From NCBI GenBank assembly GCA_020832005.1, contig JAFIFN010000001.1:9775-73774 (forward strand): a stretch of DNA of 64,000 nucleotides, written 5' to 3'. The notes below the pieces were generated by a model. It had not been told where the DNA came from. It ran no database searches and saw only the letters and a list, made by a program, of their open reading frames with translations. Origin of the DNA: Gammaproteobacteria bacterium (lineage in GTDB: Bacteria > Pseudomonadota > Gammaproteobacteria > Steroidobacterales > PWYM01). Positions within the stretch are counted from its first letter, which is position 1. Each line of letters opens with the position of its first letter. Positions 1 to 64,000 of this stretch are shown here, piece after piece. The translations under genes and the position numbers were made by a program.

Positions 1-1629
1 GGCGAGCAGGTTCTTGAGCACCTTGAGTATCGTGCCAAGTTCAAGCGTCTTGGGCACCAGGCTTTCAACGAGTTTCGGATGACTGCCGGCCAGCACATCG
101 AGGAGTTTCTGCACCTCTTCATGGCCGAGCAGTTCGTGGGCGTGCTCCTTGAGCACCCTGCTCAGGTGCGTGGCAATCACGGTGGACACATCGACCACCG
201 TGTAACCCAGCGATTGCGCCTGCTCACGGGTCGATGGCTCAATCCACACAGCATCGAGACCGAATGCCGGATCTTTCGTCGTAAGCCCTGGCACGCTGCC
301 GTAGACGCGACCCGGGTTGATCGCCAGGTCCCGGTCGGGCTGCACCTCGCCTTCGGCCAGCGGCACGCCCAGCACGCTGACCCGATACCCCGTGGGCGGC
401 AGCTCGAGGTTGTCGCGGATGTGTACGGGATGGAGCAGGAAACCGAGTTCCTGGGAGAGCTTGCGGCGCACCCCCTTGATACGTGTCATCAGGCTGCCGC
501 CCTGCGAGGCGTCTACCAGCGGAATCAATCGGTAGCCCAACTCCAGGCCGACCAGGTCGACGGCCGGCACGTCCTCCCAGGACAGCTCCCGGTCCTCACC
601 ACCGCTGAGCGGTGCCGGTGCGGCGCTTGTCGTCTCGGGCGACTCGGCGGCCTGCTGGTTGCGCCGGATCAACCAGGCCAGGCCGCCCATCAGCGCGGCC
701 AGCATCAGGAACACCGTCGCCGGCATGCCCGGCACCAGGCCCATGACGCCGATGACACCGGCGACCGTGAACAGCGCGCGCGGGTTGCTCAGCAGCTGAC
801 GGTTGACCTCCTCGCCCATGTCGCGTGCGGCAGATACCCGGGTGACGATGATGGCGGTGGCCGTGGACAGCAGCAGCGAAGGAATCTGTGCGACCAGCCC
901 GTCGCCGATCGTCAGCAGGACATAGTTCGTAGCCGCATCGCCCAGCGACATCGCGTGCGACACGGTGCCGATGATCAGGCCACCGATGATGTTGATGAAC
1001 AGGATCAGGATGCCGGCGATGGCATCGCCGCGCACGAACTTGCTGGCGCCATCCATGGAGCCGTAGAAGTCCGCCTCCTGGGCCACCTCCTCACGACGCG
1101 CCTTGGCCTCTTCCTGCGTCAGGATACCGGCGTTCAGATCGGCGTCGATGGCCATCTGCTTGCCGGGCATCGCATCCAGGGTGAAACGCGCGCTGACCTC
1201 GGAGACGCGTCCGGCGCCCTTGGTCACGACGACGAAGTTGATGATCACCAGGATCGCGAACACCACCAGACCAACCGCGTAGTTGCCCCCGATGACGAAT
1301 TCGCCGAAGGCCTCGATGACCCTGCCGGCCGCATCGGTGCCGGTATGACCGTTGAGCAGCACCACACGGGTCGATGCGATATTCAGCGCCAGACGCAGCA
1401 GCGTGGCCACCAGCAGAATGGTCGGAAACACGCTGAAGTCCAGCGGACGCGCGCTGTAGACGGACATCAGGATGACCACCAGCGCCAGAGCGATATTGAA
1501 CGTGAAAAACACGTCCAGCAGCAGCGGTGGCAGCGGGATGACCATCATGGTCAGCAGCGCGATCAGCAGCAGCGGTGTGCCCAGTCCGAGCAGTTTCAGG
1601 CGATTCCCGGGGTCTGACAGTGCGCTCAT
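1..1629 (-). CDS. flhA: Flagellar export gate protein FlhA, N-terminal ~543 codons (3' end lies beyond window start)
   Basis: Absent from the ORF track because it runs off the window. My reverse translation from ATG 1629-1627 reads MSALSDPGNRLKLLGLGTPLLLIALLTMMVIPLPPLLLDVFFTFNIALALVV...RFTLDAMPGKQMAIDADLNAG...ASKFVRGDAIAGILI, matching the FHIPEP/FlhA family. The start overlaps the flhB stop (TGATG). The listed + ORF 79-1617 is its antisense shadow. Confidence 0.93.
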   Translation of the reverse strand, partial: MSALSDPGNRLKLLGLGTPLLLIALLTMMVIPLPPLLLDVFFTFNIALALVVILMSVYSARPLDFSVFPTILLVATLLRLALNIASTRVVLLNGHTGTDAAGRVIEAFGEFVIGGNYAVGLVVFAILVIINFVVVTKGAGRVSEVSARFTLDAMPGKQMAIDADLNAGILTQEEAKARREEVAQEADFYGSMDGASKFVRGDAIAGILILFINIIGGLIIGTVSHAMSLGDAATNYVLLTIGDGLVAQIPSLLLSTATAIIVTRVSAARDMGEEVNRQLLSNPRALFTVAGVIGVMGLVPGMPATVFLMLAALMGGLAWLIRRNQQAAESPETTSAAPAPLSGGEDRELSWEDVPAVDLVGLELGYRLIPLVDASQGGSLMTRIKGVRRKLSQELGFLLHPVHIRDNLELPPTGYRVSVLGVPLAEGEVQPDRDLAINPGRVYGSVPGLTTKDPAFGLDAVWIEPSTREQAQSLGYTVVDVSTVIATHLSRVLKEHAHELLGHEEVQKLLDVLAGSHPKLVESLVPKTLELGTILKVLKNLLA

Positions 1630-2777
1630 CAGCGATTCCTTCGCGGCTTCAGCAGTTCATCGGGCACCGGCAGCGCCTGTGGCAGTGGCGGAGAATTGAC
1701 GCCTGTGCTCCTTGCTGATCTGACTTGCATGACCCATGCCAAAACGCGCGCCACGGCAAGATACAGCGCGGCGGGAATCTCCTCGCCGATACGACAGTTG
1801 AAATAGATGGCCCGCGCCAGCGGTGGCGCCGCACACAGGGGCACTCGATGCTCAGCGGCCAGTTCGCGAATGCGCGCGGCAACCAGATCGCGGCCCATGG
1901 CGACGACACGTGGGGCGCGATCCGGACGATCGGTGTAGCGCAGGGCTACAGCGTAGTGGGTCGGGTTGGTGATGATGACGTCGGCCAGTGGCACCTGTTC
2001 CATCATTCTTCGCGAAGCAACTTCCTGCTGCATGCGCCGGATACGCCCGCGCATCTCAGGATTGCCCTCGGTCTGCTTGAGTTCGTCCTTGACCTCCTGG
2101 CGGGTCATGCGCAGCTGCTTGAAGTGATTCCACAGCTGGAACGGCACATCCACCGCAGCGATCAGGACCAGGCCGCCGGCCAGAGTCAGAAAGGACAGCT
2201 GCACCATGCGCGCAGCCTCCGCCATGCCCTGCAGGTACGCGCCATTGCCCAGCGAGAGCAGCCTATCGGACAGCGACCACAACAGCGCACCGGAAATACC
2301 CGCGAGTACGACGAACTTGAGCAGGGTCTTGCCCAGCTCCATCAGGCCCTGCGCGGAGAAGATGCGCTTGAGGCCCTTGGGCACACTGAGCCGGTCGAGT
2401 TTCGGCCGTGCCGCCTCGGCGCTGAACACCAGGCCACCCAGCACCGCGGGACCACCCAGGGCAGCCACGATCAGCACAAACAACAATGGTGCCAGCAGCA
2501 CCATGGCCTCGCGTACGGCACCCGACAGCGAGGCGATCGGGTCGGCACTGGCAGAGCCCGACATTCCGGCAGTGCCAAGCCGATCGATCATCACGCCCTG
2601 TAGCCCGCCGAGCATCCACTCGCCCAGCACCAGAATGGCGCCTGCGCCCACCAGCATGACTGTCATGGTGTTGAGTTCACGCGAGCGTGGCACCTGGCCC
2701 TTGCGCCGCGCATCGAGCAGCCGTTTGGGCGTGGGTTGTTCGGTCTTCTCCTGGGCCGGTTGGTTGTTCTCGCTCAT
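1629..2777 (-). CDS. flhB: Flagellar export switch protein FlhB
   Basis: 382 aa. N-terminal EKTEQPTPKRLLDARRKGQVPRSRELN and the autocleavage site NPTHYAVAL. Four TM segments. Start/stop overlaps with fliR and flhA. Confidence 0.95.
   Translation of the reverse strand: MSENNQPAQEKTEQPTPKRLLDARRKGQVPRSRELNTMTVMLVGAGAILVLGEWMLGGLQGVMIDRLGTAGMSGSASADPIASLSGAVREAMVLLAPLLFVLIVAALGGPAVLGGLVFSAEAARPKLDRLSVPKGLKRIFSAQGLMELGKTLLKFVVLAGISGALLWSLSDRLLSLGNGAYLQGMAEAARMVQLSFLTLAGGLVLIAAVDVPFQLWNHFKQLRMTRQEVKDELKQTEGNPEMRGRIRRMQQEVASRRMMEQVPLADVIITNPTHYAVALRYTDRPDRAPRVVAMGRDLVAARIRELAAEHRVPLCAAPPLARAIYFNCRIGEEIPAALYLAVARVLAWVMQVRSARSTGVNSPPLPQALPVPDELLKPRRNR
1726..1741 (-). promoter_or_regulatory. Possible internal sigma54 -24/-12 element for flhA: TGGCAT-gggtc-ATGCA
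   Basis: Reverse complement of tgcatgacccatgcca. It lies inside the flhB 3' end, ~85-100 nt upstream of the flhA ATG. GG-N10-GC spacing is correct, but the -12 region is ATGC rather than TTGC. Confidence 0.4.
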
Positions 2778-3562
2778 CGGGCTGCACCGAGCACCGTACG
2801 GGCGTGTTCAAGGCCGGCCTGCAGCACCTCTTCGAACTGCGCCCCAAGCGAGGGCATACTGAAGGTCAGCACGACGAGACCCAGCAGCAGGGTCATCGGA
2901 AAGCCCACAGCAAACACGTTCAACTGCGGCGCACTTCTGGCGATCATGCCCATCGACACATTGGCCACCAGCAGCGAGGCCGAGGCAGGCAGCGCGACGA
3001 ATACGGCCGAGGCAAACATGTCGCTGCCCCAACTCACCAGCTGCTGGAAGCCCGCACCGGCCAGCCCACCGGCAGCTGGCGGCAGCACCTGGAAGCTGTC
3101 GACCAGCAACGCCAGCAGCGCAAGGTGGCCATCCATGGCCAGAAACAACAGGGTCGAGAAGATCACGAAGTACTGACCGACGAGCGGCACACTGCCGCCG
3201 CGCTCGGGATCAACCATGCTCGCAAAGGCCAGGCCCATGGACAGGGCCACCAGCTCGCCGGCCATGGCCATCGCCGAGAACACCATCTGCAACACGAAGC
3301 CCAGCGTCACGCCGATCAGGATCTCGCGTAGCACAAGCGCAGCACCCGGCAAAGACAGGGGATCGACATCCACCGGGGTATCGATCAGCGGGTACACCAC
3401 CAGTGCGAGCAGCATCGCCAGGGTGATCCGCACGCGCACCGGTACGGTGCGTGCACCGAACATAGGTGCCGCCACAAGCAACGCGCCGATGCGAACAAAG
3501 GGCCAGAAGTATCCCGTCAACCACGCCGTCAACTGCCCTTCGGAGATCTCGAGCAGGGCCAT
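2774..3562 (-). CDS. fliR: Flagellar export apparatus protein FliR
   Basis: 262 aa polytopic membrane protein. Sits between fliQ and flhB with an ATGA overlap to flhB. Confidence 0.9.
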   Translation of the reverse strand: MALLEISEGQLTAWLTGYFWPFVRIGALLVAAPMFGARTVPVRVRITLAMLLALVVYPLIDTPVDVDPLSLPGAALVLREILIGVTLGFVLQMVFSAMAMAGELVALSMGLAFASMVDPERGGSVPLVGQYFVIFSTLLFLAMDGHLALLALLVDSFQVLPPAAGGLAGAGFQQLVSWGSDMFASAVFVALPASASLLVANVSMGMIARSAPQLNVFAVGFPMTLLLGLVVLTFSMPSLGAQFEEVLQAGLEHARTVLGAAR

Positions 3563-3568
3563 GGGGTA

Positions 3569-3844
3569 TCAGCCGATCAGCATCGGGATGTCGAGCACCA
3601 GCTCGCGAAACCAGTCGAGCATCATCGACAGCATCCAGGGGCCTGCGATCACCAGCACGCCGACAATGCCCAGCAGCTTGGGGATGAACGACAGGGTCAT
3701 CTCCTGGATCTGCGTGGCCGCCTGGATCATGCCGATGACAAGACCGATCACCAGTGCGGTCAGCAGAATCGGTGCGGCCAGCAGCATGGCGATCCACATC
3801 GCCTGGTTACCTACCTGCAGAACATCTTCGATCATCATGTGCAA
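3569..3844 (-). CDS. fliQ: Flagellar export apparatus protein FliQ
   Basis: 91 aa with two TM helices (...QAMWIAMLLAAPILLTALVIGLVIGMIQAATQIQEMTLSFIPK...), a FliQ/EscS-like pattern. Position fliP-fliQ-fliR. Confidence 0.9.
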   Translation of the reverse strand: MHMMIEDVLQVGNQAMWIAMLLAAPILLTALVIGLVIGMIQAATQIQEMTLSFIPKLLGIVGVLVIAGPWMLSMMLDWFRELVLDIPMLIG

Positions 3845-3875
3845 GGGCCCTGATACGCGTATCGCGCAGTTGGAT

Positions 3876-4643
3876 TTACAGGAAAAAGCTGCCCGCCAGC
3901 GTGGTCATCACCAGTGACCAGCCGTCCACGAGCACGAACAGCATGATCTTGAACGGCAGCGAGATGATCAGTGGCGAGAGCATGACCATGCCCATCGACA
4001 TCAGCACACTGGCCACGACGAGGTCGATGATCAGGAACGGAATGAGCAGCAGGAAACCGATCTGGAAGGCTGTCTTGAGCTCGCTGGTCACGAAGGCGGG
4101 CAACAGCAGCGTGAAAGGTACATCTGCGGTGTCCTGAAACGGTTCGTGGCCACCGAGACTGGCGAACATCGCAAGATCGGTCTCGCGGGTGTGTGCCAGC
4201 ATGAACTCGCGCACCGGCTCGCTGGCCGCCTGCAGTGCCTGCATGGGTGCCAGCTCCTCGGCCACGTACGGCGTGATGGCGTCCTGGTACACGCGATCGC
4301 CGACCGGCGCCATGATGAACATGGTCAGAAACAACGCGATGCCCAGCATGACCTGGTTGGAAGGCGTCTGCTGGGTGCCCAGGCCCTGGCGCAGGATGGC
4401 CAGTACGATGATGATGCGGGTGAACGAGGTCATGGTGATGAGCAGCGCCGGGATCACGCTCAGCGCCGTCATGAATAACAGCACCTGCAGACTCACCGAG
4501 TAGGTCTGTGCGCCTTCTTCACCACCGGTCACGGTCAGCAAGTCCAGCGCAGCCTGTGCGTGTGCGCCCGATGTGACCAGCACACCGGACAGCAACAGGA
4601 CACCACACGCGGCAATGCGAAAACCCGCCGCCATGCTGATCAC
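3876..4643 (-). CDS. fliP: Flagellar export apparatus protein FliP
   Basis: 255 aa. Signal-like N-terminus, then the conserved [40 protein letters not shown] and [13 protein letters not shown] blocks typical of FliP. Confidence 0.93.
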
Positions 4644-5086
4644 GAATCTCTCCCGCCCAGCGTGCGCGAAAGCCAGCTGCCGGACTGACCGCCAGGGTCG
4701 CTGCGCAGATCGGCCGGTGCCTGGACCGGTTCATCGAGCACGTGCAGCGTATTGACGCGCCCCGGTGCGACGCCGAGCATCACCTGGCGATTGCCCACTT
4801 CAAGCAAGACCACGCGTTCGCGCTGGCCCACCGGCAGCGAGGCGACCACGCGAAACCCGCGGCCGCCAGTCAGGGCGCGACCGCCCAGGCGCGGCAACAG
4901 CCGCGAGAGCACAAACACCATGGCAAGCACGAAGACCAGACCGGCGATCAGGCGCATGAGCTGTGCGCCGGCACTCGGGGCAGCCTCGGCCGCAGCCGCA
5001 GCGATCGACGGAAACAGCAGCGCGGGCACGACCACGGCCAGGCCGTGCAGATACGCGCCGTGTGAACACCTGATCATGCGCCGCAC
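4640..5086 (-). CDS. fliO: Flagellar protein FliO
   Basis: 148 aa with a single TM ([20 protein letters not shown]) followed by [28 protein letters not shown]. Lies between fliN and fliP and overlaps the fliP start. Confidence 0.8.
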
Positions 5087-5088
5087 GC

Positions 5089-5583
5089 CTACTTCAGCTT
5101 GCGCACGCGCTCGGCGGGACTGACCACATCGGTCAGGCGAATGCCGAAGCGCTCGTTGACGACCACGACCTCACCGTGAGCGATCAGCGTGCCGTTGACC
5201 AGGACGTCCATGGGCTCACCGGCAAGCTGATCGAGTTCGACAATCGAACCCTGGTTGAGCTGCAGCAGGCTACGGATTGGCAGGCGTGTGCGCCCGATCT
5301 CCATGGATACTGTCACCGGAATGTCCAGGATGACATCGAGGTTGCGGTCGCTGGTCGCTCCCGTTCTGGCAGACGCCGGGCTCGTGCCATCCAGCTCGGG
5401 CATCTCGACCGGCTGTGCCTGCCCGACCTGGTTACCGGGCGCACTGCTGCCCGCCTGTCTCTGCTCGGCCATCGCCGAGTCCCAATCGCCGCCGGCAGAG
5501 TCATCTGCCGCTGGGTCGGTCTGTGCTTGTTCCGTCATATCACTGTCACTCCATTCGAGCTTTGGATTCGCGCCCGACAGCAC
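5089..5583 (-). CDS. fliN: Flagellar motor switch protein FliN
   Basis: 164 aa. C-terminal SpoA/FliN domain LDVILDIPVTVSMEIGRTRLPIRSLLQLNQGSIVELDQLAGEPMDVLVNGTLIAHGEVVVVNERFGIRLTDVV. Confidence 0.95.
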   Translation of the reverse strand: MLSGANPKLEWSDSDMTEQAQTDPAADDSAGGDWDSAMAEQRQAGSSAPGNQVGQAQPVEMPELDGTSPASARTGATSDRNLDVILDIPVTVSMEIGRTRLPIRSLLQLNQGSIVELDQLAGEPMDVLVNGTLIAHGEVVVVNERFGIRLTDVVSPAERVRKLK

Positions 5584-5616
5584 GCTCTGAGACTGCGCCG
5601 GGTGGTTTGGATGAAA

Positions 5617-6612
5617 TCAGCAATCGGCATCCAGCGACCCGCGTGCGATGGGCTGCAGTATCTGCAGCGCATTCTGGCCATCCGCGACCCCTACACGAGC
5701 GCGAAACAGCGGCACTTCTTCAGCGCACAACGTGACAACATCGGGGAGCTCAACCGGCAGGATGTCGCCCGCCTTGAGCTCCAGGACGCGACCCAGCGTC
5801 ATGTGGGTCTCCACCAAGCTGCTGTGGACCTCGACTTCAGCGGCCTTCATCTCATGGCGAATCGAGCGCGACCAGCGCTCGTCGCGACTGCCGCGATCAC
5901 TCTGGATACCGGCATCGAGCAGTTCGCGGATCGGCTCGAGCATCGAATAGGGCAGCGTCATGTGCAGCTCTCCATTGATGCCATCCATGTCCAGCGAGAA
6001 CGAGGAGATCACCACTACTTCGGTGGGACTGACGATATTGGCGAACTGCGGGTTGACCTCCGAGTTGATGTACTCGAACTCCACCGGCATCAGCGCCGTC
6101 CACGCCTCCGTCATATCGGCGAACACGCGAGCGAGCGTCATCTCGATGACCCTGTTTTCCATTGCCGTGAACTCACGCCCCTCGACGCGATTCTGGAACC
6201 GGCCATCACCACCGAAATAGTTGTCTACCAGCGCGAACACCAGGCGAGCATCGAGTACGATCAGGCCGGTACCGCGCAACGGCGAGACGCGAATCATGTT
6301 CAATGACGTGGGAAGGGCCAGCGTATGCGTGTACTCAGAGAACTTAGCCAGACGCACGCCCTGGAAAGAAATATCTACCGCCCGGTGAACCAGGTTGAAC
6401 AGGCTGACCCGAAAGCTGCGCGAGAAGCGATTGCCAATCATCTCCAGCGTCGGCATGCGACCGCGAACAATTCGTTCATGCGCCGTCAGGTCCACCGCTC
6501 GGGCTACACCATCGCGCAAGTGCAGGTCATTCTCTGTACTCACATCACCGCTGTCGACCCCATGCAGCAGGGCATCGATCTCATCCTGGGACAGAATTTC
6601 GTTGACGGACAT
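5617..6612 (-). CDS. fliM: Flagellar motor switch protein FliM
   Basis: 331 aa. N-terminal LSQDEIDALL (CheY-P binding motif), a central FliM domain and a C-terminal SpoA-like domain. Confidence 0.95.
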   Translation of the reverse strand: MSVNEILSQDEIDALLHGVDSGDVSTENDLHLRDGVARAVDLTAHERIVRGRMPTLEMIGNRFSRSFRVSLFNLVHRAVDISFQGVRLAKFSEYTHTLALPTSLNMIRVSPLRGTGLIVLDARLVFALVDNYFGGDGRFQNRVEGREFTAMENRVIEMTLARVFADMTEAWTALMPVEFEYINSEVNPQFANIVSPTEVVVISSFSLDMDGINGELHMTLPYSMLEPIRELLDAGIQSDRGSRDERWSRSIRHEMKAAEVEVHSSLVETHMTLGRVLELKAGDILPVELPDVVTLCAEEVPLFRARVGVADGQNALQILQPIARGSLDADC

Positions 6613-6621
6613 CGCAGCGCC

Positions 6622-7134
6622 CTACTGCATCACGAAAGAGGTGAAGTACAGGGACTCAATCCCCGGCTCGCCGTAGCGCGCCTGCAGTACCGCCTGGATT
6701 TCAGCGAGCGCCTCGCGCTGCAGATTCTCCTTGCCCTCGCGAGTGGCCAGCGCGTCGCTGTTCTGGTCGCTGAGCAGCATGATCAGGTTGTTGCGGATCA
6801 CTGCGTTGTGGCTGCGCAGGGCCTCGATGGCCTTCGGATCACGCGACATCACCTCAATGCCGACCTGCAGATAGCGGGTGCGCGAGCCGCCACGAAAATT
6901 CACAACCAGGTTGGAATCCAGCGTGTGATAGATCGGTTGACGACGATCCGTCGCATCAGCATCCGCTGGCTCGTTCGCAATGCCTGTACCCGGAATGAGT
7001 CCGGCGTACCAGGCACCGCCTGCACCACCCGCTGCCAGAAGCAGCACAATCGTGATCCAGACCAGCCCCTTGCCTCTGGCCTTGCCCGCGGGCGCCGCCT
7101 CCTGTTCCAGGACCACTGCTTCTTCTGCACTCAT
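6622..7134 (-). CDS. fliL: Flagellar basal-body-associated protein FliL
   Basis: 170 aa. One TM (LVWITIVLLLAAGGAGGAWYA) followed by the FliL-type block YHTLDSNLVVNF...YLQVGIEVM....LRSHNAVIRNNLIMLLS. First gene after a sigma54 promoter. Confidence 0.88.
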   Translation of the reverse strand: MSAEEAVVLEQEAAPAGKARGKGLVWITIVLLLAAGGAGGAWYAGLIPGTGIANEPADADATDRRQPIYHTLDSNLVVNFRGGSRTRYLQVGIEVMSRDPKAIEALRSHNAVIRNNLIMLLSDQNSDALATREGKENLQREALAEIQAVLQARYGEPGIESLYFTSFVMQ

Positions 7135-7168
7135 TTGCCTTGCCTCCGGATGACTACGAAGGTTTCAA

Positions 7169-7184
7169 AGCAATAGTCGTGCCA
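7169..7184 (-). promoter_or_regulatory. sigma54 (RpoN) -24/-12 promoter of the fliLMNOPQR-flhB operon: TGGCAC-gacta-TTGCT
   Basis: Reverse complement of agcaatagtcgtgcca, a perfect consensus 35-50 nt upstream of the fliL ATG. An unusually AT-rich block (7190-7235) lies just upstream. Confidence 0.8.
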
Positions 7185-7307
7185 TGTCTGAGATTTTCAT
7201 CTAATATATTGTTTATTAAGTTTTTTTATTTTTCTGCCAGATGGATCGAGGCTTGTGGATTGGGGGTAGACGGAAATTTGACGCATGCTGTCCGAAACGA
7301 TCAGGCA

Positions 7308-7335
7308 GGTGCGCGCCGGAGAACCGGCGCACGCC
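7308..7335 (-). terminator. GC-rich stem-loop immediately after the fliK stop (possible terminator)
   Basis: Minus-strand RNA GGCGUGCGCCGG-UUCU-CCGGCGCGCACC: 9 contiguous pairs including one G-U, then one mismatch and 2 more pairs. It starts 1 nt after the stop codon. No clean U-tract follows. Confidence 0.45.
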
Positions 7336-7336
7336 T

Positions 7337-8269
7337 TCAGGCGAAAGTATCAATGAGAGCGTAGCCGTGGACCGACTGGACTGAGCGCGCTGGTGCATCA
7401 GCCTCGGAATCCGCACCGAGCCCGCTGTCCTCGCCTGCCAAGGCGTCCTGAGTAGAATCGCTGCGCTTGCGCTGCTCATCACGCTCGCCGCCGCCCACCT
7501 CGGCGTGACCCAGATCAAGTCCCTGTTCGGCCAAGGTCTCTCGCAGTCGGGGCAGGGCATTTTCCAGTGCCTCACGCACCGCGGCATGTGGTGAGGCCAT
7601 GCTCACCTGCAGGCCGTCGCCCTCCAGCCGGATCCGGATCTCGATCGGCCCCAGGTGTTCGGGATGTACCCGCACACGGGCATCCTGGATGCCCTGTTGC
7701 GCGAACACCAGCACGCGCTGCGCCAGGGCCTGGTCGAATCCCGGCTGCTGCGGGCTCATCGCGGCACCGGCCTGGCCGACCGGAACCATCACTGCCGCCA
7801 GCCCCGTGCGCACTGCGGATCCGGCCAGGCCGGGCAGTCCTGCATCGACGCCGCCAGAGTCCCGACGCAGCAGCTGCTGGCCGAACGTCGAGGCCAGCGG
7901 GTCACCTGCTGCATGGCCGCCCAGGCGCGCAGCCGTCGCCAGCATGCCTGCATTGCGCAGCAGGCCGTCATCATCGTCAGCCTGCGCCAGTGCCTGCGAG
8001 AACTCGGCAAGTGGCAACAAGTTGCCGTCAGGCGGCATTGTCCTGCCGGCCTGGCCATCTGCTGCGTTCCTCGCGGCCAGCGCATGAACTGCCGCGCCAC
8101 CGGGCGCCGCGGTCATGACCACCGGCTGGTTGAGCGCTGCCAGCACCAGCGCGAATTCGGGATTCGCCGCGTCCACGGCCTCGTCCGCAGTCTCTGCAGG
8201 CGGGCTCGCAGGCTCACCGATCTTGGTTCCAGCCTTGAATTCGATGCCTGATCCCGTCGCTACCAGCAT
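7337..8269 (-). CDS. fliK: Flagellar hook-length control protein FliK
   Basis: C-terminal Flg_hook block VRVHPEHLGPIEIRIRLEGDGLQVSMASPHAAVREALENALPRLRETLAEQGLDLGHAEVG. I place the start at ATG 8269 (MLVATGSGIEF; AGGAG upstream) because a sigma54 promoter lies inside the longer ORF listed to 8452. Confidence 0.85.
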   Translation of the reverse strand: MLVATGSGIEFKAGTKIGEPASPPAETADEAVDAANPEFALVLAALNQPVVMTAAPGGAAVHALAARNAADGQAGRTMPPDGNLLPLAEFSQALAQADDDDGLLRNAGMLATAARLGGHAAGDPLASTFGQQLLRRDSGGVDAGLPGLAGSAVRTGLAAVMVPVGQAGAAMSPQQPGFDQALAQRVLVFAQQGIQDARVRVHPEHLGPIEIRIRLEGDGLQVSMASPHAAVREALENALPRLRETLAEQGLDLGHAEVGGGERDEQRKRSDSTQDALAGEDSGLGADSEADAPARSVQSVHGYALIDTFA

Positions 8270-8320
8270 GACCCGATGCTCCTGCGCCTGCGCGCGTTGC
8301 TGATTCCTGCAAGGTTTCCA

Positions 8321-8336
8321 AGCAAGTCCTGTGCCA
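8321..8336 (-). promoter_or_regulatory. sigma54 -24/-12 promoter of fliK: TGGCAC-aggac-TTGCT
   Basis: Reverse complement of agcaagtcctgtgcca, in the fliJ-fliK gap ~55 nt upstream of ATG 8269. Confidence 0.8.
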
Positions 8337-8351
8337 ACCGGCAAGCCCTGG

Positions 8352-8804
8352 TCAGTGCGCGTTGCCAGCGGCCAGACGGCGTGCGGACGCCTGCAGAGCA
8401 AGATCGTCCTGCTGACGCTGCTCTGTGCGACGTGCGTCGAGCGCGGCGCCATCCATACGCTTCTCGATCAGTTTCTCCATCGCCTGTCGCTGCATCCGCG
8501 CTGACAACCAGCGCGCGCGGGCAGCCTCAAGGCGTTGTCTGCATGCCGAGACCTGACGGCGTTGAGCCTCCAGCGTCTGTTCAAGTTGCGACAGGAACTG
8601 GTGCTGACCGCGCAGGCGACGAAGATCCACCGTGCCCGTCAGGGTGGATGCGTGGTACTCATCCACATAGATCTCTACCGCGTGGAGACGCTCCTCCTCT
8701 TCGGCCAGCTTGGTCTGCGCGATGCGCAGCGCCTCACCCGCCTGACGCTCCTCTTCACGCTTCATACCTGCGACGACTTCAAGTTGAGCGTGCTGACGGG
8801 TCAT
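8352..8804 (-). CDS. fliJ: Flagellar export chaperone/stalk protein FliJ
   Basis: 150 aa, all-helical and Q/R/E-rich coiled coil. Overlaps the fliI stop (ATGA) at the canonical fliI-fliJ position. Confidence 0.85.
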   Translation of the reverse strand: MTRQHAQLEVVAGMKREEERQAGEALRIAQTKLAEEEERLHAVEIYVDEYHASTLTGTVDLRRLRGQHQFLSQLEQTLEAQRRQVSACRQRLEAARARWLSARMQRQAMEKLIEKRMDGAALDARRTEQRQQDDLALQASARRLAAGNAH

Positions 8805-10198
8805 TCCCTGGACTCCTGTGTGGGTGTTGCGCCGGGCTCGCCAAGCAGGCGGGCCAGTGCGTGCATGCTTTCGTGCACGCCGACCGCCTCCTCGGGCAGC
8901 TGCGTCAGGAACGCTTCCATGCGCGGATGAAGCTCGATAGCCTGATCGACCGCGGCATCAGTGCCACGTCGGTAGGCGCCCACTGTGATCAGATCGCGAT
9001 GCTGCTCGTAGCAGGCGGTGATGCGCCGAAAGCTTTGCGCAAGTTCGCGCTGCGCCGGGCTGACCATGGCATTCATGACACGGCTGATGGAGGCCTCGAC
9101 GTCGATGGCCGGGTAGCGGCCACGCTCGGCAATGCGCCGCGACAGGACGATATGGCCATCCAGCACCGCACGTGCGGCATCGGCGACCGGGTCCTGAACA
9201 TCATCGCCTTCCGCCAGAACCGTATAGATGCCGGTGATCGAGCCGCCCGTATTGGAGTTGCCGGCGCGTTCGAGCAACTGCGGGAGTTTTGCAAATACCG
9301 ACGGCGTGTAGCCACGGGTCACCGGCGGCTCGCCGATGGCCAGGCCGATCTCGCGCTGCGCCTGCGCGTAACGGGTCAGGGAGTCCATCAGCAACAGCAC
9401 ATGGCGACCCTGTTCGCGAAAATACTCGGCGATCGCGGTGGCCGACTGTGCCCCCTGCAGGCGCATCAGGGGCGGCGCATCCGCGGGGGCGACAACGACC
9501 ACCGCGCGGGCAAGGCCGTCGGGCCCGAGTATTTCGTGGATGAACTCGTTGACCTCGCGGCCACGCTCGCCAATCAGGCCGACAACGATGACGTCGGCAG
9601 CCGTATGCCGCGCCATCATCCCCAGCAGCACGCTCTTGCCCACACCACTGCCGGCGAACAGGCCCATGCGCTGACCACGGCCGATGGCAAGCAGCGAATT
9701 GATGCTGCGCACGCCAACGTCCAGAATCTGACGGACCGGCTCACGCTGCAGCGGATTGATGGTGCGCCCCGACAGCGGCATGCGCTCGCGACAGCGCGGT
9801 GAGGGCGCCGAATCCAGTGGCTGGCCGGTCGGGTCGATCACCCGGCCGAGCAGCATGTCGCCGACCGGCATCTGCCGGGCACGCGACACCGGGCGCACGC
9901 GCGCCTGCGGCGTCAGCCCGCCGATCTGGCCGACGGGCATCAGGAACATCCGGTCACCAGCGAATCCCACCGCCTCGGCCAGAACAGGCTCGTGGCCACG
10001 ACCCAGGATGCGGCAGCGGCCGCCCACCGGCATCTCGCAGCCTACGGCCTCCAGGGTCATCCCGACCATGCGTACCAGGCGACCCTCGGCGACCAGGTTC
10101 AGCTCCTGTGTCGCGGCCTCCTGCCAGCCACCGATACGCGAGCGAAGCATACTGCGGCGGCGCTGCGTCACTGCGGTTTCAGTCACCGGCACGATCAT
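8801..10198 (-). CDS. fliI: Flagellum-specific ATPase FliI
   Basis: Walker A GSGVGKS, Walker B VLLLMDSLTR, F1/T3SS ATPase fold. The ORF track starts at 10249. ATG 10198 (MIVPVTE) has a better upstream GGGA and a shorter overlap with fliH, so the start is uncertain by ~17 codons. Confidence 0.93.
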   Translation of the reverse strand: MIVPVTETAVTQRRRSMLRSRIGGWQEAATQELNLVAEGRLVRMVGMTLEAVGCEMPVGGRCRILGRGHEPVLAEAVGFAGDRMFLMPVGQIGGLTPQARVRPVSRARQMPVGDMLLGRVIDPTGQPLDSAPSPRCRERMPLSGRTINPLQREPVRQILDVGVRSINSLLAIGRGQRMGLFAGSGVGKSVLLGMMARHTAADVIVVGLIGERGREVNEFIHEILGPDGLARAVVVVAPADAPPLMRLQGAQSATAIAEYFREQGRHVLLLMDSLTRYAQAQREIGLAIGEPPVTRGYTPSVFAKLPQLLERAGNSNTGGSITGIYTVLAEGDDVQDPVADAARAVLDGHIVLSRRIAERGRYPAIDVEASISRVMNAMVSPAQRELAQSFRRITACYEQHRDLITVGAYRRGTDAAVDQAIELHPRMEAFLTQLPEEAVGVHESMHALARLLGEPGATPTQESRE

Positions 10199-10877
10199 CG
10201 TCCCGCGGTACCGCATGCACATACTCCGGCCCGTCGACGCGTTCGTCACCGAGCAGGCGCGCGGCGATGGCCGTCATGCGTGTCTCCACACTGGCATCCA
10301 CCAGCGAGACATCGGTTTCGACCCGCGTGCCGCCCCGGCTGAGAGTGAGGTCGTCGTGCAGACGAATGGTCCGCTCCAGGGTCTCTGCAGGCAGCGCCTC
10401 GCGGACCAGGCGTACATCCTCGGGATGCAGATGGATATGGACGCGGGTTTCCGACATCGGCAGGGCGGCCATGGCCTCGCGCACGACGCGTACGATCTCA
10501 CCGGGCTCGCGCGACAGCTCCCGGCGGACGAACTGGCGTGCAATGACCAAGACGAGCTCACCGAGTTGCTCAAGCAGCGGCTCATCCAGCACGCCTGCCA
10601 GCGGATCTATGCTCTCCAGCAGGTCTTCGAGTCGCTGAGCCGCATCATTCATCTGCAGCCGTCCTGCGGCGCGACCTTCCTCCAGACCCCGACGGTAACC
10701 TTCTTCATGGGCCTGTGCTTCAATATCGCCGATGCGCTCGGCCGTCAGTGGCATGGAGAGCACCCCGGGCTGAGAGCCTGCGGACATGCCGGACATGTCA
10801 GGAGCATGCCAACGCCGCACCGTTGTGCCTTGCGCCGGAGCAGCGCCTGTCATGGTCTGTGATTCAGACGAAGTCAT
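10179..10877 (-). CDS. fliH: Flagellar assembly protein FliH
   Basis: 232 aa. Central EAQAHEEGYRRGLEEGRAAG repeat-like helix and a C-terminal FliH domain. Lies between fliG and fliI. Confidence 0.85.
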   Translation of the reverse strand: MTSSESQTMTGAAPAQGTTVRRWHAPDMSGMSAGSQPGVLSMPLTAERIGDIEAQAHEEGYRRGLEEGRAAGRLQMNDAAQRLEDLLESIDPLAGVLDEPLLEQLGELVLVIARQFVRRELSREPGEIVRVVREAMAALPMSETRVHIHLHPEDVRLVREALPAETLERTIRLHDDLTLSRGGTRVETDVSLVDASVETRMTAIAARLLGDERVDGPEYVHAVPRDDDRAGD

Positions 10878-11889
10878 CGCCGCCCTTGCCTCCTACCGCG
10901 ATCTCGCCTTCCTCTGACAGGCGTCTGACGATGCCCAGAATCTCCTTCTGTGCTGCCTCGACCTCCGAGACGCGGGTGGGGCCGCGCATCTCGAGGTCCT
11001 CCTGCAGACTTTCCGCGGCGCGCTTGGACATGTTGCGCAGGATCAGAGCCTTGATCTCCGCCGTGGCCCCCTTCAACGCAATCACCAGTTGATCGCTGGA
11101 GACCTCACGCAGCAGTCGCTGGATGCTGCGGTCATCGAGATCCAGCAGGTTTTCGAAGGTAAACATCAATTCCTGGATTCGCCCGCCGAGACTCTCGTCA
11201 GAGGCCTTGATGCTGTCGATAATGGCGGCCTCGGCCGAGGAATCCATCAGGTTGAGAATGTCCGCGGCACGCTTGAGGCCACCCACGACGCTGGTCTTGG
11301 ACGCAGAAGTGCCCGAGAACTGACGTTCGAGAATCTGGTCAAGTTCCTGCAACGCACTGGGATGAATGCTCTCCAGCGATGCGATCCGCATGATCACATC
11401 GCTGCGTATACGATCAGGGAGAAACCCCAATACTTCAGCCCCGTGATCACTGTCCAGATAGGACACGACAATAGCCATGATCTGCGGATGTTCATCGCGG
11501 ATCATGTCTGCCACCGCGCGGCCGTCCATCCACTTCAGCGATTCAAGACCACTGGAGTTACCGCCGACGAGGATGCGGTCGATCAGACTTCGCGCCCGGT
11601 CCTCTCCGAGTGCCTGATTCAGCACCTTTCGCAGGTATTCATCACTTCCCACACCGATCGGCGTCTGATCCTCCACCACCGCGGTGAACTCGGCCACCAC
11701 ACGCGAGAGCTGCGTACGACTGATTGCCGGCATCGCGGCCATCGCCGTACCGATACTCTGTACTTCCTTCGGGCCCAAGTGTTTGAGCACCGCCGAGGCA
11801 GTATCTTCGCCCAGGGTCATCAGGAAGATCGCAGCGCGATCCACGCCACTGATGACCGCCTGACCTGATGATTGCGCTTTACTTGCCAT
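10864..11889 (-). CDS. fliG: Flagellar motor switch protein FliG
   Basis: 341 aa. GVDRAAIFLMTLGEDTASAVLKHLGPKEVQ and C-terminal RLLREVSSDQLVIALKGA...RNMSKRAAESLQEDLE torque-helix region. Confidence 0.95.
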   Translation of the reverse strand: MASKAQSSGQAVISGVDRAAIFLMTLGEDTASAVLKHLGPKEVQSIGTAMAAMPAISRTQLSRVVAEFTAVVEDQTPIGVGSDEYLRKVLNQALGEDRARSLIDRILVGGNSSGLESLKWMDGRAVADMIRDEHPQIMAIVVSYLDSDHGAEVLGFLPDRIRSDVIMRIASLESIHPSALQELDQILERQFSGTSASKTSVVGGLKRAADILNLMDSSAEAAIIDSIKASDESLGGRIQELMFTFENLLDLDDRSIQRLLREVSSDQLVIALKGATAEIKALILRNMSKRAAESLQEDLEMRGPTRVSEVEAAQKEILGIVRRLSEEGEIAVGGKGGDDFV

Positions 11890-13558
11890 CCTGGTTCATC
11901 CATGTGCGTACGACCTGGGCCACCAGCCGCGGATCATCCGTGGCCACCTTTCGTACCCTGTTGAGTTCATCATCCAGCGAGCCACCGGCGCCTCCACGGT
12001 CAGACAGGCTCTGAAACTCATCCCCGGGCTGACCAAGCTGACCGGCTGCCCGGGCGCTCCCTGGCGGCTCCGGCAATCCGGGCGCGCCGCCCGCCATCGC
12101 AGGCATGGCTCGACCGGGCGCCGGCGCAGGAAGCTGCACGAGTTGTCGCAGCGTGGGCCGCAGCACCAGCAGGATCAGCAGCAACAGTCCCAGTGCAGCC
12201 ATGCCCTGGCGGGCGAGATCACGGATCCAGGGCTCCTCCCACAGGGGACGTGCTTCCAGCGCCTCGGGCTCGGCCACTTCACGAAACGAGGCATTGACGA
12301 CATTGATTCGGTCGCCGCGCGCCTCATTGAAGCCAACAGCCTCGCCGACCAGCGACTGCAGATAGGCCATTTCAGCCGCATCCCGGGGCAGACGCAGGCG
12401 TTCGCCACCCTCACCGCGGCCGATCCGGTCATCGACAACCACTGCAACAGAGATCCGTGACAGCGTGGCGGGTGCCTGGCGGATATGGCTGACCTCGCGG
12501 TCGACCTCGAAGTTTCGGGTGCTGCGCGAACTGCGTGAGGCCGGGTCGCCGGTGCGCTGTTCGTCGTTCATCAATCCCTGTGCCGGCATCACCACCGTGG
12601 CGGCACCAGGCGGCTGATTGGTCAGCGCTCCGGGCACACCCCCGGTTACCGGATTGCGACTCTCCTCCTCGCTGGTCTGCTCGCTGCGAAGCACGATGCG
12701 CTCAGGATCGAAGCTCTCGCGAGTGCTTTCGATCTGGGTAAAGTCGATGTCGGCGGTCACCTGCACGCGCATGCCGTCAGGCCCGACCAGCGGCGCGAGA
12801 ATATCCTCGATGCGCTCCCGATAGGCATCCTCAAGGCGACGGGTGTAGTCCAGGTGCTGCGCGGTCAGCCCTCCGGCTGCCGCACCGGCCATCTGGCTGA
12901 GCAACTGCCCACGCTGGTCGATGACAGTGACACGCTCGGCTTCGAGCTCAGGGACACTGGAAGCGACCAGGTGCACGATACCGGCGACCTGGGCGTCATC
13001 GAGCATGCGCCCGGGATGCAGGTGAACGATGACCGAGGCGCCCGGCTTGATGCGGTCGCGGACGAATACGGACTGTCGTGGCAGCGCCAGGTGTACGCGT
13101 GCCCGCTCAACGCTGTTCAGCGTCGTCACCGAGCGCGCAATCTCGCCTTCCAGCGCCCGCTGGTAGCGGGCCGTCTCGACCATCCGGCTGGTGCCGATGC
13201 CACTGTCCTGGTCGAGCAACTCGAAACCCACGCCATCGGCGCGCGGCAAGCCCTCTGTGGCCAGGTTCAGGCGCGCCTCGGCAACGCGTGTGGCCGGCAC
13301 CATCAGGGCACCACTGCGCGCATCGAGTCGATGCGGAATATTCTGCCGACTGAGCACCGTCACGGCCTGGGCGATGTCGCGCTCAGCCGCACCAGACAGC
13401 AGCACCTGGTAGCCGGGCCGCAGCCCCCACATCACCACGGTGACCGCAAGGGCAAGCACCACGGCCAGACCGAGCACCGTGCCGAACTGGCGTTGTGCCG
13501 GCAGTCGACCCAGGCCTGCAAACTGTTTACTGATCGTCCGGGGCAGATTGTCCGCCAT
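11879..13558 (-). CDS. fliF: Flagellar MS-ring protein FliF
   Basis: 559 aa. N-terminal TM, YscJ/FliF ring-building motifs (LATEGLPR..GFELLD) and a second TM near the C-terminus. Confidence 0.95.
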   Translation of the reverse strand: MADNLPRTISKQFAGLGRLPAQRQFGTVLGLAVVLALAVTVVMWGLRPGYQVLLSGAAERDIAQAVTVLSRQNIPHRLDARSGALMVPATRVAEARLNLATEGLPRADGVGFELLDQDSGIGTSRMVETARYQRALEGEIARSVTTLNSVERARVHLALPRQSVFVRDRIKPGASVIVHLHPGRMLDDAQVAGIVHLVASSVPELEAERVTVIDQRGQLLSQMAGAAAGGLTAQHLDYTRRLEDAYRERIEDILAPLVGPDGMRVQVTADIDFTQIESTRESFDPERIVLRSEQTSEEESRNPVTGGVPGALTNQPPGAATVVMPAQGLMNDEQRTGDPASRSSRSTRNFEVDREVSHIRQAPATLSRISVAVVVDDRIGRGEGGERLRLPRDAAEMAYLQSLVGEAVGFNEARGDRINVVNASFREVAEPEALEARPLWEEPWIRDLARQGMAALGLLLLILLVLRPTLRQLVQLPAPAPGRAMPAMAGGAPGLPEPPGSARAAGQLGQPGDEFQSLSDRGGAGGSLDDELNRVRKVATDDPRLVAQVVRTWMNQDGK

Positions 13559-13604
13559 CTCAGGAAGCTTCCTTGTCAGCGTGTTTCAGGGCAGTGCAGG
13601 TCCA

Positions 13605-13925
13605 TCAGACCTGCATGTTCATGATTTCCTGGTAAGCCGCGACCAGGCGATTTCGCACCTGTGTCACCGCTTCGAACTGCAGACTGGATTTCTGCATCGC
13701 CACCATGACATCGGGCAGGCTGACCTGGGCATCGCCGGCCACGAAGCGGGTTGTCAGCTCGCCCGAGTGCTGTTGCGCCGCATTGACCTGGTCGAGCGAC
13801 TGCTTGAGCAGGGTTGCGAACTCCGCACCCTGGGCCGCACCACTCGCGGCGGCCGGGCCTTCACCGGCACGCGCGGACAGCGCGCGCATCTGAGCCAGTA
13901 CCTGCTGTATCTGCATGTCACTCAT
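13605..13925 (-). CDS. fliE: Flagellar hook-basal body complex protein FliE
   Basis: 106 aa. C-terminal [37 protein letters not shown]. The start ATG overlaps the stop of the upstream activator gene (ATGA). Confidence 0.93.
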
Positions 13926-14914
13926 GGCAGTGCCACTCCCATGTCACGTAGCCGCGCCATCTTGTAGCGCAAGGTGCGTGGGCTGATGCCCAGCCGGTCG
14001 GCCGCGGGCTTGCGGCGACCCTCTTCAGCGCGCAGCGCCGCGCGAATCAACTCGCCTTCCGACACCCGCAGCGAGGCCTCAAGATCCAGCGCCTCACCGT
14101 CATCGCCGACGCCCGCGAGCTGCTGCGTCTCGCCGCCATCGATGCGCAGATCGGCCGGCTCAATGACGCCACCGGTGTGGAGGATCAGCGCCCGCTGCAT
14201 GACGTTTTCCAGTTCCCGGACGTTGCCCGGCCAGTCATGCCGACGCAGGTAGTCACAGGCTGCCGTGCTGAGTGCGGGCACCTTGCGATCGGCCGCATGA
14301 CGCTGCAGCAGATGCGCGGCCAGCGCGATGATGTCATCCGGACGGTCCCGCAACGCCGGGACCCGCAGGGGGAACACATTCAACCGGTAGTAGAGGTCCT
14401 CACGCAGCACCCCTTCGCCGACGGCCTCGCGCAGCTGGCGATTCGACGTGGCAATGACGCGTACGTCCACACGCCGGGCACTGGCGGCTCCCAGGCGCTC
14501 GACTTCGCGCTCCTGGAGCACGCGCAGCAGCTTGGCCTGCAGGGTAATCGGCATCTCGGTGATCTCATCGAGCAGCAGCGAGCCGCCGCTGGCCTGCTCG
14601 AACTTGCCGGCACGCGCATCGCTTGCCCCGGTGAAAGCACCCTTTTCATGACCGAACAAGGTCGCTTCGAGCATGGGCTCGGGGATCGCCGCACAGTTGA
14701 CGGCGATGAAGGGCCCGGACTTGCGGCTCGAGGCGGCATGGATGAAGCGCGCGTAGACTTCCTTGCCCACGCCGGATTCGCCCGTAAGCATGACGGTCAC
14801 ATCGGCCGCCGCGACGCGCTCGGCCAGCGCGAACATCTCGCGACTGCGTGCGTCCAGGGCGATCGGGAGATCACGATGGCCACCAGGGCTCGCCAGCTTG
14901 TCGGCTTCGGTCAT
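13922..14914 (-). CDS. sigma54-dependent transcriptional activator without a receiver or other N-terminal regulatory domain (FleT-like); AAA+ core plus Fis-type HTH
   Basis: 330 aa. Only ~25 residues precede the AAA+ core (Walker [15 protein letters not shown] sigma54-contact loop, Walker B LLLDEI). C-terminal [22 protein letters not shown]. Own sigma54 promoter upstream. Translationally coupled to fliE. Confidence 0.85.
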
Positions 14915-14962
14915 GCGTCCGAACTCCTGCGGGTCGGTATGAAGGACTGTCGCAGGAGTAAA

Positions 14963-14978
14963 AGCAAAACCCGTGCCA
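14963..14978 (-). promoter_or_regulatory. sigma54 -24/-12 promoter of the activator-fliEFGHIJ operon: TGGCAC-gggtt-TTGCT
   Basis: Reverse complement of agcaaaacccgtgcca, ~50 nt upstream of ATG 14914. An AT-rich block (14981-15030) lies just upstream and contains an IHF-like AATCAGTAAATAA. Confidence 0.8.
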
Positions 14979-15077
14979 TAGCACGTTATTTACTGATTAA
15001 TATGGGAATTTCTTATTTTCCGCGCGGCCAGGACGTTGTGGCCGTCAAGCTTCTGACGCGCAGACGGAGCAGGATGT

Positions 15078-16598
<1,521 letters not shown>

Positions 16599-16711
16599 GC
16601 TGCCCCATCCCTGAAAGCTCGCCGACCCCGTCCCTAACGAGCCGCAGTGTCCCCCATATGCGACAGTAACTTCAATAGGGAGGACCCGCAATGTCGCAGG
16701 GGGAAACCCTT

Positions 16712-16727
16712 CGCAGGTCCATTGCCA
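16712..16727 (-). promoter_or_regulatory. Weak sigma54-like element upstream of fleQ: TGGCAA-tggac-CTGCG
   Basis: Reverse complement of cgcaggtccattgcca. GG-N10-GC spacing is right but both hexamers are degenerate. fleQ/flrA are usually sigma70-driven in other genera. Confidence 0.3.
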
Positions 16728-16737
16728 TGGTTGTAAC

Positions 16738-17331
16738 TCAGCGTGTGGTACGGCTGTGCGCCACGGCGCGTCGATGACGTCGAAACACCAGCTTGTCCAG
16801 CCAGTCCCGCGACCCGGTCGACAACCCTTCCAGGCGCGCGCAGGCGCGCCAGCCGTCGCGACGCGCCTCTGCGCTGGTCACCCGTCCGTGCAGCGTCAGT
16901 GGCACCGGCCAGGCCGGCAGTGCGAAAATCTCGAATTCCAGCAGCGCGCCCTGCGACACCGGCCCGGCGTCATCCCAGCACAGCCCCCGGGCGTTGAGAC
17001 GCATTGAATGAGGGCGTATGGGTTCGGCCTGGCGTTCACGCATCAGCTCGGTCAACAGTTCAAGCACCAGGTTGAGCTTGCCCTCGATGCGGTGCAGCTC
17101 GGCACGTTCCGCGGCATCGGACTGTGTCTGATCCTGTTCTTCGAGCATCGCAATCGAGCGCAACACGGTCTCGTTGCGGGCATTGATCCTTGCCAGCAGC
17201 ACCTCACCGGGCAATGCCTCCACCCGGCGCCAGCGCAACCCCAGTTCATCGTCGCAGAATACGCGTTCACCGAGCACGTCGATCTCGCCAGGAGGCAGGA
17301 TGCGATAGAGCCCGGACATCGATTCGCTCAT
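16738..17331 (-). CDS. PilZ-like (atypical PilZ) domain protein, putative c-di-GMP receptor
   Basis: 197 aa. A long central helix (LRSIAMLEEQDQTQSDAAERAELHRIEGKLNLVLELLTELMRERQ) is followed by a small beta-rich domain with SMRLNARGLCW resembling the PilZ xxSxxG strand. No canonical RxxxR. Assigned by resemblance only. Confidence 0.45.
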   Translation of the reverse strand: MSESMSGLYRILPPGEIDVLGERVFCDDELGLRWRRVEALPGEVLLARINARNETVLRSIAMLEEQDQTQSDAAERAELHRIEGKLNLVLELLTELMRERQAEPIRPHSMRLNARGLCWDDAGPVSQGALLEFEIFALPAWPVPLTLHGRVTSAEARRDGWRACARLEGLSTGSRDWLDKLVFRRHRRAVAHSRTTR

Positions 17332-17334
17332 GGC

Positions 17335-17718
17335 CTATGACCCCCCTGCGGCATTCAGGTAGTGTCCAGCAGCACTGTGGCCCTGCAGGGCCAATGCAAG
17401 CTCGGTGGCCGTCTGGTCGCGGGCGATGGTCAGGGCCTCAAGCACGGCGGCATGGCGCTCGGCGACCTGATTCAGCCGCGCAACCATCGTCGCGCGACGC
17501 CCGGGATGATTGGCTGAGACGTCGCGTGCCACGTGTTCCAAGGCGGCCAGGCTGCCATGCAGCTGGTCGGCCAGCGCCGGCAGGCCCTCCCACGCCTGTT
17601 CATCCACCCCACGCTGCATTGCCATCACCAGGCCTTCGGCCCGGGCCAGCAGATGCTCGGGAACTGCCTCATCGCTCGGGCCCGAAGCGCCGGATGAAGC
17701 CGCTGTGGACATCGTCAT
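17335..17718 (-). CDS. fliT: Flagellar chaperone FliT-like protein
   Basis: 127 aa, helical. Contains AMQRGVDEQAWEGLPALADQL (the A..gdWd.l pattern of FliT) and a C-terminal ...HYL. Sits downstream of fliS as in Pseudomonas-type clusters. Confidence 0.6.
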   Translation of the reverse strand: MTMSTAASSGASGPSDEAVPEHLLARAEGLVMAMQRGVDEQAWEGLPALADQLHGSLAALEHVARDVSANHPGRRATMVARLNQVAERHAAVLEALTIARDQTATELALALQGHSAAGHYLNAAGGS

Positions 17719-17804
17719 GATTCATACCCCTCGACGGTTCGCACGGCGCATGGCGTCAGAAATCCGTCACACCACCGGCGTCATTACAGTCTCGAGAGGT
17801 ATTA

Positions 17805-17820
17805 AGCAAAATTCGTGCCA
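17805..17820 (-). promoter_or_regulatory. sigma54 -24/-12 promoter of the fliT-PilZ-like operon: TGGCAC-gaatt-TTGCT
   Basis: Reverse complement of agcaaaattcgtgcca, in the fliS-fliT gap ~85 nt upstream of ATG 17718. Confidence 0.8.
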
Positions 17821-17833
17821 GATACAGGGCCGT

Positions 17834-17863
17834 AAAAAAACGCGTGTCAGCTGAATCAGCGCG
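17834..17863 (-). terminator. Possible fliS terminator (imperfect hairpin followed by U7)
   Basis: Minus-strand RNA CGCGCUGAUUCAGCUGACACGCG followed by UUUUUUU. The stem is interrupted (4 bp + 4 bp). A run of 7 T is rare in this GC-rich DNA. Overlaps the fliS stop codon. Confidence 0.3.
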
Positions 17864-18299
17864 CAGCCGCCGCGCTGATGCCTGTGCCCGGCACAGCCCC
17901 GCCCGCGATCACCTGTCCGAGTTCCCGCCAGCCGGTCTGCAGTTCGCGCAACAGACTCGCCACTTCATCAAGAATACCGATGTCATTGTGCAGGTTGGCC
18001 GCCAGCAGTCGACGGCCCATGTAGTCGTAGAGCGCCAGCAGGTTTTCGGCTATTTCGCCCCCGCCCGCCGTATCCAGACTGACACGTAGCCCCTCGACCA
18101 GGCCGATGGCTTTACCGATGAGCTCACCCTTGCGGGCGGTCTCCCCGGCCTCGATGGCACCGCGAGCGGCCGCGACGCGCGCCACGGCACCGTCAAGCAT
18201 CATCTGGATCATCTGATGCGGCGAGGCACCACTGACCTGGGCGGCAACGCCGACCTGCTCGTATTGGGTGATGGCCCGATGACTGCCGTTGCCGTACAT
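17856..18299 (-). CDS. fliS: Flagellin-specific chaperone FliS
   Basis: Start at ATG 18299 (MYGNGSHRAITQYEQV; GGAGA RBS). MIQMMLDGAVARVAAARGAIE...LYDYMGRRLLAANL is the FliS four-helix pattern. The ORF track 5' extension to 18386 is rejected. Confidence 0.92.
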   Translation of the reverse strand: MYGNGSHRAITQYEQVGVAAQVSGASPHQMIQMMLDGAVARVAAARGAIEAGETARKGELIGKAIGLVEGLRVSLDTAGGGEIAENLLALYDYMGRRLLAANLHNDIGILDEVASLLRELQTGWRELGQVIAGGAVPGTGISAAAAR

Positions 18300-18352
18300 G
18301 GTGGTTCTCCGTGACTCGTTGACGTTGCGCGATGCCCCGCCGGATATAGGGA

Positions 18353-18379
18353 ATATCGGCAACAAGCAGGGAAAACTGA
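18353..18379 (-). promoter_or_regulatory. Possible sigma28 (FliA) promoter for fliS: TCAGTTT-N12-GCCGATAT
   Basis: Reverse complement of atatcggc-N15-ctga. The -10 is perfect. The -35 deviates by 2 positions from the TCAAGTT seen at the other six sites. Confidence 0.4.
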
Positions 18380-18398
18380 AGGGCAAGAGGCAACTTGG

Positions 18399-18422
18399 CA
18401 GGCAAAAAGCGTCAATTGCCTG
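18399..18422 (-). terminator. Stem-loop after fliD (CAGGCAA-N10-UUGCCUG)
   Basis: 7-bp perfect stem 24 nt after the fliD stop, located between fliD and the putative fliS promoter. No U-tract. Confidence 0.35.
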
Positions 18423-18445
18423 TCGCCACCGGGCGTAGGGCGAAC

Positions 18446-19789
18446 CTACAGCCGCAGCGACGACAGGCCGGCCAGCTGCTGGGTCAGATACGCGCTTGTG
18501 TTCTGTGTCTGGGTGACCAGCGAGTCCAGCGCGGTGAACTGAGCGCGCAGGCGCGTCTCTATCTGCTCCATTCGCCGATCAAGGTTCTCGCGCTGCTGGC
18601 TCACCCTGCGCATCGTCGCATTCAATGCGGTGGTGCGACCGTTGATGATGCCATCGCTACTGGAGAACGCCCGCATCGTCGTGGACAGTGACTCGCCGAA
18701 GGCCGACAGCACGGCTTCGACACCCTGCTCATTGCCGGCCATCGCCTCATTGAATGCCGCCGTGTCCAGTCGCGCCTTGCCAGTGGCGTCGGTGCGCACA
18801 CCCAGGTCGAACATACTGCCGAACGGGTTGTCGGCGAGATCGGTATTGACTGCCCCGCTCAAGGCGCTGCCCAGTCGTGACTGCACGGAGCGCAGGATCG
18901 AGTTGCCCAGCAACGGGCCGGCTTCCTGGGTCTCGGCGTTGAAACGCCCCAGCTTGCGGGTCTCGTCGATCAGCGCGTTGTAGGCCTTGATCATGGTCTC
19001 GACCCGGCCGCGCACGGCGTCACCGTCGGGCTGTATCTCGATGCGGGTCGAGCCGGTGTCAGGACTCACCGCCGTGAGCCGGAAAGTGACTCCTGGAATT
19101 ACGTCCTCGATGGAGTTGCTGGCGCTGCTCAGCGTCAGTCCATTGATGCTGAAGCTGGCATCGTTGGCAGCGGCCGTCTGGGTCATCTGCGCAGAGCCCA
19201 GGCGCGCGTCCAGTCCACCGGCAGCACTGAGGGTCATCTCGCCGGCCTGACCGGAGCGCGTCGAGGTCAGCAGCAACCGGTACCCCTCACCATCACGCAC
19301 GACGGCGGCCTGCACCTGTGCACCGCTGGCGTTGATCGCATCGCGCACATCGCGTAGTGACACATCGCCGGCAGAAAGATCGATTTCCACGCTCTCGTCG
19401 CCGACGCTCACGCTCAGAGCGCCGTTCGCCAGGGGCGCATCTGCATCTGCGAACAGCTCGGTGGCCAGCGACTGGGCGCTGGCCAGTTCGTTCACGCGCA
19501 ACTGGTAAGTCGCCCTTTCGGCTCCCGGGCCCAGCGTCACGGCGACGTTCTCGGGTCCAGTCATACGTGTGCGCAGCGGCGTCTGGGTATTCTCCAATGC
19601 CGCGCCGGCCGTAGCCAGGGCGGACACCGCGCTGCGAAGCGTGCCCAGCGCAGAGAGTTCAAGTTTCGCACGAGACTCACGGCGACTGAGTTGCAGGTCA
19701 TTGGGCGCACGCTGTCCGCGGACCAGGGCAGACACCAGCCCCTCGAGGTCTATCCCTGAGCCGATGCCCAGACTGCTGATACCCGTCAT
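18446..19789 (-). CDS. fliD: Flagellar filament cap protein FliD
   Basis: 447 aa. N-terminal ISSLGIGSGIDLEGLVSALV and C-terminal RLRAQFTALDSLVTQTQNTSAYLTQQL. Confidence 0.95.
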   Translation of the reverse strand: MTGISSLGIGSGIDLEGLVSALVRGQRAPNDLQLSRRESRAKLELSALGTLRSAVSALATAGAALENTQTPLRTRMTGPENVAVTLGPGAERATYQLRVNELASAQSLATELFADADAPLANGALSVSVGDESVEIDLSAGDVSLRDVRDAINASGAQVQAAVVRDGEGYRLLLTSTRSGQAGEMTLSAAGGLDARLGSAQMTQTAAANDASFSINGLTLSSASNSIEDVIPGVTFRLTAVSPDTGSTRIEIQPDGDAVRGRVETMIKAYNALIDETRKLGRFNAETQEAGPLLGNSILRSVQSRLGSALSGAVNTDLADNPFGSMFDLGVRTDATGKARLDTAAFNEAMAGNEQGVEAVLSAFGESLSTTMRAFSSSDGIINGRTTALNATMRRVSQQRENLDRRMEQIETRLRAQFTALDSLVTQTQNTSAYLTQQLAGLSSLRL

Positions 19790-19805
19790 TGTCCGCTCCT
19801 GTCAG

Positions 19806-20168
19806 TCATGACCATGCCTCGAGGCCAAGTGAGTCCATGCGCGCTCCCTGCAACAGCATGCTGGCCATGCGTAAGACCTCGTCCCCGGGGATCTGCCGGA
19901 TCACATCACCGCTGTCGGATGCGACCACCTGGACCACCGTACGTCCAGTTGACTCATCGATGCGAAAACGCAAGTCCCGGCGGTCATCCTGCAGCGCCTG
20001 GTTGAGCAGTGATACGGCCTGCACGGCTGCGGGGGCCCTGCTGTCGGTGACCTCTGCAGGTGCCTCCGGCCCCCGTTCGGTAACCACGGCAGCTGCGGTC
20101 GGCCGATTGACCGTGATGCCCGGCAGCGATGGACGCTCCATCTTCGCGAGCATCGCCTCGATTTTCAT
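19806..20168 (-). CDS. flaG: Flagellar protein FlaG
   Basis: Start at ATG 20168 (MKIEAML). Core LRFRIDESTGRTVVQVVASDSGDVIRQIPGDEVLRMA is the FlaG signature. Lies between fliC and fliD. Confidence 0.85.
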   Translation of the reverse strand: MKIEAMLAKMERPSLPGITVNRPTAAAVVTERGPEAPAEVTDSRAPAAVQAVSLLNQALQDDRRDLRFRIDESTGRTVVQVVASDSGDVIRQIPGDEVLRMASMLLQGARMDSLGLEAWS

Positions 20169-20306
20169 CGCAGACCACCCTGGCCCATGAGTTGCGCCCG
20201 ACTCGTCCCAGCCGCCCGATCCAATACGCATATCACGGCGAAAGCCCGGGTCATGCCCGAGCCGTAGCGACGTGATATGCACACTGTCATGTCAGAGATC
20301 CGGTCC

Positions 20307-20332
20307 CGGCGGCGACCCGAAGGCCGCCGCCG
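20307..20332 (-). terminator. Very stable stem-loop with UUCG tetraloop 20 nt after the fliC stop (terminator/attenuator or 3' stabiliser)
   Basis: Minus-strand RNA CGGCGGCGGCC-UUCG-GGUCGCCGCCG, 11 pairs including one G-U. No U-tract follows on the fliC strand. Confidence 0.5.
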
Positions 20333-20351
20333 TTTCCGGTTTTGCCTTCGC

Positions 20352-21527
20352 TTAACGCAACAGGGCCAGCACGTTCTGCGGAGCAGCGTTGGCCTGGGCA
20401 AGCATGGCCACGCCAGCCTGCTGCAGCACCTGCGCCCGGGTCAGCGCCGCCGTCTCGGCAGCGAAATCCGTGTCGCGGATGCGGCTGCGTGAGGCGGCCA
20501 GGTTCTCGCTGTTGGTCTGCAGGTTGGCGATCACAGACTCGAAGCGATTCTGGATGGCACCCATCTGGGCGCGTACGCTGTTGATCTCGGTCAGGGCGGC
20601 ATCAGCAATCCCGAGCGCGCGCTGGGCACCACCGAAGGTCGAGATGTCGATATCACTGACGAACTGCTCATCGCCAGCAGCCGGGGCCACAAAGGTACCT
20701 GTCGCGCCGGTGGCGGCGAAGGTGATCGCGTCTTCACCGGCCTGGATGGAGCTGACGTCGATCCCGCCGGCAGCCGTGCCCGCCTCGGCAGATACGCCTG
20801 ACTGAGCGGAGACCGAGTTGATCGCACTGACGAGAGCGTCGCGCAGGGCGGCCTGTGTGGCAGCGGCGTCCGTGGTCACGGTGCCACCACCCGAGGTGGA
20901 CGTGATCGCGGTCACCGACACGTCGTCGACCGCAACACCGTTGACCGTGATCCCGGTCACCGAGGTCGCGCCCGAAGCTGCAACTGCGATGCTGCCGTTG
21001 GCAAACATGGCTTCGCCGAGCCGGTCGCCACGCGCGTCGGCATCGATCTCGACCGAGATCAGCTGACCGGCGTTGGCGCCGACCTGGAACGCAGCACCAG
21101 TGAACGAGCCGTCGAGCAGCCGGGTACCGTTGAACTCGGTCTGCTGGGCAACACGCGTGATCTCCTGGATCAGCTGCTGGGCTTCCGCATTCAGGGCAGC
21201 GCGGTCGCTGGCGGAGTTCGTGGCGTTGGAGGCCTGCACGGCCAACTCACGGATGCGCTGCAGGTTGTTGCCAACCTCGCCCAGTGCACCTTCAGCGGTC
21301 TGTGCCAGCGAAATGCCGTCGTTGGCGTTGCGCACGGCGACGTTCAGACCACGAATCTGCGTGGTGAAACGCTCAGAGATGGCGAGGCCTGCCGCGTCAT
21401 CCTTGGCGCTGTTGATACGCAGACCTGAGGACAGGCGCTGCAGAGAAACACCCAGCGCACTCTGCGAGGTGCTCAGGTTGCGCTGTGCGTTCAGCGACAG
21501 CACGTTGGTATTGATTACCTGTGACAT
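20352..21527 (-). CDS. fliC: Flagellin
   Basis: Start at ATG 21527 (MSQVINTNVLSLNAQRNL; AGGAG RBS). Conserved D0/D1 N- and C-termini (...AAETAALTRAQVLQQAGVAMLAQANAAPQNVLALLR). The central variable region is rich in S/T/A/G. The ORF-track start 21551 is rejected. Confidence 0.96.
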   Translation of the reverse strand: MSQVINTNVLSLNAQRNLSTSQSALGVSLQRLSSGLRINSAKDDAAGLAISERFTTQIRGLNVAVRNANDGISLAQTAEGALGEVGNNLQRIRELAVQASNATNSASDRAALNAEAQQLIQEITRVAQQTEFNGTRLLDGSFTGAAFQVGANAGQLISVEIDADARGDRLGEAMFANGSIAVAASGATSVTGITVNGVAVDDVSVTAITSTSGGGTVTTDAAATQAALRDALVSAINSVSAQSGVSAEAGTAAGGIDVSSIQAGEDAITFAATGATGTFVAPAAGDEQFVSDIDISTFGGAQRALGIADAALTEINSVRAQMGAIQNRFESVIANLQTNSENLAASRSRIRDTDFAAETAALTRAQVLQQAGVAMLAQANAAPQNVLALLR

Positions 21528-21633
21528 TTCCGTACTCCTGGTACTCGTCAAATTTACATTCAGTTGGCCGCCGCAAGAGGCGGGGTCTCATCCGGCGGCA
21601 TGAATGTGCCGGTTGCAAAATGCATATCGGCGC

Positions 21634-21660
21634 AGAGAGAGAGAACTTTAGGCACGCGCT
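21634..21660 (-). promoter_or_regulatory. sigma28 (FliA) promoter of fliC: TAAAGTT-N12-GCCGATAT
   Basis: Reverse complement of atatcggc gcagagagagagaac ttta, with the canonical TAAA-N15-GCCGATA spacing. Lies ~100 nt upstream of the fliC ATG. Confidence 0.85.
21644..21654. repeat. (GA)5A / T(CT)5 dinucleotide tract inside the fliC promoter spacer
   Basis: The sequence agagagagaga is read directly from the window and lies entirely between the -35 and -10 elements of the sigma28 promoter. Confidence 0.9.
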
Positions 21661-21765
21661 TCATACCCGTGCTGGCAACCCGCGGCTGCCGTGTATTCAC
21701 TGCTGTGACGCCGTGGATAACGTGAACTGCTTCACGAAATTGTTCGAGGGCCTGATCGCAGATCA

Positions 21766-23328
21766 TCAATGCGCGTCCGGCAGCATCGCCAGTATTCTTT
21801 GCCGGGCGCGCTCGAAGGCGTGCGCGAACAGTGGTGCCTGCGCCTGATAGGCGTCCGTGAGGCAACCGAATGCCGCGGTAACCTGAACTCTGGCCTCGTC
21901 GCTGCCCGCCATGCCGACCACCTCCGGACGCACGCTGCGCGCAGCGTCGTTGGCGCACATCGCATCCCAGTCCAGACCATGCACCTCAAGCATGCGCCGC
22001 ACACAGCTGTCAGGATCGGCCACCAGGTCTTCGTAGGACAGTACGCTCACGCGTTCGGGAAACAGCGCCTGCCAGTGCGCAGCCAGGCGCTCATACACAA
22101 GTATGTATTCGGCGATCAGGTCCACATCCCAGGCGTAGGGATGAGGCTGCTCGAAGTACTTCAGGTAGATGGCCAGCGCGTTGGCAAAGTGCTCACGGCG
22201 ACAGATCACCAGTCTTGTCTGAGGATTGAGCATCATGAGCATGCCGGCGTAGATGATGTTGCCAGGAGTCGTCACCAGATGAGTGACAACGCCCGGGGCG
22301 GGTGCCTCGCCCCATGCAGCCTCCAGCAGGGTTCCAAGCCGGTCCATCGCCATCGCATCGAGGTTGCGTAGCGAGTCGGGGTAGGCGGCCAGCAGTCCTT
22401 GGCCTGATTTGCGCAGCACCTCGTCGATGACATCGCGCTCGCCCCAGCCACGGATCGCCGGATGCGCCCCGAGCGCGCCTTCCAGCAGGCTCTTGCCGGC
22501 ACGCGGGGGGCCCAGCACCAGGGTGAGGCCCCTGTCTGATCGAGTCCGAACGCATCCGGCGGCGACGAATTCTGGCTGAAACACGTCGATGACACGCGTC
22601 GCGAGGCGAATCAGCAATCCACCGCGCAGGCGCTCGACCTCGGTGCGTTCATGTTCACACATCAAGCGGTTGCCTGCCTGACAGGCCTTGAACGAAGCAA
22701 GCGAATCCCCACCATCCTGGTACATCTTGCTCAATGCGAACTGCAACATTGCGCGCTCCCGAAGAGACAGCCGATCGCGCTGCAGCAGCTTGCGCAGCTG
22801 CTTGATCTGAGCCCCTGCGCCGGCGAAATGCCGGGTCTGCGAGTATCGAAGCCAAAGCTCGGCATCGTCGCGCCGCACGGCCAGCAGCGCCGCCAGAAAA
22901 GCACTCGCCTCCTCCATGCGTCCCAGCGCCCGCAGAGCCATTGCATACAGCCTCATCGCCTGCTGGCTCTCGGGGTTCAGCCGCATTGCCTCACGCAGCG
23001 CGGCGGCGGAAGCTTCGTAACGACCCAGTTCGTAGAACGTACTTCCGACCAGTTCGAATACGCCCGCATCGGCGTCCGGAAGACTGAGCAGCTGCGCGGC
23101 GTACTGCAGCGCCGTGTTGTGCATGCGCAGTTGCAGGGACAGCAGCGTCAGCGACGTCAGCGCCCCGCGATTCTGGGGGTCGCGCTCAAGCACCTGGCTC
23201 AACAACTCTACTGCATCGAGCTTGCGGTCCTCGTCAACAGCCTGGCTGGCTTCAGTGAGCAGGGAGCGAAGCTCTGATGCCGGTGCCGCTGCCGCTGCCG
23301 ACAGGCGTGGCCGGGTCGCCGCCATCAT
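21766..23328 (-). CDS. TPR-repeat / sulfotransferase-domain fusion protein (candidate flagellin-modifying enzyme)
   Basis: 520 aa. The N-terminal ~200 aa are TPR-like (AVELLSQVLERDPQNRGAL; YELGRYEASAAALREAMRLNPESQQA; LGRMEEASAFLAALLAVRRDDAE). The C-terminal half has a PAPS 5'-phosphosulfate-loop-like LVLGPPRAGKSLLEGALGAHP, then VICRREHFANALAIYLKYF and YEDLVADPDSCVRRMLEVHGLDWD, as in TPR-containing sulfotransferase families. The ATG overlaps the flgL stop (ATGA). Confidence 0.7.
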   Translation of the reverse strand: MMAATRPRLSAAAAAPASELRSLLTEASQAVDEDRKLDAVELLSQVLERDPQNRGALTSLTLLSLQLRMHNTALQYAAQLLSLPDADAGVFELVGSTFYELGRYEASAAALREAMRLNPESQQAMRLYAMALRALGRMEEASAFLAALLAVRRDDAELWLRYSQTRHFAGAGAQIKQLRKLLQRDRLSLRERAMLQFALSKMYQDGGDSLASFKACQAGNRLMCEHERTEVERLRGGLLIRLATRVIDVFQPEFVAAGCVRTRSDRGLTLVLGPPRAGKSLLEGALGAHPAIRGWGERDVIDEVLRKSGQGLLAAYPDSLRNLDAMAMDRLGTLLEAAWGEAPAPGVVTHLVTTPGNIIYAGMLMMLNPQTRLVICRREHFANALAIYLKYFEQPHPYAWDVDLIAEYILVYERLAAHWQALFPERVSVLSYEDLVADPDSCVRRMLEVHGLDWDAMCANDAARSVRPEVVGMAGSDEARVQVTAAFGCLTDAYQAQAPLFAHAFERARQRILAMLPDAH

Positions 23329-24521
23329 CGAATGAAGTCGAACAGGCTGAGCCTGCCCAGCTGTACGTAGGTCTGTTGCGCAGCCTGCAGGGCCACCTGC
23401 TGGAGGTTGAAGCGGCTAATGGCTTCGGCATAGTCGAGATCCTGGATCTGCGAGAGCGCCGTCTGCAACTGCAGTTTCTGGTCCTCGTTGACCACGCCCT
23501 GGCTGTCGATCGTGTTGAGCCTGGCGCCCACGTCGGTGCGCAGTGCCAGCACGCGACCCAGGGCCTGGTCGATGTTCTGCAGGCCCGCGGCGATGGACTG
23601 ATCCCGCAGCGTGTTGCCCGCCGCGGAACTCCTGGGGGTTTCCAGCTCCGCCGCCAGGGCATCCACGATCGCAAACACGGAGGTCACACCGGCAGGTTCA
23701 ATGGCGAAACTGTCGCCGGCTGCAGGCGCGCCCGCGAGCACGATGCGCCGCCCGGCGTAATCGATCGCCTGGTCGGGCTGGTAGGCACCGCTGGCGACGA
23801 CGACCCCGCTGCCGTCGCGCAGCTGCCAGGCCTCCGCAGAGGTGAACTCGAGATTCAGTGCAGTATTGTCGATCAGCGTGGGATTGAGCACTTCACCGGC
23901 GGCCACGCGGCCGGTGCCCGAATTGCCCGTGTCCGGGGTCACCGTGAACACGCCATTGCCGCGTGGGATGCTCATCCACGCCTGCCCACTTTCGCCAACG
24001 GCGACGCTTCGATCGGGCGACAGGGCCACCCGACGCTGGCCACCATCCCCCAGATAGGCTACTGCCCCACCGGCGTCGCGCACGAACGGCCGGCTGCCGG
24101 AGCGGTAACCGGCAAACATGTACTCGCCGCTGGCATCGCGCGCATTGGCGCCATCGAGCAGCCCCTCGGCGAGCTGACGCACCTCCAGCGCGAGGGCTGC
24201 GCGAGACTCGTTGTTCTGGGTGCCGTTGGCCGCCTGAAGCGTAAGCTCACGCACCCTCTGCAAAGCTTCGCCCATCTGCGTGAGCACCGATTCCTGCTGC
24301 TGAAGACGGCTGACGGCCGCATCTGCGTTGCGGGAATATTGGTCGACTGCGGCGATTCTCTCACCAAGCTTCAGCGACTGGATCGCACCACCCGGGTCAT
24401 CCGAGGGCTTGAGGATGCGCTTGCCCGTGGCCAGCTGCTGCTGGGTCGCCGCCAGCGACGCCTGGTTGCGCTGAATCGCGCCGATGCCGCCGTCGAAAAT
24501 CTGTGCCGTTGAAATTCGCAT
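23325..24521 (-). CDS. flgL: Hook-filament junction protein FlgL (HAP3)
   Basis: 398 aa. MRISTAQIFDGGIGAIQRNQASLAATQQQLATGKRILKPSDDP and a flagellin-like C-terminus. Confidence 0.93.
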   Translation of the reverse strand: MRISTAQIFDGGIGAIQRNQASLAATQQQLATGKRILKPSDDPGGAIQSLKLGERIAAVDQYSRNADAAVSRLQQQESVLTQMGEALQRVRELTLQAANGTQNNESRAALALEVRQLAEGLLDGANARDASGEYMFAGYRSGSRPFVRDAGGAVAYLGDGGQRRVALSPDRSVAVGESGQAWMSIPRGNGVFTVTPDTGNSGTGRVAAGEVLNPTLIDNTALNLEFTSAEAWQLRDGSGVVVASGAYQPDQAIDYAGRRIVLAGAPAAGDSFAIEPAGVTSVFAIVDALAAELETPRSSAAGNTLRDQSIAAGLQNIDQALGRVLALRTDVGARLNTIDSQGVVNEDQKLQLQTALSQIQDLDYAEAISRFNLQQVALQAAQQTYVQLGRLSLFDFIR

Positions 24522-24558
24522 TGATGAACCTCCTGCGGACTGCTCGCCCGCTCAGCCC

Positions 24559-26451
24559 TTAGCGCCGGACGGCCGCGAGCAGCGTGTCAAACATTGAACC
24601 TGCCACCGCGATGACCTGGGCACTGGCCTGGTAGGCCTGCTGGAAACGCAGCAGGTTCGCGGCCTCCTCGTCGAGGTTGACGCCCGAGATGTTCTCGCGC
24701 TGGGCGCGAGCATCAGCGAGCATTCGTCCCTGCACCTCTGCGTTGATCGAGGCACGCCGTGTCTTTACGCCGACATCGGCCACCAGTTCCGCATAGCCCT
24801 CGGAGAGGCTTGTTGTGCCGCCGGCCAGGGTGCGCTGCCTGGCCAGGCCTGCCAGCGCCAGGGCGCCGCGGTTATCGCCGACACCGCCGGCATTGTCGCG
24901 AACCTCGAAGCGATCACCCTCTGCGGGTGTCCCCCGAATCACCGTGCGCCAGCCATTGAGCTCGATGGTGGTGTCGCCAGACGGATCCGGAGAGAAACTC
25001 GTTCCGCCGACCACGAACTGCCCGCCGGTAAACTCGATATCGATGGGGTTGCGCAGGTCCGCGGCAGCGGGATCGACAATGCTGATCTCCCGCAGGCTCG
25101 CCGCACCGGTGTTCTGGGCCGCCGCCTCAGCGCGCACGGGCAATGCTGCGGCAACCGCCCTGGGATCGGTGATGCGCACGCTCAGATCGCCCGCCACCTG
25201 CAGGGGGCGCAACAGGAAGCTGTCCCCGCGTTGCGCGCCGCTCACGCCCGAGAGATCCAGACTCAGACCATCGAAATCCAGGCTGTCGCCTGGAGCCAGG
25301 GTAGCCAGACGCTCGCCATCTGCCAGCCTGCGCAGCACCCAGTTGTCGCCATCGAAGCGCAGCTGGTAGTCGCTGGCCTCCAGCGCACCGACATCGCTGA
25401 TGGCCAGATCCGGAATACCGCTGGCCACGTTGCCGAGGTTGGCATACACGCGCGGATCGGGACGCTCGAAAAATGCGCCACCGGCCAGACCTCGAAGATC
25501 CATGCCTGCGGCGTGCTGCTCGTTGAAACTGTCGACCAGCGACACGGCAATACGGCCAAGCCCGTTGCTGGCCGGGTCGAACAGGGTATCGCGAAGATCC
25601 AGCAGTGCGCCGAGCTCCCCGCCAGTCATGAACTCGGTGGCAATCACCGTGGCCGAACCGTTGCGAAACCCGATATCCAGTCGGCCCGGATCCGCGCCCA
25701 TCGCCTGGGCAAACAGCCGCGTTTGCTCGAAGCCCACCACAAGGGCCTGGCCCCGACCGATATAGATGTTGACGCTGCCATCGGACTGCTCAAGAGTCTT
25801 GACCGAGGTCAGTGATGACAGATCGCGAATCAGCTCGTCGCGGCGATCCAGCAGGTCATTGGGATCGCGCCCGCCGCTGCGCCCCCGTGCCTCGACGATC
25901 TCGCGGTTGAGCTGCGCGATGCTCGTGGCCAGCTGGTTGATCTCGTCTACGGTCCCGCTGATGCGACCATTGGCAATGCTGCGTTGGTCCTCAATGCGGC
26001 CTTCCAGCTGAGCGAAGCGATCGGTCAGCGACTGCGCCTGGCTGATCAGCTGCTGGCGGGCGGCCGTCGAGGTCGGATCGGTGGCGACGTCCTCAAGCGC
26101 TGCGAAGAACTGACTCAGTGCCGGCGCGAGCCCGGAGTTCGGATCGGCCAGCAGCGTGTCGAGCCGGCCGGCGAACTCCGCGTAGGTGCGCTCGTAGCCT
26201 GCACCCGACAGATTCATGCCCAGGCGCGCCTCGACGAATTGATCGACGACGCGGCGCACACCAGTGGTGGTCACACCCGTACCCAGAGAGCCGAAGCCGG
26301 AGTTCAGCGGCTGCGAGGTGCCCAACTGCAGCTGCTGGCGGCTGTAGCCTTCCGTGCCAACATTGGCGATGTTGTGCCCGGTGACCTGCAGGGCGCGCTG
26401 ATACGCCAGCAACGCCGAAGTGCCGACACCGAAAATGCCGCCTCCGCTCAT
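24559..26451 (-). CDS. flgK: Hook-filament junction protein FlgK (HAP1)
   Basis: 630 aa. N-terminal GVGTSALLAYQRALQVTGHNIANVGTEGYSRQ and C-terminal VNLDEEAANLLRFQQAYQASAQVIAVAGSMFDTLL. Confidence 0.95.
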   Translation of the reverse strand: MSGGGIFGVGTSALLAYQRALQVTGHNIANVGTEGYSRQQLQLGTSQPLNSGFGSLGTGVTTTGVRRVVDQFVEARLGMNLSGAGYERTYAEFAGRLDTLLADPNSGLAPALSQFFAALEDVATDPTSTAARQQLISQAQSLTDRFAQLEGRIEDQRSIANGRISGTVDEINQLATSIAQLNREIVEARGRSGGRDPNDLLDRRDELIRDLSSLTSVKTLEQSDGSVNIYIGRGQALVVGFEQTRLFAQAMGADPGRLDIGFRNGSATVIATEFMTGGELGALLDLRDTLFDPASNGLGRIAVSLVDSFNEQHAAGMDLRGLAGGAFFERPDPRVYANLGNVASGIPDLAISDVGALEASDYQLRFDGDNWVLRRLADGERLATLAPGDSLDFDGLSLDLSGVSGAQRGDSFLLRPLQVAGDLSVRITDPRAVAAALPVRAEAAAQNTGAASLREISIVDPAAADLRNPIDIEFTGGQFVVGGTSFSPDPSGDTTIELNGWRTVIRGTPAEGDRFEVRDNAGGVGDNRGALALAGLARQRTLAGGTTSLSEGYAELVADVGVKTRRASINAEVQGRMLADARAQRENISGVNLDEEAANLLRFQQAYQASAQVIAVAGSMFDTLLAAVRR

Positions 26452-27506
26452 CTCTCATCTCCCGCGGCCGCGCGCACATGCGCAACCTGTGCTGATGGTG
26501 GGTTGTCGGCCGCGGGCGTGTGAACTTGATCACGCGGTGAGCTCGCCGTGTTGGCCGCGCTGCTCGATGTCTCGCGCGAGCGCACCGGCACCCCCGGCAG
26601 TCCCCGCTCGACGATCGACATGATCTTGGCGGCATACTCGGGATCCGTGGCCCAACCGCCCTTCTGCAGGCCGCGGGCATAGTCAGCACTGGTGCTGGCC
26701 TCCCGCGCCGGTGCATAACGTGGCCGGTTCTCGATGATCTGTACGTAATCGTCGAAGCTCTCGGCGATGCTGGCGTAGACGCGAAACGGCTCACGGCGAC
26801 GCTCGGGCACGCCATTAATGAACTCCAGCGTCGAGACGCTGGCCTGCCTGCCCTGCCACCCGCCTGTCGCCTTGATGCCGAAGAGATTGTGTGAGGGGCG
26901 GCCGGTCGCATCGGTGATCATGTGCTGACCCCAGCCGGTCTCAAGCGCGGCCTGCGCGACCAGCACATCCGGCGGCACGCCAAGCCGTTGCGCCGCCCGA
27001 CGCGCGTGCGGCCACAGGGCAGAAACGAAAGCCTCCGGCGTCTCGGGCGCAAAGCGCTGAGCGGTCGTACGGGCGAGCGGATTTACGCTTGGGCCTGCTT
27101 CGGGCTGTCGATAGCTTGCCGCCTCGGGGAGCGCCGAGGCGTGATCGCCGCGCAGGCGCACCGGTCCCATCGGCGATACTGGCCGTGCGGTCTGGCCATC
27201 ATCGCCCCCGAGCTGGCGCAGAATCGAGTCGGCCAGGCCGATACCACGGCCCCGCGACAGCGTCAGCGACATCTGCTGGTCGAGCATATCCTCGTGAAAG
27301 CGCATACGCTCGCGATCCACCAGGCCGCCATCGATGACCGAGGAAGCATCACGCATCTGCTTGAGCATCTGGTTGAGAAACAGCGCCTCGAACTGCTGCG
27401 CCACGGCACGGCGCGCCTCGGGCGTATCATTGGCGGCCTCGCGACGCAGCGAGGCCATGCCCTGCAGGTCGGTAAAGGTGAAGGCCGCGTCGATACCAGC
27501 GCTCAT
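26448..27506 (-). CDS. flgJ: Flagellar rod assembly protein / peptidoglycan hydrolase FlgJ
   Basis: 352 aa. N-terminal rod-binding domain (AVAQQFEALFLNQMLKQMRDA) and a C-terminal glucosaminidase domain (AQAALETGWGQ...NLFGIKA...). Ends in a ~60-aa Ser/Pro/Ala-rich tail. Confidence 0.92.
   Translation of the reverse strand: MSAGIDAAFTFTDLQGMASLRREAANDTPEARRAVAQQFEALFLNQMLKQMRDASSVIDGGLVDRERMRFHEDMLDQQMSLTLSRGRGIGLADSILRQLGGDDGQTARPVSPMGPVRLRGDHASALPEAASYRQPEAGPSVNPLARTTAQRFAPETPEAFVSALWPHARRAAQRLGVPPDVLVAQAALETGWGQHMITDATGRPSHNLFGIKATGGWQGRQASVSTLEFINGVPERRREPFRVYASIAESFDDYVQIIENRPRYAPAREASTSADYARGLQKGGWATDPEYAAKIMSIVERGLPGVPVRSRETSSSAANTASSPRDQVHTPAADNPPSAQVAHVRAAAGDER
26503..26529 (-). promoter_or_regulatory. 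sigma28 promoter of the flgK-flgL-sulfotransferase operon: TCAAGTT-N12-GCCGACAA
   Basis: Reverse complement of ttgtcggc-N15-ttga, inside the flgJ 3' end ~52 nt upstream of the flgK ATG. One mismatch in the -10. Confidence 0.7.
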
Positions 27507-27512
27507 GGGCGT

Positions 27513-28667
27513 TCAGATCACGATCAGCTCGGCGCGCAGCGCGCCGGCCTGATGCAGCGCCTCAAGGATCGCGACCAGGTCGCCGGGGGCTGCGCCGACA
27601 TCATTCACCGCGCGTACGATCTCGTCGAGGTTGGTGCCGGGCCCGAAGGGGAACATCCGCGAGCCGCCCTCGCTGACCTCTATGTCGGTTCTTGGCGTCA
27701 CGACCGTCTGGCCACGCCCGAATGGCTCGGGCTGCGAGACATCGAAGTTCTCCGTGATGGTCACGGTCAGACTGCCATGGGACACCGCTGCCGGCAGCAC
27801 GCGCACGCCGCCGCCCATGACGATCGTGCCGGTTCGCGCGTTGACGATGACCCGTGCCGGCGGCTCGCCGGGGGTCACCGTGAGATTCTCGAGCACGGAG
27901 ACGAAGGCCACGCGCTGCGAGGGATCCATTGGCGCGCGCACGCGCACGGAGGTGGCGTCCATCGGCATGGCCAGCACATCACCGAGCGAGTCATTGATCG
28001 CATCGGCCAGGCGCCGCGCCGTCGTGAAATCCGCTCGATTGAGATTCAGCACCAGGCTGTCGCCATGATTGAAGCTGCTGGCCACTTCACGTTCGACCGA
28101 GGCACCCCCGGGAATACGACCGACGCTGGGCACGTTGACGGTGACCCGCGAGCCATCACGCCCGCCCGCACCGAATCCACCCACCACCAGATTGCCCTGT
28201 GCCATCGCATAGACCTGGCCGTCGGCACCCAGCAGCGGCGTCATCAACAGGCTGCCTCCGCGCAGGCTGCTTGCATTGCCGATGGACGAGGCCGTGATAT
28301 CGATGGTCTGACCCGGCTTTGCAAACGGCGGCAGCTCGGCATGCACCATCACCGCCGCCACGTTCTTCACCTGCAAATTCGTACCCGGTGGAATCGTCAC
28401 GCCCAGCTGGCCGAGCATGTTGCGCAGGCTCTGCGAGGTGAACGGCGCCTGCGTGGTCTGATCGCCGGTGCCGTCGAGACCCACCACCAGCCCATAGCCG
28501 ACCAGCTGGTTGGAACGCACGCCCGCCACGCTGGCGAGGTCTTTCACGCGTTCGACAGCATGGCCGGTAGCGGGTGCGCCCACCGCTGCGAACGCTGTCG
28601 CCAGAGTGCACAGCAGCCATACCGGCACCGCGCGGCGAATGCGTGAAACTGATTTTGTTGCGATCAT
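27513..28667 (-). CDS. flgI: Flagellar P-ring protein FlgI
   Basis: Signal peptide followed by [33 protein letters not shown] 28667 is preferred over the GTG 28682 of the ORF track. Confidence 0.95.
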
Positions 28668-28686
28668 CGGGTTACGCTCCACTGGC

Positions 28687-29418
28687 CTAGAAGGGCCAGG
28701 CCGGACTGTTGAAGAAACGTGTCAGCCAGCCCGGCGAGCTGCTGTCGGCGACCGTGCCGGTACCACCATAGGCCAGCTGGGCGTCGGCCACCTGAGTGGA
28801 GAACACGCTGTTGTCGGCACGGATATCCACGGGGCGTACGATGCCGCGCAGACGGATGTACTCCTGCCCCTGATTGATGCGCATCCACTTCTCACCCTGG
28901 ACCCGCAGGTTGCCATTGGGCAGCACCTCGGCCACGGTCACCGTGATCGAGCCTTCCAGCAGATTGCTCTGTGCCGCATCGCCCTGGCCATCGAACGAGC
29001 GCGAACCCCCGATCTCGGTGTCCAGCAGCGGTACACCGTCGCGCGTCACCGGCCGCCCGGCGATGGTCGGATTGAGCAGTCGCACACTGCTTTCCTTTGC
29101 CGTGGACGCGCCGGCAGATTTGCGCGCATTGGTCCGCTCGGCGAGCAGCACCGTCAGCACATCGCCCACGCGCCGCGCCTTGTAATCCTGGAACAGGCTC
29201 TGCGAGGAGGCGGCATGAAAGATCGCACCCTGGTTGTCGCGCGGCGAGACCGCCTCGACCGGCGGCGTTGCCGTGAAGCGCTCGTCGCCACCCTTGTAGT
29301 TGACCGGCGCGCCCGCGCAGGCAGCCAGTCCGAGGCTGGCCAGCAGCGGCAACAGGCACCGTCCGCCTGTCTGCAGGCCCACGCGCATCTGGCCGAACCC
29401 CTGATCTGATGTGGTCAT
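28687..29418 (-). CDS. flgH: Flagellar L-ring lipoprotein FlgH
   Basis: Lipobox LASLGLAAC. Conserved [17 protein letters not shown] and [16 protein letters not shown] blocks. Confidence 0.95.
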
Positions 29419-29453
29419 CGTGAAATCACTCCTGGCGGCGACTGCTGCGCGCC

Positions 29454-30245
29454 TCAGCGGCCGAGATTGTTGTTCGCGAACTGCAGCATCTGGTCGGCTG
29501 TCGAGATCGCCTTCGAGTTGATCTCGTAGGCGCGCTGCGTCTCGATCATGTTCACGAGCTCCTCGACGGTATTGACGTTGGAGCTCTCAAGCATGCCCTG
29601 CATCAGGGTGCCCAGACCGGTCAGCCCGGGCGTGCCGACCTGCGGTGCCCCGCTGGCTGCAGTCTCCACCAGCAGGTTGCCGCCGATGGCCTGCAGACCG
29701 GCAGGATTGACGAAGTCCGCAAGCTGGATCGCGCCGATTTCCTCGGGCACCGGGTTGCCCGGCACGGCCGCGGTGATGATGCCGTCCTGGCTGATGCTCA
29801 CCGACAGGGCGTTGTCGGGAACGACGATGCCGGGCTGCAATTCGAAGCCACTGGCCGTGACCACCTGACCGTCGCGGTTGACCTGCAGCGCGCCATCACG
29901 CGAGTAGGCCAGCGAGCCGTCAGGCATGAGGATCTGCAGAAAACCGCGACCCTGTACGGCGACATCGAGCGCATTGTCGGTCTGGATCAGGTTGCCCTGG
30001 GAATAGATTTTTTCGGTTGCCACGGTGCGCACACCGGTGCCGAGCATCAGGCCCGACGGCAACTGCGTGTCCTGCGAGGACTGCGCACCCGGCTGGCGGA
30101 TGTTCTGGTAGACCAGGTCCTCGAACACAGCACGGCCCTTCTTGAAGCCGCTGGTGTTGACGTTGGCCAGATTGTTGGAAATGACCGACATGCGCGTCTG
30201 CTGCGCGTCCAGTCCGGTCTTGGCGATCCACAGTGCCTGATTCAT
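29454..30245 (-). CDS. flgG: Distal rod protein FlgG
   Basis: 263 aa. [32 protein letters not shown] and C-terminal [29 protein letters not shown]. Confidence 0.96.
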
Positions 30246-30283
30246 GACTCAATCCTCTATTTCGGGCGTAGTGCCGCGACTCA

Positions 30284-31027
30284 TCAGCCCAGACGCATCA
30301 GAGCGCTGGAACTGCGATCGTTCTGCTCGGCGGTATTCATCATCTTGACCTGCAGCTCGAAGCTGCGGGCGTGCTGGATCATCTCGACCATCGCGCCAAT
30401 GACGCTGACATTGCTGCCCTCGAGCATGCCGCCAACCAGGCGGACATCAGCCTCCGGCGGCGGTGCTTCGCCATCGGCCACGCGTATCAGTCCGTCTTCG
30501 CCGCGACGCAGCGTCTGCGGCTCGGGATTGACCAGGCGGATACGCTCCACCACGGCCAGGCCCGCAGCATCCTGGCCCAGGGGTCGGATGCTGATCGTGC
30601 CGTCGCCTGCAATCTCGAGCGCCTCGTACGGCGGCAGGGCGATCGGGCCACCATTGCCCATCACCGGCAGACCTGTCCCCGTGGTCAGCATGCCGAAGGC
30701 ATCGACCCGCAGGTCGCCGGCTCGCGTGTAGGCCTCGCCGCCATCGGGCGCCTGCACGGCGATCCAGCCCTCGCCCTCGACGGCCACATCGAGTTCCCGG
30801 CCGGTGGCCATCAGTGCCCCGGGCGTGAAGTCGATGCCGCGCCCTGCGGTCACCGAGTAGGTGCGCGCACTGGCATGTCCGGGCCCGGCCAGCGGCACCT
30901 CTGCCGCGCCGGCCAGTGTCGAGCGAAAGCCCGTCGTGGAGGCGTTGGCAAGATTCTGGCTGGTCACCGATTGCGCCACCTGTGCCTCGCGGGCACCGGT
31001 CATCGCAACATAGAGCAGTCTGTCCAT
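30284..31027 (-). CDS. flgF: Proximal rod protein FlgF
   Basis: 247 aa. MDRLLYVAMTGA...NLANASTTGFR and C-terminal LEGSNVSVIGAMVEMIQHARSFE. Confidence 0.93.
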   Translation of the reverse strand: MDRLLYVAMTGAREAQVAQSVTSQNLANASTTGFRSTLAGAAEVPLAGPGHASARTYSVTAGRGIDFTPGALMATGRELDVAVEGEGWIAVQAPDGGEAYTRAGDLRVDAFGMLTTGTGLPVMGNGGPIALPPYEALEIAGDGTISIRPLGQDAAGLAVVERIRLVNPEPQTLRRGEDGLIRVADGEAPPPEADVRLVGGMLEGSNVSVIGAMVEMIQHARSFELQVKMMNTAEQNDRSSSALMRLG

Positions 31028-31043
31028 GGCTTAAGCGTTTCCG

Positions 31044-32261
31044 TCAGCGGATATTGATGATGGTCTGGGTGACCGAGTCGGCCGTGCTGATCACCTGGGC
31101 ATTGGCCTGGAAGTTGCGCTGTGCGGTGATCAGGTTGACCAGCTGGGCTGCGATATCGACGTTCGAGGCTTCCAGTCCGCCCGACTGCAGCGTGCCCAGG
31201 TCCCCATTGCCCGCCACCCCGAAGATCGGGTCGCCGGCGCCGAAGGTCTCGACCCAGGCGTTGTCACCTGCCTGCTGCAGACCTTGCGGATTGGAGAAGT
31301 TGGCCACGGCAATCTGACCCAGTGGCGAGCTCTGGCCATTGGTGTAGCGCGCGAACACCACGCCGCTGCCGTCGATATCGATGCCGGTGAGGCGGCCGCT
31401 GGCAAAACCGTCCTGCCGAAGGGCCGCGACGTTGTCGCTTGTGCCGAACTGGGTTGCATTCGACAGATCGAACTCGATATTCATCGCCGCGGCGCCGTTG
31501 GAGGGCGTGAAACCGCCGAAACTCACTGGCGTGGCCGGTGCGACCAGGGCACCGTCAGCTCCGAATTCCAGCGCCTGCGGGCCGCCGACCGCCTGACCAT
31601 CGATCGCCAGGTGCGCATCCCAGTTCAGCGAGCCGGTATTGCGGAAGAACAGCGTCGCCACGTGCGACTGTCCCAGCGAGTCGTAGACCGTCAGCGAAGT
31701 CGAGAATGAGTAGCTGTTCGGATCCGTCGCATCGAAAGTCACCGCCGAGAGATCTTCCGGGTTCGAGCGCAGATTGAATGTGGCCTCGACCTGGCTGGTC
31801 GCGCGCGGTGCGGATTCGGTGGTTGCCAGGCGCAGATCGCCGATGTTGCCGGTATTGAAGGTCCCTGCCAGCGGGTCCTGGACCGGATAGGCCTGCAGGC
31901 GCTTGCCCCCGGTGTTGACGACGAATCCATCGCGATCGACCTGGAAGGATCCGTCGCGCGTGTAGCTGCGGCCGCCGCCATCGGCGAGTACGAAAAAGCC
32001 CTTGCCCGACAGCGCCATGTCCAGATTGCTGCCGGTGAAGTCGATGTTGCCCTGCGAGAACTGTTGCGTCACCGCGGCCAGACGCGTGCCGGTCCCGATG
32101 GCCGTGCGACTCACACCGCCGTAGGCGGTGGCGAAAATGTCGGAGAACTCTGCGCGCGATTGCTTGAATCCGGTGGTCCCGGAGTTCGCGATATTGTTCC
32201 CGGTGACACGCAGATCCGCGGAGGCTGCATTGAGTCCGCTCAGTGCTGTACGAAATGGCAT
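31044..32261 (-). CDS. flgE: Flagellar hook protein FlgE
   Basis: 405 aa. ALSGLNAASADLRVTGNNIANSGTTGFK and C-terminal LEASNVDIAAQLVNLITAQRNFQANAQVI. Confidence 0.95.
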   Translation of the reverse strand: MPFRTALSGLNAASADLRVTGNNIANSGTTGFKQSRAEFSDIFATAYGGVSRTAIGTGTRLAAVTQQFSQGNIDFTGSNLDMALSGKGFFVLADGGGRSYTRDGSFQVDRDGFVVNTGGKRLQAYPVQDPLAGTFNTGNIGDLRLATTESAPRATSQVEATFNLRSNPEDLSAVTFDATDPNSYSFSTSLTVYDSLGQSHVATLFFRNTGSLNWDAHLAIDGQAVGGPQALEFGADGALVAPATPVSFGGFTPSNGAAAMNIEFDLSNATQFGTSDNVAALRQDGFASGRLTGIDIDGSGVVFARYTNGQSSPLGQIAVANFSNPQGLQQAGDNAWVETFGAGDPIFGVAGNGDLGTLQSGGLEASNVDIAAQLVNLITAQRNFQANAQVISTADSVTQTIINIR

Positions 32262-32277
32262 GTGATTACTCCTGCAA

Positions 32278-32952
32278 TCAGTTGGCTATGCCGCGCACGC
32301 GGCTGAAATCGACGACGCCCAGGCCGGTTACGGTCAGGGACAAACTGCCCTGCCGGCCACCCAGCGCCACACTCTCGACGCGTCCGGACACCAGGGCATC
32401 GAGCGCCACGGCGCTGCCTGCCTGGGTGCCGGTGGCACGCAGTTCGTAGAATCCCGGATCGGCCCGCCCGCCGTTGGAGAGTTGACCGTCCCATCTGAAG
32501 GGCACCTGTCCGCCGGCGGCAGAATCCACCGGCAGGGAGGTCACCAGGCGTCCGCTGAGATCGTAGACGCCGAGCGTGACGCCATTGACGCCCTGGGGAA
32601 TATCCACCGCGCCGGCCAGACTGCCCTCGGGCGGCAACCAGCCCTCACGGGCCGGCACCAGCACCTGGCGATCCACCAGACCTGCGGCCTGCAGCGTCTG
32701 GTTGCCGGCAATCGTGCCCGCCAGCGACTCGAAGGACTTGCGCATGTCCTCGATACCCGAAACGGTGCCGAACTGCGCCAGCTGGCCGAGGAACTCGCCG
32801 CTTTCCATCGGTGCGAACGGGTCCTGGTTGCGCAGCTGCGTGATCATCAGCCGCATGAAGTCCTCCTGGCCAAGCCGGTCACGCGGCTTGTCCGAGGGCT
32901 TGGCTGCGAGGCCGAGCTGGCTGAGTGCGTTGCTGTCGATATTATTGGCCAT
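32278..32952 (-). CDS. flgD: Hook capping/assembly protein FlgD
   Basis: 224 aa. LGQEDFMRLMITQLRNQDPFAPM motif and a C-terminal FlgD Ig-like domain. Confidence 0.93.
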   Translation of the reverse strand: MANNIDSNALSQLGLAAKPSDKPRDRLGQEDFMRLMITQLRNQDPFAPMESGEFLGQLAQFGTVSGIEDMRKSFESLAGTIAGNQTLQAAGLVDRQVLVPAREGWLPPEGSLAGAVDIPQGVNGVTLGVYDLSGRLVTSLPVDSAAGGQVPFRWDGQLSNGGRADPGFYELRATGTQAGSAVALDALVSGRVESVALGGRQGSLSLTVTGLGVVDFSRVRGIAN

Positions 32953-33371
32953 CAGCGCTGACCCAGCTGCAGTGTGCGCAGCATCAACTGCTTGACGGTA
33001 TTCATCATCTCGACGTTGTTCTGGTAATTGCGCGAGGCCGACATCATGTTCGCCATCTCCTCGACCATATTGACGGCCGGGAAGAACACGTAGCCTTCCT
33101 CATTGGCGAGGGGATGACCCGGCATGTACTCCATGCGCGGCGGCGACGAACTCTCGGCGATGCCGGTCACCCGCACGCCGGCACCGGCGGCAGGCCCGCC
33201 GCCCTGCTGGGCCATCATCGCCGCGAATACCGGCTGCTTGGCCCGATAGACGCCTTCGGCCGTCGCACTGGCCACCTCTGCGTTGGCCATGTTGCTGGCC
33301 ACCGTGTTGAGACGCACAGACTGGGCGCTGAGCGCCGAGCCGGACATGTCGAATACCTTGAACAGACTCAT
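32952..33371 (-). CDS. flgC: Proximal rod protein FlgC
   Basis: 139 aa. MSLFKVFDMSGSALSAQSVRLNTVASNMANA...NMVEEMANMMSASRNYQNN. Confidence 0.95.
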   Translation of the reverse strand: MSLFKVFDMSGSALSAQSVRLNTVASNMANAEVASATAEGVYRAKQPVFAAMMAQQGGGPAAGAGVRVTGIAESSSPPRMEYMPGHPLANEEGYVFFPAVNMVEEMANMMSASRNYQNNVEMMNTVKQLMLRTLQLGQR

Positions 33372-33403
33372 GTTGTCTTCTCCATCAGGTCCGGGCGTAT
33401 GCC

Positions 33404-33802
33404 CTATTCGCCGCGCAGCGCCTTGCGCAGGCCTTCAACTCTGGCACCCAGGAAATCCAGGCTCGCCTGGTAGCGCACGGCGGCCTCACCAAAGGCCGCC
33501 TGCTCCATCTGCATATCGACGGTGTTGCCATCCAGCGAGGGATGATTGGGCATCCGGTACATCGACTCGGGCGCCGCACCGGTCTGCGCAGCCGAAATGT
33601 GTCCGCGCTGCGTGGCACGCAGTCTGCCGGCATCACCTTCGTTAACAGCCGCCTGCAGCGCACTGCGAAAATCAATGTCACGCGCCTTGAAGCCTGGCGT
33701 ATCGGCGTTGGCCATATTGCCGGCCAGCACTTCCAGACGCCTGGCGCTGACGGCCAGTGCCTGGGGATGTATGCCCAGCGCTGCATCGATCATCTTGTTC
33801 AT
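33404..33802 (-). CDS. flgB: Proximal rod protein FlgB
   Basis: Start at ATG 33802 (MNKMIDAALG; GGGAG RBS), giving 132 aa with LAGNMANADTPGFKARDIDF. The 199-aa ORF-track version would run through its own sigma54 promoter. Confidence 0.93.
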   Translation of the reverse strand: MNKMIDAALGIHPQALAVSARRLEVLAGNMANADTPGFKARDIDFRSALQAAVNEGDAGRLRATQRGHISAAQTGAAPESMYRMPNHPSLDGNTVDMQMEQAAFGEAAVRYQASLDFLGARVEGLRKALRGE

Positions 33803-33838
33803 GCGGCCTGCTCCCGGATGCTCTGTCGCAGGAAGCAA

Positions 33839-33854
33839 TGCAAGCGTCATGCCA
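33839..33854 (-). promoter_or_regulatory. sigma54 -24/-12 promoter of the flgBCDE... operon: TGGCAT-gacgc-TTGCA
   Basis: Reverse complement of tgcaagcgtcatgcca, ~40-50 nt upstream of ATG 33802. Confidence 0.7.
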
Positions 33855-33971
33855 AGAACGGGACTTATTGGGGCGACGAGCGCTTTACACGCGTCGAAAG
33901 GGTGGATGAGCGTTGCAAACGGCAAACGACTGCCGCGCGGTGGCAAGCGATTGCCGCTACAGCAGGGTCCG

Positions 33972-33993
33972 GGCTGCCGGCTTCCGGGCAGCC
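33972..33993 (-). terminator. Stem-loop 6 nt after the cheV stop (possible terminator)
   Basis: Minus-strand RNA GGCUGCCCG-GAAG-CCGGCAGCC: 7 bp, one mismatch, then 1 bp. No U-tract. Confidence 0.4.
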
Positions 33994-33999
33994 GCCAAA

Positions 34000-34932
34000 T
34001 CAATGACGCCGCGAGTTGAGAAGAAACTCGGTGACGGCCCCGGCGAACTCGTCAGGATCGAATTTCGCGAGCAGACGATCAGCGCCTGCCTCGTGACACG
34101 CGCGACTGTTGAAGCGACCGCTCAGCGAGGAATGCATCATCACGAAAAGCTGCGCCAGGCGCGGATCCTTGCGGATCTCACGCACCAGCGTATAGCCGTC
34201 CATCTGCGGCATCTCAATATCGGAGATCACCATCGAGACACGTTCGTCAACGCTGCCAGTATCGGCCCAGTACCTGAGTCGGTCCAGCGCCTGGACCCCA
34301 TCATTGCACAGGATCGCATCCACCCCGATGTCCTGCAGGGCGCGGCTGATCTGATTGCGGGCCACCGCTGAGTCATCGGCGACCAACGCGCATCGTGGAC
34401 GCTCGCCCAGGGTTTTGCGGGCATGGATAGCGATCTGCGTGGACACACCGGCGCCCGGACCGGTCACCAGATTCAGCACCCGTTCGACGTCCAGGATCTG
34501 CACCAGGCGGTTGTCGATAAGCGTGATCGCCGTGACATGAGACTGTTCCGGATCGTCAACGGGAGGCGGATGGACGCTATCCCAGCCGGTATTGACGATA
34601 CGCTCGATGCCGCTGACCAGCAGCCCCTGGATGGAGCGGCTGAACTCGGTGAGCACGATGTAGTCGGCCTGCCGTGCCGGCAATGAGGGCTGGCCGATGG
34701 AGCGGGCGAGGTCGAGCACCGGAACCGTCACACCGCGAATCCGCGCCAGCCCCGCGACCAGCGGATGGGCATTTGGAAAACGGCGTAATGGCGCGGCCTG
34801 GACGACTTCCCGGACCTTGAAGACGTTGATGCCGTAGAGCTGGTCATGGCCGAGACGGAACAATAGCAGCTCAAGCCGGTTCTGGCCCACAAGTCGCGTC
34901 AGGCGGTCAACATTTTCGAGCACCTGGGCCAC
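34000..34932 (-). CDS. cheV: Chemotaxis coupling protein CheV (CheW-like domain + receiver)
   Basis: CheW-like domain (LELLLFRLGHDQLYGINVFKVREV...) followed by REC (ALVADDSAVARN...VISDIEMPQMDGYTL...). I place the start at GTG 34932 (GGAG 5 nt upstream), because a sigma28 promoter at 34977-35003 lies inside the longer ORF listed to 35013. Confidence 0.88.
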   Translation of the reverse strand: MAQVLENVDRLTRLVGQNRLELLLFRLGHDQLYGINVFKVREVVQAAPLRRFPNAHPLVAGLARIRGVTVPVLDLARSIGQPSLPARQADYIVLTEFSRSIQGLLVSGIERIVNTGWDSVHPPPVDDPEQSHVTAITLIDNRLVQILDVERVLNLVTGPGAGVSTQIAIHARKTLGERPRCALVADDSAVARNQISRALQDIGVDAILCNDGVQALDRLRYWADTGSVDERVSMVISDIEMPQMDGYTLVREIRKDPRLAQLFVMMHSSLSGRFNSRACHEAGADRLLAKFDPDEFAGAVTEFLLNSRRH

Positions 34933-34976
34933 TGAGACTCCAAGAAACTGGTGGGGGAACACGCGATGCACGAGGG

Positions 34977-35003
34977 GTATCGACCACTTGCGCATAAACT
35001 TGA
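34977..35003 (-). promoter_or_regulatory. sigma28 promoter of cheV: TCAAGTT-N12-GTCGATAC
   Basis: Reverse complement of gtatcgac-N15-ttga. Confidence 0.75.
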
Positions 35004-35034
35004 TCGCCAACACGGATCACCGGCGCATAAGAAC

Positions 35035-35050
35035 TGGCACATCTATTGCA
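35035..35050 (+). promoter_or_regulatory. sigma54 -24/-12 promoter of flgA: TGGCAC-atcta-TTGCA
   Basis: Perfect consensus read on the plus strand, 56 nt upstream of the flgA ATG. Lies back-to-back with the cheV sigma28 promoter, with 31 bp between them. Confidence 0.8.
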
Positions 35051-35105
35051 TCAGCAAATACAGGAAGACGCGATGCTGCGGCGACTGCCGGAGCGTTGAC
35101 ACATA

Positions 35106-35843
35106 ATGAGGAGAACATCGTTGAGATCACGCACGCTTTGCCTGCACGCCGTCGCGCTGATACTCGTGTTCGCACCGCTCGCCGCGCCGGCTCAAGCGCC
35201 TGAATCTGCTGATCACGCGCAGCTTCGAGCGCTGGCCGAGCGCCATGCCCTGGCGCAGGTCGCAAGCCTGGCGCCTGATTCGGCTCGGCTTCGTGCCGAG
35301 GCAGCCCGCCTCGATCCCCGCCTGCGGCTGCCAGCCTGCGCACAGCCCCCCGAAACCTTCGATCCGCCTGGCCAACGTCCCGGGGCGAACCAGAGCATCG
35401 GCATTCGTTGTCACACAGGCGCGGGCTGGACACTTTACATCCCTGTACGTGTGGAAATGCTCGCCGACGTTGTGGTCCTTGCCGCGGCTGCCGCCCGAGG
35501 TACGGCGCTGACATCCGCCCACGTCCGGCTGGAGAGCCATGATCTGGCCCAGCTCAATGGCGGTTGGTTGACAGACCCGAATGACGCAGTCGGCATGGTG
35601 TTACGCCGGCCGGTACGCCCCGGCACCGTGCTGACCAGCAGTGTGCTGGAGCGGCCCAAGCTGGTCCGCCGGGGCGAACGCGTGCGCGTCGTCTCTTCCG
35701 GCGGCGGCTTCGCCGTGGCCACTGAAGGTGAGGCACTCAACGACGCGGCAGAGGGCGAGCGGGTGCGGGTGCGCAACGTGAATTCTCGCAGCATCATTGA
35801 AGGCCGCATGGCGGCCGACGGACAGGTCGTGACCGCCCGATGA
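35106..35843 (+). CDS. flgA: Flagellar P-ring assembly chaperone FlgA
   Basis: 245 aa. Signal peptide, then a C-terminal SAF/FlgA block VRRGERVRVVSSGGGFAVATEGEALNDAAEGERVRVRNVNSRSIIEGRM. An alternative TTG start at 35120 sits behind AGGAGA. Confidence 0.9.
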   Translation: MRRTSLRSRTLCLHAVALILVFAPLAAPAQAPESADHAQLRALAERHALAQVASLAPDSARLRAEAARLDPRLRLPACAQPPETFDPPGQRPGANQSIGIRCHTGAGWTLYIPVRVEMLADVVVLAAAAARGTALTSAHVRLESHDLAQLNGGWLTDPNDAVGMVLRRPVRPGTVLTSSVLERPKLVRRGERVRVVSSGGGFAVATEGEALNDAAEGERVRVRNVNSRSIIEGRMAADGQVVTAR

Positions 35844-35887
35844 GTACTCGCCTGCGATGAAAGAGACAATTTTTTGACGTTCAGGGC

Positions 35888-35914
35888 TCAAGTTTCGGCA
35901 GTCACGGTCGATAG
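35888..35914 (+). promoter_or_regulatory. sigma28 promoter of flgMN: TCAAGTT-N12-GTCGATAG
   Basis: Read directly on the plus strand, ~60 nt upstream of the flgM ATG. Matches the known class-3 promoter arrangement of flgM. Confidence 0.75.
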
Positions 35915-35973
35915 TCCCTGCACAACCTGGACTCAAGGTCGATCAGACCAGCACACCAACAAGAGAAACGGCG

Positions 35974-36267
35974 ATGCAGATCAAGCACTCGACAATCAGC
36001 GATCCGGCGGCCGGCCAGCGGGCCGGAAGTTCGGCTTCTCCGCGCAACCAGGCAGCTGGGCAAAGCGTTTCGGGCGGTACCAGCGCCGACCAGCTGACGC
36101 TGACGCCGGCGGCCCGCCAGTTGCTTGAGGCGAACCGTGCGGCGCCGGGCGACGGGGTCGACGCCACCCGGGTAGCCCAGATCAAGGCACAGATTGCCGA
36201 TGGCCGCTACCAGGTTGATGCACAACGCGTTGCCGAGCGTATCCTGGCAATGGAGAAGGCGCTCTAG
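35974..36267 (+). CDS. flgM: Anti-sigma-28 factor FlgM
   Basis: 97 aa. C-terminal VAQIKAQIADGRYQVDAQRVAERILAME is the FlgM sigma28-binding helix pattern. Confidence 0.92.
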   Translation: MQIKHSTISDPAAGQRAGSSASPRNQAAGQSVSGGTSADQLTLTPAARQLLEANRAAPGDGVDATRVAQIKAQIADGRYQVDAQRVAERILAMEKAL

Positions 36268-36708
36268 ATGTCCGCCCACGATCCGCAGCAACTGCACCAA
36301 CCCGAGTCCACGCACAGCGGTGCTGGCGCCGCGCTGCAGCAGTTGCTGACGCTTCTCGAGGCCCTCGAGGACGCGCTCGGGCATGAAGCGAAGGCCCTGG
36401 TAGCTGGAGACATGGCGGCGCTTTCGACGCATACCATCACCAAGCGGGCGCTGCTGCGCGAACTCCAGGGACGCATGAGCCCGAACAGCGTATCTTTTTC
36501 GGGCCAGGATGTGCCGGAACTGCTTGCAAGGCTGCATCGCTGCCATGCGCTGAATCAGTCAACCGGTGCGGCCATCTACAGCGCAATGCGTCACAACGCC
36601 CAGGTGCTGAGCATGCTCGGCTATGACTCCGGCCCGGTCGCATATGCGCCGCACGGCAGCTCATCGACAGGTATCACCCACAGCGGCCGCAGCCTGGCAA
36701 GCGCCTGA
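36268..36708 (+). CDS. flgN: Flagellar chaperone FlgN (FlgK/FlgL-specific)
   Basis: 146 aa, helical. LLTLLEALEDALGHEAKALVAGDMAAL... The ATG directly abuts the flgM stop. Confidence 0.8.
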   Translation: MSAHDPQQLHQPESTHSGAGAALQQLLTLLEALEDALGHEAKALVAGDMAALSTHTITKRALLRELQGRMSPNSVSFSGQDVPELLARLHRCHALNQSTGAAIYSAMRHNAQVLSMLGYDSGPVAYAPHGSSSTGITHSGRSLASA

Positions 36709-36751
36709 CGACGACCTGCCGCAAAGCTTCCGCACCGTCATCGGTGGCTCC

Positions 36752-36778
36752 TCAAGTTAGTACCCCCAGTGCCGATAC
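36752..36778 (+). promoter_or_regulatory. sigma28 promoter of the MCP-PilZ unit: TCAAGTT-N12-GCCGATAC
   Basis: Read directly on the plus strand, with a perfect -10. It lies inside the ORF-track version of the MCP (start 36769), which argues for the ATG at 36814. Confidence 0.8.
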
Positions 36779-36813
36779 CTCTTGCATCACCACCCAACCA
36801 GGTGTTCGCGCTT

Positions 36814-37971
36814 ATGGCAAACAAGGATTCTGTGCTGTTGACCGCAACGCTGGTCGCCGCTTTGGCCGTGGCCAGCCTGCTGGCCATCACCGCCATCTTT
36901 GGCCGCTGGCTGGAAGCTGCGCTTGCTGCGCTTGCGCTGCTGGCAACGGCGGCAGCCCTGTGGCGTACATTGGTTCGGACGTCGGCGTCAAAAGTCTCCC
37001 GCGATCAGGTGATCGAGCTCGTCCGCGGCCTGGATACCGAGCTTGACCAGGACGTCGAGGGCATCGAGCTTGAGATCCACCGCGTACAGAAGCTGATCGC
37101 CGGGGCCGTCGCCGAGCTCTCGGCCAGCTTCACCCGCCTGCACGCCATCGCCCGCTCGCAGGGAGAGCTGCTGGAGCGAAGTCTTGGCACCGGTCCCGAC
37201 AGCCAGGCACAGGACAGTGTCGGTAGCGAGGCGTCGGTGGATGCGCTGCATGGTTTCATGGAGGCGCTTGTGAGTGTCAGCGGGCAGAGCGTTGCCATGG
37301 CGGCCGATACCGAAAATATGCTCACGCACCTGCACGGTATTTTTCGCGTACTCGAAGAAGCACGCAGCCTCGCCGAGCAGACCAACCTGCTGGCGCTGAA
37401 CGCGAGCATCGAGGCCGCCAGGGCTGGCGAGGCCGGTCGCGGGTTTGCGGTAGTCGCCGATGAAGTGCGCAAGCTCTCGCAGCGATCCGCCGAGTTTAAT
37501 GAGCAGATCCGCGAAAGAGTCGAGGAGACACGTGAAGCCGTTGCCCGGGTACAGAACAATGCGCACACACTCGCCTCGTTTGATCTGGAAAAGACCACAG
37601 CCGAGAAGAATCGTATCAGTCGCGCCCTGAAACGTGCCGAGAGCGCGAGGAGTGAGATACGACAGAAACTGATGACAGAGCTCGCCCCCATCAACGAAAA
37701 CCTGCATAGCACTGTGGCCGATGCAGTGCGTTCACTGCAGTTCCAGGACAGCTCCACCCAGGCCCTGACCACCGCTGCTGAAGCGATCTCACGACTTACG
37801 GACCTGCGTGTCGAGGTACAGTCTGCTGTCCGGGGTACATCCGACCCTTTGAGCTGGATCCCGGTCTTGACCGAGAAACTCAGTACTCTGCGAACCCGTC
37901 GCCGCACGCGCATGCGATCGAGGCCTGTGGCCCAGACCTCGATGACGCAAGGCAGCGTCGAGCTTGTCTGA
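36814..37971 (+). CDS. Methyl-accepting chemotaxis protein lacking a periplasmic ligand-binding domain (TM hairpin + MCP signalling domain)
   Basis: 385 aa from ATG 36814 (MANKDSV). Two TM helices are separated by only GRW. The highly conserved tip is [44 protein letters not shown]. Basic C-terminal tail without an NWETF-type pentapeptide. Confidence 0.88.
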
Positions 37972-37999
37972 TCGTTCACATACTTCGACGGCAAGCCAC

Positions 38000-38659
38000 A
38001 TGACAATCACTCTCCCGCAGATCGGTACACGCATGAGTGTCGAGAGCGCGCACCTGTCCGGGCGTTTCTGGTCGACGCTGATCGGCTACCGAAAGGGCAG
38101 TTATGTCATGCTCGAGACACCAGAGACAAAAATCCCGCCCGGTCTCAGCGTGGCGTTCTCAGAACAGGATGTGCTTACTATCCGGTACGTAGAAAACGGT
38201 ACCGTCGTAGGCTTCCGTACGCCGGTGCTCGGGCGCATACGCGCCCCCGTAATGCTGATCGTCGCGGCATATCCTCACCATGTCCATACGCATGCGCTGC
38301 GTCAGCACCCCAGGTTGAGCTGTTACCTGCCCTGCCATGGACGGATAGGCGAACATGTTTTCACTCGCGCAATCCTGCGCGATGTCAGTGTTCACGGCTG
38401 CCAGCTGCGCATCCCGGTGGAAAACCTGCCCCCGGAAGGCAAACAGAAGTTACTGGAGGGCGAGATCGAAATCGAGCTGGCCCTGCTGGGCGAACACGGG
38501 TCGAATACTATCGATCAGTGCATCAACGGACGCGTGGTGGGCCTGGAGTCGCAACGCGGCTATGCCATGTTGCGCGTCCATACCGATGCTGATCTCAACG
38601 AACTGATGAGCTATCTGAGCGCCTTCACTGCCCGCATCGAGTTCAGCTCCACCGCTTAG
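38000..38659 (+). CDS. YcgR/FlgZ-type PilZ-domain protein (c-di-GMP-dependent flagellar brake family)
   Basis: YcgR-N-like domain (GRFWSTLIGYRKGSYVMLETPE) followed by a PilZ domain with RxxxR (LRQHPR) and DxSxxG (RDVSVHGC). The first ATG is at 38000. The ORF track uses TTG 37964, which would overlap the MCP stop by 8 nt. Confidence 0.8.
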   Translation: MTITLPQIGTRMSVESAHLSGRFWSTLIGYRKGSYVMLETPETKIPPGLSVAFSEQDVLTIRYVENGTVVGFRTPVLGRIRAPVMLIVAAYPHHVHTHALRQHPRLSCYLPCHGRIGEHVFTRAILRDVSVHGCQLRIPVENLPPEGKQKLLEGEIEIELALLGEHGSNTIDQCINGRVVGLESQRGYAMLRVHTDADLNELMSYLSAFTARIEFSSTA

Positions 38660-38672
38660 CCAACCTGCCCCC

Positions 38673-39569
38673 TCACTCGGCTGCGCACTCCTGTGTAGCC
38701 AAGGCCAGGATGTCATCGCCAACGCTTGGATCCAGCCCGAGCGCGTGCATGTCCAGCGGGTTCGCCGGTGCGAGATCGGCCGCAAAGCTGCCAGGCAGTC
38801 GGCCAGAAAGCTGGTCAGCCAAGGCGATGATCCGCGCCAGGAGACCCGACGCATCGTCGCTGAATTGCGCCTCGTGATGACCTGCTACCAGGGAGACAGT
38901 CCAGTCGGGAAACTTCCAGGTCCGCAGCGCCGCCGCCCCGACCTGTGCGTGATCCATGCCAAGATGCGCACGCTCACTCGCAAGATAACCGTCGGGCTCA
39001 TGAGACACGGCAGTCACCACGTCGCAGAAGCCCTGGCGATCGAGCTGGATCATCACGATATGACCGACATCATGCAGCAACCCCCCAAGAAAGGCGCGCT
39101 GTGGGTCAACCCCCGGCACGTGCAGCGCAAGGCGGCGCGCGACAGCGGCCGTGGTCCTGGCATGCATCCAGAGGCAGCGGGCGTCGAAACGCTCGCACAA
39201 CCTGCCCTGTTTGAAAAGCCGCCTCAGCGTCGCGGCGTAAATGAGGTTCCGCAGGGCTTCGAATCCAAGCACGCGCAGCGCCTGGTGCAGGGACTCGACC
39301 TGCCGGGAAAGCCCGTAGAACGGTGAATTCGCCACTGCCAGCACATTGCTGGACAAAGCCACATCCTGCTTGAGCAGTTGCAGGACACGAAGATCCGAAA
39401 TATCCGGATCACGCATCTCCGCCATCAGCTGGGCTGCGAAATCGCCGATCGTCGGCAACCGCCTTGCACGGAAGTTACCAGTGCTGTCAAACGCTGCGGC
39501 CAGACCCTGTCGCGGTGACCGGCGAGGCGTTTCCGCTGGCGCCTGGCTACCGGGAAGCTCCCCATTCAT
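38673..39569 (-). CDS. HDOD domain protein (paralogue 2)
   Basis: LLKQDVALSSNVLAVANSPFYGLSRQVESLHQALRVLGFEALRNL...GGLLHDVGHIVM is the HDOD pattern. ATG 39569 (GGAGGCGGAAG upstream) is preferred; the ORF-track start 39620 would overlap the upstream paralogue by 23 nt. Confidence 0.8.
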   Translation of the reverse strand: MNGELPGSQAPAETPRRSPRQGLAAAFDSTGNFRARRLPTIGDFAAQLMAEMRDPDISDLRVLQLLKQDVALSSNVLAVANSPFYGLSRQVESLHQALRVLGFEALRNLIYAATLRRLFKQGRLCERFDARCLWMHARTTAAVARRLALHVPGVDPQRAFLGGLLHDVGHIVMIQLDRQGFCDVVTAVSHEPDGYLASERAHLGMDHAQVGAAALRTWKFPDWTVSLVAGHHEAQFSDDASGLLARIIALADQLSGRLPGSFAADLAPANPLDMHALGLDPSVGDDILALATQECAAE

Positions 39570-39597
39570 ACCACTTCCGCCTCCACATCCTGGTTTA

Positions 39598-40521
39598 TCA
39601 ATGACCATTGGCGAATTCACCCTGCAGCCTTCCCAGTTCAGCCCTGACCTGCTGTTGCAGGGCCTGCCGTCGAGTCCACCGGAAGTTCAGACAGCTCAGC
39701 AGTTCTACATCCGGCACGCCGGGTTCGGAAGTGAACTGCAGACCGATACCCGAATCGCATACCAGGCAATCGGCCAGCGCCACGACGCCCACCAGGGCCC
39801 GCACGCCCGAAGGCTGTGCCATGGGCTCATGGTGGTGTCGGACAGCTTCCACTATGCCTTCCGGCAGGCGCCATCCGGCCAGTACCTCGGCGGCGATCTG
39901 AGCATGGTCGGCGCCGAAGGCCTGGCGCTCGAGTTTAATCCAGCCGCGCGGACCCGTGGGGCCCGGCCCGGCACGGCCTTCGGCGACCAGCCCACACAGC
40001 GTCTCGAACTCGCCGTAGAGTTGCAGCAGCAAGCCGAAGTCGTGCAGCAGGCCAGCGAGGAAAGCATCCTCGGGCGCAAGTCTGGGGTGGGTGGCCGCAA
40101 GCATACGTGCCGTGACCGCGACACCCAGGCAGTGTGTCAGTACATCCGAGGCGGAAAATCCGGAGCCTATGCTGGGCAGACTGGGCATGCGATAGCAGCT
40201 GGCTGCCAGCGCGATCCCACGAATCGTCGGCAGCCCGAGGACGACCACAGCGCGCTCGATCGAGGAGATCGTACGGGGTTGGCCATAGTAGGCACTGTTG
40301 ACCACCTTGAGCACGCGAGCAGCCAGCGAGACATCCCGGCTGATGATACGGCTGATGCTGGCAGCACTGCCATGCTCACCGGCCAGTGTGCCGATGAGTT
40401 CGGCAATCGACACGTCGACACAGGGCAGGCGTGCAGCCATCCGGGCAATACGTTCATTGCAGCCCGGGGGTGGTACTGCCATGGCGTCTGCGCCGTTCGA
40501 GCCTGGATTCGATGCGTGCAT
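39598..40521 (-). CDS. HDOD domain protein (paralogue 1)
   Basis: 307 aa. SRIISRDVSLAARVLKVVNSAYYGQPRTISSIERAVVVLGLPTIRGI...AGLLHDFGLLLQL. Begins 23 nt after the motB stop. Confidence 0.8.
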   Translation of the reverse strand: MHASNPGSNGADAMAVPPPGCNERIARMAARLPCVDVSIAELIGTLAGEHGSAASISRIISRDVSLAARVLKVVNSAYYGQPRTISSIERAVVVLGLPTIRGIALAASCYRMPSLPSIGSGFSASDVLTHCLGVAVTARMLAATHPRLAPEDAFLAGLLHDFGLLLQLYGEFETLCGLVAEGRAGPGPTGPRGWIKLERQAFGADHAQIAAEVLAGWRLPEGIVEAVRHHHEPMAQPSGVRALVGVVALADCLVCDSGIGLQFTSEPGVPDVELLSCLNFRWTRRQALQQQVRAELGRLQGEFANGH

Positions 40522-40544
40522 GACTTGTGACCGCGGTCCGCGCC

Positions 40545-41387
40545 CTATTCGAGCGCGACCAGCCCCTGTGCGGCGGCGCGCATCGCCGCTTCCGCCTGGT
40601 CGTTGAGTACCAGGATCGAGATGCGTCGATTGATGGGGTGCTCGGGACGATCCTCGAGCAACGGCACCGTCGAGCCCAGGCCTACGACCCGGCCGAGTTT
40701 CGTTTCATCCAGCCCGCCGCCAACGAGGGCGCGTCTGGCCGCGTTGGCCCGGTCTACCGACAGTTCCCAGTTGCTGTAGCCGGGCCGGTTCAGCGGCAGG
40801 GCGTCGGTGTGGCCGGAGATGCTGATGCGGTTACGCACCTTGTTCAAGGTGACCGCGAGCTCCCCGATCAGGGACTCAGCGTAGCCCTCCAGCGTGGCAC
40901 TGCCCAGCGCGAACATCGAGCGACGTTCCTGGTCGACAATCTGGATACGCAGACCCTCGGGCGTGATGTCGATCAGCAGATGCTCGGCATACTGAGTCAT
41001 CGACGCCTTTTCGCGCAGGGCAAGCTCTAGCTCTTCGCGCAGCGCCTCGAGCGCGGACCGGTTGTCCTCGGCGACCATCGCCTGATCGTTTGCCTCGCGT
41101 GGCAACTCCATGCTGCCGCCAAGATCAATGACCGCGCTGCTGGGTCCACCATCACCCAGGGAGGCCGCTGCCGGCGGCATCGTACTCGTGCCCATGACGG
41201 CCGAAGGATTGTTGAAGAACTCCGAGATCGCACCCTTCTGGGCCTCATCGGTGGAAGCCATCAGCCACAACAGCAGGAAAAACGCCATCATCGCAGTGGC
41301 GAAATCGGCAAAGGCCACTTTCCAGGAGCCGCCGTGATGGCCATCGACCTTGTAGATCCGCTTGATGACAATGGGCTGGGCACTCAT
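40545..41387 (-). CDS. motB: Flagellar stator protein MotB
   Basis: 280 aa. GGSWKVAFADFATAMMAFFLLLWLM, with the conserved proton-channel Asp, and a C-terminal OmpA-like peptidoglycan-binding domain (ISISGHTDALP...NWELSVDRANAARRAL). Confidence 0.93.
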   Translation of the reverse strand: MSAQPIVIKRIYKVDGHHGGSWKVAFADFATAMMAFFLLLWLMASTDEAQKGAISEFFNNPSAVMGTSTMPPAAASLGDGGPSSAVIDLGGSMELPREANDQAMVAEDNRSALEALREELELALREKASMTQYAEHLLIDITPEGLRIQIVDQERRSMFALGSATLEGYAESLIGELAVTLNKVRNRISISGHTDALPLNRPGYSNWELSVDRANAARRALVGGGLDETKLGRVVGLGSTVPLLEDRPEHPINRRISILVLNDQAEAAMRAAAQGLVALE

Positions 41388-41405
41388 GCTGACAAGGCTC
41401 CGTAA

Positions 41406-42275
41406 TCAGGCCGCAGCCGCCGCAGGGGCGCCCTTGAGTTCCTGTTCCAGCTCTTCGAAGTTGGGGCGAATCTCCGGCGGGATCGCCTTACGACCGAATT
41501 CGACCGCGACCTTGGGTGCATACCCGCGCAGGCTCGCCAGGATGCAGGTCTTGATGGTGGCGTAGTACTGGGTCTCCTCTTCGCCCTGGCGGCTCAGCGC
41601 GGTGGCCAGCGGACCCACAAAACCGTAGGCCAGCAGAATCCCGAGAAAACTGCCGACCAGCGCCGCCGCCACCATCTTGCCGATCTCCTCGATCGGCCCG
41701 CCAAGCGCACCCATCGTGTTCACGATGCCAAGCACGGCTGCCACGATCCCGAAGCCGGGAAGCGCATCGGCGACACGATTGACGGCATGGCCGGGCTCGG
41801 CGGCTTCATGATGATGGCTGTCGAGTTCGATATCCATCAGGTTTTCAAGCTGGAAGGCATCCATATCGCCACTGATGATCAGCCGCATGTAGTCGCGTAT
41901 GAAAGTGACGGCGTGATGGTCCTTGAGCAGGCCTGGATAGGCCTGAAAGAGCTCGCTGCTGTCTGGGTCGTCAATATCCGCCTCGATGGCGAGCATGCCG
42001 TCTTTGCGAGCCTTGGTGAACAGCGCGAACATGAAACGCAGCAACTCGACATAGTCCGGGCGTTTGTAGCGTGGGCCTTTCATCATCGCCGGAATGGCTT
42101 TCAGGACCTTGAACACCGTCGCCTTGGGATTGGCGATCACGAAAGCACCTATTGCCGCACCGCCGATAATCACAAGCTCGTAGGGCTGCCAGATCGCCAG
42201 CAGCTGGCCGCCATGAGCCATGAAGCCGCCGAATACACAGACGATGACAACGATACTGCCGATGATCAGATTCAT
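41406..42275 (-). CDS. motA: Flagellar stator protein MotA
   Basis: 289 aa with four TM segments. MotA/TolQ/ExbB channel block ...GPIEEIGKMVAAALVGSFLGILLAYGFVGPL. Confidence 0.93.
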   Translation of the reverse strand: MNLIIGSIVVIVCVFGGFMAHGGQLLAIWQPYELVIIGGAAIGAFVIANPKATVFKVLKAIPAMMKGPRYKRPDYVELLRFMFALFTKARKDGMLAIEADIDDPDSSELFQAYPGLLKDHHAVTFIRDYMRLIISGDMDAFQLENLMDIELDSHHHEAAEPGHAVNRVADALPGFGIVAAVLGIVNTMGALGGPIEEIGKMVAAALVGSFLGILLAYGFVGPLATALSRQGEEETQYYATIKTCILASLRGYAPKVAVEFGRKAIPPEIRPNFEELEQELKGAPAAAAA

Positions 42276-42407
42276 ACCTGGCGTGCTTCCCGCGCAATCG
42301 TATGGGTCCCGGGCACCGCAAGGCGGGGCCTGCGGCTCTCAATGGCGGGAAAAGCCGGCCGGCCAGGCAGCGAACGGGCGCAACCGGGCAGCATCCCACC
42401 TTGCGCT

Positions 42408-42434
42408 ATGTCGACAGGCGGGCGACGAACTTGA
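42408..42434 (-). promoter_or_regulatory. Probable sigma28 promoter of motAB-HDOD-HDOD: TCAAGTT-N12-GTCGACAT
   Basis: Reverse complement of atgtcgac-N15-ttga, ~135 nt upstream of the motA ATG. It shares the extended TCAAGTT -35 with the other sites, and the -10 has 2 mismatches. The -35 lies in a 13-bp palindrome, CTTGAG-A-CTCAAG. Confidence 0.55.
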
Positions 42435-42464
42435 GACTCAAGCTTCGCGAGACGGGACCTCGCC

Positions 42465-43217
42465 TCAGAGTGCTGCCCGCACCCGGGCGAGATCTTCCGG
42501 CGTATCGACACCGCCTGGCGGCACCTCGCAGGCATCGGCGACCTGGATACGCAGACCCATCCACAGGGCGCGCAGCTGCTCGAGCTTCTCGAGCTGCTCG
42601 AGCTCACAGGGCGGTGCCGCGGCCAGTCTTTGCAGGGCGGCAACGCGGTAGGCATAGATGCCGACGTGTCGGCGATGCACGGCGAGCGCTGCGGCCTGTT
42701 CGGCATCGCGCGGGTAAGGGATGACGGCACGACTGAAATACAGCGCCCGGCCATCGGCGGCAGTGACCAGCTTGACCACATTCGGGTCGGCGAGCTCATC
42801 GCTGCCCGCCAGTGGCGCCGCCAGCGTCGCGATCGCCACGTCGGCAGACACACGCGCAAGCTCGGCCACCTGTGCAATGACTGCCGGGGGAATCAGCGGC
42901 TCGTCGCCCTGCACATTCACGACCACGCAGGCAGCGGGCCATTCAAGACGCCTGGCCACCTCGGCGACACGGTCGGTGCCCGATACGTGGCTGGCATCGG
43001 TGAACAGTACATTGGCACCAAAGCCGCGGGCGGCCCGTTCGATACGTTCGTCGTCGGTGGCAATCCAGACCTCGGCTGCGCCGCTGTCGCAGGCACGTCG
43101 CCAGACGTGCTCGATCATGGGCCGACCGGCCAGCGCCAGCAGCGGCTTGCCGGGCAGTCGCACGGAAGCATAGCGCGCAGGAATGACGACCCGAAAATCC
43201 GCATGCGCCTCAATCAT
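42465..43217 (-). CDS. kdsB: 3-deoxy-manno-octulosonate cytidylyltransferase (CMP-KDO synthetase)
   Basis: FRVVIPARYASVRLPGKPL... ATG 43217 behind GAGGAG. 8-nt overlap with the lpxK stop. Confidence 0.92.
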   Translation of the reverse strand: MIEAHADFRVVIPARYASVRLPGKPLLALAGRPMIEHVWRRACDSGAAEVWIATDDERIERAARGFGANVLFTDASHVSGTDRVAEVARRLEWPAACVVVNVQGDEPLIPPAVIAQVAELARVSADVAIATLAAPLAGSDELADPNVVKLVTAADGRALYFSRAVIPYPRDAEQAAALAVHRRHVGIYAYRVAALQRLAAAPPCELEQLEKLEQLRALWMGLRIQVADACEVPPGGVDTPEDLARVRAAL

Positions 43218-44232
43218 CGCAAGCTCCTCGCGTACACCCCGCACGCGTACTCGCCATCACGGCATCGAGCAGCGCTGCCCCGTCGCCTGCCGAGAACTGC
43301 GCCTGCACAGGCAGATACCAGTGCCTGGGCAGGCTCATGGCATGGCACTTCACGGCATCTTTCTCCGTCATGACGACAGGATGATCATCATCAAACAGCA
43401 GGTCGCCGGCGCGCAGTTTCGCATGGTCGGCCAGCGGATGGGCCAGCACCTGCACCCCGGCCTGCTCCAGCGTGGCGAAAAAGCGCTGCGGGTTGCCAAT
43501 GCCGGCCACGGCGTGCACCGTCTGGCCGCGCAGACGCTCAAGGGGCATGTTCGGGCTACCGGAGAGCGAAACCAGGTCTCCGGGCACCAGCTGCATGTGC
43601 ACACTGCCTGCCGGCATCCAGGCCTCACGCTGCGCACCATTGACGACGAGCGCATCGACTTCGCCCAGGCGTGCAACGGGTTCGCGCAATGGCCCGGCCG
43701 GCAGACACAGGCCATTGCCCAGACCACGCTCACCGTCCACCACGACGATCTCCATGGCCCGCGCCATGGCGTAGTGCTGCAGCCCGTCGTCGCTGATTGC
43801 AAGCGCCACCCCTTCCTCTCCAAGCCGCCGCACGGCCGCAGAGCGATCAACACACACGACAACCGGCACGCCCGTGCGTCGTGAGATCAGCAGCGGCTCA
43901 TCGCCGACCTCCGCCGCCGAGTCGCTGCCGGCAAGCAGCCTTGGCTGACGCAGCTCACGACCACCGTAGCCGCGACTGACGACGCCCACGTGCACCTGGC
44001 GTGCGCGCAACTGCTCGACAAGCCAGATCACCAAAGGGGTCTTGCCGGTACCACCGACACTGATATTGCCCACGACCACCACGGGCACCCGGGCTGCGCC
44101 ATCGAGCGGTCCGCGGCGCAGGTATCGCCTGCGCCGGAGGCTCACGACGACGATGAACAGCAAGGACACGGGCCACAGTGCCCAGCGCCAGGCACTGCGT
44201 CCATACCACAGTCGCGCCAGCCAGCCCGGCAC
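43210..44232 (-). CDS. lpxK: Tetraacyldisaccharide 4'-kinase
   Basis: 340 aa. VVVVGNISVGGTGKTPLVIWLVEQL P-loop typical of LpxK. Confidence 0.92.
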   Translation of the reverse strand: MPGWLARLWYGRSAWRWALWPVSLLFIVVVSLRRRRYLRRGPLDGAARVPVVVVGNISVGGTGKTPLVIWLVEQLRARQVHVGVVSRGYGGRELRQPRLLAGSDSAAEVGDEPLLISRRTGVPVVVCVDRSAAVRRLGEEGVALAISDDGLQHYAMARAMEIVVVDGERGLGNGLCLPAGPLREPVARLGEVDALVVNGAQREAWMPAGSVHMQLVPGDLVSLSGSPNMPLERLRGQTVHAVAGIGNPQRFFATLEQAGVQVLAHPLADHAKLRAGDLLFDDDHPVVMTEKDAVKCHAMSLPRHWYLPVQAQFSAGDGAALLDAVMASTRAGCTRGACDD

Positions 44233-44238
44233 CGGGGC

Positions 44239-45990
44239 TCAGACCTCCGCGAACTGCAGGCGATGCAACGCCGCGTATTGCCCGCCGGTCGCGAGCAACT
44301 GCGCATGATTGCCGCTTTCCACGATCTGTCCGGCCTCCATGACGATGATCCGGTGAGCCTTCTCGACTGTTGAGAGCCGGTGCGCGATGACCAGTGTCGT
44401 GCGATCTCGCATCAGCGACTCCAATGCCAGCTGAATGTGTCGCTCCGACTCGCTGTCGAGCGCCGAGGTGGCCTCATCAAGGATCAGGATCGGCGCGTTC
44501 TTGAGTACCGCGCGGGCGATCGCGATGCGCTGGCGCTGGCCACCGGAGAGCAGCACGCCACGATCGCCGACCACGGTGTCGAGGCCATTGGGCAGCGCGT
44601 CGATGAATTCGCTGACATGCGCCACCTCGGCCGCGCGCTCTATGTCCTCGCGGCCAATCCCCTCGCTCAGGCCGTAGGCGATATTGCGCGCAATGGTATC
44701 GTTGAACAGGGTCACGTCCTGGCTGACCAGCGCGATCTGGCGACGCAGGTCAGCCAGGCGGTACTCGCGCACGTCGTGCCCATCGAGCAGGATGCGACCG
44801 CTGTCGATGTCGTAGAAACGCGGCAGCAGACCAACAAGCGTCGACTTGCCGCTGCCCGAGCGCCCGACGATTGCCAGTGTCTGACCAGCAGGCACCACCA
44901 GGTCTATGTCGCGCAATACCGCGCCCTTGGCCTGGTCGTAGGTGAAATTCACCTGCTCGAAGGCGATGTCGCCGCGTGCACGTTCGAGGGTACGGGTACC
45001 GGCATCACGCTCGGTGTGTTCGTCGAGCAGTTCGAAGATGGTTTCGCCGGCAGCAATGCCACGCTGCAGGGCGACATTGACGTTCGTCAGGCGCTTCAAC
45101 GGCGCCATCAGCAGCAGCATGGCCGACAGAAAGGCCACGAATCGTGCAGGATCGATGGCATCCACGGCGCTTTGCAGCGTGGCGACGTATATCACGCCGG
45201 CCACACCGAGTGCCGCCAGAAACTGGGTGGCCGAGTCTCCCAGCGACTTCGACAACACCAGTTTCATATGCTGGCTGCGATTGCGCTCGTTGACGGTCTC
45301 GAACTGTCCTTCCTCATAGCGCTGGCCGTTGAAGACCTTGATGACACGATGACCCGAAATCGCCTGTTCGGCCACGCGCGTGACATCGCCCATCGAATTC
45401 TGGATGCGGCTGCTGTAACGGCGGAACAGCTTGCTTAAGTAGCGGATCAGAACGGCAATCGTCGGCGCGACGACGGCGATGAACAACGAGAGTGTCGGGC
45501 TGAGGTACACCATCACAGCCACCAGACCCAGGATGGTCAGCGTGTCGCGGATCAGGATCGTCAGTACATTGCTGGTGGACTCTGCGACCTGCTCGATATT
45601 GTAGGTGAGCTTGGAGAGCAACATGCCCGATGAACTCTGGTCGTAATATCGGTTGGGCAGATTGACCAGGTGAGAGAACACCTGGGTACGCATCTGCTTG
45701 ATCACCTGGCGACCCACCCAGCCCAGCGTGAAGTCGGCACCGAAACCGGCCAGCGCACGGGTCACGAACAGCCCGAGCACCAGCAGCGGCAGCAGCATCG
45801 AACCCGCCGCCTCACCAGCCTCCAATGATCGCAGCAGCGGCTGCATCAGCAACGCAAAGCCTGAATCAGTGGCCGCGTAGATGACCATCGCCACCATGGC
45901 CAGCGCCAGCACGCGCAGGTGCGGTCGCGCATAGCCCAGCAGGCGTCCGTAGACGCGCAGCACGTCAGGATCAACGCCCGGTACGCTCAC
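44239..45990 (-). CDS. msbA: Lipid A export ABC transporter MsbA
   Basis: 583 aa. Six-TM domain followed by an NBD (GRSGSGKST, LSGGQRQR, ILILDEATS). Synteny with lpxK-kdsB. Confidence 0.9.
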   Translation of the reverse strand: MSVPGVDPDVLRVYGRLLGYARPHLRVLALAMVAMVIYAATDSGFALLMQPLLRSLEAGEAAGSMLLPLLVLGLFVTRALAGFGADFTLGWVGRQVIKQMRTQVFSHLVNLPNRYYDQSSSGMLLSKLTYNIEQVAESTSNVLTILIRDTLTILGLVAVMVYLSPTLSLFIAVVAPTIAVLIRYLSKLFRRYSSRIQNSMGDVTRVAEQAISGHRVIKVFNGQRYEEGQFETVNERNRSQHMKLVLSKSLGDSATQFLAALGVAGVIYVATLQSAVDAIDPARFVAFLSAMLLLMAPLKRLTNVNVALQRGIAAGETIFELLDEHTERDAGTRTLERARGDIAFEQVNFTYDQAKGAVLRDIDLVVPAGQTLAIVGRSGSGKSTLVGLLPRFYDIDSGRILLDGHDVREYRLADLRRQIALVSQDVTLFNDTIARNIAYGLSEGIGREDIERAAEVAHVSEFIDALPNGLDTVVGDRGVLLSGGQRQRIAIARAVLKNAPILILDEATSALDSESERHIQLALESLMRDRTTLVIAHRLSTVEKAHRIIVMEAGQIVESGNHAQLLATGGQYAALHRLQFAEV

Positions 45991-45999
45991 GCGAGTAAC

Positions 46000-46425
46000 C
46001 TAGCGTGCATCAGGGTTGCTGACAGTGGCGATGCTGATATCACTGTGGCCGAGACGACCTGCCACATCCATGGCGGTCACGACATCCTGGTGGCGCGCCT
46101 GGGCATCGGCCCGGATGATTACCGGCAGCCGATCGCGACCCTCGCTGATCTCGACGATGGCGCGACGCAGCGTCGCGGCCTGGTTATTGACCAGCAGACG
46201 TCCGTCCACCAGGTAGCTGCCGGTCGCCGTCACGGTGATCTCGATGATTTCGCGCTCGATGTCCGCCACCGCGGTATCGGTGGCTTCAGGCAGACTCAGC
46301 CGGATCTCCGACTCGCGTACAAAGCTTGTTGAAACCATGAAAAACACCAGAAGCAGCAGTACGACATCGATCAGTGATGTCAGATTGATGTCAGGCTCTT
46401 CGCGTTGTCGCGCCTGCAGCTTCAC
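46000..46425 (-). CDS. ExbD/TolR-family proton-motive-force transducer subunit
   Basis: 141 aa. INLTSLIDVVLLLLVFFMV, with the conserved TM Asp, and an ExbD periplasmic domain. Confidence 0.88.
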   Translation of the reverse strand: MKLQARQREEPDINLTSLIDVVLLLLVFFMVSTSFVRESEIRLSLPEATDTAVADIEREIIEITVTATGSYLVDGRLLVNNQAATLRRAIVEISEGRDRLPVIIRADAQARHQDVVTAMDVAGRLGHSDISIATVSNPDAR

Positions 46426-47048
46426 GCCCCGGCCCGCTCGATGCTCTTGCGATACTGCAGTGCCTCAACGAGTTTCATGGCCTCTTTTTCCATCTCCACG
46501 ACCAGGCCGTCGATACGCCCGCGCAGGTAGCGATAGCCCATCAGCGCCGGAATCGCCACCGACAGGCCTGCGGCGGTGGTGATCAGCGCCTCGGAGATAC
46601 CACCGGCGAGCACACCGGGATTGCCGACGCCGTGCGTGGTGATGGCGGCGAATACCTTGACCATGCCGATCACGGTGCCCAGCAGGCCGAGCAGCGGCGT
46701 GATCGCCGCGATCGTGCCCAGTGGATTGAGGTAGCGTTCCAGTTCGTGGACGACATGACGTCCAGTGTCCTCGATGCTTTCCTTGAGTTCATCGCGATCG
46801 CGATCGCGGTTGATCAGTCCGGCAGCCAGGATGCGCCCCAGTGGCGAGTCACGCTGGATGGTCTCGATATGCTGCCGGGTGAGCTGCTCTGACTTGACGA
46901 GTTGCCAGACACGTGCGGTCAGGTCGCGCGGCAGCACGCGCGTCTGTTTCAGTGTCCACAGGCGCTCGAGGATGATCGCCGCAGCACAGATGGAGCAGAT
47001 GATGATCGGCAGCATGAGCCAACCGCCAGCCTGAACAATCTCTAGCAT
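46422..47048 (-). CDS. ExbB/TolQ/MotA-family proton channel subunit
   Basis: PLLGLLGTVIGMVKVF...GGISEALITTAAGLSVAIPAL. ATG 47048 is preferred; the ORF track uses TTG 47075. Confidence 0.88.
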   Translation of the reverse strand: MLEIVQAGGWLMLPIIICSICAAAIILERLWTLKQTRVLPRDLTARVWQLVKSEQLTRQHIETIQRDSPLGRILAAGLINRDRDRDELKESIEDTGRHVVHELERYLNPLGTIAAITPLLGLLGTVIGMVKVFAAITTHGVGNPGVLAGGISEALITTAAGLSVAIPALMGYRYLRGRIDGLVVEMEKEAMKLVEALQYRKSIERAGA

Positions 47049-47096
47049 GGGTGCCTTTGCAAGTCGCTTCGTCAAACGCGGACTATAGCGCGGCGC

Positions 47097-49400
47097 TCAG
47101 TGCCTGTGCCAGAAGCGACGTCGCCGTTCGCGCCAGCCCTCGGCGATCTCGACACCCGTCTCGGCGCTCACACGGATCTCCAGCGCCCCGGTCTCAGCGG
47201 TATTGAACACACTCGCGCCCTCGTTGCGCCAGCGCGCCACCACCTCGTCCCTGGGCATGTTCCAGCGATTGTCGTGACCCGCACTGACGAGCGCGACATC
47301 GGCGCTGACGGCGGCGACCAGAGGGAGACTGGAGGACGTCATACTGCCATGGTGGGGCACGACCACCAGCGAATGTTGCAGGTCCGTGCCTGCAGCCAGC
47401 AGGCTGGATTCGCCCCAGTACTCGATGTCACCGGTCAGCAGCAGGGAACCACCTGCTGCGCGGATGCTCAGCACACACGAGCCCTCATTGCCGCGCAACC
47501 GCGGTGTGGCGGGGTGCAGGACCTCGAAGACCACCCCATCCCAGTGCCACCGCTGTCCCGTCAGGCAGGCTTCAGCGTCAAAGCGTGCCGCATCGGCACC
47601 ACCGACCAGCACACGCCCGACCGGGAAGCGCGCGCGCACCGACGGCCAACCCCCGGCATGATCGTTGTCGCCGTGACTGAGCATGACCTTGTCGAGTCGC
47701 GCCACACCCTGGTGTGCAAGCATCGGCAGGATCACCGAGCGGCCTGCATCGAATCCCTCCGCCATGGCAGGTCCGGCGTCGTAGAGCAGCACATGGCGAT
47801 GGGTGCGCACGACCAGCGCAAGCCCCTGGCCGACATCGAGCAGCCATAACTGAAAATCGCCGCGCGCCGGGACGTCCGGCCGCCACGACAGCGTCGCTGC
47901 CAGCAGCGGCACCGCCAGCCAGCGACCCGGCAGACCACGGGGCGTCAGCGCCAGCCAGGCGGCGAGGCTGAACACCAGCCACCAGACCGGCGGCAGTGCG
48001 GGCAACACGTACACCGACCAGGGCAGCGCCGCCAGTCCCTGGAGGGGCGGCCAAAGCGCATCGAGCAGGCGCGACAGACACGCCAGCCACCACAGCCCCA
48101 GGTCTGGCAGCAAAGCCACCAGCAGCATGCCCAGCAGCGTTCCTGGCACGATCAGGACGCTGAACAGCGGCACCAGCAGCGCGTTGGCCAGCGGCGAGAC
48201 CAGTGGCACCTGGGCGAAGAAGATCCCGGTGGCCGGTGCCATGCCGACCACGATCAGACCCTGGAGCAGCACGAACATGCTGATCGCGCGCCGCCAACGC
48301 AGCCAGGCCCGCCGCTCTGGAGATACGTCCTCGGGCAGCCCCGAGAGACGGCCGCGCAGACTCAGCACGATCACCGCCACTGCAACGAACGACAGCCAGA
48401 AACTGACATCCAGCGTGGCCAGCGGGTCCACCAGCAGCACCACCACCAGCGCCAGCGCGAGTCCGCGCCCCGGGCGCAGCGGCCTGCGCAGGCACAGCGC
48501 AGCCAGCACGACGGCAAGCATCAGCAGCGCACGGCGCGTCGGGATGGCGAACCCGGCGAGTGCGGCATAGACTGCTGCCACCAGCAGCGCCAGCCAGGCC
48601 CCTGCGACCACAGGCGGTACGCGCCTGCACGGACCCGGCAGCCAGGCCCACAGCCAGCGACACCCCAGCAGCACCAGACCGGCCACCAGGCCGATGTGCA
48701 GGCCCGAGATCGCCATCAGGTGACTCGTCCCGGTGCGCGCCAGCACCTCGCGATCCTCGGCAGTCAGCAGATGTCGCGTCCCCAGGCCCAGTGCCAGCAC
48801 GATGGCTGTACCACGCTCCTCGCCAAGCGCGCCGCTGACCCGCTCGGCAAGCCGGTGACGGATGTCCAGCAACCACAACCGTCGAGGCACCGCCTCCAGC
48901 CGATGCTCGTCACGCACATACCCGGTCGCACCGATGCGCGCACGGTACAGCCAGCCTTCGAAATCGCCGCCGCCGGGATTGGCCAGCCCGCGCGGCGAGC
49001 GCAGACGCACCGTCAGCTGCAGCGCCTCACCCGGGCTCACCAGGCGCGGCGGTCGATACCAGGACAACCGAAGCCGGGGCGGCACCTGTGCCGGCGCCTC
49101 ACTGACCACAAACTCGAAACTGCTGCGAATCCGTCCGTGACGCGGAAACTCCGCGACGCGCCCGGTCACGACGAAGTCACTGCCAGACACGGCGCTGTCG
49201 AGGCGCAGCTGCAGGGCATGGTCTGCCACCAGGCCGGTCCAGGCGAACATGCTCAGGCCAAGGGCCGGACCCCACCGGCGCAGCATTGCCAGGATGACGC
49301 CTGCCAGGATCGCCAATCCCAATGCAGTCTTTGCGGGCAACCCCGGCAGCTGCAACAGCAGCAGGTTGCCGGTCAGCATCCATGCGGCCAAACGAATCAT
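47097..49400 (-). CDS. comEC: ComEC/Rec2 family DNA internalisation protein
   Basis: Polytopic competence domain followed by a C-terminal metallo-beta-lactamase fold (MLSHGDNDHAGG, VVPHHGS). ATG 49400 behind GGGGGAA; the ORF-track extension to 49508 is rejected. Confidence 0.88.
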   Translation of the reverse strand: MIRLAAWMLTGNLLLLQLPGLPAKTALGLAILAGVILAMLRRWGPALGLSMFAWTGLVADHALQLRLDSAVSGSDFVVTGRVAEFPRHGRIRSSFEFVVSEAPAQVPPRLRLSWYRPPRLVSPGEALQLTVRLRSPRGLANPGGGDFEGWLYRARIGATGYVRDEHRLEAVPRRLWLLDIRHRLAERVSGALGEERGTAIVLALGLGTRHLLTAEDREVLARTGTSHLMAISGLHIGLVAGLVLLGCRWLWAWLPGPCRRVPPVVAGAWLALLVAAVYAALAGFAIPTRRALLMLAVVLAALCLRRPLRPGRGLALALVVVLLVDPLATLDVSFWLSFVAVAVIVLSLRGRLSGLPEDVSPERRAWLRWRRAISMFVLLQGLIVVGMAPATGIFFAQVPLVSPLANALLVPLFSVLIVPGTLLGMLLVALLPDLGLWWLACLSRLLDALWPPLQGLAALPWSVYVLPALPPVWWLVFSLAAWLALTPRGLPGRWLAVPLLAATLSWRPDVPARGDFQLWLLDVGQGLALVVRTHRHVLLYDAGPAMAEGFDAGRSVILPMLAHQGVARLDKVMLSHGDNDHAGGWPSVRARFPVGRVLVGGADAARFDAEACLTGQRWHWDGVVFEVLHPATPRLRGNEGSCVLSIRAAGGSLLLTGDIEYWGESSLLAAGTDLQHSLVVVPHHGSMTSSSLPLVAAVSADVALVSAGHDNRWNMPRDEVVARWRNEGASVFNTAETGALEIRVSAETGVEIAEGWRERRRRFWHRH

Positions 49401-49514
49401 GTCCGTTCCCCCACCAGATCGGGGATAATGACCACCGAATCTTGGAATCCGGTGCGTCCGCAGCGTGGCCCGGCATGGGCGCGTCATGCCCCGCGGACGT
49501 GGCAACATTTAAGA

Positions 49515-50051
49515 ATGTTTCGACGTTTCCTACGAAAACATCTTCCCAGGCGTGAACACCTCCATCAGCGCTGGTACCTGCGGCCTTTTCACGCGCTGCT
49601 GCACGACCCTGCACTGTGGGCCGTGCATCGCAAGGGCGTCGCACGCGCCGTGGCCATTGGCCTGTTCGTAGCTTTCCTGCCGATCATGCCGTTGCAGCTA
49701 CTGCTGGTCTGCCTGCTGGCTGTCTGGCTGCGCGTGAATCTGCCGGTGGCGGTGGTAGTGGTCTTTGTCAACAACCCCCTGACCATGGTGCAGATGTATT
49801 ACCTCGACTATCGCGTGGGCACCTGGCTGCTGGGCCGCGACCCGGTGGGCTTTCCCGACGAGCTGTCGCTGCAGCTGCTGGTTGAGCAGACGACCCGCAT
49901 CGGCACACCACTGCTGCTCGGCTCACTGCTCGTCGGGCTCATCGCAGGCCTGCTGGGTTATCTGGTGAGCGACGGCCTGTGGCGCCTTTCGCTGTTCTGG
50001 CGTTTTCGCCGCCGCAGTCGCCGCCAGCGCGAGCGCCTCGAAAACCTCTAG
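49515..50051 (+). CDS. DUF2062-family membrane protein
   Basis: 178 aa from ATG 49515 ([11 protein letters not shown]...[33 protein letters not shown]...NNPLT). Only the 3' third of ORF 48696-50051 is real; the rest is antisense to comEC. Confidence 0.7.
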
Positions 50052-50758
50052 AGCTGTTCGCCCGGCACTTCGCGCAGCTGACCGTCGATGAGTTCCATCA
50101 CCCGATCCATGCGTCGGGCAATACGCAGATCGTGAGTGACGACGATCAGGCTGGTGGCAAGTTCGCGGTTGAGCTCGAGCATCAGTTCGAAGACGCGTTC
50201 GCCCGTGGCACCATCGAGATTTCCGGTCGGTTCATCAGCCAGCACCACGGCCGGACGTGTGACCAGCGCGCGCGCCACGGCGGCACGCTGCCGCTCGCCA
50301 CCCGAAAGTTCCGAGGGCTTGTGATCCAGCCGCTCCCCCAGACCGACACGACCAAGCACCTCGGCTGCCTGGCTGCGGGCATCAATGGGTGACAGCCTGC
50401 GAATCAGCAACGGCATGGCGACGTTCTCGATGGCCGTGAACTCCGGCAACAGGTGATGGAACTGGTAGACGAAGCCCAGCGTGCGATTGCGCAGCTGGTC
50501 ACGCTCACCTTCGGCCAGCCCGAACAGGGACTGGCCTCGCACGCGCACATCCCCGCCAGTGGGTTGATCCAGCCCGCCGAGAATCTGCAGCAGCGTGGTC
50601 TTGCCGGAGCCCGAGGCCCCGATGATGGCTACACGATCGCCGCTGCCGACACTCAGGTCGACGCCACGCAGCACGGTGAGCTCGCCGCGCACCTCCGTGA
50701 AACTGCGTCGAACGCCAAGGGCCTCGAGCACCGGCGTGGGAGATGAATGTTCAGTCAT
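50048..50758 (-). CDS. lolD: Lipoprotein-releasing ABC transporter ATP-binding protein LolD
   Basis: 236 aa. [28 protein letters not shown]. Follows two LolC/E permeases. Confidence 0.9.
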
Positions 50759-52007
50759 GCCGCAATGCCTCCGCAGGCTGGGTTCGGGCGGCTCGCCATG
50801 CCGGATAGAGCGTCGATATCAGCGACAGCACCAGTGCCGTCATTGCGATCGCCAGCAGATCCTGCCACTGCAGCTGTGCCGGCAGATCGCTGATGAAGTA
50901 CACATCGGCTGCCAGGAACTTGGTGTCGAGCAGCCGTTCCACGCCTGCGATCAGGCGCTCGAGATTCACTGCCAGCAGTGCGCCGAGCAATACGCCCAAC
51001 AGGGTACCCACGACACCGATGACTGTGCCCTGGACGATGAATATGCTGGTGATATGTCGCGGCGACGCACCCAGGGTACGCAGGATCGAAATATCCGTCT
51101 GCTTGTCGCGCACCACCATTACCAGCGTGGAGACGATATTGAATGCCGCCACCGCCACCACCAGCAGCAGAATGACGAACATGATCGTCTTGGTGAGCTG
51201 GATGGAGCGGAAGAAATTGGCATGTCTTCGCGTCCAGTCATCGATGTACACGCCGCCACCGTAGTCCAGGGCGATCTCGCGCACCAGCGGCCCCGCGCGA
51301 TAGATGTCCGTCACCGCCAGGCGCACACCGGTGGCCCGCTCCCCGAGCCGGTAGAGGCGCTGGGCATCGGCAATGTGCAACAACGCAATCGAGCGATCAA
51401 ATTCGAACATGCCTGCGCGAAAAATGCCGCTGACCGTGAAACTTCGCATCCGCGGCATCAGGCCCAATGGGGTGACCGAGCCCTCGGGAATGACCAGTAT
51501 GACCCGCTCGCCGAGGCTCACGTCGAGCGCGCGCGCGAGCTCCTCGCCCAGCACGATCCGCCATTGCCCGGCCTGCAGGGCATCCAGCGACCCTTCGACC
51601 ATCAATGTGTCGATACCGGCCACCTCGGCCTCGAGCGCAGGCTCGATGCCGCGCAATGCCACACCGGAGAGGACCTGGCCTGCCAGCAGCAGCCCCTGCC
51701 CTTCGATATAGGGGGCTGCGGCCTGGACCTGCGGATAGCCTGCGGCAAACTCGGCCACGGCACGCCAGTCCGGAAGTGCGTCGCCGTAACCGGTGATGGT
51801 GGCATGGGCGGTCATGTTGAGGATGCGCTCGCGAAGTTCACGTTCAAACCCGTTCATGACGGACAACACCACGATCAATACCGCAACTCCGAGTGCGATA
51901 CCCAGCATGGAAATCAGCGAAATGAACGAGATAAAGCGGTTCCGGCCGCGTGCACGCAGGTAGCGCAGTCCAATGAACAACTCGAAGGGCAGTTGACCTG
52001 TTCGCAT
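50751..52007 (-). CDS. Lipoprotein-releasing system permease (LolC/LolE family)
   Basis: Start at ATG 52007 ([19 protein letters not shown]). MacB-like FtsX permease with a large periplasmic loop. Paralogue of the upstream gene. Confidence 0.88.
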
Positions 52008-52014
52008 GGGCCGC

Positions 52015-53262
52015 TCAGTCGTATCGCAGGGCTTCGGCCGGGGCGATGCCGGCTGCACGACGAGCCGGATAAAGCGTTGCCAGCAGAGTCAGCAGCAGCG
52101 AGGCGGCAGCGATGAGGCTCACATCGGACCAGCGGATCTCGGCGGGAATGTCGGTCACGTAGTAGACATCACCCGGCATGATCTGGAAACGGAATGTCTG
52201 CTCCAGCCAGGGCACGATGGTGTCGACGTTCGCCGCCAGGACGATGCCCAGTGCAAGCCCGAGCAGCATGCCGGTCACGCCGATGACGGCACCCTGGACG
52301 ATGAACACCCGATTGACCGATTTCGCCGACAGGCCGAGCGTGCGCAGGATCGCCACGTCGGTGTGCTTTTCGGTGACCACCATGACCAGGGAGGCGACGA
52401 TATTGAATGCAGCCACCGTGACGATCAGCAGCATGATCGTGGTCATCATGGTCTTTTCCAGGCGGATGGCGCGAAAGTATGTTGCGTTCTCGCGCGTCCA
52501 GTCGGTATGCACGAAGCCCTCGCCGAGGCGAACTGCCAGAGCTTCAGCCAGTCGCGGCGCGGCGAACACATCGTCCATCTGCAGGCGCAGTCCGCCGGCC
52601 AGGCCATCGTGTCCTGCGAGGGCTGCGGCATCATCGAGGTGCACCAGTGCCAGCGTGCCATCATGGTCCTGCAGCCCTGCCTCGAAGATACCGCTGACCG
52701 TGAAGCTGCGAAGCTTAGGGCGGATGCCCGTGCCATCGGCGACGATTTCGGGCACCAGCACCGTGACCAGGCTGCCGACTTCCGCACCGATCGACAGCGC
52801 CAGCACCCGACCGAGAATGATCCGCCCACCGCCGGAGTGCAGATCATCGAAACGACCCTGGCGCATGAAGCCACTGATCTGCGAGACCCCCGACTCGAGC
52901 TCCGGCAGGACCCCGCGAATTTCCGCACCATGCAGCTGGTTGCCGCGCCCGAGCATGGCCTCGACGCGCACGAAGGGGGCAGCGGCGACGATGCCCGGCG
53001 TGGCCAGGGCCTCGTCGCGCAGCGACGTCCAGGACGCCAGGGGCCCGGATTCGGCGCGCACGGCCGCATGCGCCGTCATGCTCAGCAGGCGGTCGCGCAA
53101 CTCCCCCTCGAAACCGTTCATCACCGACAGGATCACGATCAGCGCGGCGACACCAATGGCCACGCCCAGCATCGAGGCCAGGCTGATGAAGGAAATGAAG
53201 CCATTGCGTCCCCTGGCGCGCAGGTACCGCAGGCCGATGTAGCACTCCAGGGGACGAAACAT
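52015..53262 (-). CDS. Lipoprotein-releasing system permease (LolC/LolE family)
   Basis: 415 aa. [28 protein letters not shown]... Gene order here is permease-permease-lolD. Confidence 0.88.
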   Translation of the reverse strand: MFRPLECYIGLRYLRARGRNGFISFISLASMLGVAIGVAALIVILSVMNGFEGELRDRLLSMTAHAAVRAESGPLASWTSLRDEALATPGIVAAAPFVRVEAMLGRGNQLHGAEIRGVLPELESGVSQISGFMRQGRFDDLHSGGGRIILGRVLALSIGAEVGSLVTVLVPEIVADGTGIRPKLRSFTVSGIFEAGLQDHDGTLALVHLDDAAALAGHDGLAGGLRLQMDDVFAAPRLAEALAVRLGEGFVHTDWTRENATYFRAIRLEKTMMTTIMLLIVTVAAFNIVASLVMVVTEKHTDVAILRTLGLSAKSVNRVFIVQGAVIGVTGMLLGLALGIVLAANVDTIVPWLEQTFRFQIMPGDVYYVTDIPAEIRWSDVSLIAAASLLLTLLATLYPARRAAGIAPAEALRYD

Positions 53263-53361
53263 GAGCGCATTACACCACAGCGGATGTTGACGCAGTTCGC
53301 GCTTTGGCGGCCCAAGGCGGTGCTATAGTTCGCGTGTTGGAGACCTGAGAGAGCGTCCGCA

Positions 53362-53652
53362 ATGCCGATTTCACACAAGCCCCTGCTGATCGCAGCCCTG
53401 TGCGCCGGGCTGGCCCTGTCCGCCGTGAGCCGGGCGGATGTGTTGCTGCTCGAGGGCCTTGAGGCCGCCGCCCAGGCGGGGCCCGAGCGTCCGCGGCGCG
53501 GTATGAGCATGGACGCCGTGGCAAGCCGGTTCGGTGAGCCCATGGCCCGTGTGCCCGCCGTCGGCCAACCGCCGATCAGCCGCTGGGAATATGCCGAGTT
53601 CATCGTCTACTTCGAGCACAATCTGGTCCTGCACGCCGCGCTGAAGCGCTAG
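53362..53652 (+). CDS. Small exported protein of unknown function
   Basis: 96 aa. Signal peptide (LLIAALCAGLALSAVSRA), then ...PPISRWEYAEFIVYFEHNLVLHAALKR. Codon usage looks coding. No family recognised. Confidence 0.55.
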   Translation: MPISHKPLLIAALCAGLALSAVSRADVLLLEGLEAAAQAGPERPRRGMSMDAVASRFGEPMARVPAVGQPPISRWEYAEFIVYFEHNLVLHAALKR

Positions 53653-53815
53653 GGCTGATCGCGGGGCGAGATGCGGACGCCCGGTGCGCAAGCGCCGGGT
53701 ACCGCCCGGCAGCTTCGCGTTGCTGTCGCGGGACAACGACAGCCTGGGCAACCCTGCGCGCGGCCCGCAGCGCGTGTAGAATGCAGCGCCTTTCGCACTC
53801 GCAGCATTCGCCCTC

Positions 53816-56800
53816 GTGCCAAGCACTGATATCCGCCAGACCGTTCTGCCCTCCGCCCCCGGCGTGCGTGTGGCATGGGGGGCCTTGCATGGCTCGGCCG
53901 ATGCCCTGGCCATCGCCAATGGCCACCGCCACGCCGCCGATCGCGCCTGGCTGGTGGTCTGCGCCAGCCCCGCTGAAGCAGACCGGATGGCGGCCCGACT
54001 GGCTTTCTACCACCGCGCGCCCGAGCAGGTACGGCTGTTTCCCGACGCAGAGACCCTGCCCTACGACAGCTTCTCACCGCATCCTGACCTGATCTCCGAG
54101 CGCATCCGCCGGCTGGCGGAGCTGGCGCGCGGCGACACCGCCATGCTGGTTGTCTCGGCGGCCACGCTGCTGGCCCGGCTGCCGCCGGCGGCCTATGTCG
54201 CGCGATCCCTGTCGCTGCATCCCGGACAGCAGCTCGACAGCGTCGCCCTGCGCCGTCAACTCGAGACCGCCGGTTACAGCCATGTTTCCCAGGTCATGGA
54301 GCATGGCGAGTTCGCCGTACGCGGCTCGCTGATCGATCTGTTCCCGATGGGCGAGTCCACGCCCGTGCGCATCGATCTGTTCGATGACGTCATCGACACG
54401 CTGAAGCGCTTCGACCCGGAGTCGCAGCGCTCGACCGAAACGCTCGAAGCCCTTGAAATCCTGCCGGCGCGGGAGTTCCCGCTCGACGAGGCCGGGATCC
54501 GTGGCTTCCGGCAGCGCTTCCGGGCACGCTTCGAGGGCGATCCTGCGCGCACCCTGATCTATCGTGAAGTCTCCGCGGGCAACGCGCCCGGTGGCATCGA
54601 GTACTACCTGCCGCTGTTCTTCGACGATACCGCCTCACTGCTCGACTACCTGCCTGCCGACAGCATCGTGTGCATGCCAGGGGACATGGAAGCGCTGCTC
54701 GAGGCGCAGTGGCAACAGGCCTGTGAACGCCATGAGCAGATGTCCGTGGACCCGGAGCGGCCGCTGCTCGCGCCCGCCGAAGCGCTGTGGGCGCCCGGGC
54801 CATTGCTGGCACGCCTGCGCGACGAGCATCGCGGTATCGAACTGAGTCGCAACGAGTATCCCGACGGGGACGGATCGCGGGTGGTGAACTATGCCACCTC
54901 CCTGCCGCCTGCCGTGGCTTTCGATCAGCGCGCCGAGCAGCCGGCTGCGCGCCTCGCCGGGTTTCTAAATGACTTCGACGGTCGCGTGCTGATCGCGGCG
55001 GAGTCCGCGGGTCGCCGCGAGTTGATCCTCGATGTGCTCAAGGGTCGGGATTTCACGGTCACCGCCTGCCGTGGCTGGGCGGAGTTCCTGGACCGTTCGC
55101 CGGCGCTGGGCATTACCGTGGCTCCGCTGGACAGCGGGCTGATGCTGCCCGAGGCGGGCCTGGCTGTCATCGCCGAGGAGCAGCTGTTCGGCGACCGGGT
55201 TCGCGCCACCCGTGAGCGCCGTCGCGCCGAGCGCGATCCGGCCACGCTGATCCGCGATCTGCGCGACCTGCGTGAAGGCACGCCGGTGGTGCACCAGGAC
55301 CACGGTGTGGGTCGGTTCATCGGCCTGATGACGCTGGAGGTCGGCAACGCCAGCCAGGAATTCCTGACACTCGAATACCAGAACAACGACCGCCTGTATG
55401 TGCCGGTACAGAGCCTGGAACTGATCAGCCGCTATACCGGCAGCTCACCGGAGTCCGCCCCGCTGCATCGACTGGGCGGTGAGCAGTGGGCGCGGGCGCG
55501 CCGCAAGGCCGCCGAGAAGATCCGCGATGTCGCCGCCGAACTGCTGGATGTGCACGCACGGCGCGCCGCGCGCATCGGCCATGGCTTCAGCATCGCCGAG
55601 GCAGACTACCGCGCGTTTGCGGCTGCGTTCCCGTTCGAGGAAACCGATGACCAGCTCACGACCATCGAGCAGGTCATCAACGACATGCGCGCACCGCAGC
55701 CGATGGATCGCGTCGTCTGCGGCGATGTCGGGTTCGGCAAGACCGAGGTGGCCCTGCGGGCAAGCTTCGTGGCAGTCCAGGATGGCCGGCAGGTGGCAGT
55801 GCTGGTGCCCACCACCTTGCTGGCACAGCAGCATTTCCGCACCTTTTCCGACCGTTTCGCGGACTGGCCGATCCGCGTGGAGATGCTGTCGCGCTTTCGC
55901 ACCGGCAAGCAGGTCAACCAGGTGCTCAGGGACCTGGCCGATGGTCGCGTCGACATTGTCGTGGGCACCCACAAGCTGCTGGCCGAGAGCGTGAAGTTCG
56001 CTCGCCTGGGGCTGGTCATCGTCGATGAGGAGCATCGCTTCGGCGTGCGCCACAAGGAGGCACTCAAGCGCATGCGCAGCGAGGTCGACCTGTTGACGCT
56101 CACGGCCACGCCGATCCCGCGCACGCTGAACATGGCGTTGGGCGGGCTGCGCGACCTGTCACTGATCACCACCCCGCCCTCCGACCGGCTCGGCGTCAAG
56201 ACCTTCGTCACGCAGTGGTCGCACGCGGTGATCCGAGAAGCCTGCCTGCGCGAGATCAAGCGCGGCGGCCAGGTGTACTTCGTGCACAACAGCATCGAGA
56301 CGATCGAACGGGTGGCAGACGAACTCGAGACGCTGCTGCCCGAGGCCAGACTGCGTGTAGCCCATGGCCAGATGCGCGAGCGCGACCTCGAACAGATCAT
56401 GCTGGATTTCTATCACCGGCGCTTCAATGTGCTGTTGTGCACCACGATCATCGAAAGCGGTATCGACGTACCCACGGCCAACACCATCCTGATCAACCGC
56501 GCGGATCGATTCGGGCTGGCGCAGCTGCACCAGCTTCGCGGCCGTGTCGGACGCTCCCACCATCGTGCCTATGCCTACCTGCTGGCGCCGCCGCCGGCGG
56601 CGCTGACCGCCGATGCCGTCAAGCGACTCGAGGCCATAGAATCGCTGGAAGACCTGGGCGCCGGCTTTGCGCTGGCCTCGCATGATCTGGAGATCCGCGG
56701 TGCCGGTGAGCTGCTCGGTGACGAACAAAGCGGCCAGATCCACGAGATCGGCTTCACCATGTACATGGACCTGCTCGAGCGCGCCGTCGCCGACCTCAAG

Positions 56801-57298
56801 GCCGGTCGCGAACCCGCGCTGGATCAGCCCCTGTTCCACGGCACCGAGGTCGACCTGGGCGTCGCGGCACTGCTGCCTGAGGACTACCTCCCCGATGTTC
56901 ACCAGCGCCTGATTCTCTACAAGCGCATCAGTGCCTGCACGGACGATGCAGCGCTCGATGAACTGCAGGTGGAGATGATCGATCGTTTCGGGCTGCTGCC
57001 GCCGGCGGCGAAGCATCTGGTCCAGGTAGCGCGCCTGAAACATCGGGCAAGTCCGCTGGGACTGCGTAAGCTCGAGGTCGGCGCCGAGGGCGGACGCCTG
57101 AAATTCCATGCCGACACCCGCGTCGATCCGATGACGCTGGTCGGACTGGTACAGCGCGAGCCGAAAGTTTTTTCGCTGGATGGCGGAGAGCTGCTGCGCT
57201 TCCGTGCCTCGCTGCCGGAAGCTGCAGACCGTTTCGATTTCGCCTGCCGGCTTCTGGAGCGGCTCCGTCCCGACGCAAACATGGTCCGCTCAGCCTGA
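53816..57298 (+). CDS. mfd: Transcription-repair coupling factor Mfd
   Basis: 1160 aa. UvrB-homology N-terminus, RNAP-interaction (CarD-like) domain VVHQDHGVGRF, superfamily-2 helicase motifs GDVGFGKTEVA / DEEHRFG, and a TRG motif. GTG start. Confidence 0.96.
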   Translation: MPSTDIRQTVLPSAPGVRVAWGALHGSADALAIANGHRHAADRAWLVVCASPAEADRMAARLAFYHRAPEQVRLFPDAETLPYDSFSPHPDLISERIRRLAELARGDTAMLVVSAATLLARLPPAAYVARSLSLHPGQQLDSVALRRQLETAGYSHVSQVMEHGEFAVRGSLIDLFPMGESTPVRIDLFDDVIDTLKRFDPESQRSTETLEALEILPAREFPLDEAGIRGFRQRFRARFEGDPARTLIYREVSAGNAPGGIEYYLPLFFDDTASLLDYLPADSIVCMPGDMEALLEAQWQQACERHEQMSVDPERPLLAPAEALWAPGPLLARLRDEHRGIELSRNEYPDGDGSRVVNYATSLPPAVAFDQRAEQPAARLAGFLNDFDGRVLIAAESAGRRELILDVLKGRDFTVTACRGWAEFLDRSPALGITVAPLDSGLMLPEAGLAVIAEEQLFGDRVRATRERRRAERDPATLIRDLRDLREGTPVVHQDHGVGRFIGLMTLEVGNASQEFLTLEYQNNDRLYVPVQSLELISRYTGSSPESAPLHRLGGEQWARARRKAAEKIRDVAAELLDVHARRAARIGHGFSIAEADYRAFAAAFPFEETDDQLTTIEQVINDMRAPQPMDRVVCGDVGFGKTEVALRASFVAVQDGRQVAVLVPTTLLAQQHFRTFSDRFADWPIRVEMLSRFRTGKQVNQVLRDLADGRVDIVVGTHKLLAESVKFARLGLVIVDEEHRFGVRHKEALKRMRSEVDLLTLTATPIPRTLNMALGGLRDLSLITTPPSDRLGVKTFVTQWSHAVIREACLREIKRGGQVYFVHNSIETIERVADELETLLPEARLRVAHGQMRERDLEQIMLDFYHRRFNVLLCTTIIESGIDVPTANTILINRADRFGLAQLHQLRGRVGRSHHRAYAYLLAPPPAALTADAVKRLEAIESLEDLGAGFALASHDLEIRGAGELLGDEQSGQIHEIGFTMYMDLLERAVADLKAGREPALDQPLFHGTEVDLGVAALLPEDYLPDVHQRLILYKRISACTDDAALDELQVEMIDRFGLLPPAAKHLVQVARLKHRASPLGLRKLEVGAEGGRLKFHADTRVDPMTLVGLVQREPKVFSLDGGELLRFRASLPEAADRFDFACRLLERLRPDANMVRSA

Positions 57299-57320
57299 AT
57301 CACCCGGGTATACTGTGCGC

Positions 57321-58061
57321 ATGAAAATCCGATCAGCCTTGACTCTTCTGCTGTTCGCGTGGCCGGTCATATTGCTGGGCCAGACCGGCACGCCCGTCGA
57401 GCAGCTCTATCGCGTGGAGCTCATTGTGTTTGCGCATGAGCCGGGGGCCGCCGGCGCCAGTGAGGACTTCCTGGCGCCGCCCGACCCAGACCCGGAGCGC
57501 ATCCTGACGCAGATCGATCTGGCATTCACCCAGCGCCCGGATTGGCTGGCAATCCCGAGGGATCGGGCCGCAGAGTCGGAGGAGATGCCATCAATTCAGC
57601 CCATCGAGCTGCCGAAATACCGTCAGCTGCTCGATGTCAGTCAGGGTGAACTGCGCGGCCTGTTTCAGCGGCTGCAATCACGCGCCGGGCATCGGCCATT
57701 GATGCATATCATGTGGTTGCAGTCCGCGCTGCCCGATGCCGAACCGCCGCTGGTCGATCTCGGCGCTGCCGTGCTCGCAAGCCCGGAGCTCAGCGGCACG
57801 GCCAGGCTGTCGCGATCCCGCTTCCTGCACCTGGAACTGGACCTGGAGTTCCTGCCGACCGATCGGCCGCAGGCACGCCCAATGCCGGTACTGCGTGACG
57901 GCGAGACGGCGATCGAGCGATTGCTGCCGCGCTACCGATTGCAGGAATCGCGGCGCATGCGCAGCCAGGAGACGCACTATTTCGATCACCCCGCCTTCGG
58001 CGTGATCGCGAAGGTCACGCCGCTGGCCGCGAGTGCGTCTCAGGACGACAACGCGCGCTGA
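57321..58061 (+). CDS. CsiV-like periplasmic protein (DUF2803 type)
   Basis: 246 aa from ATG 57321. Signal peptide, LYRVELIVFAH, C-terminal THYFDHPAFGVIAKVTP. Position next to mfd matches other gammaproteobacteria. Family call is from memory. Confidence 0.55.
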   Translation: MKIRSALTLLLFAWPVILLGQTGTPVEQLYRVELIVFAHEPGAAGASEDFLAPPDPDPERILTQIDLAFTQRPDWLAIPRDRAAESEEMPSIQPIELPKYRQLLDVSQGELRGLFQRLQSRAGHRPLMHIMWLQSALPDAEPPLVDLGAAVLASPELSGTARLSRSRFLHLELDLEFLPTDRPQARPMPVLRDGETAIERLLPRYRLQESRRMRSQETHYFDHPAFGVIAKVTPLAASASQDDNAR

Positions 58062-58996
58062 ATCCGTGTGACCTTCGCGGAAGCCTCGTCCGGCGAGGCA
58101 GTCGTTGCGTCCAGCCAGTCAGCAACACGCTCGCCGGCACCGGGAACGGCCACACGAACCTGGCATTTGACGGTAACGAAGCGGCTGCCTGGTGCACGCG
58201 GATTGTGAATGCACATGCGTTTCACGGCCTGGCCGATGGCGCTGGCGTGACTTTCGGCATCGGCCTGGCTCATGTCCTCGGCCAACGCGGCAAAACGTGT
58301 GTCGCCGACTCGGGCGACCAGATCGGTCGTGCGACGCATCGCCGAGGCGATACCGTGGGCCACCAGGCGCAGACATGAGTCGCCGGCCTTGCTGCCAAAG
58401 GTCTGCAGATAGGCATCGAAGCTCTCGATGTCGAACAGCAGCAGCGCAAGCGGTCGGCCTCGCCGCTGCGCACCGGCCAGCTGATGGCGAAACATCTCTT
58501 CGAACCATTCACGTCCGAGAATGCCGGTCACCGGATCCTCGCGGCTCATCTGGCGGATCTGGCGTTGCGCCGCCGCCAGGCGTCCGCGCAGGTCACCCAG
58601 TCCGGTCGCGTCGGCCTGGGCGCCGGCGTGCGTACGTTCATCGACTTGCAGCATCCAGTAGCCGCGACGTCCATCACTGAGTTTCAGTGGAGACACGCGT
58701 ACCTGCCAGGCGGCGAAACTGCCGTCACGCCGCCTGCCGTGCAGGGGTGTGGGCGGCACGTCGCCACCGTCGGTGGTCCCGGTGTCCGGCAGCAGGGCGT
58801 CGAGTGCGCCCGGTGTCGGCACCCATGGGTGGTCGGCGCCGATAAGCTCGGACCCCGAATACCCGGTCAGCTGCTCGAAGGCATGATTTGCCCAGACGAG
58901 GGGAGTTCCAGGACCGCAAGCCTCTATCACGGCCACGGGGCGCTCGACGAGATGCAGCATTTGCTCGAGCAGGTGGCGGGTCAGTGTGTGCGCCAT
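58040..58996 (-). CDS. PAS-domain protein with degenerate GGDEF domain (GDTRF; RxxD I-site retained)
   Basis: 318 aa. PAS (VIEACGPGTPLVWANHAFEQLTGYSGSELIG) followed by a GGDEF fold (DPVTGILGREWFEE...LLLFDIESFDAYLQTFGSKAGDSCL...RRTTDLVARVGDTRFAAL). Confidence 0.8.
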   Translation of the reverse strand: MAHTLTRHLLEQMLHLVERPVAVIEACGPGTPLVWANHAFEQLTGYSGSELIGADHPWVPTPGALDALLPDTGTTDGGDVPPTPLHGRRRDGSFAAWQVRVSPLKLSDGRRGYWMLQVDERTHAGAQADATGLGDLRGRLAAAQRQIRQMSREDPVTGILGREWFEEMFRHQLAGAQRRGRPLALLLFDIESFDAYLQTFGSKAGDSCLRLVAHGIASAMRRTTDLVARVGDTRFAALAEDMSQADAESHASAIGQAVKRMCIHNPRAPGSRFVTVKCQVRVAVPGAGERVADWLDATTASPDEASAKVTRIQRALSS

Positions 58997-59080
58997 CGGG
59001 CGACTTCTCCAAAAGAACTGGCGGTGGAGTTACATAACTCCCAGCAGACCCCAAAGCGCTCCGGGGCACAAGGAATCAGG

Positions 59081-59848
59081 TCACAACCGGGAAGCCAGCG
59101 CAGCCAGTCCCGGCAATGCCCGCCGCAACAGCACGAGTGCGGCATCGGCACTGGTCTGCATATGCGCCTGCATTTCCTCGTGCAGGGCCTGTCGACCGCG
59201 GCCGGCCGCCCAGTTCACCGACAGCGCGATGCACGCATAGGCCAGGTCCAGCTCGCGTGCCAGCGCCGCCTCCGGCATCAGCGTCATGCCCACCATGTCA
59301 CAGCCGTCGCGTGCCAACCGCTCGATCTCGGCGCGCGTCTCCAGGCGGGGTCCCTGGGTGACGCCGTAGGTCCCTCGCGGCGCCGCCGGCTGATCCATCG
59401 CCTGCGCGGCCGCCAGGAGTTCGGCGCGCAGCGACGCATCCATCGGTTCAGTGAATTCGACATGACGCATCGCTCCGGCGTCATCCCAGAAACTCTGTGT
59501 CCGGCCCCAGGTGTAGTCGATCAGCTGATCCGGCAGCGCCAGGCGTCCGGGTCTCATCCACGAGGCAATACCGCCCACGGCGTTGAGCCCGATCACCACT
59601 CGCACCCCAAGAGACTGCAGGGCCGCCAGATTGGCGCGGTAGTTGATGCGGTGCGGCGGCAGTTCGTGGTCCTTGCCATGACGCGGGATGAATGCAAGCA
59701 TGACCTCGTCGAGCCTGGCAACGCACGGCGCTGCCGACGGCGACCCCCACGGTGTGGCGACCGGGTGGAGCGTCGCTGCCTCCAGGGCACCGATCCGCTC
59801 CAGCCCGCTGCCACCGAGTATCCCCAGCAGCGGACGCTCAGCGACCAT
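59081..59848 (-). CDS. 5'-methylthioadenosine/methylthioinosine phosphorylase (PNP family 2)
   Basis: 255 aa. GILGGSGL...FIPRHGKDHELPPHRINYRANLAALQSLGVRVVIGLNAVGG. Confidence 0.85.
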   Translation of the reverse strand: MVAERPLLGILGGSGLERIGALEAATLHPVATPWGSPSAAPCVARLDEVMLAFIPRHGKDHELPPHRINYRANLAALQSLGVRVVIGLNAVGGIASWMRPGRLALPDQLIDYTWGRTQSFWDDAGAMRHVEFTEPMDASLRAELLAAAQAMDQPAAPRGTYGVTQGPRLETRAEIERLARDGCDMVGMTLMPEAALARELDLAYACIALSVNWAAGRGRQALHEEMQAHMQTSADAALVLLRRALPGLAALASRL

Positions 59849-60395
59849 TCTCTTCGCTCACCGCGTAAATCGCCGACAGCCCGCGCCAGTACTCGGCGAC
59901 ATCCATCCCGCAGCCGAACACGTAAACATCATCGACCTCCAGCGCGTGGAAATCGACACCGGCCTTTGGGCTGCGCCGCGGATTACGCTTGACCACGAGC
60001 ACCGCCGTGCGCACGCTGCGCGCCCCGGCGGCATTGCAGGCTTCCTTGACGGCGCTCAGCGTATGACCTTCGTCCAGGATGTCATCGACGACCAGCACAT
60101 CGCGGCCCTCTATCGCCTGGCTTGGCCACACCCGCCACTGGATCTCACCGCCGCGCTGCGCACCGCGATAGCGGGTGGCGTGCAGATAATCCACGCCGTG
60201 CGGAAAATCCAGGCGGCGGCTGAGTTCGACTGTAGGCCACATGCCGCCGGTCATCACGGCGAGCAGCAGCGGATCGGCGTCAGCCAACTGCGCAGTGATC
60301 GCGCCGGCCTGTCTGTCCAGTGCCGTGCTGACCGCGCCGGCATCGTGTATGCAGCGCGCGCGCTCGAGCACCTCGCGCGCCTGGCGTGGCGTCAT
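59838..60395 (-). CDS. hpt: Hypoxanthine-guanine phosphoribosyltransferase
   Basis: 185 aa. PRPP-binding motif VLVVDDILDEGHTL. Overlaps neighbouring genes. Confidence 0.85.
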   Translation of the reverse strand: MTPRQAREVLERARCIHDAGAVSTALDRQAGAITAQLADADPLLLAVMTGGMWPTVELSRRLDFPHGVDYLHATRYRGAQRGGEIQWRVWPSQAIEGRDVLVVDDILDEGHTLSAVKEACNAAGARSVRTAVLVVKRNPRRSPKAGVDFHALEVDDVYVFGCGMDVAEYWRGLSAIYAVSEENGR

Positions 60396-61447
60396 TCAGG
60401 CCGCTCCGGTGCCAGCGCCAGACCCGGTGGCTGCTCGAGTTGCTCGATGAGCCTGCGGGCAGCCTGCCACTGTGGCTCGGCATTCAGATGCTTGCGTTCC
60501 ACGGTATTGCGGGGGCGCAGGCGCACCAGGCGCAGCTGTGCTGCCGGATCACTGTAACCTTCCAGCTCGCGCAGCACCTGGGCGGCTGCGCGTGCATCGT
60601 TACACACCAACACCATGTCACAGCCAGCCGTCACGGCGGCGCGTGCGCGTCCGGCCGGCCCGCCCGCGGTCGCGGCACCCCGCATGCTCAGGTCATCACT
60701 GAATATCGCACCGGTAAAGCCCAATGCATCGCGCAACTCATCACGAATCCAGCGCGAGGAGTATCCGGCCGGCTGCGGATCGACTTCCGGGTAGATGACA
60801 TGGCCCATCATGATCGCCGCAAGGCCGGCATCGATCATGCGCCGGAACGGCTCCATGTCGTCGAGCAGCGCACTCCACGCGCGCCGGTCGACGGCCTCCG
60901 TGACATGCGAATCGGCCACCACACCACCATGCCCGGGAAAATGCTTGCCAACGGCTGCCATGCCGGCATCACGCATGCCCAGCATCAATGACTGTGCAAG
61001 CACCGCGACAGCTTGCGGGTCTGAATGCAGGGCACGGTCCCCGATCACCTGGGAGACGCCGTGATCGAGATCCAGCACGGGCGCAAAACTCAAGTCCACG
61101 TGGCAGCTGCGCAGCTCCGCGGCCAGCAGCCAGCCCAGTGCGCGGGCGGTCTCTCGCGCACCGCGCGGATCTGCATCGTAGGCACGTCCGAGGTGGCGCA
61201 TCGGCGGCAGTATCGTGAAGCCCTCGCGGCAGCGCTGCACGCGCCCCCCCTCCTGGTCGACCGCCACGAGCAGCGGCGGCGTACGCACCGCGTGGATCGC
61301 ATCGACCAATGCAGTCAACTGTTCGGGCGTCTGGATATTGCGCGCAAACAGGATCACGCCGCCGACCTCGGGGCGCCGCAACAGCTCGCGTTCATCCGGG
61401 CGCAGTTCGGGGCCTTCGAGGTCGACCATGACCGGACCGAGCGTCAT
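60392..61447 (-). CDS. nagZ: Beta-N-acetylhexosaminidase NagZ (peptidoglycan recycling)
   Basis: Start at ATG 61447 (MTLGPVMVDLEG). GH3 motifs GGVILFARN, VAVDQEGGRVQR, KHFPGHGGVVADSH. The ORF-track extension to 61546 is rejected. Confidence 0.92.
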   Translation of the reverse strand: MTLGPVMVDLEGPELRPDERELLRRPEVGGVILFARNIQTPEQLTALVDAIHAVRTPPLLVAVDQEGGRVQRCREGFTILPPMRHLGRAYDADPRGARETARALGWLLAAELRSCHVDLSFAPVLDLDHGVSQVIGDRALHSDPQAVAVLAQSLMLGMRDAGMAAVGKHFPGHGGVVADSHVTEAVDRRAWSALLDDMEPFRRMIDAGLAAIMMGHVIYPEVDPQPAGYSSRWIRDELRDALGFTGAIFSDDLSMRGAATAGGPAGRARAAVTAGCDMVLVCNDARAAAQVLRELEGYSDPAAQLRLVRLRPRNTVERKHLNAEPQWQAARRLIEQLEQPPGLALAPERPE

Positions 61448-61448
61448 C

Positions 61449-61985
61449 TCAGCCGATCCGCACTTCGGTGCCCACGGGCACGATCTCAAAGAGTTCGATG
61501 ACATCGGCATTGGACATGCGGATACAGCCGTGGGAGGCCGGCACACCCAGGGGTTCGGTCTCCGGCGTGCCGTGGATGTAGATATAGCGACGCATGGTAT
61601 CGACCTCGCCGAGCCGGTTACGCCCTGGCTCCAGTCCGCTCAACCACAGGATACGGCTGAGTATCCAGTCGCGCTGCGGATAGCGCGCAGCCAGTGCCGG
61701 TGTCCACACCTCGCCTGTCGGCCGCCGACCTACCAGCACTGCACCGGACGGCAGACCCGCACCAATTCTGGCCCGCACCACGTGACGTCCCCGCGGTGTG
61801 CAGCCACTGCCATTGCGCTCACCGGCACCGTTGCGGGCCGTGGACACCGCATAGCGCGCGCTCACGCGTCCGAAACGATATACCGTGAGGCATTGCGCAC
61901 TCAGCGAGACATCCAGCACCACGGCCGCTGCAGCGTCATCGGCAGTTGACGGCGAAGGGGTCCGATTCGGCATTGTCGTGGACAT
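61449..61985 (-). CDS. L,D-transpeptidase (YkuD domain)
   Basis: 178 aa. C-terminal IYIHGTPETEPLGVPASHGCIRMSNADVIELF catalytic motif. Confidence 0.88.
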   Translation of the reverse strand: MSTTMPNRTPSPSTADDAAAAVVLDVSLSAQCLTVYRFGRVSARYAVSTARNGAGERNGSGCTPRGRHVVRARIGAGLPSGAVLVGRRPTGEVWTPALAARYPQRDWILSRILWLSGLEPGRNRLGEVDTMRRYIYIHGTPETEPLGVPASHGCIRMSNADVIELFEIVPVGTEVRIG

Positions 61986-64000
61986 GGTGGCTAGTGTAGC
62001 AGCGTGTCACACAATCTCGATCAACGATCAGCGACAGACACTTGGCTACCAGCTCAGGGCTGCGAATCGGTTTGCTGGCGAAGTCGTCGAATCCGGCCGC
62101 CAGGCACTGCCGCCGGTCCTGCTCCAGCGCATGCGCCGTGAGCGCGAGAATGGGCAGGGTCTCGCCAGCATCGCGCAGGCTGCGAACCAGCGCGTAGCCA
62201 TCCATCTCGGGCATCTGGATGTCACTGACCAGCAGATCAACGCGCCGACCCTCGGCACGGCAGCGTGCCAGGGCCTCCAGCGCCCGCAAACCATTGTCGC
62301 AGATCACGAGACTCGCCCCGGCGCGTCGCAGGTGATAGCCGATGAGGCGCTGATTGTCCGGCCCGTCCTCGGCGAGCAGGATCCAGCGACCGGCCAGCGG
62401 CGGTTGCTCACAGCTCGCAGGCACGATCGTGGCAGCTTCGACATCGGCGCTCTGCAATGCCGTGTCCAATTCAGCCGTGTCGAACTCAATTGTGGGCTGG
62501 ACCATCTCCAGCCGCTCCCACGGTCCCAAGGCAAGCGCGAGTTCGAAACGACTGCCGTGACCCTGGTGGGAGTCGCCGCGAATTTCTCCGCCGAGCATAC
62601 GAGCCAATTCATGACTGATACTCAGGCCCAGGCCGCTGCCGCCGAAACGACGGCTCATGCTGTCGTCTGCCTGGGAGAACGCAGCGAATCTCAGCACGCG
62701 GGTCAGTTCATCCGGACTCATGCCTACACCGGTGTCGCACACTACGAAGCTCAGACTGGCCTGACCCTCGTCATCGCGCTGACAGGCAAGCTCGATCGTG
62801 ACCGCACCTTGTGAGGTGAACTTGATGGCGTTTCCGACCAGGTTGATCAGAATCTGTCGCAGCCGCGTGGGATCGGAAACAACGCTGCGCGGCAGCTCGC
62901 CATGACAATGCACTGAAAGTGCCAGCGACTTTGCAGTAGCCTGGGGCTTGAGCAACGCCACCACATCGTGGACCACCGCAGCCGGTGCGACATCGATACG
63001 CTCGACGCTCATTCTGCCCGCCTCGATACGCGACATGTCCAGCACGTCATTGATCACTGCGAGCAGGTGATGTGCGTTGCCGCGAATGCTCTGCACGGCC
63101 TCATCAACAAGCGCTGGCTGGGCGCGAAAATGTGCATCCTCGAGCAGATCCGCGTAACCCGTGATCGAGGTCAGCGGCGTGCGGATTTCGTGGCTCATAT
63201 TTGCGAGAAACGCGCTTTTCGCACGGCTCGCGGCTGCGGCCTGCTCCAGCGCCTGCTCCAGGTTCAGCCGTTGACTGACCTGCTCGGAAATATCGATGTT
63301 CACCCCAGCGATCTCGAGGGGATGTCCGTGCGCATCCTGGCTCAGGACGGTCACGACCGAGCGGATCCAGACCCAGTCGCCACTACGATGACACATTCGA
63401 AAATCGAACGCGTGGAGCTGCTCGGGTTTTTCATCAACCGCCAGGATGGCTTGCTTCAGTCGCGGCTGATCCTGCGGATGCAGCAATGCTTGCAGGGCCT
63501 GGTAATCCAGCGTCCGCATCGATTCTTGCGGATAGCCCAGCATCTCGACCCAGCGCCGGTCGACATGAAAGGTGCGCGTCTCCACCACATACGACCACGT
63601 GCCGATACGCGTGGCCGAAACGATATGCCCGGCCTGTCGCCTGCTTCGCGCCAGTTTCCGTGCATGACCGCGAACCTCCTGTAATGCCGGCATCAGCAGC
63701 AGTGACATCAGTACCACTACGAGCACTATGAAGCCCAGGCGCGCCCAACCCTCCTGCACCTGCAGTTGCCGCAGGCTGGCAACCTGCAGTGCTCGATACT
63801 CGGCGGTCAACTGACGCTGTAGCGGCTCGAGCATCGCGCCGAGTGCCAGCATTCCTTCAATTGTCTCCCCCTGGCTCGACGCGCCGCTGCTGTATCGCTC
63901 CATCAACCCGTCGAGTTGCCGTCGCCCGTCGGCTAGGGGCCGACGAAGCTCGGACGCAAACCCTGGGCGACGATTCATATCTGCCGCCAACACGGCAAAA
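61936..64000 (-). CDS. Hybrid sensor histidine kinase (TM, PAS, HisKA, HATPase_c, receiver); 5' end probably beyond window end
   Basis: H-box SHEIRTPLTSI, N/G boxes (NLVGNAIKFT, DTGVGM, GGSGLGLSI), C-terminal REC (LLAEDGPDNQ...LLVSDIQMPEMDGY). The reading frame stays open from GTG 63993 to the last base of the window. Confidence 0.88.
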   Translation of the reverse strand, partial: FAVLAADMNRRPGFASELRRPLADGRRQLDGLMERYSSGASSQGETIEGMLALGAMLEPLQRQLTAEYRALQVASLRQLQVQEGWARLGFIVLVVVLMSLLLMPALQEVRGHARKLARSRRQAGHIVSATRIGTWSYVVETRTFHVDRRWVEMLGYPQESMRTLDYQALQALLHPQDQPRLKQAILAVDEKPEQLHAFDFRMCHRSGDWVWIRSVVTVLSQDAHGHPLEIAGVNIDISEQVSQRLNLEQALEQAAAASRAKSAFLANMSHEIRTPLTSITGYADLLEDAHFRAQPALVDEAVQSIRGNAHHLLAVINDVLDMSRIEAGRMSVERIDVAPAAVVHDVVALLKPQATAKSLALSVHCHGELPRSVVSDPTRLRQILINLVGNAIKFTSQGAVTIELACQRDDEGQASLSFVVCDTGVGMSPDELTRVLRFAAFSQADDSMSRRFGGSGLGLSISHELARMLGGEIRGDSHQGHGSRFELALALGPWERLEMVQPTIEFDTAELDTALQSADVEAATIVPASCEQPPLAGRWILLAEDGPDNQRLIGYHLRRAGASLVICDNGLRALEALARCRAEGRRVDLLVSDIQMPEMDGYALVRSLRDAGETLPILALTAHALEQDRRQCLAAGFDDFASKPIRSPELVAKCLSLIVDRDCVTRCYTSHHVHDNAESDPFAVNCR

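Follow-up and report, generated by a model that had tools for sequence, protein, structure and literature searches.

A flagellum-associated two-component system was found in 19 of the 21 polar flagellates with FlhF/FlhG in a survey of reference genomes, and in Vibrio cholerae and Pseudomonas aeruginosa this system is active only with the MS ring, rotor and export apparatus (PMC7064773). FleR of P. aeruginosa, which directly activates the flgB and flgF promoters, is positively regulated: its phosphorylated receiver stabilises the heptamer and is indispensable, and FleR(129-473), which has the same boundary as the protein described here, left the cells aflagellate and non-motile with low expression of flgB and flgF, a defect that persisted even with S150F (PMC10696123). 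The AAA+ domain of FlrC, the V. cholerae counterpart, forms heptamers (PMC10696123). Another arrangement has been described in Rhodobacter sphaeroides, where FleT has neither an N-terminal domain nor a helix-turn-helix (HTH), is inactive alone and acts in hetero-oligomers with FleQ (PMC3162934, PMC10084136, PMC11999139). Here we examined a stretch of 64,000 nucleotides (the window) from contig JAFIFN010000001.1 of the gammaproteobacterial assembly GCA_020832005.1. Its flagellar cluster is only partly visible, flhA, flhF, flhG and fliA lying outside the window, and it carries a gene for a sigma54 enhancer-binding protein (EBP) at the position fleQ-[EBP]-fliE, the same as in the loci of Pseudomonas, Vibrio and Legionella (Table 1).

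The EBP reading frame begins with ATG and encodes 330 aa. Besides the domains listed in Table 1, Pfam recognised an AAA_lid_14 domain at aa 189-258 and found no Response_reg domain (PF00072) in the protein, in agreement with the original prediction of a receiver-less EBP which keeps its HTH. Just 44 residues lie ahead of the Walker A motif. Could a receiver be hidden further upstream? We found no in-frame start that would expose one: a TAA stands in frame 25 codons ahead of the ATG, and a receiver of about 120 aa cannot fit there because the gap between fleQ and the EBP gene is only 163 bp. The sequence AGGAG, 9 nt upstream of the ATG, is the predicted ribosome-binding site of the gene. Homologues of this EBP are annotated automatically as 'two-component system response regulator FlrC', which is architecturally wrong.

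Table 1. Features of the EBP locus and of its candidate targets in the window (a dot in the strand column marks a feature given without strand).
Feature	Position	Strand	Basis or remark
Receiver-less FleR/FlrC-type sigma54 EBP, 330 aa (AAA+ core, lid, Fis-type HTH)	13922..14914	-	ORF, Pfam, tree
Sigma54_activat (PF00158), aa 22-183	14366..14851	-	Pfam, E 2e-67
Walker A GESGVGKE, aa 45-52	14759-14782	-	translation
GAFTGA, aa 92-97	14624-14641	-	translation
Fis-type HTH (HTH_8) with recognition helix, aa 282-321	13952..14071	-	Pfam, E 1e-12
sigma54 promoter (-24/-12) of the EBP gene, TGGCACGGGTTTTGCT	14963..14978	-	exact consensus; 48 bp 5' of the ATG
AT-rich block, 36 nt, bordering the -24 element upstream; bent DNA or possible IHF site	14985..15020	-	sequence
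FleQ-box-like palindrome GTCA-N6-TGAC (GTCAAGCTTCTGAC on +; GTCAGAAGCTTGAC in gene orientation)	15044..15057	.	sequence and conservation
fleQ (FleQ N-terminal domain, AAA+, HTH)	15078..16598 (or 16691)	-	Pfam FleQ, Sigma54_activat, HTH_8; 506-aa gene call
ATGA overlap of EBP stop and fliE start, 4 nt, translational coupling	13922..13925	-	coordinates and sequence
fliE, first of fliEFGHIJ, after the EBP gene	13605-13925	-	
fliE-fliF-fliG-fliH-fliI-fliJ	8352..13925	-	Pfam and NCBIfam; gene calls on the identical contig L001
sigma54-type promoter of flgB, TGGCATGACGCTTGCA, likely class III target	33839..33854	-	one mismatch; 53 bp 5' of the flgB start
Two GGCA-N6-TGCC palindromes 21 bp apart, candidate enhancer for the EBP	33921..33955	.	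sequence, intergenic
sigma54 promoter of fliK, likely class III target	8321..8336	-	exact consensus, fliJ-fliK gap
Second tandem GGCA-N6-TGCC pair, 21-bp spacing, within the 5' part of fliK	8013..8047	.	sequence

In a neighbour-joining tree of 260-264 AAA+ cores, whose deep nodes and whose relations within the FleR group are without support, a FleR/FlrC group including the window EBP was separated from FleQ with a bootstrap of 83-95. Within this orthogroup the protein sits in a clade of receiver-less gammaproteobacterial proteins, the bootstrap for a single clade of this kind being weak (55). The tree thus assigns the window EBP to the FleR/FlrC orthogroup and not to FleQ. The label 'FleT-like' which it had been given is not supported: it belongs by the tree to FleR/FlrC and has kept its HTH, whereas published FleT has none and does not act by itself. 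The top PDB match was the AAA+ domain of V. cholerae FlrC (4QHS) with 300 bits, against 250 bits for FleQ and 180 bits for PspF, and identity to FleR/FlrC over the core is about 54-63%. Conserved sequence starts at residue 131 of P. aeruginosa FleR, which is the start of the FleR AAA+ domain. The recognition helix of the HTH is identical in P. aeruginosa FleR and invariant across the EBP family, and 18 of the 20 residues of the HTH stretch, counted by hand, are the same in the two proteins. The window EBP is therefore like FleR and FlrC in orthogroup, recognition helix and gene position between fleQ and fliE, and differs from them in having neither a receiver nor an adjacent FleS/FlrB kinase.

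This architecture is widely shared: of the 120 best homologues, more than 90 have a length of 320-350 aa and no PF00072. We aligned 23 family members of 60-95% identity; Walker A, Walker B (D116 E117), the R171/R177 region and R233 were invariant in all of them, and so was GAFTGA with the exception of F94, which is at least 90% conserved. The dN/dS of the EBP gene was 0.11 against its counterpart in locus L088 (dS 0.75) and ranged from 0.11 to 0.29 across comparisons; the gene is under purifying selection. Synteny and promoter are common to six family loci (the window, L005 and L088-L091), and this set includes the cultured Thioalkalivibrio sp. XN279 (GCA_011089885.1). Among the loci fetched, a tblastn match to FleS lay directly upstream in most of the receiver-bearing ones (59 of those fetched) and in none of the receiver-less ones. 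Where the receiver is missing the FleS kinase is missing too, and the two otherwise occur as a pair. We found no description of receiver-less FleR/FlrC proteins in the literature searched.

FleQ of the window, encoded directly upstream of the EBP gene with nothing between them, groups in the FleQ clade of the same tree and presumably serves the EBP promoter as its class I activator. On the other side, the EBP stop codon overlaps the fliE start, and the fliEFGHIJ genes overlap or sit close together. The EBP gene is the first of an EBP-fliEFGHIJ unit, predicted to have one transcript. The ATGA overlap is common to L088, and the other family loci have gaps of 12-39 bp between the EBP gene and fliE, without room for a promoter. 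In P. aeruginosa, by contrast, fleR and fliE are 246 bp apart; in the window the fliE operon has taken in the EBP gene. The original prediction of a sigma54 promoter of its own and of a single unit with fliEFGHIJ agrees with the exact consensus and with the overlap. Its wording 'translationally fused' needs correction; because the EBP and fliE genes are two ORFs in different frames, they should be called translationally coupled.

Exact matches to TGGCAC-N5-TTGCW occur five times in the window, compared with 0.14 expected (none of 100 shuffles gave five), and all five are in flagellar intergenic regions. Eight sigma54 promoters had been counted in the window, whereas we find support for six and one weak candidate. 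Each of the six family loci has the motif, with 0-2 mismatches, 47-51 bp ahead of the EBP start, and no sigma70-like promoter was found in the gap between fleQ and the EBP gene. The AT-rich block noted there before is indeed AT-rich, whereas its description as IHF-like is weak, the match to the IHF consensus being poor by eye. Comparable blocks are present in L005 and L091, at the fliL promoter of the window and at P. aeruginosa flgB and flgF.

The palindrome in the same gap lies 66 bp upstream of the sigma54 motif (79 bp from start to start) and is the sole intergenic exact match to GTCA-N6-TGAC in the window. Its form is that of the P. aeruginosa FleQ consensus GTCaNTAAAtTGAC in two published accounts (PMC6120874, PMC8125075). 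It is kept in three of five related loci and imperfect in a fourth, the versions including CGTCAGATCCTTGACG in L088, GCGTCAGAATTCTGACGC in L090 and an imperfect one in L089. The whole window holds four copies against 0.94 expected, a number reached in 2 of 100 shuffles and not significant, and the argument for a FleQ box therefore rests on conservation at this site. The conserved palindrome fits the proposal that FleQ fires the EBP promoter first.

The statement that no histidine kinase lies between fleQ and fliE proved correct, and none was found in the visible flagellar cluster (about 1.6-42.3 kb), which also holds no stand-alone receiver or other regulator gene. The window encodes a single kinase, a PAS-HisKA-HATPase-REC hybrid (61936-63993, minus strand) amid housekeeping genes, and a tblastn search of the window with FleS returned just this unrelated protein, at 62.5-63.2 kb.

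Which promoters could the EBP act on? The palindrome pair at flgB is situated 67-101 bp upstream of the flgB sigma54 promoter, and no terminator-like hairpin was found there. Pairs of exact GGCA-N6-TGCC at 21-bp spacing occur twice in the window and in none of 300 simulations. With its tandem GGCAA-N4-TTGCC, the flgB promoter has half-sites as at the FleR-dependent flgB and flgF of P. aeruginosa, upstream of which the GGCAA/TTGCC inverted repeats are also found; the window EBP and FleR/FlrC are likely to have the same targets. The other pair is about 275-310 bp downstream of the fliK promoter, a promoter also kept upstream of fliK in L005, L089 and L090. This pair encodes a conserved peptide, GxxLPxxGxxLP, as well, so that coding constraint is a confounder and we dropped its reading as a clean downstream enhancer. 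For the Leu of the motif, TTG is the codon used 21 times out of 25, the background being 21.5% (p = 5e-11), and selection on the DNA as well as on the peptide is plausible. The fliL, fliT-like and flgA promoters of the window have no FleR-type half-sites, and the EBP promoter has one distant copy. The idea that the EBP co-activates all the other sigma54 promoters is thus not upheld, as such half-sites were found at flgB and fliK only. A published FleR binding motif was not found in the literature searched. The GGCAA-N4-TTGCC repeats are candidate sites of the EBP, with FleQ as a possible alternative binder.

On balance we lean, by a little, towards the view that the EBP is a functional class III descendant of FleR/FlrC in a lineage which lost the receiver and the cognate FleS/FlrB kinase together. 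FleQ would bind the GTCA-N6-TGAC box and fire the EBP promoter, and in this way the EBP would be made along with the MS ring, the rotor and the export ATPase. Through its own HTH it would then bind the GGCAA-N4-TTGCC enhancers upstream of flgB, and probably inside fliK, and switch on the sigma54-dependent genes for rod, hook and hook length. As the receiver for phosphorylation is missing, its output would follow the amount of protein made, set by the transcriptional cascade and not by a kinase which senses assembly of the MS ring, rotor and export apparatus. That such a protein is constitutively active and signal-blind, as was originally proposed, is an assumption, for P. aeruginosa FleR fails without its receiver, and because the receiver is indispensable in that species, the EBP family must handle the assembly step in another way (PMC10696123). 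Aligned to P. aeruginosa FleR, the window EBP has no obvious compensating substitution for the lost receiver. The residue equivalent to FleR S150, which we take to be analogous to NtrC S160F, is Ala in the window EBP and Ala or Ser among the receiver-less proteins, and is uninformative. The isolated AAA+ domain of FlrC crystallises with 14 chains per entry (4QHS), and by analogy self-assembly of a FlrC-type core is possible. Since the engineered receiver-less FleR is non-functional in vivo, there is room for a partnership with FleQ or for a regulator acting in trans.

The layout of the protein recalls PspF, HrpR/HrpS and LafK (type Ic of Francke et al. 2011), which also consist of AAA+ and HTH with a short N-terminal tail (PMC3162934) and of which LafK is a flagellar regulator too. 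This is a likeness in architecture and not in descent, as the scores for PspF and FlrC given above indicate. PspF and HrpS are restrained by PspA and HrpV, whereas no such partner gene is part of the conserved synteny around the EBP gene. With the Xanthomonas campestris type (FleQ and RpoN2) the window shares a gammaproteobacterial polar-flagellum cluster without a FleS/FleR-type phosphorelay (PMC7064773) and a tPilZ gene close to fleQ. It differs in retaining a FleR-derived activator without a receiver, and so has two EBP tiers. The arrangement may be read as an intermediate between the Pseudomonas and Xanthomonas types.

The gene-order parallel with fleT-fliEFGHIJ of R. sphaeroides, pointed out in the original prediction, is real (PMC7277832). 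Like the window EBP, FleT comes as a second flagellar EBP, has no recognised sensory domain and is encoded at the head of a fliEFGHIJ operon, there under the control of FleQ and sigma54 (PMC7277832, PMC11999139); for the window operon we infer FleQ dependence from the box at 15044-15057. Is the EBP then a co-activator of the FleT kind, unable to assemble alone and active solely in rings shared with FleQ, which it would redirect from class II to class III promoters as in the FleQ/FleT system of R. sphaeroides? We consider this unlikely. Its place in the operon is that of fleT (PMC7277832), a partner could restore the ring stability which receiver-less P. aeruginosa FleR, dead alone, does not have (PMC10696123), and the adjacent FleQ is short in L005 and L090 (363-367 aa, with no N-terminal domain), as is R. 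sphaeroides FleQ with 366 aa. However, FleT has no DNA-binding domain (PMC3162934, PMC11999139), and the EBP retains a FleR-type HTH that is invariant and under purifying selection; such an HTH would have no use were DNA binding left to FleQ. The site types are also split by promoter, with GTCA-N6-TGAC at the EBP gene and GGCAA-N4-TTGCC at flgB and fliK. We compared FleT through proxies, namely the fleT-position proteins of Octadecabacter plasmid pOA238_118 and of SAR116 loci, picked because their own FleQ and that of R. sphaeroides cluster together (bootstrap 98). These alphaproteobacterial fla1-type proteins fall in the FleR/FlrC orthogroup too, which speaks for the co-activator, but they form a clade of their own (bootstrap 76-95) that is not sister to the window clade, and they have a 125-aa N-terminal region and no HTH, an architecture opposite to that of the window EBP. 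A degenerate receiver in this 125-aa region was ruled out (hhalign probability 0.8%). A co-activator of this kind and a class III activator which binds DNA by itself are not mutually exclusive.

Another reading, drawn by analogy with other EBPs and rather improbable, is that the assembly checkpoint has been retained and shifted to a protein partner, an anti-activator or co-activator of the kind known from PspA-PspF, HrpV-HrpS, FleN-FleQ and Caulobacter FliX-FlbD, which possibly senses the MS ring or export apparatus. Partners of this sort are a common mode of control for EBPs without a sensory domain (PMC10084136), FliX-FlbD being a flagellar case (PMC7064773). The best NCBIfam match of the EBP was FlbD, with 353 bits, far under the curated cut-off of 750 bits, and co-expression and coupling with fliE, fliF and fliG set the EBP beside candidate partners. 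Against this, no candidate partner gene is specific to the receiver-less loci and, as noted, the cluster holds no regulator gene that might serve. The tPilZ and fliT-like genes, conserved upstream of fleQ, are also present in receiver-bearing loci, and we rejected tPilZ as a specific partner.

It is doubtful that a kinase-free circuit replaces the kinase-sensed checkpoint with a receiver-less FleR which assembles only with FleQ, in mixed rings. If this were true, the EBP would be an equivalent of the R. sphaeroides FleQ/FleT hetero-oligomer, one that binds DNA, and perhaps its evolutionary forerunner, and the receiver-less FleR family would be a natural answer to the assembly defect of the engineered receiver-less P. 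aeruginosa FleR. Finally, a decaying fleR remnant, left after deletion of fleS and the 5' end of fleR, would fit the boundary of the EBP as a simple 5' truncation and the failure of the matching engineered protein in P. aeruginosa (PMC10696123), but is very hard to reconcile with a dN/dS of 0.11 at a dS of 0.75, with catalytic motifs and HTH intact and invariant over 60-95% identity, with the same length in more than 90 of the 120 best homologues, and with a start codon, an AGGAG and a sigma54 promoter conserved at constant spacing.

With the functional FleR/FlrC descendant as the reading that we prefer, a widespread uncultured gammaproteobacterial group apparently makes polar flagella with no two-component assembly checkpoint of the usual kind. 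Because that system occurs in 19 of 21 polar flagellates and the receiver is indispensable in P. aeruginosa, the receiver-less and kinase-less FleR family is a natural experiment. It bears on whether the phospho-checkpoint is dispensable for polar flagellation, on how a positively regulated EBP core may gain independence from its receiver, and on how flagellar hierarchies simplify, from the Pseudomonas to the Xanthomonas type, or rewire to a FleQ/FleT-like one.

The sigma54 enhancer-binding protein (EBP) encoded directly upstream of fliE very probably is a functional, receiver-less FleR-type activator heading an EBP-fliEFGHIJ operon. Pfam recognizes its AAA+ core, lid and Fis-type HTH and gives no receiver match in the 330 residues, in agreement with the original prediction of a protein with a C-terminal HTH and no receiver. 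The motifs are intact (Walker A GESGVGKE, aa 45-52; GAFTGA, 92-97; Walker B D116 E117) and an AGGAG lies 9 nt 5' of the start. Could a wrongly called start hide a receiver? We looked for an upstream in-frame start revealing one and found none: a TAA closes the frame 25 codons upstream of the ATG and the entire gap to the preceding gene, fleQ, is 163 bp, so this is not possible. The gene is no pseudogene of fleR either, being under purifying selection (dN/dS 0.11 at dS 0.75 against its closest relative). Its sequence is also present on JGI and Logan metagenome contigs. The window comes from an uncultured gammaproteobacterium, whose Mfd shares 100% identity with a protein of an NCBI 'Gammaproteobacteria bacterium' MAG and only about 60% with the closest named genera (Natronospira, Thiohalobacter, Lentisalinibacter, Woeseia). 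Downstream follow, in order, fliE, fliF, fliG, fliH, fliI and fliJ; the gene had been described as translationally fused to fliE, and the ATGA overlap is there, although what it joins are two translationally coupled ORFs.

Features of the EBP locus, its candidate control sites and the comparison loci (coordinates in the window unless a locus is named)
Feature	Position	Strand	Remarks
EBP ORF	13922-14914	-	330 codons, ATG start
EBP, sigma54-interaction AAA+ domain	aa 22-183		Pfam, E 2e-67
EBP, AAA+ lid	aa 189-258		Pfam
EBP, Fis-type HTH_8	aa 282-321		Pfam, E 1e-12
EBP stop/fliE ATG overlap	13922-13925	-	ATGA
EBP sigma54 promoter TGGCACGGGTTTTGCT	14963-14978	-	48 bp upstream of ATG
Palindrome GTCAGAAGCTTGAC	15044-15057		66 bp upstream of EBP promoter motif
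fleQ, preceding the EBP gene	15078-16598 (ORF open to 16691)	-	FleQ N-terminal domain, AAA+, HTH
Palindromes GGCAAGCGATTGCC and GGCAAACGACTGCC	67-101 bp upstream of flgB promoter		exactly 21 bp apart; intergenic
Second tandem GGCA-N6-TGCC pair	8013-8047		21-bp spacing; 5' part of fliK, downstream of its sigma54 promoter
fliK pair in relatives	L005 17020-17054; L089 12138-12172; L090 13876-13910
fliK pair in nine receiver-bearing loci	L011, L012, L016, L020, L024, L028, L030, L035, L066
PAS-HisKA-HATPase-REC hybrid kinase	61936-63993		only kinase in window

The perfect sigma54 promoter predicted for the EBP gene is indeed an exact consensus match. TGGCAC-N5-TTGCW occurs five times in the window against 0.14 expected (five were reached in 0 of 100 shuffles), and all five copies are intergenic and flagellar, upstream of fliL, fliK, the EBP gene, the fliT-like gene and flgA. 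Ahead of flgB stands a sixth site (TGGCAT...TTGCA), and ahead of fleQ a weak candidate; this supports six promoters and one weak candidate, not the eight originally listed. The flagellar cluster extends from flhB (1629) to motAB (42275) and includes cheV, flgA, an MCP and two HDOD genes. The reported lack of a FleS-type kinase between fleQ and fliE extends to the whole of it, no histidine kinase being seen from flhB to motAB. The hybrid kinase lies 20 kb beyond, among kdsB, lpxK, msbA, exbBD, comEC, lolCDE and mfd, and resembles FleS (27% identity) in the catalytic core only. The 64-kb window lacks flhA, flhF, flhG and fliA; a 512-aa ORF (79-1617, +) at the Pseudomonas-type flhA position after flhB has no Pfam match and may be spurious in this high-GC DNA. 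A TPR-sulfotransferase gene between flgL and fliC (21766-23328, -), kept in the syntenic locus L088, may modify flagellin, and two tandem HDOD/HD-domain genes (38673-40521, -) adjoin motAB at the cluster edge.

By descent the EBP is a FleR/FlrC orthologue; by architecture it is no two-component response regulator. In neighbour-joining trees of 260-264 AAA+ cores (100 bootstraps) the proteins in FleR/FlrC position split from FleQ (bootstrap 83-95), and the EBP falls within a clade of 74 sequences, almost all of them receiver-less (bootstrap 55). Among solved structures the V. cholerae FlrC AAA+ domain matches it best (4QHS, 300 bits), with lower scores for FleQ (250 bits) and PspF (180 bits). 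In an alignment with P. aeruginosa FleR its conserved sequence starts at residue 131, where both the AAA+ domain and the published receiver-less construct FleR(129-473) have their boundary, and 18 of 20 residues of the HTH core are identical. For 80 loci drawn from GTDB genomes, a sample rather than the nearest relatives, we rebuilt the ORF homologous to the EBP gene along with its flanking genes and sought receiver and FleS by tblastn. Loci with about 155 residues before Walker A, among them Pseudomonas, Vibrio, Legionella, Alishewanella, Woeseiaceae and Nitrosomonas, also matched the receiver, and most have FleS directly upstream (59 loci among the 80 sampled); where fewer than 90 residues precede Walker A, neither receiver nor FleS was matched in the sampled loci. 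Receiver and kinase are thus present together or absent together. In four short-EBP loci (L005, L039, L051, L060) fleQ is directly upstream; a fifth, L053, is truncated on the 5' side. Since the receiver-less lineages L039/L051 and L060 branch elsewhere in the tree, more than one receiver loss is suggested.

More than 90 of the best 120 homologues (59-95% identity) are 320-350 aa long and without PF00072, receiver-bearing FleR (436-463 aa) appearing among them only from about 63% identity downward. The JGI auto-label of such short proteins is 'two-component system response regulator FlrC', despite the missing receiver domain. In an alignment of 23 family members the catalytic motifs and the HTH recognition helix are invariant and the first ~17 residues variable. 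Five more loci, one from the cultured Thioalkalivibrio sp. XN279 (Ectothiorhodospiraceae), share the order fliC-flaG-fliD-fliS-(fliT-like)-tPilZ-fleQ-EBP-fliE-F-G-H-I-J-K and cover 62-86% identity. Each of these, like the window, has a sigma54 motif (0-2 mismatches) 47-51 bp before the EBP start, and the EBP-fliE gap of -4 to 39 bp does not accommodate a separate promoter.

Is the EBP then a FleT? FleT has neither N-terminal domain nor HTH, cannot activate alone and works in FleQ/FleT hetero-oligomers, and expression of fleT-fliEFGHIJ depends on FleQ/RpoN2 (PMC7277832, PMC3162934, PMC10084136, PMC11999139). The proposed likeness holds for operon position, the EBP gene also being the first before fliEFGHIJ, but not for architecture, because the EBP retains its HTH; compared with FleT as published, whose defining feature is the absence of an HTH, it is not a FleT. 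Proxies for FleT were picked with R. sphaeroides FleQ from a published supplement (366 aa, without N-terminal domain), which groups with the short FleQ of three SAR116 loci and of Octadecabacter arcticus pOA238_118 (bootstrap 98). Immediately upstream of fliE these clusters encode a ~396-aa protein, whose gene in Octadecabacter overlaps the fliE start in ATGA fashion. It consists of a 125-aa N-terminal region without Pfam match and an AAA+ core, with no HTH; the N-terminal region was rejected as a receiver (hhalign probability 0.8%). The proxies lie inside the FleR/FlrC orthogroup as a clade of their own (bootstrap 76, rising to 95 when a Qipengyuania plasmid protein is included), which is not sister to the EBP clade in a neighbour-joining tree whose deep nodes lack resolution. 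Architecture and tree point to FleR-derived activators trimmed differently in different lineages, and the EBP and FleT-type proteins seem to have arisen in parallel and not to be one and the same. The fla1-type clusters on pOA238_118 (L087, 12626-15041) and in SAR116/other alphaproteobacterial MAGs (L074, L083, L085) have a short fleQ divergent from the gene for the ~396-aa EBP, a probable FleT orthologue, followed directly by fliE; such EBPs are abundant in marine metagenomes. On Qipengyuania citrea plasmid plas1 (Sphingomonadales; L086, 6809-8334) a 388-aa EBP with a ~65-aa N-terminal tail, AAA+ and HTH, whose gene runs 4 nt into fliE with its stop, groups with this alphaproteobacterial clade (bootstrap 95).

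The palindrome upstream of the EBP promoter is built like the FleQ box of P. aeruginosa, GTCaNTAAAtTGAC (PMC6120874, PMC8125075), and recurs at the corresponding position in L088 and L090, with an imperfect copy in L089. Since the pattern is not over-represented across the window, it is from position and conservation that we infer that FleQ would drive the EBP promoter through this predicted box. The fleQ-EBP gap holds no sigma70-like promoter and no convincing terminator; its AT-rich block (14985-15020) is real, and the IHF site there is putative. The fliT-like-tPilZ genes immediately before fleQ have an exact sigma54 promoter (17805-17820, -), with a half FleQ-box TTCTGACGCC ~30 bp downstream of it, and a weak sigma54-like motif (16713-16727, -) lies 115 bp before fleQ. 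These two sigma54 motifs suggest that fleQ may be partly sigma54-dependent or autoregulated.

Which sites might the EBP itself bind? Two exact GGCA-N6-TGCC pairs at 21-bp spacing were observed, against none in 300 Markov simulations. The fliK pair is kept (at most one mismatch) in L005, L089, L090 and nine receiver-bearing FleR loci; it occurs in many gammaproteobacteria whether FleR bears a receiver or not. It codes for GxxLPxxGxxLP, with Leu written as the minor codon TTG 21 times out of 25 (background 21.5%, p = 5e-11), an excess indicating constraint on the DNA itself. This suggests a DNA element within coding sequence, possibly a downstream enhancer. V. cholerae FlrC was reportedly found by Correa and Klose in 2005 to bind enhancers downstream of the flaA and flgK start sites. 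GGCAA/TTGCC half-sites are enriched in the window at flgB and fliK; none occurs at its fliL, fliT-like and flgA promoters, and the EBP promoter has one distant copy. In P. aeruginosa (L093), the regions upstream of flgF (21392-21608) and flgB (24605-24856), stated to be activated directly by FleR (PMC10696123), carry, in this order, clustered GGCAA/TTGCC inverted repeats, an AT-rich block and a sigma54 promoter. This arrangement is a candidate FleR enhancer; a published FleR motif did not turn up in literature searches. It may be that FleQ, not the EBP, binds the candidate sites. The half-sites at flgB and fliK, together with a recognition helix identical to that of P. aeruginosa FleR, support a FleR-like, DNA-binding class III activator.

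Sahoo et al. class P. aeruginosa FleR as positively regulated: its phosphorylated receiver touches the neighbouring AAA+ domain and stabilizes the heptamer, the ATPase of FleR(129-473) is only about 3-fold above that of unphosphorylated FleR, and this construct, even with S150F, does not restore motility, flagella or flgB/flgF expression (PMC10696123). The EBP is the natural equivalent of FleR(129-473), so the failure of the latter in vivo makes 'constitutively active' the weak point of the original prediction. At the S150 position the EBP has Ala, and its alignment to FleR offers no obvious residue compensating for the missing receiver. On the other side, the isolated V. cholerae FlrC AAA+ domain makes heptamers (4QHS) and higher protein concentration might suffice to shift FleR toward the oligomer (both in PMC10696123). 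The receiver-less family must therefore have become able to assemble without a receiver, or else depend on dosage or on a partner. Receiver-less C. jejuni FlgR reportedly needs no kinase for its activity (Joslin and Hendrixson, 2008). FleQ could be the partner of the EBP, as in the FleT-like circuit, an idea favoured by the short FleQ of the EBP relatives L005 and L090, which recalls R. sphaeroides. In these two loci (8739-9830 and 5734-6837) that FleQ, of 363-367 aa and without its N-terminal domain, lies beside the EBP, two 'naked' AAA+-HTH activators side by side. A trans-acting regulator, comparable to FliX for FlbD or PspA for PspF, could also serve. We lean, if only slightly, towards the full mechanism, in which FleQ would drive EBP synthesis and the EBP would then activate class III genes autonomously, controlled by its dosage.

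A flagellar two-component system is present in 19 of 21 FlhF/FlhG polar flagellates of a reference set, Xanthomonas campestris being the noted exception, and in V. cholerae and P. aeruginosa its activity depends on MS ring, rotor and export apparatus (PMC7064773). Our full-text literature searches found no description of receiver-less FleR/FlrC proteins. The receiver-less family retains the second activator tier of the flagellar hierarchy and has discarded the phosphorelay.

Follow-up and report, generated by a model that had tools for sequence, protein, structure and literature searches.

A TPR-sulfotransferase fusion encoded beside the flagellin gene as a candidate flagellin-modifying enzyme

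The window, i.e., the whole stretch of 64,000 nucleotides that we analysed, carries a flagellar gene cluster in which a gene for a TPR-sulfotransferase (hereafter ST; 21766..23328, minus strand, 520 aa) lies between flgL and fliC. It belongs to a flgK-flgL-ST unit, whose first gene is flgK (24559..26451, minus strand) and whose second, flgL (23325..24521, minus strand), encodes the hook-filament junction protein; the flgL stop codon overlaps the ATG of ST (ATGA). On the other side, after a spacer of 238 nt, follows fliC (20352..21527, minus strand), the single flagellin gene, which codes for 391 aa from a true start at the ATG of MSQVINTN. flgJ (26448-27506), flaG and fliD are also neighbours in the cluster, which encodes FliS and an FlgN-like chaperone as well, and the ORFs at 28687-34003 are fli/flg genes by position.

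We searched for sigma28 promoters with the pattern TAAAGTTT-N11-GCCGATAA, allowing up to three mismatches, and obtained five matches in the window where 0.05 were expected. One sigma28-like box, TCAAGTTC-N11-GCCGACAA (26503..26529, minus strand), lies within the 3' end of flgJ, 52-78 nt before flgK, and the sigma28 box of fliC, TAAAGTTC-N11-GCCGATAT (21624..21650, minus strand), lies 116-142 nt past the ST stop. Both recur at the same positions in orthologous loci, the flgK-side box at the same distance from flgK in four of them (L001, L003, L010 and L014), and the start-stop overlap of flgL and ST, as ATGA or GTGA, was seen in the window and in L001 and L058, i.e., in three lineages. Nothing resembling a promoter or terminator was found between flgL and ST, and no sigma54 promoter upstream of flgK. 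The initial annotation had placed the gene in a flagellin-modification slot between flgL and fliC, translationally coupled to flgL through the ATGA and with sigma28 elements before flgK and fliC; the location, the overlap free of any intervening promoter-like site and both elements were all recovered. In Pseudomonas aeruginosa and P. syringae this interval holds the flagellin glycosylation islands, and in general it usually houses glycan-related genes. Like these islands, ST varies in this slot and is matched, allele by allele, to the flagellin type, but the islands comprise glycosyltransferases and sugar-modifying enzymes, whereas the ST locus has a single sulfotransferase-fold gene. In line with what had been stated for the window, no sugar-nucleotide genes, and no sulfate-activation genes, were found among the window ORFs scanned (those outside 2774-7134, 10864-13558, 28687-34003 and 53816-57298), and neither glycosyltransferase nor sugar-nucleotide genes were found in these ORFs or in the fetched flanks of related loci. 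The only cytidylyltransferase among the scanned ORFs is encoded by a kdsB-like gene beside lpxK.

The N-terminal domain of the protein (aa ~14-258; 22555..23289, minus strand) is TPR-like and helical by Pfam, AF2 and Foldseek, and its C-terminal domain (aa 266-520; 21769..22533, minus strand) has a sulfotransferase fold by Pfam, PDB sequence search and Foldseek. Sulfotransfer_3 matched aa 271-455 with an E-value of 4.1e-21 and a score of 76.7 bits (cut-off 27), a full-length family match with profile positions 4-215 of 216 aligned, while TPR_19 (E 4.3e-11), TPR_8, TPR_16 and further TPR models matched aa ~60-165. The AF2 model is confident (pLDDT 91.7, pTM 0.89) and has about 15 helices over aa 11-258 and, after them, an alpha/beta domain, in which the P-loop region is made of a strand (268-272), a loop (273-278) and a helix (279-287). 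TPST2 and TPST1 were the best matches of the catalytic domain in the PDB sequence/profile search (E 5.5e-5), and Foldseek ranked TPST2, TPST1 and the tick TPST best, each with a probability of 1.00, with Mtb Stf1 and the CurM sulfotransferase also among its top matches. The TPR domain resembles the TPR arrays of CTPR, OGT and SPY. No kinase matches were obtained for the protein in Pfam, NCBIfam, the PDB sequence search or the best 50 Foldseek matches listed. The NCBIfam model SctY matched weakly, under its cut-off (E 7.5e-8). Neither a signal peptide nor a TM helix was seen in the sequence, the N-terminus is hydrophilic and disordered, and the protein is predicted to be cytoplasmic. Thus, the TPR-sulfotransferase fusion of 520 aa that had been read from the ORF is borne out both by the family models and by the predicted structure, nearest in fold to TPST1/TPST2.

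To the active site we assigned residues from alignments with bacterial relatives and from the AF2 strand order; an hhalign comparison of the subfamily with TPST2 (94% probability) was mis-registered in mid-domain (CRRDPF on CNKDPF) and was not relied on. The 5'-PSB loop of ST is LVLGPPRAGKSLLEGALGAHP, with the P-loop GPPRAGKS (aa 273-280; 22489..22512, minus strand), in which Arg276 corresponds to the catalytic R78 of TPST2 and is kept, and Lys279 occupies a Walker A position that is Thr/Ser in canonical enzymes. Glu297 (codon 22438..22440, minus strand) aligns with the catalytic base E99 of TPST2 and is invariant in every relative aligned. The segment of aa 353-386 (22171..22272, minus strand) carries TTPGN in place of the canonical DKxPxN, with loss of the Lys equivalent to K158, and the 3'-PB motif RREHFANALA, in which Arg378 is kept and invariant and Ala386 stands instead of Ser; VICRREHFANALAIYLKYF is the 3'-PB segment with this Ala at the canonical Ser position, and YEDLVADPDSCVRRMLEVHGLDWD aligns with a TPST2 segment in the PDB sequence search. 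R276, E297 and R378, which align with TPST2 R78, E99 and R183 (for the TPST catalytic residues, see PMC5562738, PMC10951654), are invariant across the 17-member subfamily alignment, and so is the C-terminal Arg480 in the subfamily; the equivalent of S285 is ambiguous, being G475 or S476. All subfamily members have TTPGN, TNPxN or TMPNN at the K158-equivalent site, and their P-loop, conserved as G..[RG].GK[ST], fits the Walker A pattern GxxxxGK[ST]. The 3'-PB Ser is Ala in 16 of 16 subfamily members aligned and Val in the representative P0097, whose loop, GPPGSGKS, also lacks the catalytic Arg. Of the earlier description of this site, the three sulfotransferase motifs and the Ser-to-Ala change stood, but the site departs from the canonical one further than had been described, by the lost K158 Lys and the gained P-loop Lys. 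In canonical enzymes the K158 Lys, on the strand after helix 1, and the 3'-PB Ser count as catalytic or as binding the co-substrate.

These two changes go together: in 33 of 33 domains the P-loop Lys is gained where the DKxP Lys is lost, whereas DK is retained in 210 of 255 canonical domains. Since the gain tracks the loss, the change appears to have relocated the Lys and left the chemistry as it was, instead of bringing in a new donor, and we infer that the ST active site was rewired by moving the Lys from the K158 site into the P-loop. The swap is seen in unrelated TPR-sulfotransferases too, and several of the GK[ST]-type relatives keep the 3'-PB Ser while some others lack it. Over five subclades with 36-76% identity seven pocket residues are invariant (R276, K279, E283, H289, E297, R378 and R480), and across the 17 members invariant positions number 47 of 262 in the catalytic domain versus 20 in the TPR domain, the latter including R112, E113, R116, Y128, W159, R166, K201, D205 and N220. 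The dN/dS of the gene, 0.11-0.15, indicates purifying selection. Pseudogenisation as the cause of the active-site deviations was rejected in view of the dN/dS, the invariant pocket and the recurrence of the swap.

The subfamily is rare (~8 clusters among 1.84 billion representatives) and comprises a small group of soda-lake sulfur bacteria, including cultured Thioalkalivibrio strains (P0029 and P0032 are from Thioalkalivibrio ARh3 and ALgr3). A scan of GTDB representatives yielded three uncultured MAGs only, and a metagenome scan gave generic relatives only, which served as a control set. Every subfamily ST gene with visible context is directly upstream of a flagellin gene. The window shares the order flgL, ST, fliC with L001/2, L003/4, L005-7, L010, L014 and L058; this conserved-synteny clade is narrow (FlgK 75-92% identical), and its synteny is partly inherited rather than independently maintained. 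ST lies directly before fliC also in L009 and in Thioalkalivibrio sp. ALJ1 (L056), where cobalamin (cob) and Yip1 genes are upstream of ST and flgL is not adjacent, and the fliC adjacency holds in four or more subclades and with two kinds of upstream neighbourhood. Because ST in ALJ1 is with fliC and without flgL, the conserved partner of ST is fliC and not flgL, and coupling to flgL was dropped as the defining linkage. The architecture proposed at the outset, a gene between flgL and fliC, therefore held in the survey as far as the flagellin side is concerned, and on the flgL side it does not always apply. Generic bacterial TPR-sulfotransferases are numerous (11,194 representatives at E <= 1e-30) and scattered over genomes; they share the architecture and the Pfam family with ST at 22-32% identity. 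Unlike ST, those that we examined have GxPRSG[TS][TS], DKxPxN and RDPxDxxxS motifs and lie away from flagellar genes: FliC, FlgL, FlgK and FliD were found in none of 38 generic loci, and the idea that TPR-sulfotransferases are flagellar as a whole was rejected on this ground. Thus, the enrichment near flagellin genes, the absence of which had been named as an argument against the idea, is seen in all visible subfamily loci versus 0/38 generic ones. To our knowledge, none of the generic TPR-sulfotransferases has an assigned substrate.

The flagellin itself narrows the choice of acceptor. The window FliC has no Tyr and one Lys, and Ser, Thr, Ala and Gly abound in its central domain, as had been noted from its composition. 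Tyr is absent also from the other complete flagellins of the closest loci (L001, L010 and L014), making four with the window, and from two partial ones (L005 and L056); the L058 flagellin, with two Tyr, is the only one with Tyr among the seven linked flagellins checked. Tyrosine sulfation of flagellin was therefore discarded, L058 excepted, which leaves Ser/Thr or a glycan as the acceptor, provided that flagellin is the substrate. We also compared two near-identical strains, L010 and L005, whose FlgL proteins are 100% identical, while their ST proteins differ by 26-31% and their flagellin surface domains by 55%. At the nucleotide level flgL is 97-100% identical (dS 0.064), identity drops to 56-79% from ~45 nt inside the ST gene (dS 1.42), and in fliC it recovers at the 5' end, falls to ~50% in the central region and recovers again at the 3' end. 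In this one strain pair, such joint divergence beside an identical FlgL suggests that ST and the flagellin surface domain were exchanged as a cassette.

Several characterised systems resemble ST in part. FlmG of Caulobacter crescentus, like ST by its sequence, combines an N-terminal TPR domain with a C-terminal group-transfer domain and is cytoplasmic and genetically tied to flagellin. Its TPR domain is necessary and sufficient for flagellin binding (PMC7591256), so that the precedent invoked for ST, an N-terminal TPR domain that binds flagellins, is accurate. However, FlmG transfers sugar from CMP-pseudaminic acid with a GT-B glycosyltransferase domain, whereas ST has a sulfotransferase fold, lacks the GT-B domain and has no sugar pathway nearby. 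ST is therefore analogous to FlmG in layout and not a member of its family. Among solved structures the best sequence and fold matches of ST are TPST1/TPST2 (human, tick; PDB 3AP1, 5WRI, 8W5Z), with which it shares the 5'-PSB Arg, the catalytic Glu base, the 3'-PB Arg and a C-terminal YE.LV..P motif. Unlike them, it has no Lys at the K158 position, a P-loop Lys instead, and Ala for the 3'-PB Ser. TPSTs are Golgi type II membrane proteins with Tyr as acceptor, while ST is TPR-fused, cytoplasmic as predicted, and its presumed substrate is without Tyr. In bacteria, RaxST of Xanthomonas oryzae is a tyrosine sulfotransferase acting on RaxX and Omp1X (PMC4646787, PMC4892823), PAPS-dependent and the first biochemically characterised in prokaryotes (PMC4892823), and a raxST mutant is unaffected in flagellar motility (PMC4646787, PMC4892823); RaxST has no TPR domain and is encoded in the raxX-raxSTAB locus, whereas ST is TPR-fused and in a flagellar cluster. 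A sulfur-oxyanion decoration such as we propose is known from the type B flagellin of Clostridioides difficile, but there it is a C-S sulfonate on a glycan-linked peptide, made by another pathway and not a sulfate ester from a sulfotransferase (PMC5207245).

Taken together, these data suggest, with about an even chance of being right, that ST is a cytoplasmic enzyme dedicated to flagellin modification, which would combine late-flagellar expression, docking through the TPR array, sulfuryl transfer from PAPS by the sulfotransferase fold, and cassette exchange. ST would be made with the late flagellar proteins, either from the sigma28 promoter before flgK or from flgB-J operon transcripts that read through, and its translation would be coupled to that of flgL. 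Before export, flagellin that is unfolded or free of its chaperone may dock onto the TPR array, by analogy with the FlmG TPR domain, and the catalytic domain would then move a sulfuryl group from PAPS to a hydroxyl on the exposed central domain of flagellin, either of Ser/Thr or of a sugar already attached. Catalysis would proceed via Arg276 and the base Glu297, as in tyrosylprotein sulfotransferases, with the Lys of the neighbouring strand (K158 in TPST2) relocated into the P-loop as Lys279. Strains may exchange the enzyme and the flagellin surface domain together, as a matched cassette that diversifies fast. A bolder version, that this is the first bacterial flagellin sulfation system, with sulfate esters added before export directly to Ser/Thr of the flagellin surface domain by a TPR-guided sulfotransferase, a P-loop Lys layout and allele-matched cassettes under diversifying selection, for instance by flagellotropic phages or grazers in soda lakes, is possible but doubtful in our view. 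We found no report of flagellin sulfation or of a flagellin sulfotransferase in the literature searched, and we know of no precedent for direct Ser/Thr O-sulfation of a bacterial protein.

Several other readings of the same data were weighed. ST may sulfate a glycan already present on flagellin, and not the protein itself; the genes for the glycosyltransferase and the sugar pathway would then lie at other sites of the genome. O-glycosylation of flagellin is widespread, the flgL-fliC slot is usually glycan-related, and the substrates of bacterial sulfotransferases, where characterised, are mostly carbohydrates or lipids. The Ser/Thr-rich central domain would suit this, as would the sulfur oxyanions, albeit sulfonates, of the C. 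difficile flagellin glycans (PMC5207245). However, no glycosyltransferase or sugar-nucleotide gene is present in the window ORFs scanned or in the fetched flanks, and the TPR fusion and TPST-like fold indicate a protein substrate, hence we consider this unlikely. The fold could also have been re-tooled for a donor other than PAPS, namely APS, or ATP, in which case ST would be a flagellin kinase. Sulfotransferases and nucleotide kinases have homologous P-loops, GPPRAGKS fits Walker A and the P0097 loop is of the classical NTPase form, the 3'-PB Ser is missing from the subfamily, and many sulfur oxidisers assimilate sulfate via APS. Yet the significant HMM and fold matches are all to sulfotransferases and none to kinases, Arg378, Arg480 and the catalytic Glu base are invariant, the coupled Lys changes look like relocation within one chemistry, and several GK[ST] relatives retain the 3'-PB Ser; a different donor is accordingly improbable in our estimate.

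Another late export protein (FlgL, FlgK or FliD) could be the substrate, possibly modified on Tyr as by TPST and RaxST. The nearest solved relatives are tyrosine sulfotransferases, FlgL, FlgK and FliD have 8, 9 and 4 Tyr, respectively, some after Asp/Glu, where the flagellins lack Tyr, and ST is translationally coupled to flgL in several lineages. We give this only a slim chance, as ST in ALJ1 stays with fliC where the flgL linkage is broken and the enzyme diverges together with the surface domain of flagellin beside a 100% identical FlgL; moreover, the acidic Tyr motifs of FlgL are in conserved helical termini that are probably buried on assembly. An equally slim chance remains for a non-catalytic flagellin-binding factor, a TPR chaperone or regulator on a dead fold. 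The loss of the K158-equivalent Lys and of the 3'-PB Ser and the missing catalytic Arg of P0097 would agree with this, and TPR proteins do act as type III secretion chaperones (cf. the weak SctY match, E 7.5e-8). Against it are the seven invariant pocket residues over five subclades, the greater number of invariant positions in the catalytic than in the TPR domain, the recurrence of the compensatory Lys/Thr swap in other TPR-sulfotransferases, the low dN/dS, and the presence of FliS and an FlgN-like chaperone in the cluster already. Least credible is an ordinary TPR-sulfotransferase with a non-flagellar target, such as LPS or exopolysaccharide, placed in the flagellar cluster by chance: as common and scattered as generic members are, fliC is adjacent in every subfamily locus seen, none of the 38 generic loci is flagellar, and the ST operon is sigma28-driven.

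Known modifications of flagellin are glycosylation, methylation and phosphorylation, and RaxST, acting on tyrosine, is the only bacterial protein sulfotransferase that we found in the literature searched. By its constant travel with flagellin, ST is a credible candidate for an enzyme that modifies the bacterial flagellum in a chemically new way. If ST does sulfate flagellin, this would be a new post-translational chemistry for the flagellum, by which one gene would bring about a strongly charged change of the surface, visible to phage and predators, and it would provide the first substrate assignment for the large bacterial TPR-sulfotransferase family (>11,000 representative clusters). The active-site Lys/Thr swap also offers a testable link between structure and function that concerns sulfotransferases as a superfamily. 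As cultured Thioalkalivibrio strains carry ST orthologues, the hypothesis is directly testable.

The 520-aa ORF at 21766-23328 on the minus strand, which the initial annotation had described as a TPR-sulfotransferase fusion, is real, and profile searches strengthened that observation. Pfam Sulfotransfer_3 matched residues 271-455 over a near-complete profile (E 4.1e-21; score 76.7 bits, curated cut-off 27 bits), and TPR_19 (E 4.3e-11) and several more TPR models matched across the N-terminal third. An AlphaFold2 model based on 24 homologues (mean pLDDT 91.7, pTM 0.89) comprises about 15 helices (residues 11-258) and then an alpha/beta domain, in which GPPRAGKS occupies the strand-loop-helix; the first 13 residues are disordered in the model, and neither a signal peptide nor a membrane segment was found in the protein. 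In Foldseek searches of the PDB, the catalytic domain matched human TPST2, TPST1 and tick TPST best, with Stf1 of M. tuberculosis and the CurM sulfotransferase next; for the N-terminal half the matches were consensus-TPR proteins together with the OGT and SPINDLY TPR arrays. TPST2 and TPST1 also headed the list (E 5.5e-5) when PDB sequences were searched with a profile of only the catalytic domain. By HMM and fold, the protein (ST) belongs to the Sulfotransfer_3/TPST-like superfamily.

The gene lies within the minus-strand order flgJ, flgK, flgL, ST, fliC, flaG, fliD, fliS. Its start overlaps the flgL stop in an ATGA, as the initial annotation had read, and no terminator-like or sigma70-like site was found between the two genes. 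The true start of fliC is the ATG at 21527 (MSQVINTN...), which leaves a spacer of 238 nt after ST. Public annotation includes a 68-aa ORF at 21560-21766 (minus strand) with its start overlapping the ST stop; it spans the sigma28 promoter and 5′ leader of fliC, has no Pfam match and is probably a gene-caller artefact. Searching the whole window for the sigma28 consensus TAAAGTTT-N11-GCCGATAA with up to three mismatches returned five matches where 0.05 were expected, the pattern expected of a real FliA regulon. The two predicted earlier were both found, and orthologous loci carry them in the same places: one inside the flgJ 3′ end, 52-78 nt ahead of flgK (26503-26529), and one ahead of fliC (21624-21650). 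The other three precede cheV, the flgM-like gene and an MCP gene. On the plus strand, the box at 35888-35914 lies upstream of the flgM-like (35974-36267) and flgN-like (36268-36708) genes, and that at 36752-36778 is ahead of the MCP gene (36769-37971); next comes a gene for a YcgR-type PilZ protein. A 214-aa ORF at 35902-36546, on the strand opposite the flgM/flgN-like genes, was dismissed as spurious. No sigma54 box was found ahead of flgK, though five perfect ones (TGGCAC-N5-TTGCW) exist elsewhere in the flagellar cluster, at 7169-7184, 8321-8336, 14963-14978 and 17805-17820 on the minus strand and 35035-35050 on the plus strand, preceding for example a fleR-like activator gene and flgA. At up to two mismatches this pattern shows no excess (41 observed, 40.7 by chance); the perfect boxes fit a Pseudomonas/Vibrio-type hierarchy of FleQ/sigma54 and FliA/sigma28. 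The remainder of the window holds a polar-flagellum cluster and msbA-like, exbBD, comEC, lolCDE-like, nagZ, kdsB and lpxK genes. Four sizeable plus-strand ORFs with coding-like GC3 (79-1617, 38745-39326, 39346-40530 and 58484-59992) gave no Pfam match at E <= 1e-5, and two of them sit between the YcgR-like gene and motB.

Homologues of ST fall into a close group (36-76% identity), hereafter the flagellar subfamily, and a very numerous remote group (<=32%) of generic TPR-sulfotransferases. The close group includes an identical protein in one Gammaproteobacteria MAG, proteins of the soda-lake-type MAGs PLM2.Bin7, DLM2.Bin61 and JTS-RE254, and those of four cultured strains, Thioalkalivibrio sp. 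ARh3, ALgr3, ALJ1 and ALJT. The subfamily profile had 11,194 matches at E <= 1e-30 in a representative library of 1.84 billion proteins; the close group accounts for only about eight full-length, single-domain representatives. Giant proteins with tandem TPR-sulfotransferase units were also seen, among them P0095 (2492 aa, matched in 13 stretches and with four or more canonical P-loops), P0108 (2653 aa) and P0100 (1769 aa).

A flagellin gene directly follows ST in every subfamily locus with readable surroundings. The order flgL, ST, fliC is found in the window, in L001/L002, L003/L004, L005-L007, L010 and L014, and in L058, a more distant lineage (FlgL 326 aa, flagellin 492 aa, GTGA start-stop overlap); the L009 contig has room only for the downstream flagellin. 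At the ALJ1 locus (L056), cobalamin-biosynthesis genes and a Yip1-family gene lie upstream of ST, and the gene 137 nt downstream begins MSQIINTNVLSLNAQRNL and is a flagellin. Of the flgL-fliC slot originally described, the fliC side therefore holds throughout and the flgL side does not, so that the invariant partner is fliC. In a control set of generic TPR-sulfotransferases (three by gene table, 35 loci from a metagenome scan), none of the 38 had a FliC, FlgL, FlgK or FliD match within the flanks fetched. At L014:9417-10990, on a JGI contig, a frameshift between the two domains (near ...LRKLLRRPG / LRDRAQLQFAMAK...) leaves the TPR and sulfotransferase parts of the orthologue as separate ORFs. 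Misassembly or pseudogenisation may account for this; the order flgL, split gene, fliC is intact.

Loci L010 (DLM2.Bin61) and L005 come from essentially one and the same organism. Their flgL genes and upstream flanks are 97-100% identical in nucleotides (dS 0.064), with FlgL proteins 100% identical, whereas from about 45 nt into ST through the 3′ spacer identity drops to 56-79% (dS 1.42) and the ST proteins are 74% identical in the TPR domain and 69% in the catalytic domain. Identity returns to 87-95% at the fliC promoter and 5′ end, falls to about 50% (45% in amino acids) in the fliC central region and is 88-95% at its 3′ end. The ST gene thus varies together with the surface-exposed portion of flagellin as one hypervariable unit, which in this single, clear strain pair appears to have been swapped between chromosomes that are nearly identical elsewhere. 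This argues that enzyme specificity is linked to the variable flagellin face, and the pattern resembles that of pseudomonads, where flagellin type and glycosylation island vary together. The first ~17 residues of ST (MGQPARQLNGASPQDRV) are almost identical among the alleles P0003-P0007, which are elsewhere only 60-75% identical, and the L010/L005 break falls right behind them; this N-terminus may be a recombination flank or be constrained by flgL coupling.

The catalytic residues of TPST2 are R78, E99, K158 and S285 (PMC5562738; PMC10951654). We mapped TPST2 residues onto ST through alignments with bacterial relatives and the order of strands in the model; the hhalign register against the single TPST2 sequence (94% probability) was rejected, its middle segment being shifted by one structural element. 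R78, E99 and R183 are kept as R276, E297 and R378. K158, which touches the bridging oxygen in TPST2, corresponds to T353/T354, S191 is replaced by A386, and S285 maps ambiguously to G475, with S476 adjoining. Unlike canonical sulfotransferases, ST therefore lacks the K158-equivalent Lys and half of the 3′-PB motif, the Ser. Generic and flagellar-subfamily proteins differ throughout the active site: the P-loop reads G[MFL]PR[SAC]G[TS][TS]L in the former and G[PA][PS]R[SAV]GK[ST]L, which fits the Walker A pattern GxxxxGK[ST] perfectly, in the latter; the strand after helix 1 changes from DKxPxN to the Lys-less TTPGN, TNPxN or TMPNN, the 3′-PB from RDPxDxxxS to A[LM]AI where the Ser stood, and the C-terminal motif from TASxxQVR to VGxxGSxxxR. 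Across all sulfotransferase domains collected the two Lys positions are mutually exclusive. A P-loop Lys always comes with Thr in place of the DKxP Lys (33/33 domains), and a P-loop Thr/Ser is accompanied by DK in 210 of 255. The swap also occurs in a dozen TPR-sulfotransferases beyond the subfamily (P0015, P0020, P0131, P0143, P0155, P0156, P0182, P0186, P0187, P0200, P0208 and P0216), as P-loop GK[ST] with DTxP/NTxP replacing DKxP and with the 3′-PB Ser present in some and absent in others. Within Sulfotransfer_3 the swap seems to be an alternative arrangement of the active site that has recurred, and we read it as a putative relocation of the catalytic Lys inside one active site and not as decay. 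This reading is consistent with a dN/dS of 0.11-0.15, with 47 invariant positions in the catalytic domain against 20 in the TPR domain across five subclades, and with the invariant pocket residues R276, K279, E283, H289, E297, R378 and R480.

The TPST-like catalytic domain notwithstanding, tyrosine sulfation of flagellin is excluded as a conserved function. The window flagellin contains no Tyr and one Lys, and Tyr is also absent from the flagellins of L001, L010 and L014 and the partial ones of L005 and L056. Only the 492-aa L058 flagellin (L058:11911-13389) has Tyr, two residues, one in a strongly acidic variable-domain context, TADDYDSVQG, which has the form of a TPST acceptor motif and is missing from the other linked flagellins. 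The flagellin central domain is indeed rich in Ser, Thr, Ala and Gly, as noted initially, with 32 Ser and Thr among 160 residues. The initial interpretation holds in part: a flagellin-linked modifying enzyme with a sulfotransferase fold is well supported, and flagellin sulfation is a plausible candidate function, on Ser/Thr or glycan only. We propose that a cytoplasmic enzyme would be co-produced with the hook-associated proteins from the sigma28 promoter ahead of flgK, probably also by read-through from flgB-J; that its TPR array, by analogy with FlmG, would capture newly made flagellin; and that, with R276 and K279 holding the phosphosulfate and E297 as base, it would move a sulfuryl group from PAPS to central-domain hydroxyls before export. 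That ST is a flagellum-dedicated modifying enzyme we hold to be probable; whether the group transferred is sulfate seems close to evenly balanced, and protein Ser/Thr rather than glycan as the acceptor is doubtful.

ST occupies the same slot as the flagellin glycosylation island, without glycan genes. In agreement with the initial annotation, no sugar-nucleotide genes, and no sulfate-activation genes, were found among the window ORFs scanned, that is, those other than the fli/flg genes at 2774-7134, 10864-13558 and 28687-34003 and a 1160-aa ORF at 53816-57298. That a flagellin glycan, encoded elsewhere, is what becomes sulfated is unlikely. Slightly less likely still is a changed donor, ATP or APS. 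The subfamily member P0097 (509 aa, from the representative library) has the P-loop GPPGSGKS, a classical NTPase Walker A with Gly replacing the catalytic Arg, so the donor nucleotide may have changed. It is improbable that the substrate is another late export protein. FlgL, FlgK and FliD do contain Tyr, some behind acidic residues, but FlgL stays the same while the enzyme diverges, and flgL does not adjoin ST at every locus. We give just as little weight to ST being a non-catalytic binder, against which the low dN/dS and the greater invariance of the catalytic domain both speak, and least of all to a chance location in the flagellar cluster.

FlmG provides the precedent for a TPR domain capturing flagellin (PMC7591256); the likeness would lie in the way of working, and ST is not an FlmG family member, as its catalytic domain is not GT-B. 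The closest chemical precedent, a sulfonated glycan carried by type B flagellin of C. difficile (PMC5207245), differs in both chemistry and pathway. Nor is it a tyrosine sulfotransferase as regards flagellin, and RaxST is still the reference bacterial protein sulfotransferase. A full-text literature search for flagellin sulfation or a sulfotransferase in flagellar loci returned nothing relevant. With ST present in four cultured Thioalkalivibrio strains, the hypothesis is directly testable.

Follow-up and report, generated by a model that had tools for sequence, protein, structure and literature searches.

A McpA-like chemoreceptor gene with a predicted sigma28 promoter between flgN and a PilZ gene, probably left behind by an F7 chemotaxis cluster

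A chemoreceptor (MCP) gene stands between flgN and a gene for a PilZ protein in the stretch of DNA analyzed here, which is 64 kb long and is hereafter called the window. Its position raises the question of how the gene came to be there, which chemosensory array its product would join, and whether it works together with its PilZ neighbor. The question bears on a known puzzle of the McpA-like receptors, which are encoded and co-evolve with the F7 (Che2) system, yet are reported in the F6 array (PMC7184735, PMC7534058). We regard it as probable that a McpA-like receptor was orphaned at this locus by loss of the F7 core, that it retained its own sigma28 promoter and inherited its adjacency to the PilZ gene, and that the two products are a receptor of the F6 array and a PilZ protein acting on the motor. 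The findings are a modest advance for specialists and not a new system; a link between the MCP and the PilZ protein would matter more. All positions and sequences that the initial annotation gave for the MCP/PilZ locus were confirmed, and the features are collected in Table 1.

Table 1. Features of the MCP/PilZ locus and of its surroundings, in window positions
Feature	Position	Strand	Remarks
sigma28-like promoter of flgM, TCAAGTTTCGGCAGTCACGGTCGATA	35888..35913	+	1 mismatch to the pattern
flgM	35974-36267	+	Pfam FlgM E 1.5e-16; NCBIfam TIGR03824
flgN	36268-36708	+	Pfam FlgN E 2.3e-10; flgM and flgN lie directly upstream of the unit
Junction from flgN stop to -35 element	36709..36751	+	F7 core at the equivalent point in relatives
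sigma28 (FliA)-type MCP promoter (predicted), TCAAGTTA-N11-GCCGATAC	36752..36778	+	36 nt before ATG
McpA-like chemoreceptor, 385 aa	36814..37971	+	ATG 36814, TGA 37971; Pfam, family alignment A1, AF2
YcgR/PlzD-type PilZ protein (PilZNR + PilZ)	37964..38659	+	Pfam PF12945 and PF07238
Two tandem HDOD/HD genes	38673-39620, 39598-40521	-	Pfam HDOD E 2e-52; context only

The architecture of the MCP is simple. MCPsignal is the only domain matched by Pfam, at residues 164-304 (E 3e-25), and no HAMP match was obtained. Hydropathy and the AlphaFold model place two helices at residues 2-29 and 32-58, with a transmembrane hairpin at approximately residues 7-29 and 33-53 (nt 36832-36972) and no periplasmic domain between them. 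The lack of a periplasmic sensor domain had been proposed in the initial annotation, which read the linker as the three residues GRW; the join is indeed very short, but W32 already opens the second helix and the linker consists of G30-R31. In the AF2 model, which is of moderate confidence (pLDDT 71), the arms are approximately 140 residues long with a 12-residue break at residues 126-137, and the tail is disordered. The hairpin tip (residues 191-221, nt 37384-37476) resembles that of ordinary Pseudomonas, Vibrio and Shewanella receptors and is unlike the tip of the Aer2-like receptor that neighbors the family, our tally of tip motifs being an illustration only, because the loci were retrieved with a pattern from this same tip. 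In this respect the MCP follows the McpA-like receptors, whose tip is akin to F6-type receptors and not to the Aer2-like receptor of their own cluster.

Judged from its sequence, the MCP is a member of the described McpA-like family and not a novel kind of receptor (PMC7184735, PMC9855816, PMC7534058). The family includes PA0180 (McpA/CttP) of P. aeruginosa, VCA1088 (Mlp44) of V. cholerae and SO_2117 (McpAso) of S. oneidensis. Like the window MCP, these three are membrane-anchored and have no periplasmic ligand-binding domain. In different papers the heptad class of the family is left unassigned or is given as 24H or 44H; our family profile aligns nearly gap-free to the 44H receptor TM1143, and the class of the window MCP is ambiguous as well. 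The family tail, x-[VIL]-[ED]-L-F, is not the CheR-binding pentapeptide, and the window tail is alike except for its final Val. The absence of a CheR-tethering pentapeptide had been recognized before, and no xWxxF is present in the MCP sequence, but it had gone unnoticed that the last residues (371-385, nt 37924-37968, ending SVELV) are the conserved McpA-type C-terminus. In the family alignment (A1), the C-terminal V-Q-x-S-M-x-x-G-x-V-E-L-F is invariant and the end reads G-[ST]-V-E-L-F, in agreement with the McpA-like motifs in Supplementary Table 12 of PMC7184735; the published tails are EVELF in PA0180 and VCA1088 and TVELF in xanthomonads (PMC7184735). The window tail, S-V-E-L-V, keeps the aliphatic residue at position 2, does not contain x-[HFYW]-x2-[HFYW] and has Val in place of the final Phe. 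The tail of P0001 ends in the same way, and the terminal residue is Phe or Tyr in 40 of the 40 listed McpA-like proteins and in all other family members. The function of the tail could thus be relaxed in this species.

McpA-like receptor genes normally stand in F7 clusters, after cheB in stage-1 clusters and before cheY in stage 2. Relatives of the window gene with 31-49% identity follow cheB in the F7 clusters of Thioalkalivibrio, Marinobacterium, Vibrio, Rhodanobacteraceae and Alteromonas. Over the loci compared, the same slot is held by relatives with 31-78% identity in L003, L005, L006, L007, L008, L010, L011, L012, L091, L094 and L096, and in L009 the mcpA-like gene precedes cheY-cheA. 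Loci L009-L012 and L049 were the useful ones among the matches listed of a genome-contig scan with the MCP alignment, whose patterns are universal hairpin-tip peptides; 74 of the 80 loci listed are unrelated MCPs, and L025 is not McpA-like.

The strong sigma28 element that the initial annotation placed before the 385-aa MCP is the sole zero-mismatch match to TCAAG-N14-GCCGATA in the 64 kb. When up to two mismatches were allowed, 12 matches were found against 3.7 expected, and none of 100 shuffles reached 12. The other five good matches in the window lie upstream of fliC, flgK, cheV, flgM and motA, all of them classical late flagellar genes. The putative MCP promoter fits the sigma28 (FliA) class, of the type TAAAGTTT-N11-GCCGATAA, and its spacing to the ATG is suitable. 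An element of this kind is found 57-66 nt 5′ of the mcpA-like gene in L089, L091, L006, L094, L008, L096/L092, L007 and L001, against a background of 0.14 per kb per strand. Its position is thus the same at eight further loci, all distinct, which represent three kinds of context. It is also present upstream of the gene in L049, and was not found upstream of the mcpA-like genes of L003/L004, L005, L009 and L010-L012. In addition, the 5′ UTR motif CCCAACCAGG is common to the window, L089, L006 and L094, and the sigma28-like site before flgM has an equivalent in L089, L094 and L096. We infer that the predicted sigma28 promoter predates the loss of the F7 core and is an old trait of mcpA-like genes in several lineages. 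With such a promoter, the receptor would be made together with the late flagellar and chemotaxis genes. No report of FliA control of PA0180 or cttP was found in the searched literature and, as far as this literature shows, a sigma28 promoter is undescribed for the McpA-like family. A sigma28-type promoter of its own, even for the last gene of an F7 cluster, would explain why the receptor is made with the flagellar chemotaxis apparatus and joins it.

McpA-like receptors are stated to be 'always neighboring' the F7 cluster (PMC7534058). The window MCP differs from its family in lying directly behind flgN with no F7 neighbor in 64 kb, and in having a YcgR-type PilZ gene downstream instead of genes for STAS and a phosphatase. 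Its relatives show what is missing. The gene tables of L094 and L096 give the order flgA-flgM-flgN-STAS-cheY-cheA-cheW-aer2-cheR-cheD-cheB-mcpA, and in the window and its 85%-identical relative L089 the core from STAS to cheB, approximately 8.7 kb, is absent between flgN and the mcpA-like gene. By blastn the window is collinear with L094 and jumps from L094 position 7683 to 17050; the collinearity, which L089 shares, holds on either side of the gap of approximately 8.7 kb. All outgroup mcpA-like genes follow cheB. The upstream neighbor of the mcpA-like gene is flgN in L089 as well, and in L001 the gene stands alone. No F7 genes were found within the 64-kb window, which is the visible part of the genome, and blastn-short and tblastx searches of the spacer between flgN and mcpA, in the window as well as in L089, gave no significant F7 remnants, so that the breakpoints of a deletion cannot be defined. 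No homologue of the CheA of L091 was traced to the assembly of L089, a fragmented MAG (P0135, the one match looked up, belongs to another assembly), which is not evidence of absence. The flgN-F7-mcpA order in relatives points to loss of the F7 core in the lineage of the window, with a polarity set by parsimony over a handful of metagenomic contigs, and the MCP gene is most plausibly what this deletion spared, not an insertion between flgN and flgZ. The MCP had been described as sitting between flgN and an flgZ-like gene; this order is correct here, but it is probably not that of an inserted unit, as a whole F7 cluster occupies the place in relatives.

According to the explanation that we favor, the ancestral mcpA-like gene would have closed an F7 (Che2-type) cluster directly behind flgA-flgM-flgN, and the core from STAS to cheB would then have been lost, so that the mcpA-like gene stayed behind under a promoter of its own and ahead of the PilZ gene. 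The receptor has a two-helix membrane hairpin, a signalling hairpin of long helices and, at its end, a disordered tail of the x-V-E-L-F type; as its published homologues suggest, it may enter the polar F6 array and signal through the F6 CheA. An association of McpA with the F6 flagellar array is reported (PMC7184735, PMC7534058); McpAso clusters with CheA3/CheW3, and its deletion or overexpression affects chemotaxis or swimming. The input to the window receptor would be membrane-borne or cytoplasmic and, having neither canonical methylation sites nor a CheR tether, it would probably not adapt as an ordinary receptor does. The PilZ protein would most likely act on the flagellar motor at high c-di-GMP, and the adjacency of the two genes would be an inherited gene order tightened by the deletion. 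The activity of the promoter, a joint transcript, the binding of c-di-GMP and a place in the array are all predictions.

The PilZ protein matches PF12945 (PilZNR) over residues 7-92 (E 9e-12) and PF07238 (PilZ; E 1e-7). Its RxxxR motif is RQHPR (38300-38314) and its DxSxxG motif is DVSVHG (38381-38398), both invariant in the ten homologues of alignment A2. These results bear out the description of a canonical PilZ protein with a YcgR-N-like domain, as well as both spacings that had been considered for it: a start at TTG 37964 gives 231 aa and overlaps the MCP stop by 8 nt, and the alternative start at ATG 38000 gives 219 aa and leaves a gap of 28 nt. Because the homologues align upstream of ATG 38000, TTG 37964 is likely to be the start. 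The dN/dS of the gene between the window and L089 is 0.10, indicating purifying selection. A metagenome scan with the PilZ alignment confirmed one locus, L090.

The label of FlgZ type did not stand up equally well. VCA0042 is the best match of the PilZ protein both in sequence (E 1.4e-8) and in fold (Foldseek, E 2e-11), and in a search of the PDB with the A2 profile it was the only match at E up to 10. Foldseek gave full-length matches to VCA0042, MotI (2e-9), YcgR (9e-7), MrkH and PP4397, the last of which (3kyf, P. putida FlgZ) ranked 11th with E 2e-5, behind PlzD, MotI, YcgR and MrkH; this ranking is based on an AF2 model of low to moderate confidence (pLDDT 62, TM approximately 0.4) and on solved structures with only 12-19% identity. 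In addition, the gene is not directly behind flgN. Orthology to PP4397/PA3353 is thus not supported by these searches. By its domains and motifs the protein is of YcgR/PlzD-type architecture and a candidate c-di-GMP receptor, sharing the two-barrel PilZN-PilZ arrangement with PlzD (VCA0042, Vibrio), YcgR (E. coli) and MotI/DgrA (B. subtilis), which are c-di-GMP-dependent flagellar brake or clutch proteins. Some features are shared with Pseudomonas FlgZ (PSF113_4460, PP4397, PA3353), whose gene directly follows flgMN and is co-transcribed with it: both proteins have two domains with RxxxR and DxSxxG, both genes lie downstream of flgMN in the same orientation, and flagellar-regulon expression, predicted for the window gene, is common to both. 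The differences are that the window gene is separated from flgN by one gene, and its relatives by nine or more, and that the N-terminal domain is PF12945 (PilZNR).

Neither a sigma70-like site, nor a sigma28-like site, nor a terminator was found at the MCP-PilZ junction. Since the genes overlap or are 28 nt apart with no promoter or terminator intervening, the two-gene unit of the initial annotation is upheld: the MCP and PilZ genes very probably share a transcript, and their translation may be coupled. Transcripts from the flgM promoter may also read through into them, no terminator having been found.

It had been suggested that the unit could couple the c-di-GMP level to the chemosensory array. 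Under this reading, which we consider unlikely, the MCP and PilZ proteins form a functional module in which PilZ, once loaded with c-di-GMP, binds the receptor, for instance at the tail, and there modulates kinase control or is parked at the array. The adjacency is conserved as this would require, being kept in every clade member with an MCP identity of at least 71% (window, L089, L091 and L094/L095/L006), and the spacing is tight, with the 8-nt overlap in the window and 14 nt in L089. The PilZ genes beside mcpA-like genes group together in an NJ tree, the Arg-rich LRxRRxTRMRxRP tail is exclusive to the PilZ-linked McpA clade, and the conserved McpA tail is without a known role. The clade is small and monophyletic, however, so that these correlations are confounded by descent. 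Moreover, a 132-aa Xre-like gene or approximately 470 nt intervenes between the two genes in L094/L095/L006; in the next clade out (L096, L008) the mcpA-like gene has no YcgR-type PilZ neighbor; in L090 and L093, which have the nearest PilZ relatives beyond the clade, the PilZ gene follows genes for a histidine kinase and a sigma54 regulator, and no MCP gene adjoins it; and downstream of most mcpA-like genes STAS and phosphatase genes are found instead. In L094, eleven genes separate flgMN from the PilZ gene: those of the F7 cluster, the mcpA-like gene and the Xre-like gene. With the F7 core lost, the MCP-PilZ adjacency is at least partly inherited gene order. A direct MCP-PilZ link is speculative, and no data require such an interaction.

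The more specific form of the module, to which we give still less credence, is that the receptor of this clade exchanged STAS and phosphatase for the YcgR-type PilZ protein and became a c-di-GMP-responsive unit of the F6 array through its tail. PilZ bound to the tail could bias kinase output, or the array could hand it on to the polar motor close by. An action of c-di-GMP on chemoreceptors has precedents in MapZ (PA4608) with CheR1 and in Tlp1 of Azospirillum. MapZ, however, consists of a single PilZ domain and acts by way of CheR1, whereas the window PilZ protein has two domains, and the McpA-like family, with neither CheR tether nor canonical methylation motif, is unlike the MapZ-CheR1 route; in Tlp1 the PilZ domain is part of the same polypeptide, whereas here it belongs to a separate two-domain protein. 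If true, binding of PilZ to the tail would explain what the McpA tail is for and would be a new route of c-di-GMP to chemotaxis.

Very unlikely, in our estimate, is an insertion or translocation in which the promoter and the mcpA-like gene moved between flgN and an ancestral flgZ, with F7 located elsewhere or acquired separately in relatives. As flgZ is directly behind flgMN in Pseudomonas, flgN-PilZ could be the ancestral order, and in Luteimonas abyssi an mcpA-like gene behind the same promoter stands alone. However, STAS-cheY-cheA-cheW-aer2-cheR-cheD-cheB-mcpA is the canonical stage-1 order, which an independent insertion of the core would have to recreate by chance; flgN-F7-mcpA is present both in the sister clade (L094) and in the outgroup clade (L096); and the PilZ protein is not detectably nearer to FlgZ/PP4397 than to PlzD, MotI or YcgR. 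A separate candidate, in which a promoter-mcpA-PilZ cassette at the end of an F7 cluster was translocated to flgN, was rejected, as the F7 cluster of L094 and L096 itself lies behind flgN.

That the MCP is a decaying remnant, useless after the loss of the F7 core and becoming a pseudogene with the Phe-to-Val change as a first sign, is hardly credible: SVELV is indeed the ending in the window and in a second sample's sequence that is 99% identical, where others have Phe or Tyr, but the frame of 385 codons is intact, the promoter is a perfect consensus, L089 with the same deletion keeps SVELF, and the dN/dS of 0.13 against L089, indicating purifying selection, is as low as that of the F7-linked orthologues L094-L091 (0.17). 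An intact receptor under purifying selection at a locus that has lost the F7 core argues for a function independent of F7 proteins.

Several minor observations concern the surroundings. In this clade the F7 cluster directly adjoins flgAMN, and a sigma28-like site precedes the cluster itself. In the window, an ORF at 26922-28646(+) has no Pfam match and probably overlies the flgI/flgJ expected there by the gene order of L089, and another at 39346-40530(+), also with no Pfam match, is probably spurious, as it runs antisense to the second HDOD gene. The HDOD/HD gene pair is convergent with the PilZ gene and is followed by motB and motA, an arrangement that is identical in L089.

The chemoreceptor gene behind flgN encodes a protein in which Pfam recognized MCPsignal and neither HAMP nor any other domain, which upholds the initial MCP call. 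Its membrane helices (residues 2-29 and 32-58, from hydropathy and the AlphaFold model) are joined by a very short link as had been proposed, although the link is G30-R31 rather than GRW because W32 starts the second helix. A search of 5.8 billion proteins placed the homologues in a compact family of 370-410-aa MCPs of Gammaproteobacteria, including Thioalkalivibrio, Thiorhodospira, Marinobacterium, Lysobacter, Thermomonas, Luteimonas and many MAGs, which share the short membrane hairpin, a conserved AVRSLQFEDIS segment and an invariant C-terminus, ...V-Q-x-S-M-x-x-G-x-V-E-L-F. At the comparison loci (L-numbers) of distant members (L003/L004, L005, L007, Vibrio L010, Rhodanobacteraceae L011 and Alteromonas L012), the gene is uniformly the last of a cheA-cheW-(PAS/HAMP MCP)-cheR-cheD-cheB cluster, often followed by genes for a STAS protein and a response-regulator phosphatase.

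Judged from its sequence and the gene context of its homologues, the MCP is the receptor that Ortega et al. (2020, PMC7184735) call McpA-like and place in stage-1 and stage-2 F7 (Che2-type) clusters. PA0180/CttP and VCA1088 represent this transmembrane type, which cannot be assigned to a heptad class. The C-terminus is highly conserved, carries valine as the second residue of the pseudo-pentapeptide and does not bind CheR; the F7 array does not require the receptor, which reportedly joins the F6 (flagellar) array (PMC7184735). The tail of the family found here is [ST]VELF, compared with EVELF in PA0180 and VCA1088, TVELF in xanthomonads and EIELF in SO_2117 (PMC7184735, Supplementary Table 12). 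In S. oneidensis, McpAso was shown to form polar clusters with CheA3/CheW3 (F6), for which the F7 proteins are not needed (Fortier et al. 2022, PMC9855816), and the heptad class is given in the literature as unassigned, 24H or 44H (PMC7184735, PMC9855816, PMC7534058). The family profile aligned almost gap-free to the 44H receptor TM1143, and the AlphaFold model has arms of ~140 residues, with residues 126-137 forming a loop, and ends in a disordered tail. At the tip, five positions separate the MCP from the Aer2-like receptor of the same clusters; the tip resembles that of ordinary Pseudomonas, Vibrio and Shewanella receptors, the sample for one of the two comparisons being biased. The methylation-site consensus [ASTG]2-x2-[EQ]2-x2-[ASTG]2 had no match, even when relaxed, in all five McpA-like receptors from separate lineages (window, L094, L096, L010 and L005), and a sixth (Luteimonas abyssi, L001) had two relaxed matches and no strict one; each of the three control receptors from the same loci (Aer2-like and other MCPs) had three strict matches. 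These proteins, "methyl-accepting" by name, may not undergo conventional methylation. These checks on the TM1143 alignment, model, tip and methylation sites fit the McpA-like identity.

Gene order in relatives bears on how the receptor came to lie behind flgN. The nearest relative, L089 (MCP 85% identical), has the same order as the window: cheV(-) flgA flgM flgN MCP PilZ HDOD(-) HDOD(-) motB(-) motA(-). At L091 (71-77%) and L006 (71-72%), a complete F7 cluster ending in cheB is followed by the MCP and a PilZNR-PilZ gene. L094 (GCA_007127715.1; 72%) and L095 have cheV(-) flgA flgM flgN STAS cheY cheA cheW aer2-like cheR cheD cheB mcpA-like, then a 132-aa Xre-like gene and PilZ, and L096 (59-67%) has flgA flgM flgN STAS ... 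cheB mcpA-like, then a 106-aa ORF and unrelated genes. In nucleotide comparison, the window and L094 are collinear across flgC/B-cheV, flgA and flgM, the alignment then jumps from 7683 to 17050 of L094, and it continues in mcpA-like and PilZ. In stage-1 clusters the canonical order is STAS...cheB-mcpA, and cheB precedes the mcpA-like gene in every outgroup. The simplest history is therefore that the ancestor shared by the window and L089 lost the ~8.7-kb F7 core running from STAS to cheB. On the same grounds, an MCP inserted downstream of flgN and ahead of a flgZ-like gene was rejected; L094 and L096 carry the F7 core at this place. No remnant of the lost genes was detectable in the flgN-mcpA spacer, and the 64-kb window holds no F7 genes. 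McpA-like receptor genes are described as neighbouring an F7 cluster in every case (PMC7534058); L. abyssi, with its stand-alone gene, departs from this, as do the window and L089. The L. abyssi gene sits between hflD (DUF489) and a PAS-GGDEF-EAL gene, carries a perfect sigma28-like site and is followed by a 77-aa ORF.

Features of the window and of comparison loci
Feature	Locus	Position	Strand	Details
sigma28-type promoter of MCP	window	36752-36778	+	TCAAGTTA-N11-GCCGATAC
McpA-like MCP	window	36814-37971	+	385 aa; MCPsignal, residues 164-304
Arg-rich stretch	window	37870-37925		MCP residues ~353-370
MCP tail	window	37960-37971		SVELV
PilZ gene	window	start 37964 (TTG) or 38000 (ATG)	+	PF12945 (PilZNR), PF07238 (PilZ)
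sigma28-like site 5′ of fliC	window	21625	-	pattern scan
sigma28-like site 5′ of flgK	window	26504	-	pattern scan
sigma28-like site 5′ of cheV	window	34978-35003	-	pattern scan
sigma28-like site 5′ of flgM	window	35888-35913	+	pattern scan
sigma28-like site 5′ of motA	window	42409	-	pattern scan
cheV ORF	window	34000-35013	-	337 aa, GTG start
HDOD/HD genes	window	38673-40521	-	tandem paralogues
TPR + sulfotransferase-family gene	window	21766-23328	-	between flgL and fliC
Stand-alone mcpA-like locus	L001	5944-7435		L. abyssi
sigma28-like site 5′ of STAS	L094	8222-8247	+	TAAAG-N14-GCCGATA
sigma28-like site 5′ of STAS	L096	1465-1490	+	TAAAG-N14-GCCGATA
Xre-like ORF	L094	18068-18466		132 aa, PF20432
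Xre-like ORF	L095	10250-10648		132 aa, PF20432
106-113-aa ORF	L096	11170-11582	+	no Pfam hit
106-113-aa ORF	L008	8177-8614	+	
Homologue of 106-113-aa ORF	L006	12373-12840		

When the 64-kb window was scanned for TCAAG-N14-GCCGATA, the only perfect match was the MCP promoter, confirming the sigma28 element noticed initially; with up to two mismatches there were 12 matches against 3.7 expected, and none of the 100 shuffles reached 12. Five other good matches precede fliC, flgK, cheV, flgM and motA, so the late flagellar genes of the organism share the element, with the best copy at the MCP. Using a relaxed pattern (T[AC]AAG-N14-16-GCCGATA, at most one mismatch per half), we found the element 57-66 nt upstream of the mcpA-like start codon behind flgN in L089, behind cheB in L091, L006, L094, L008, L096/L092 and Thioalkalivibrio sp. 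XN279 (L007), and in the stand-alone gene of L. abyssi; L049 also has it upstream of the gene. It is absent upstream of the gene in L003/L004 and L005, where the gene lies 11-23 nt from cheB, and in L010, L011, L012 and Sulfuricella L009. The background of this pattern, 0.14 per kb per strand in 1.4 Mb of sequence (2.8 Mb over both strands), gives an expectation of ~0.01 match per 100-nt upstream region. The -10 element is nearly invariant across the aligned upstream regions and CCCAACCAGG 3′ of it is common to the window, L089, L006 and L094, indicating that the window has kept the ancestral promoter and 5′ UTR of mcpA. By this conservation, the MCP promoter predates the rearrangement at the flgN locus. 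We infer that the mcpA-like receptor is a late flagellar-class gene in the promoter-bearing lineages, even inside an F7 cluster, which fits the reported residence in the F6 array; a sigma28 promoter common to several lineages offers an easily testable explanation of that association. The literature searched contained no report linking PA0180/cttP to FliA. In P. aeruginosa, according to Fortier et al. (2022, PMC9855816), regulation differs between McpA and Aer2. Just 5′ of the STAS gene opening the F7 cluster, L094 and L096 have a perfect sigma28-like site, so the whole cluster appended to flgAMN in this clade may be part of the flagellar regulon. For the Vibrio and Pseudomonas clusters, Ortega et al. 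cite RpoS-regulon papers (PMC7184735).

The orphan MCP is maintained under purifying selection. Between the window and L089, the MCP has a dN/dS of 0.13 and PilZ one of 0.10; FlgN and FlgM lie at 0.23-0.27 and MotA at 0.02. For mcpA between the F7-linked L094 and L091, the value is 0.17. The tail of the window MCP, shared by a 99%-identical protein from another sample, ends in Val; L089 and all other family members end in Phe, with Tyr in two published cases. The T-to-G change from TTC (Phe) to GTC (Val) creates also TTG 37964, the likely PilZ start, and about 25 nt with the PilZ ATG of L089 are missing from the window. An Arg-rich LRxRRxTRMRxRP stretch 5′ of the tail is confined to McpA-like proteins with a PilZ neighbour (window, L089, L091 and L006), a pattern confounded by shared ancestry, and is absent from L092, L008 and L007.

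The downstream PilZ protein has the expected domains and motifs, RQHPR and DVSVHG being invariant among ten homologues. The stretch upstream of ATG 38000 aligns with the N-termini of homologues, which makes TTG 37964 (8-nt overlap with the MCP stop) the likelier start, and no sigma70-like site, sigma28-like site or terminator separates the two genes, as the initial reading had held for promoters. Against solved structures, the PilZ profile matched only V. cholerae VCA0042/PlzD (E 1.4e-8), and a Foldseek query with the AlphaFold model (pLDDT 62) gave full-length matches to VCA0042 (E 2e-11), MotI (2e-9), YcgR (9e-7), MrkH (1.5e-6) and PP4397, the P. putida FlgZ (2e-5). From these matches, the protein is predicted to be a YcgR-type two-domain c-di-GMP receptor; the YcgR part of the former label stands, but these matches do not establish FlgZ orthology.

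A word-based search returned only nine PilZ homologues; those at about 52% identity (L090 and L093) are preceded by a pair of genes for a histidine kinase and a sigma54 regulator and have no MCP in their neighbourhood. PilZ directly follows the MCP in L089 and L091, and comes after it in L006 (about 470 nt between) and in L094/L095 (Xre-like gene between); in L096 and L008 another ORF takes its place. The PilZ genes adjoining mcpA-like genes form one group in an NJ tree, which hints that the gene was gained once, before the clade with MCP identity of 71% or more diversified.

The locus thus joins known parts in a new arrangement, an McpA-like receptor split from its F7 cluster by deletion, at a flagellar locus and followed by a YcgR-type PilZ gene, and it bears on the function of McpA-like receptors and on their possible dependence on the F7 system. 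The observation behind the initial annotation is upheld, and its interpretation only in part. Read from homologues and set on the observed domains, motifs, promoter sequence, gene order with its variation among relatives, and purifying selection, the receptor would be made alongside late flagellar genes, insert into the membrane by its hairpin, join the polar F6 array via its F6-type tip and report a membrane-borne or cytoplasmic cue. It probably works without the usual adaptation, since canonical methylation sites are absent. P. aeruginosa CttP has been linked to trichloroethylene taxis, as cited in PMC7534058. The PilZ protein would share the transcript of the receptor, with translation of the two possibly coupled, would bind c-di-GMP through RxxxR and DxSxxG, and would then most likely slow or disengage the motor, by analogy with YcgR, PlzD, MotI and FlgZ. 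Direct contact between receptor and PilZ protein, not required by the data, seems rather improbable.

Several neighbours vary among relatives. The Xre-like-HTH ORF of L094 and L095 is absent between MCP and PilZ in the window, L089 and L091, and L006 has about 470 nt there with only a 56-aa ORF called. In the next clade out, a 106-113-aa ORF with signal-peptide/lipobox-like start (MLKRLSCLVAVSAVLGGPAFAC...), its own perfect sigma28-like site and no Pfam match follows mcpA-like in place of the YcgR-type PilZ. Between PilZ and motBA, two HDOD/HD genes lie in the window (32% identical to each other) and likewise in L089, and the corresponding neighbourhood of L006 has EAL-HDOD, HDOD-HD and PAS-GGDEF-EAL genes, giving the region adjoining the stator genes a c-di-GMP flavour by predicted content. 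The sigma28-like site of cheV lies within the first codons of the mechanically called ORF; L089 CheV aligns only from residue 26, so the true start lies further downstream and the site is the putative cheV promoter. The TPR and sulfotransferase-family protein may be a flagellin-modification enzyme.
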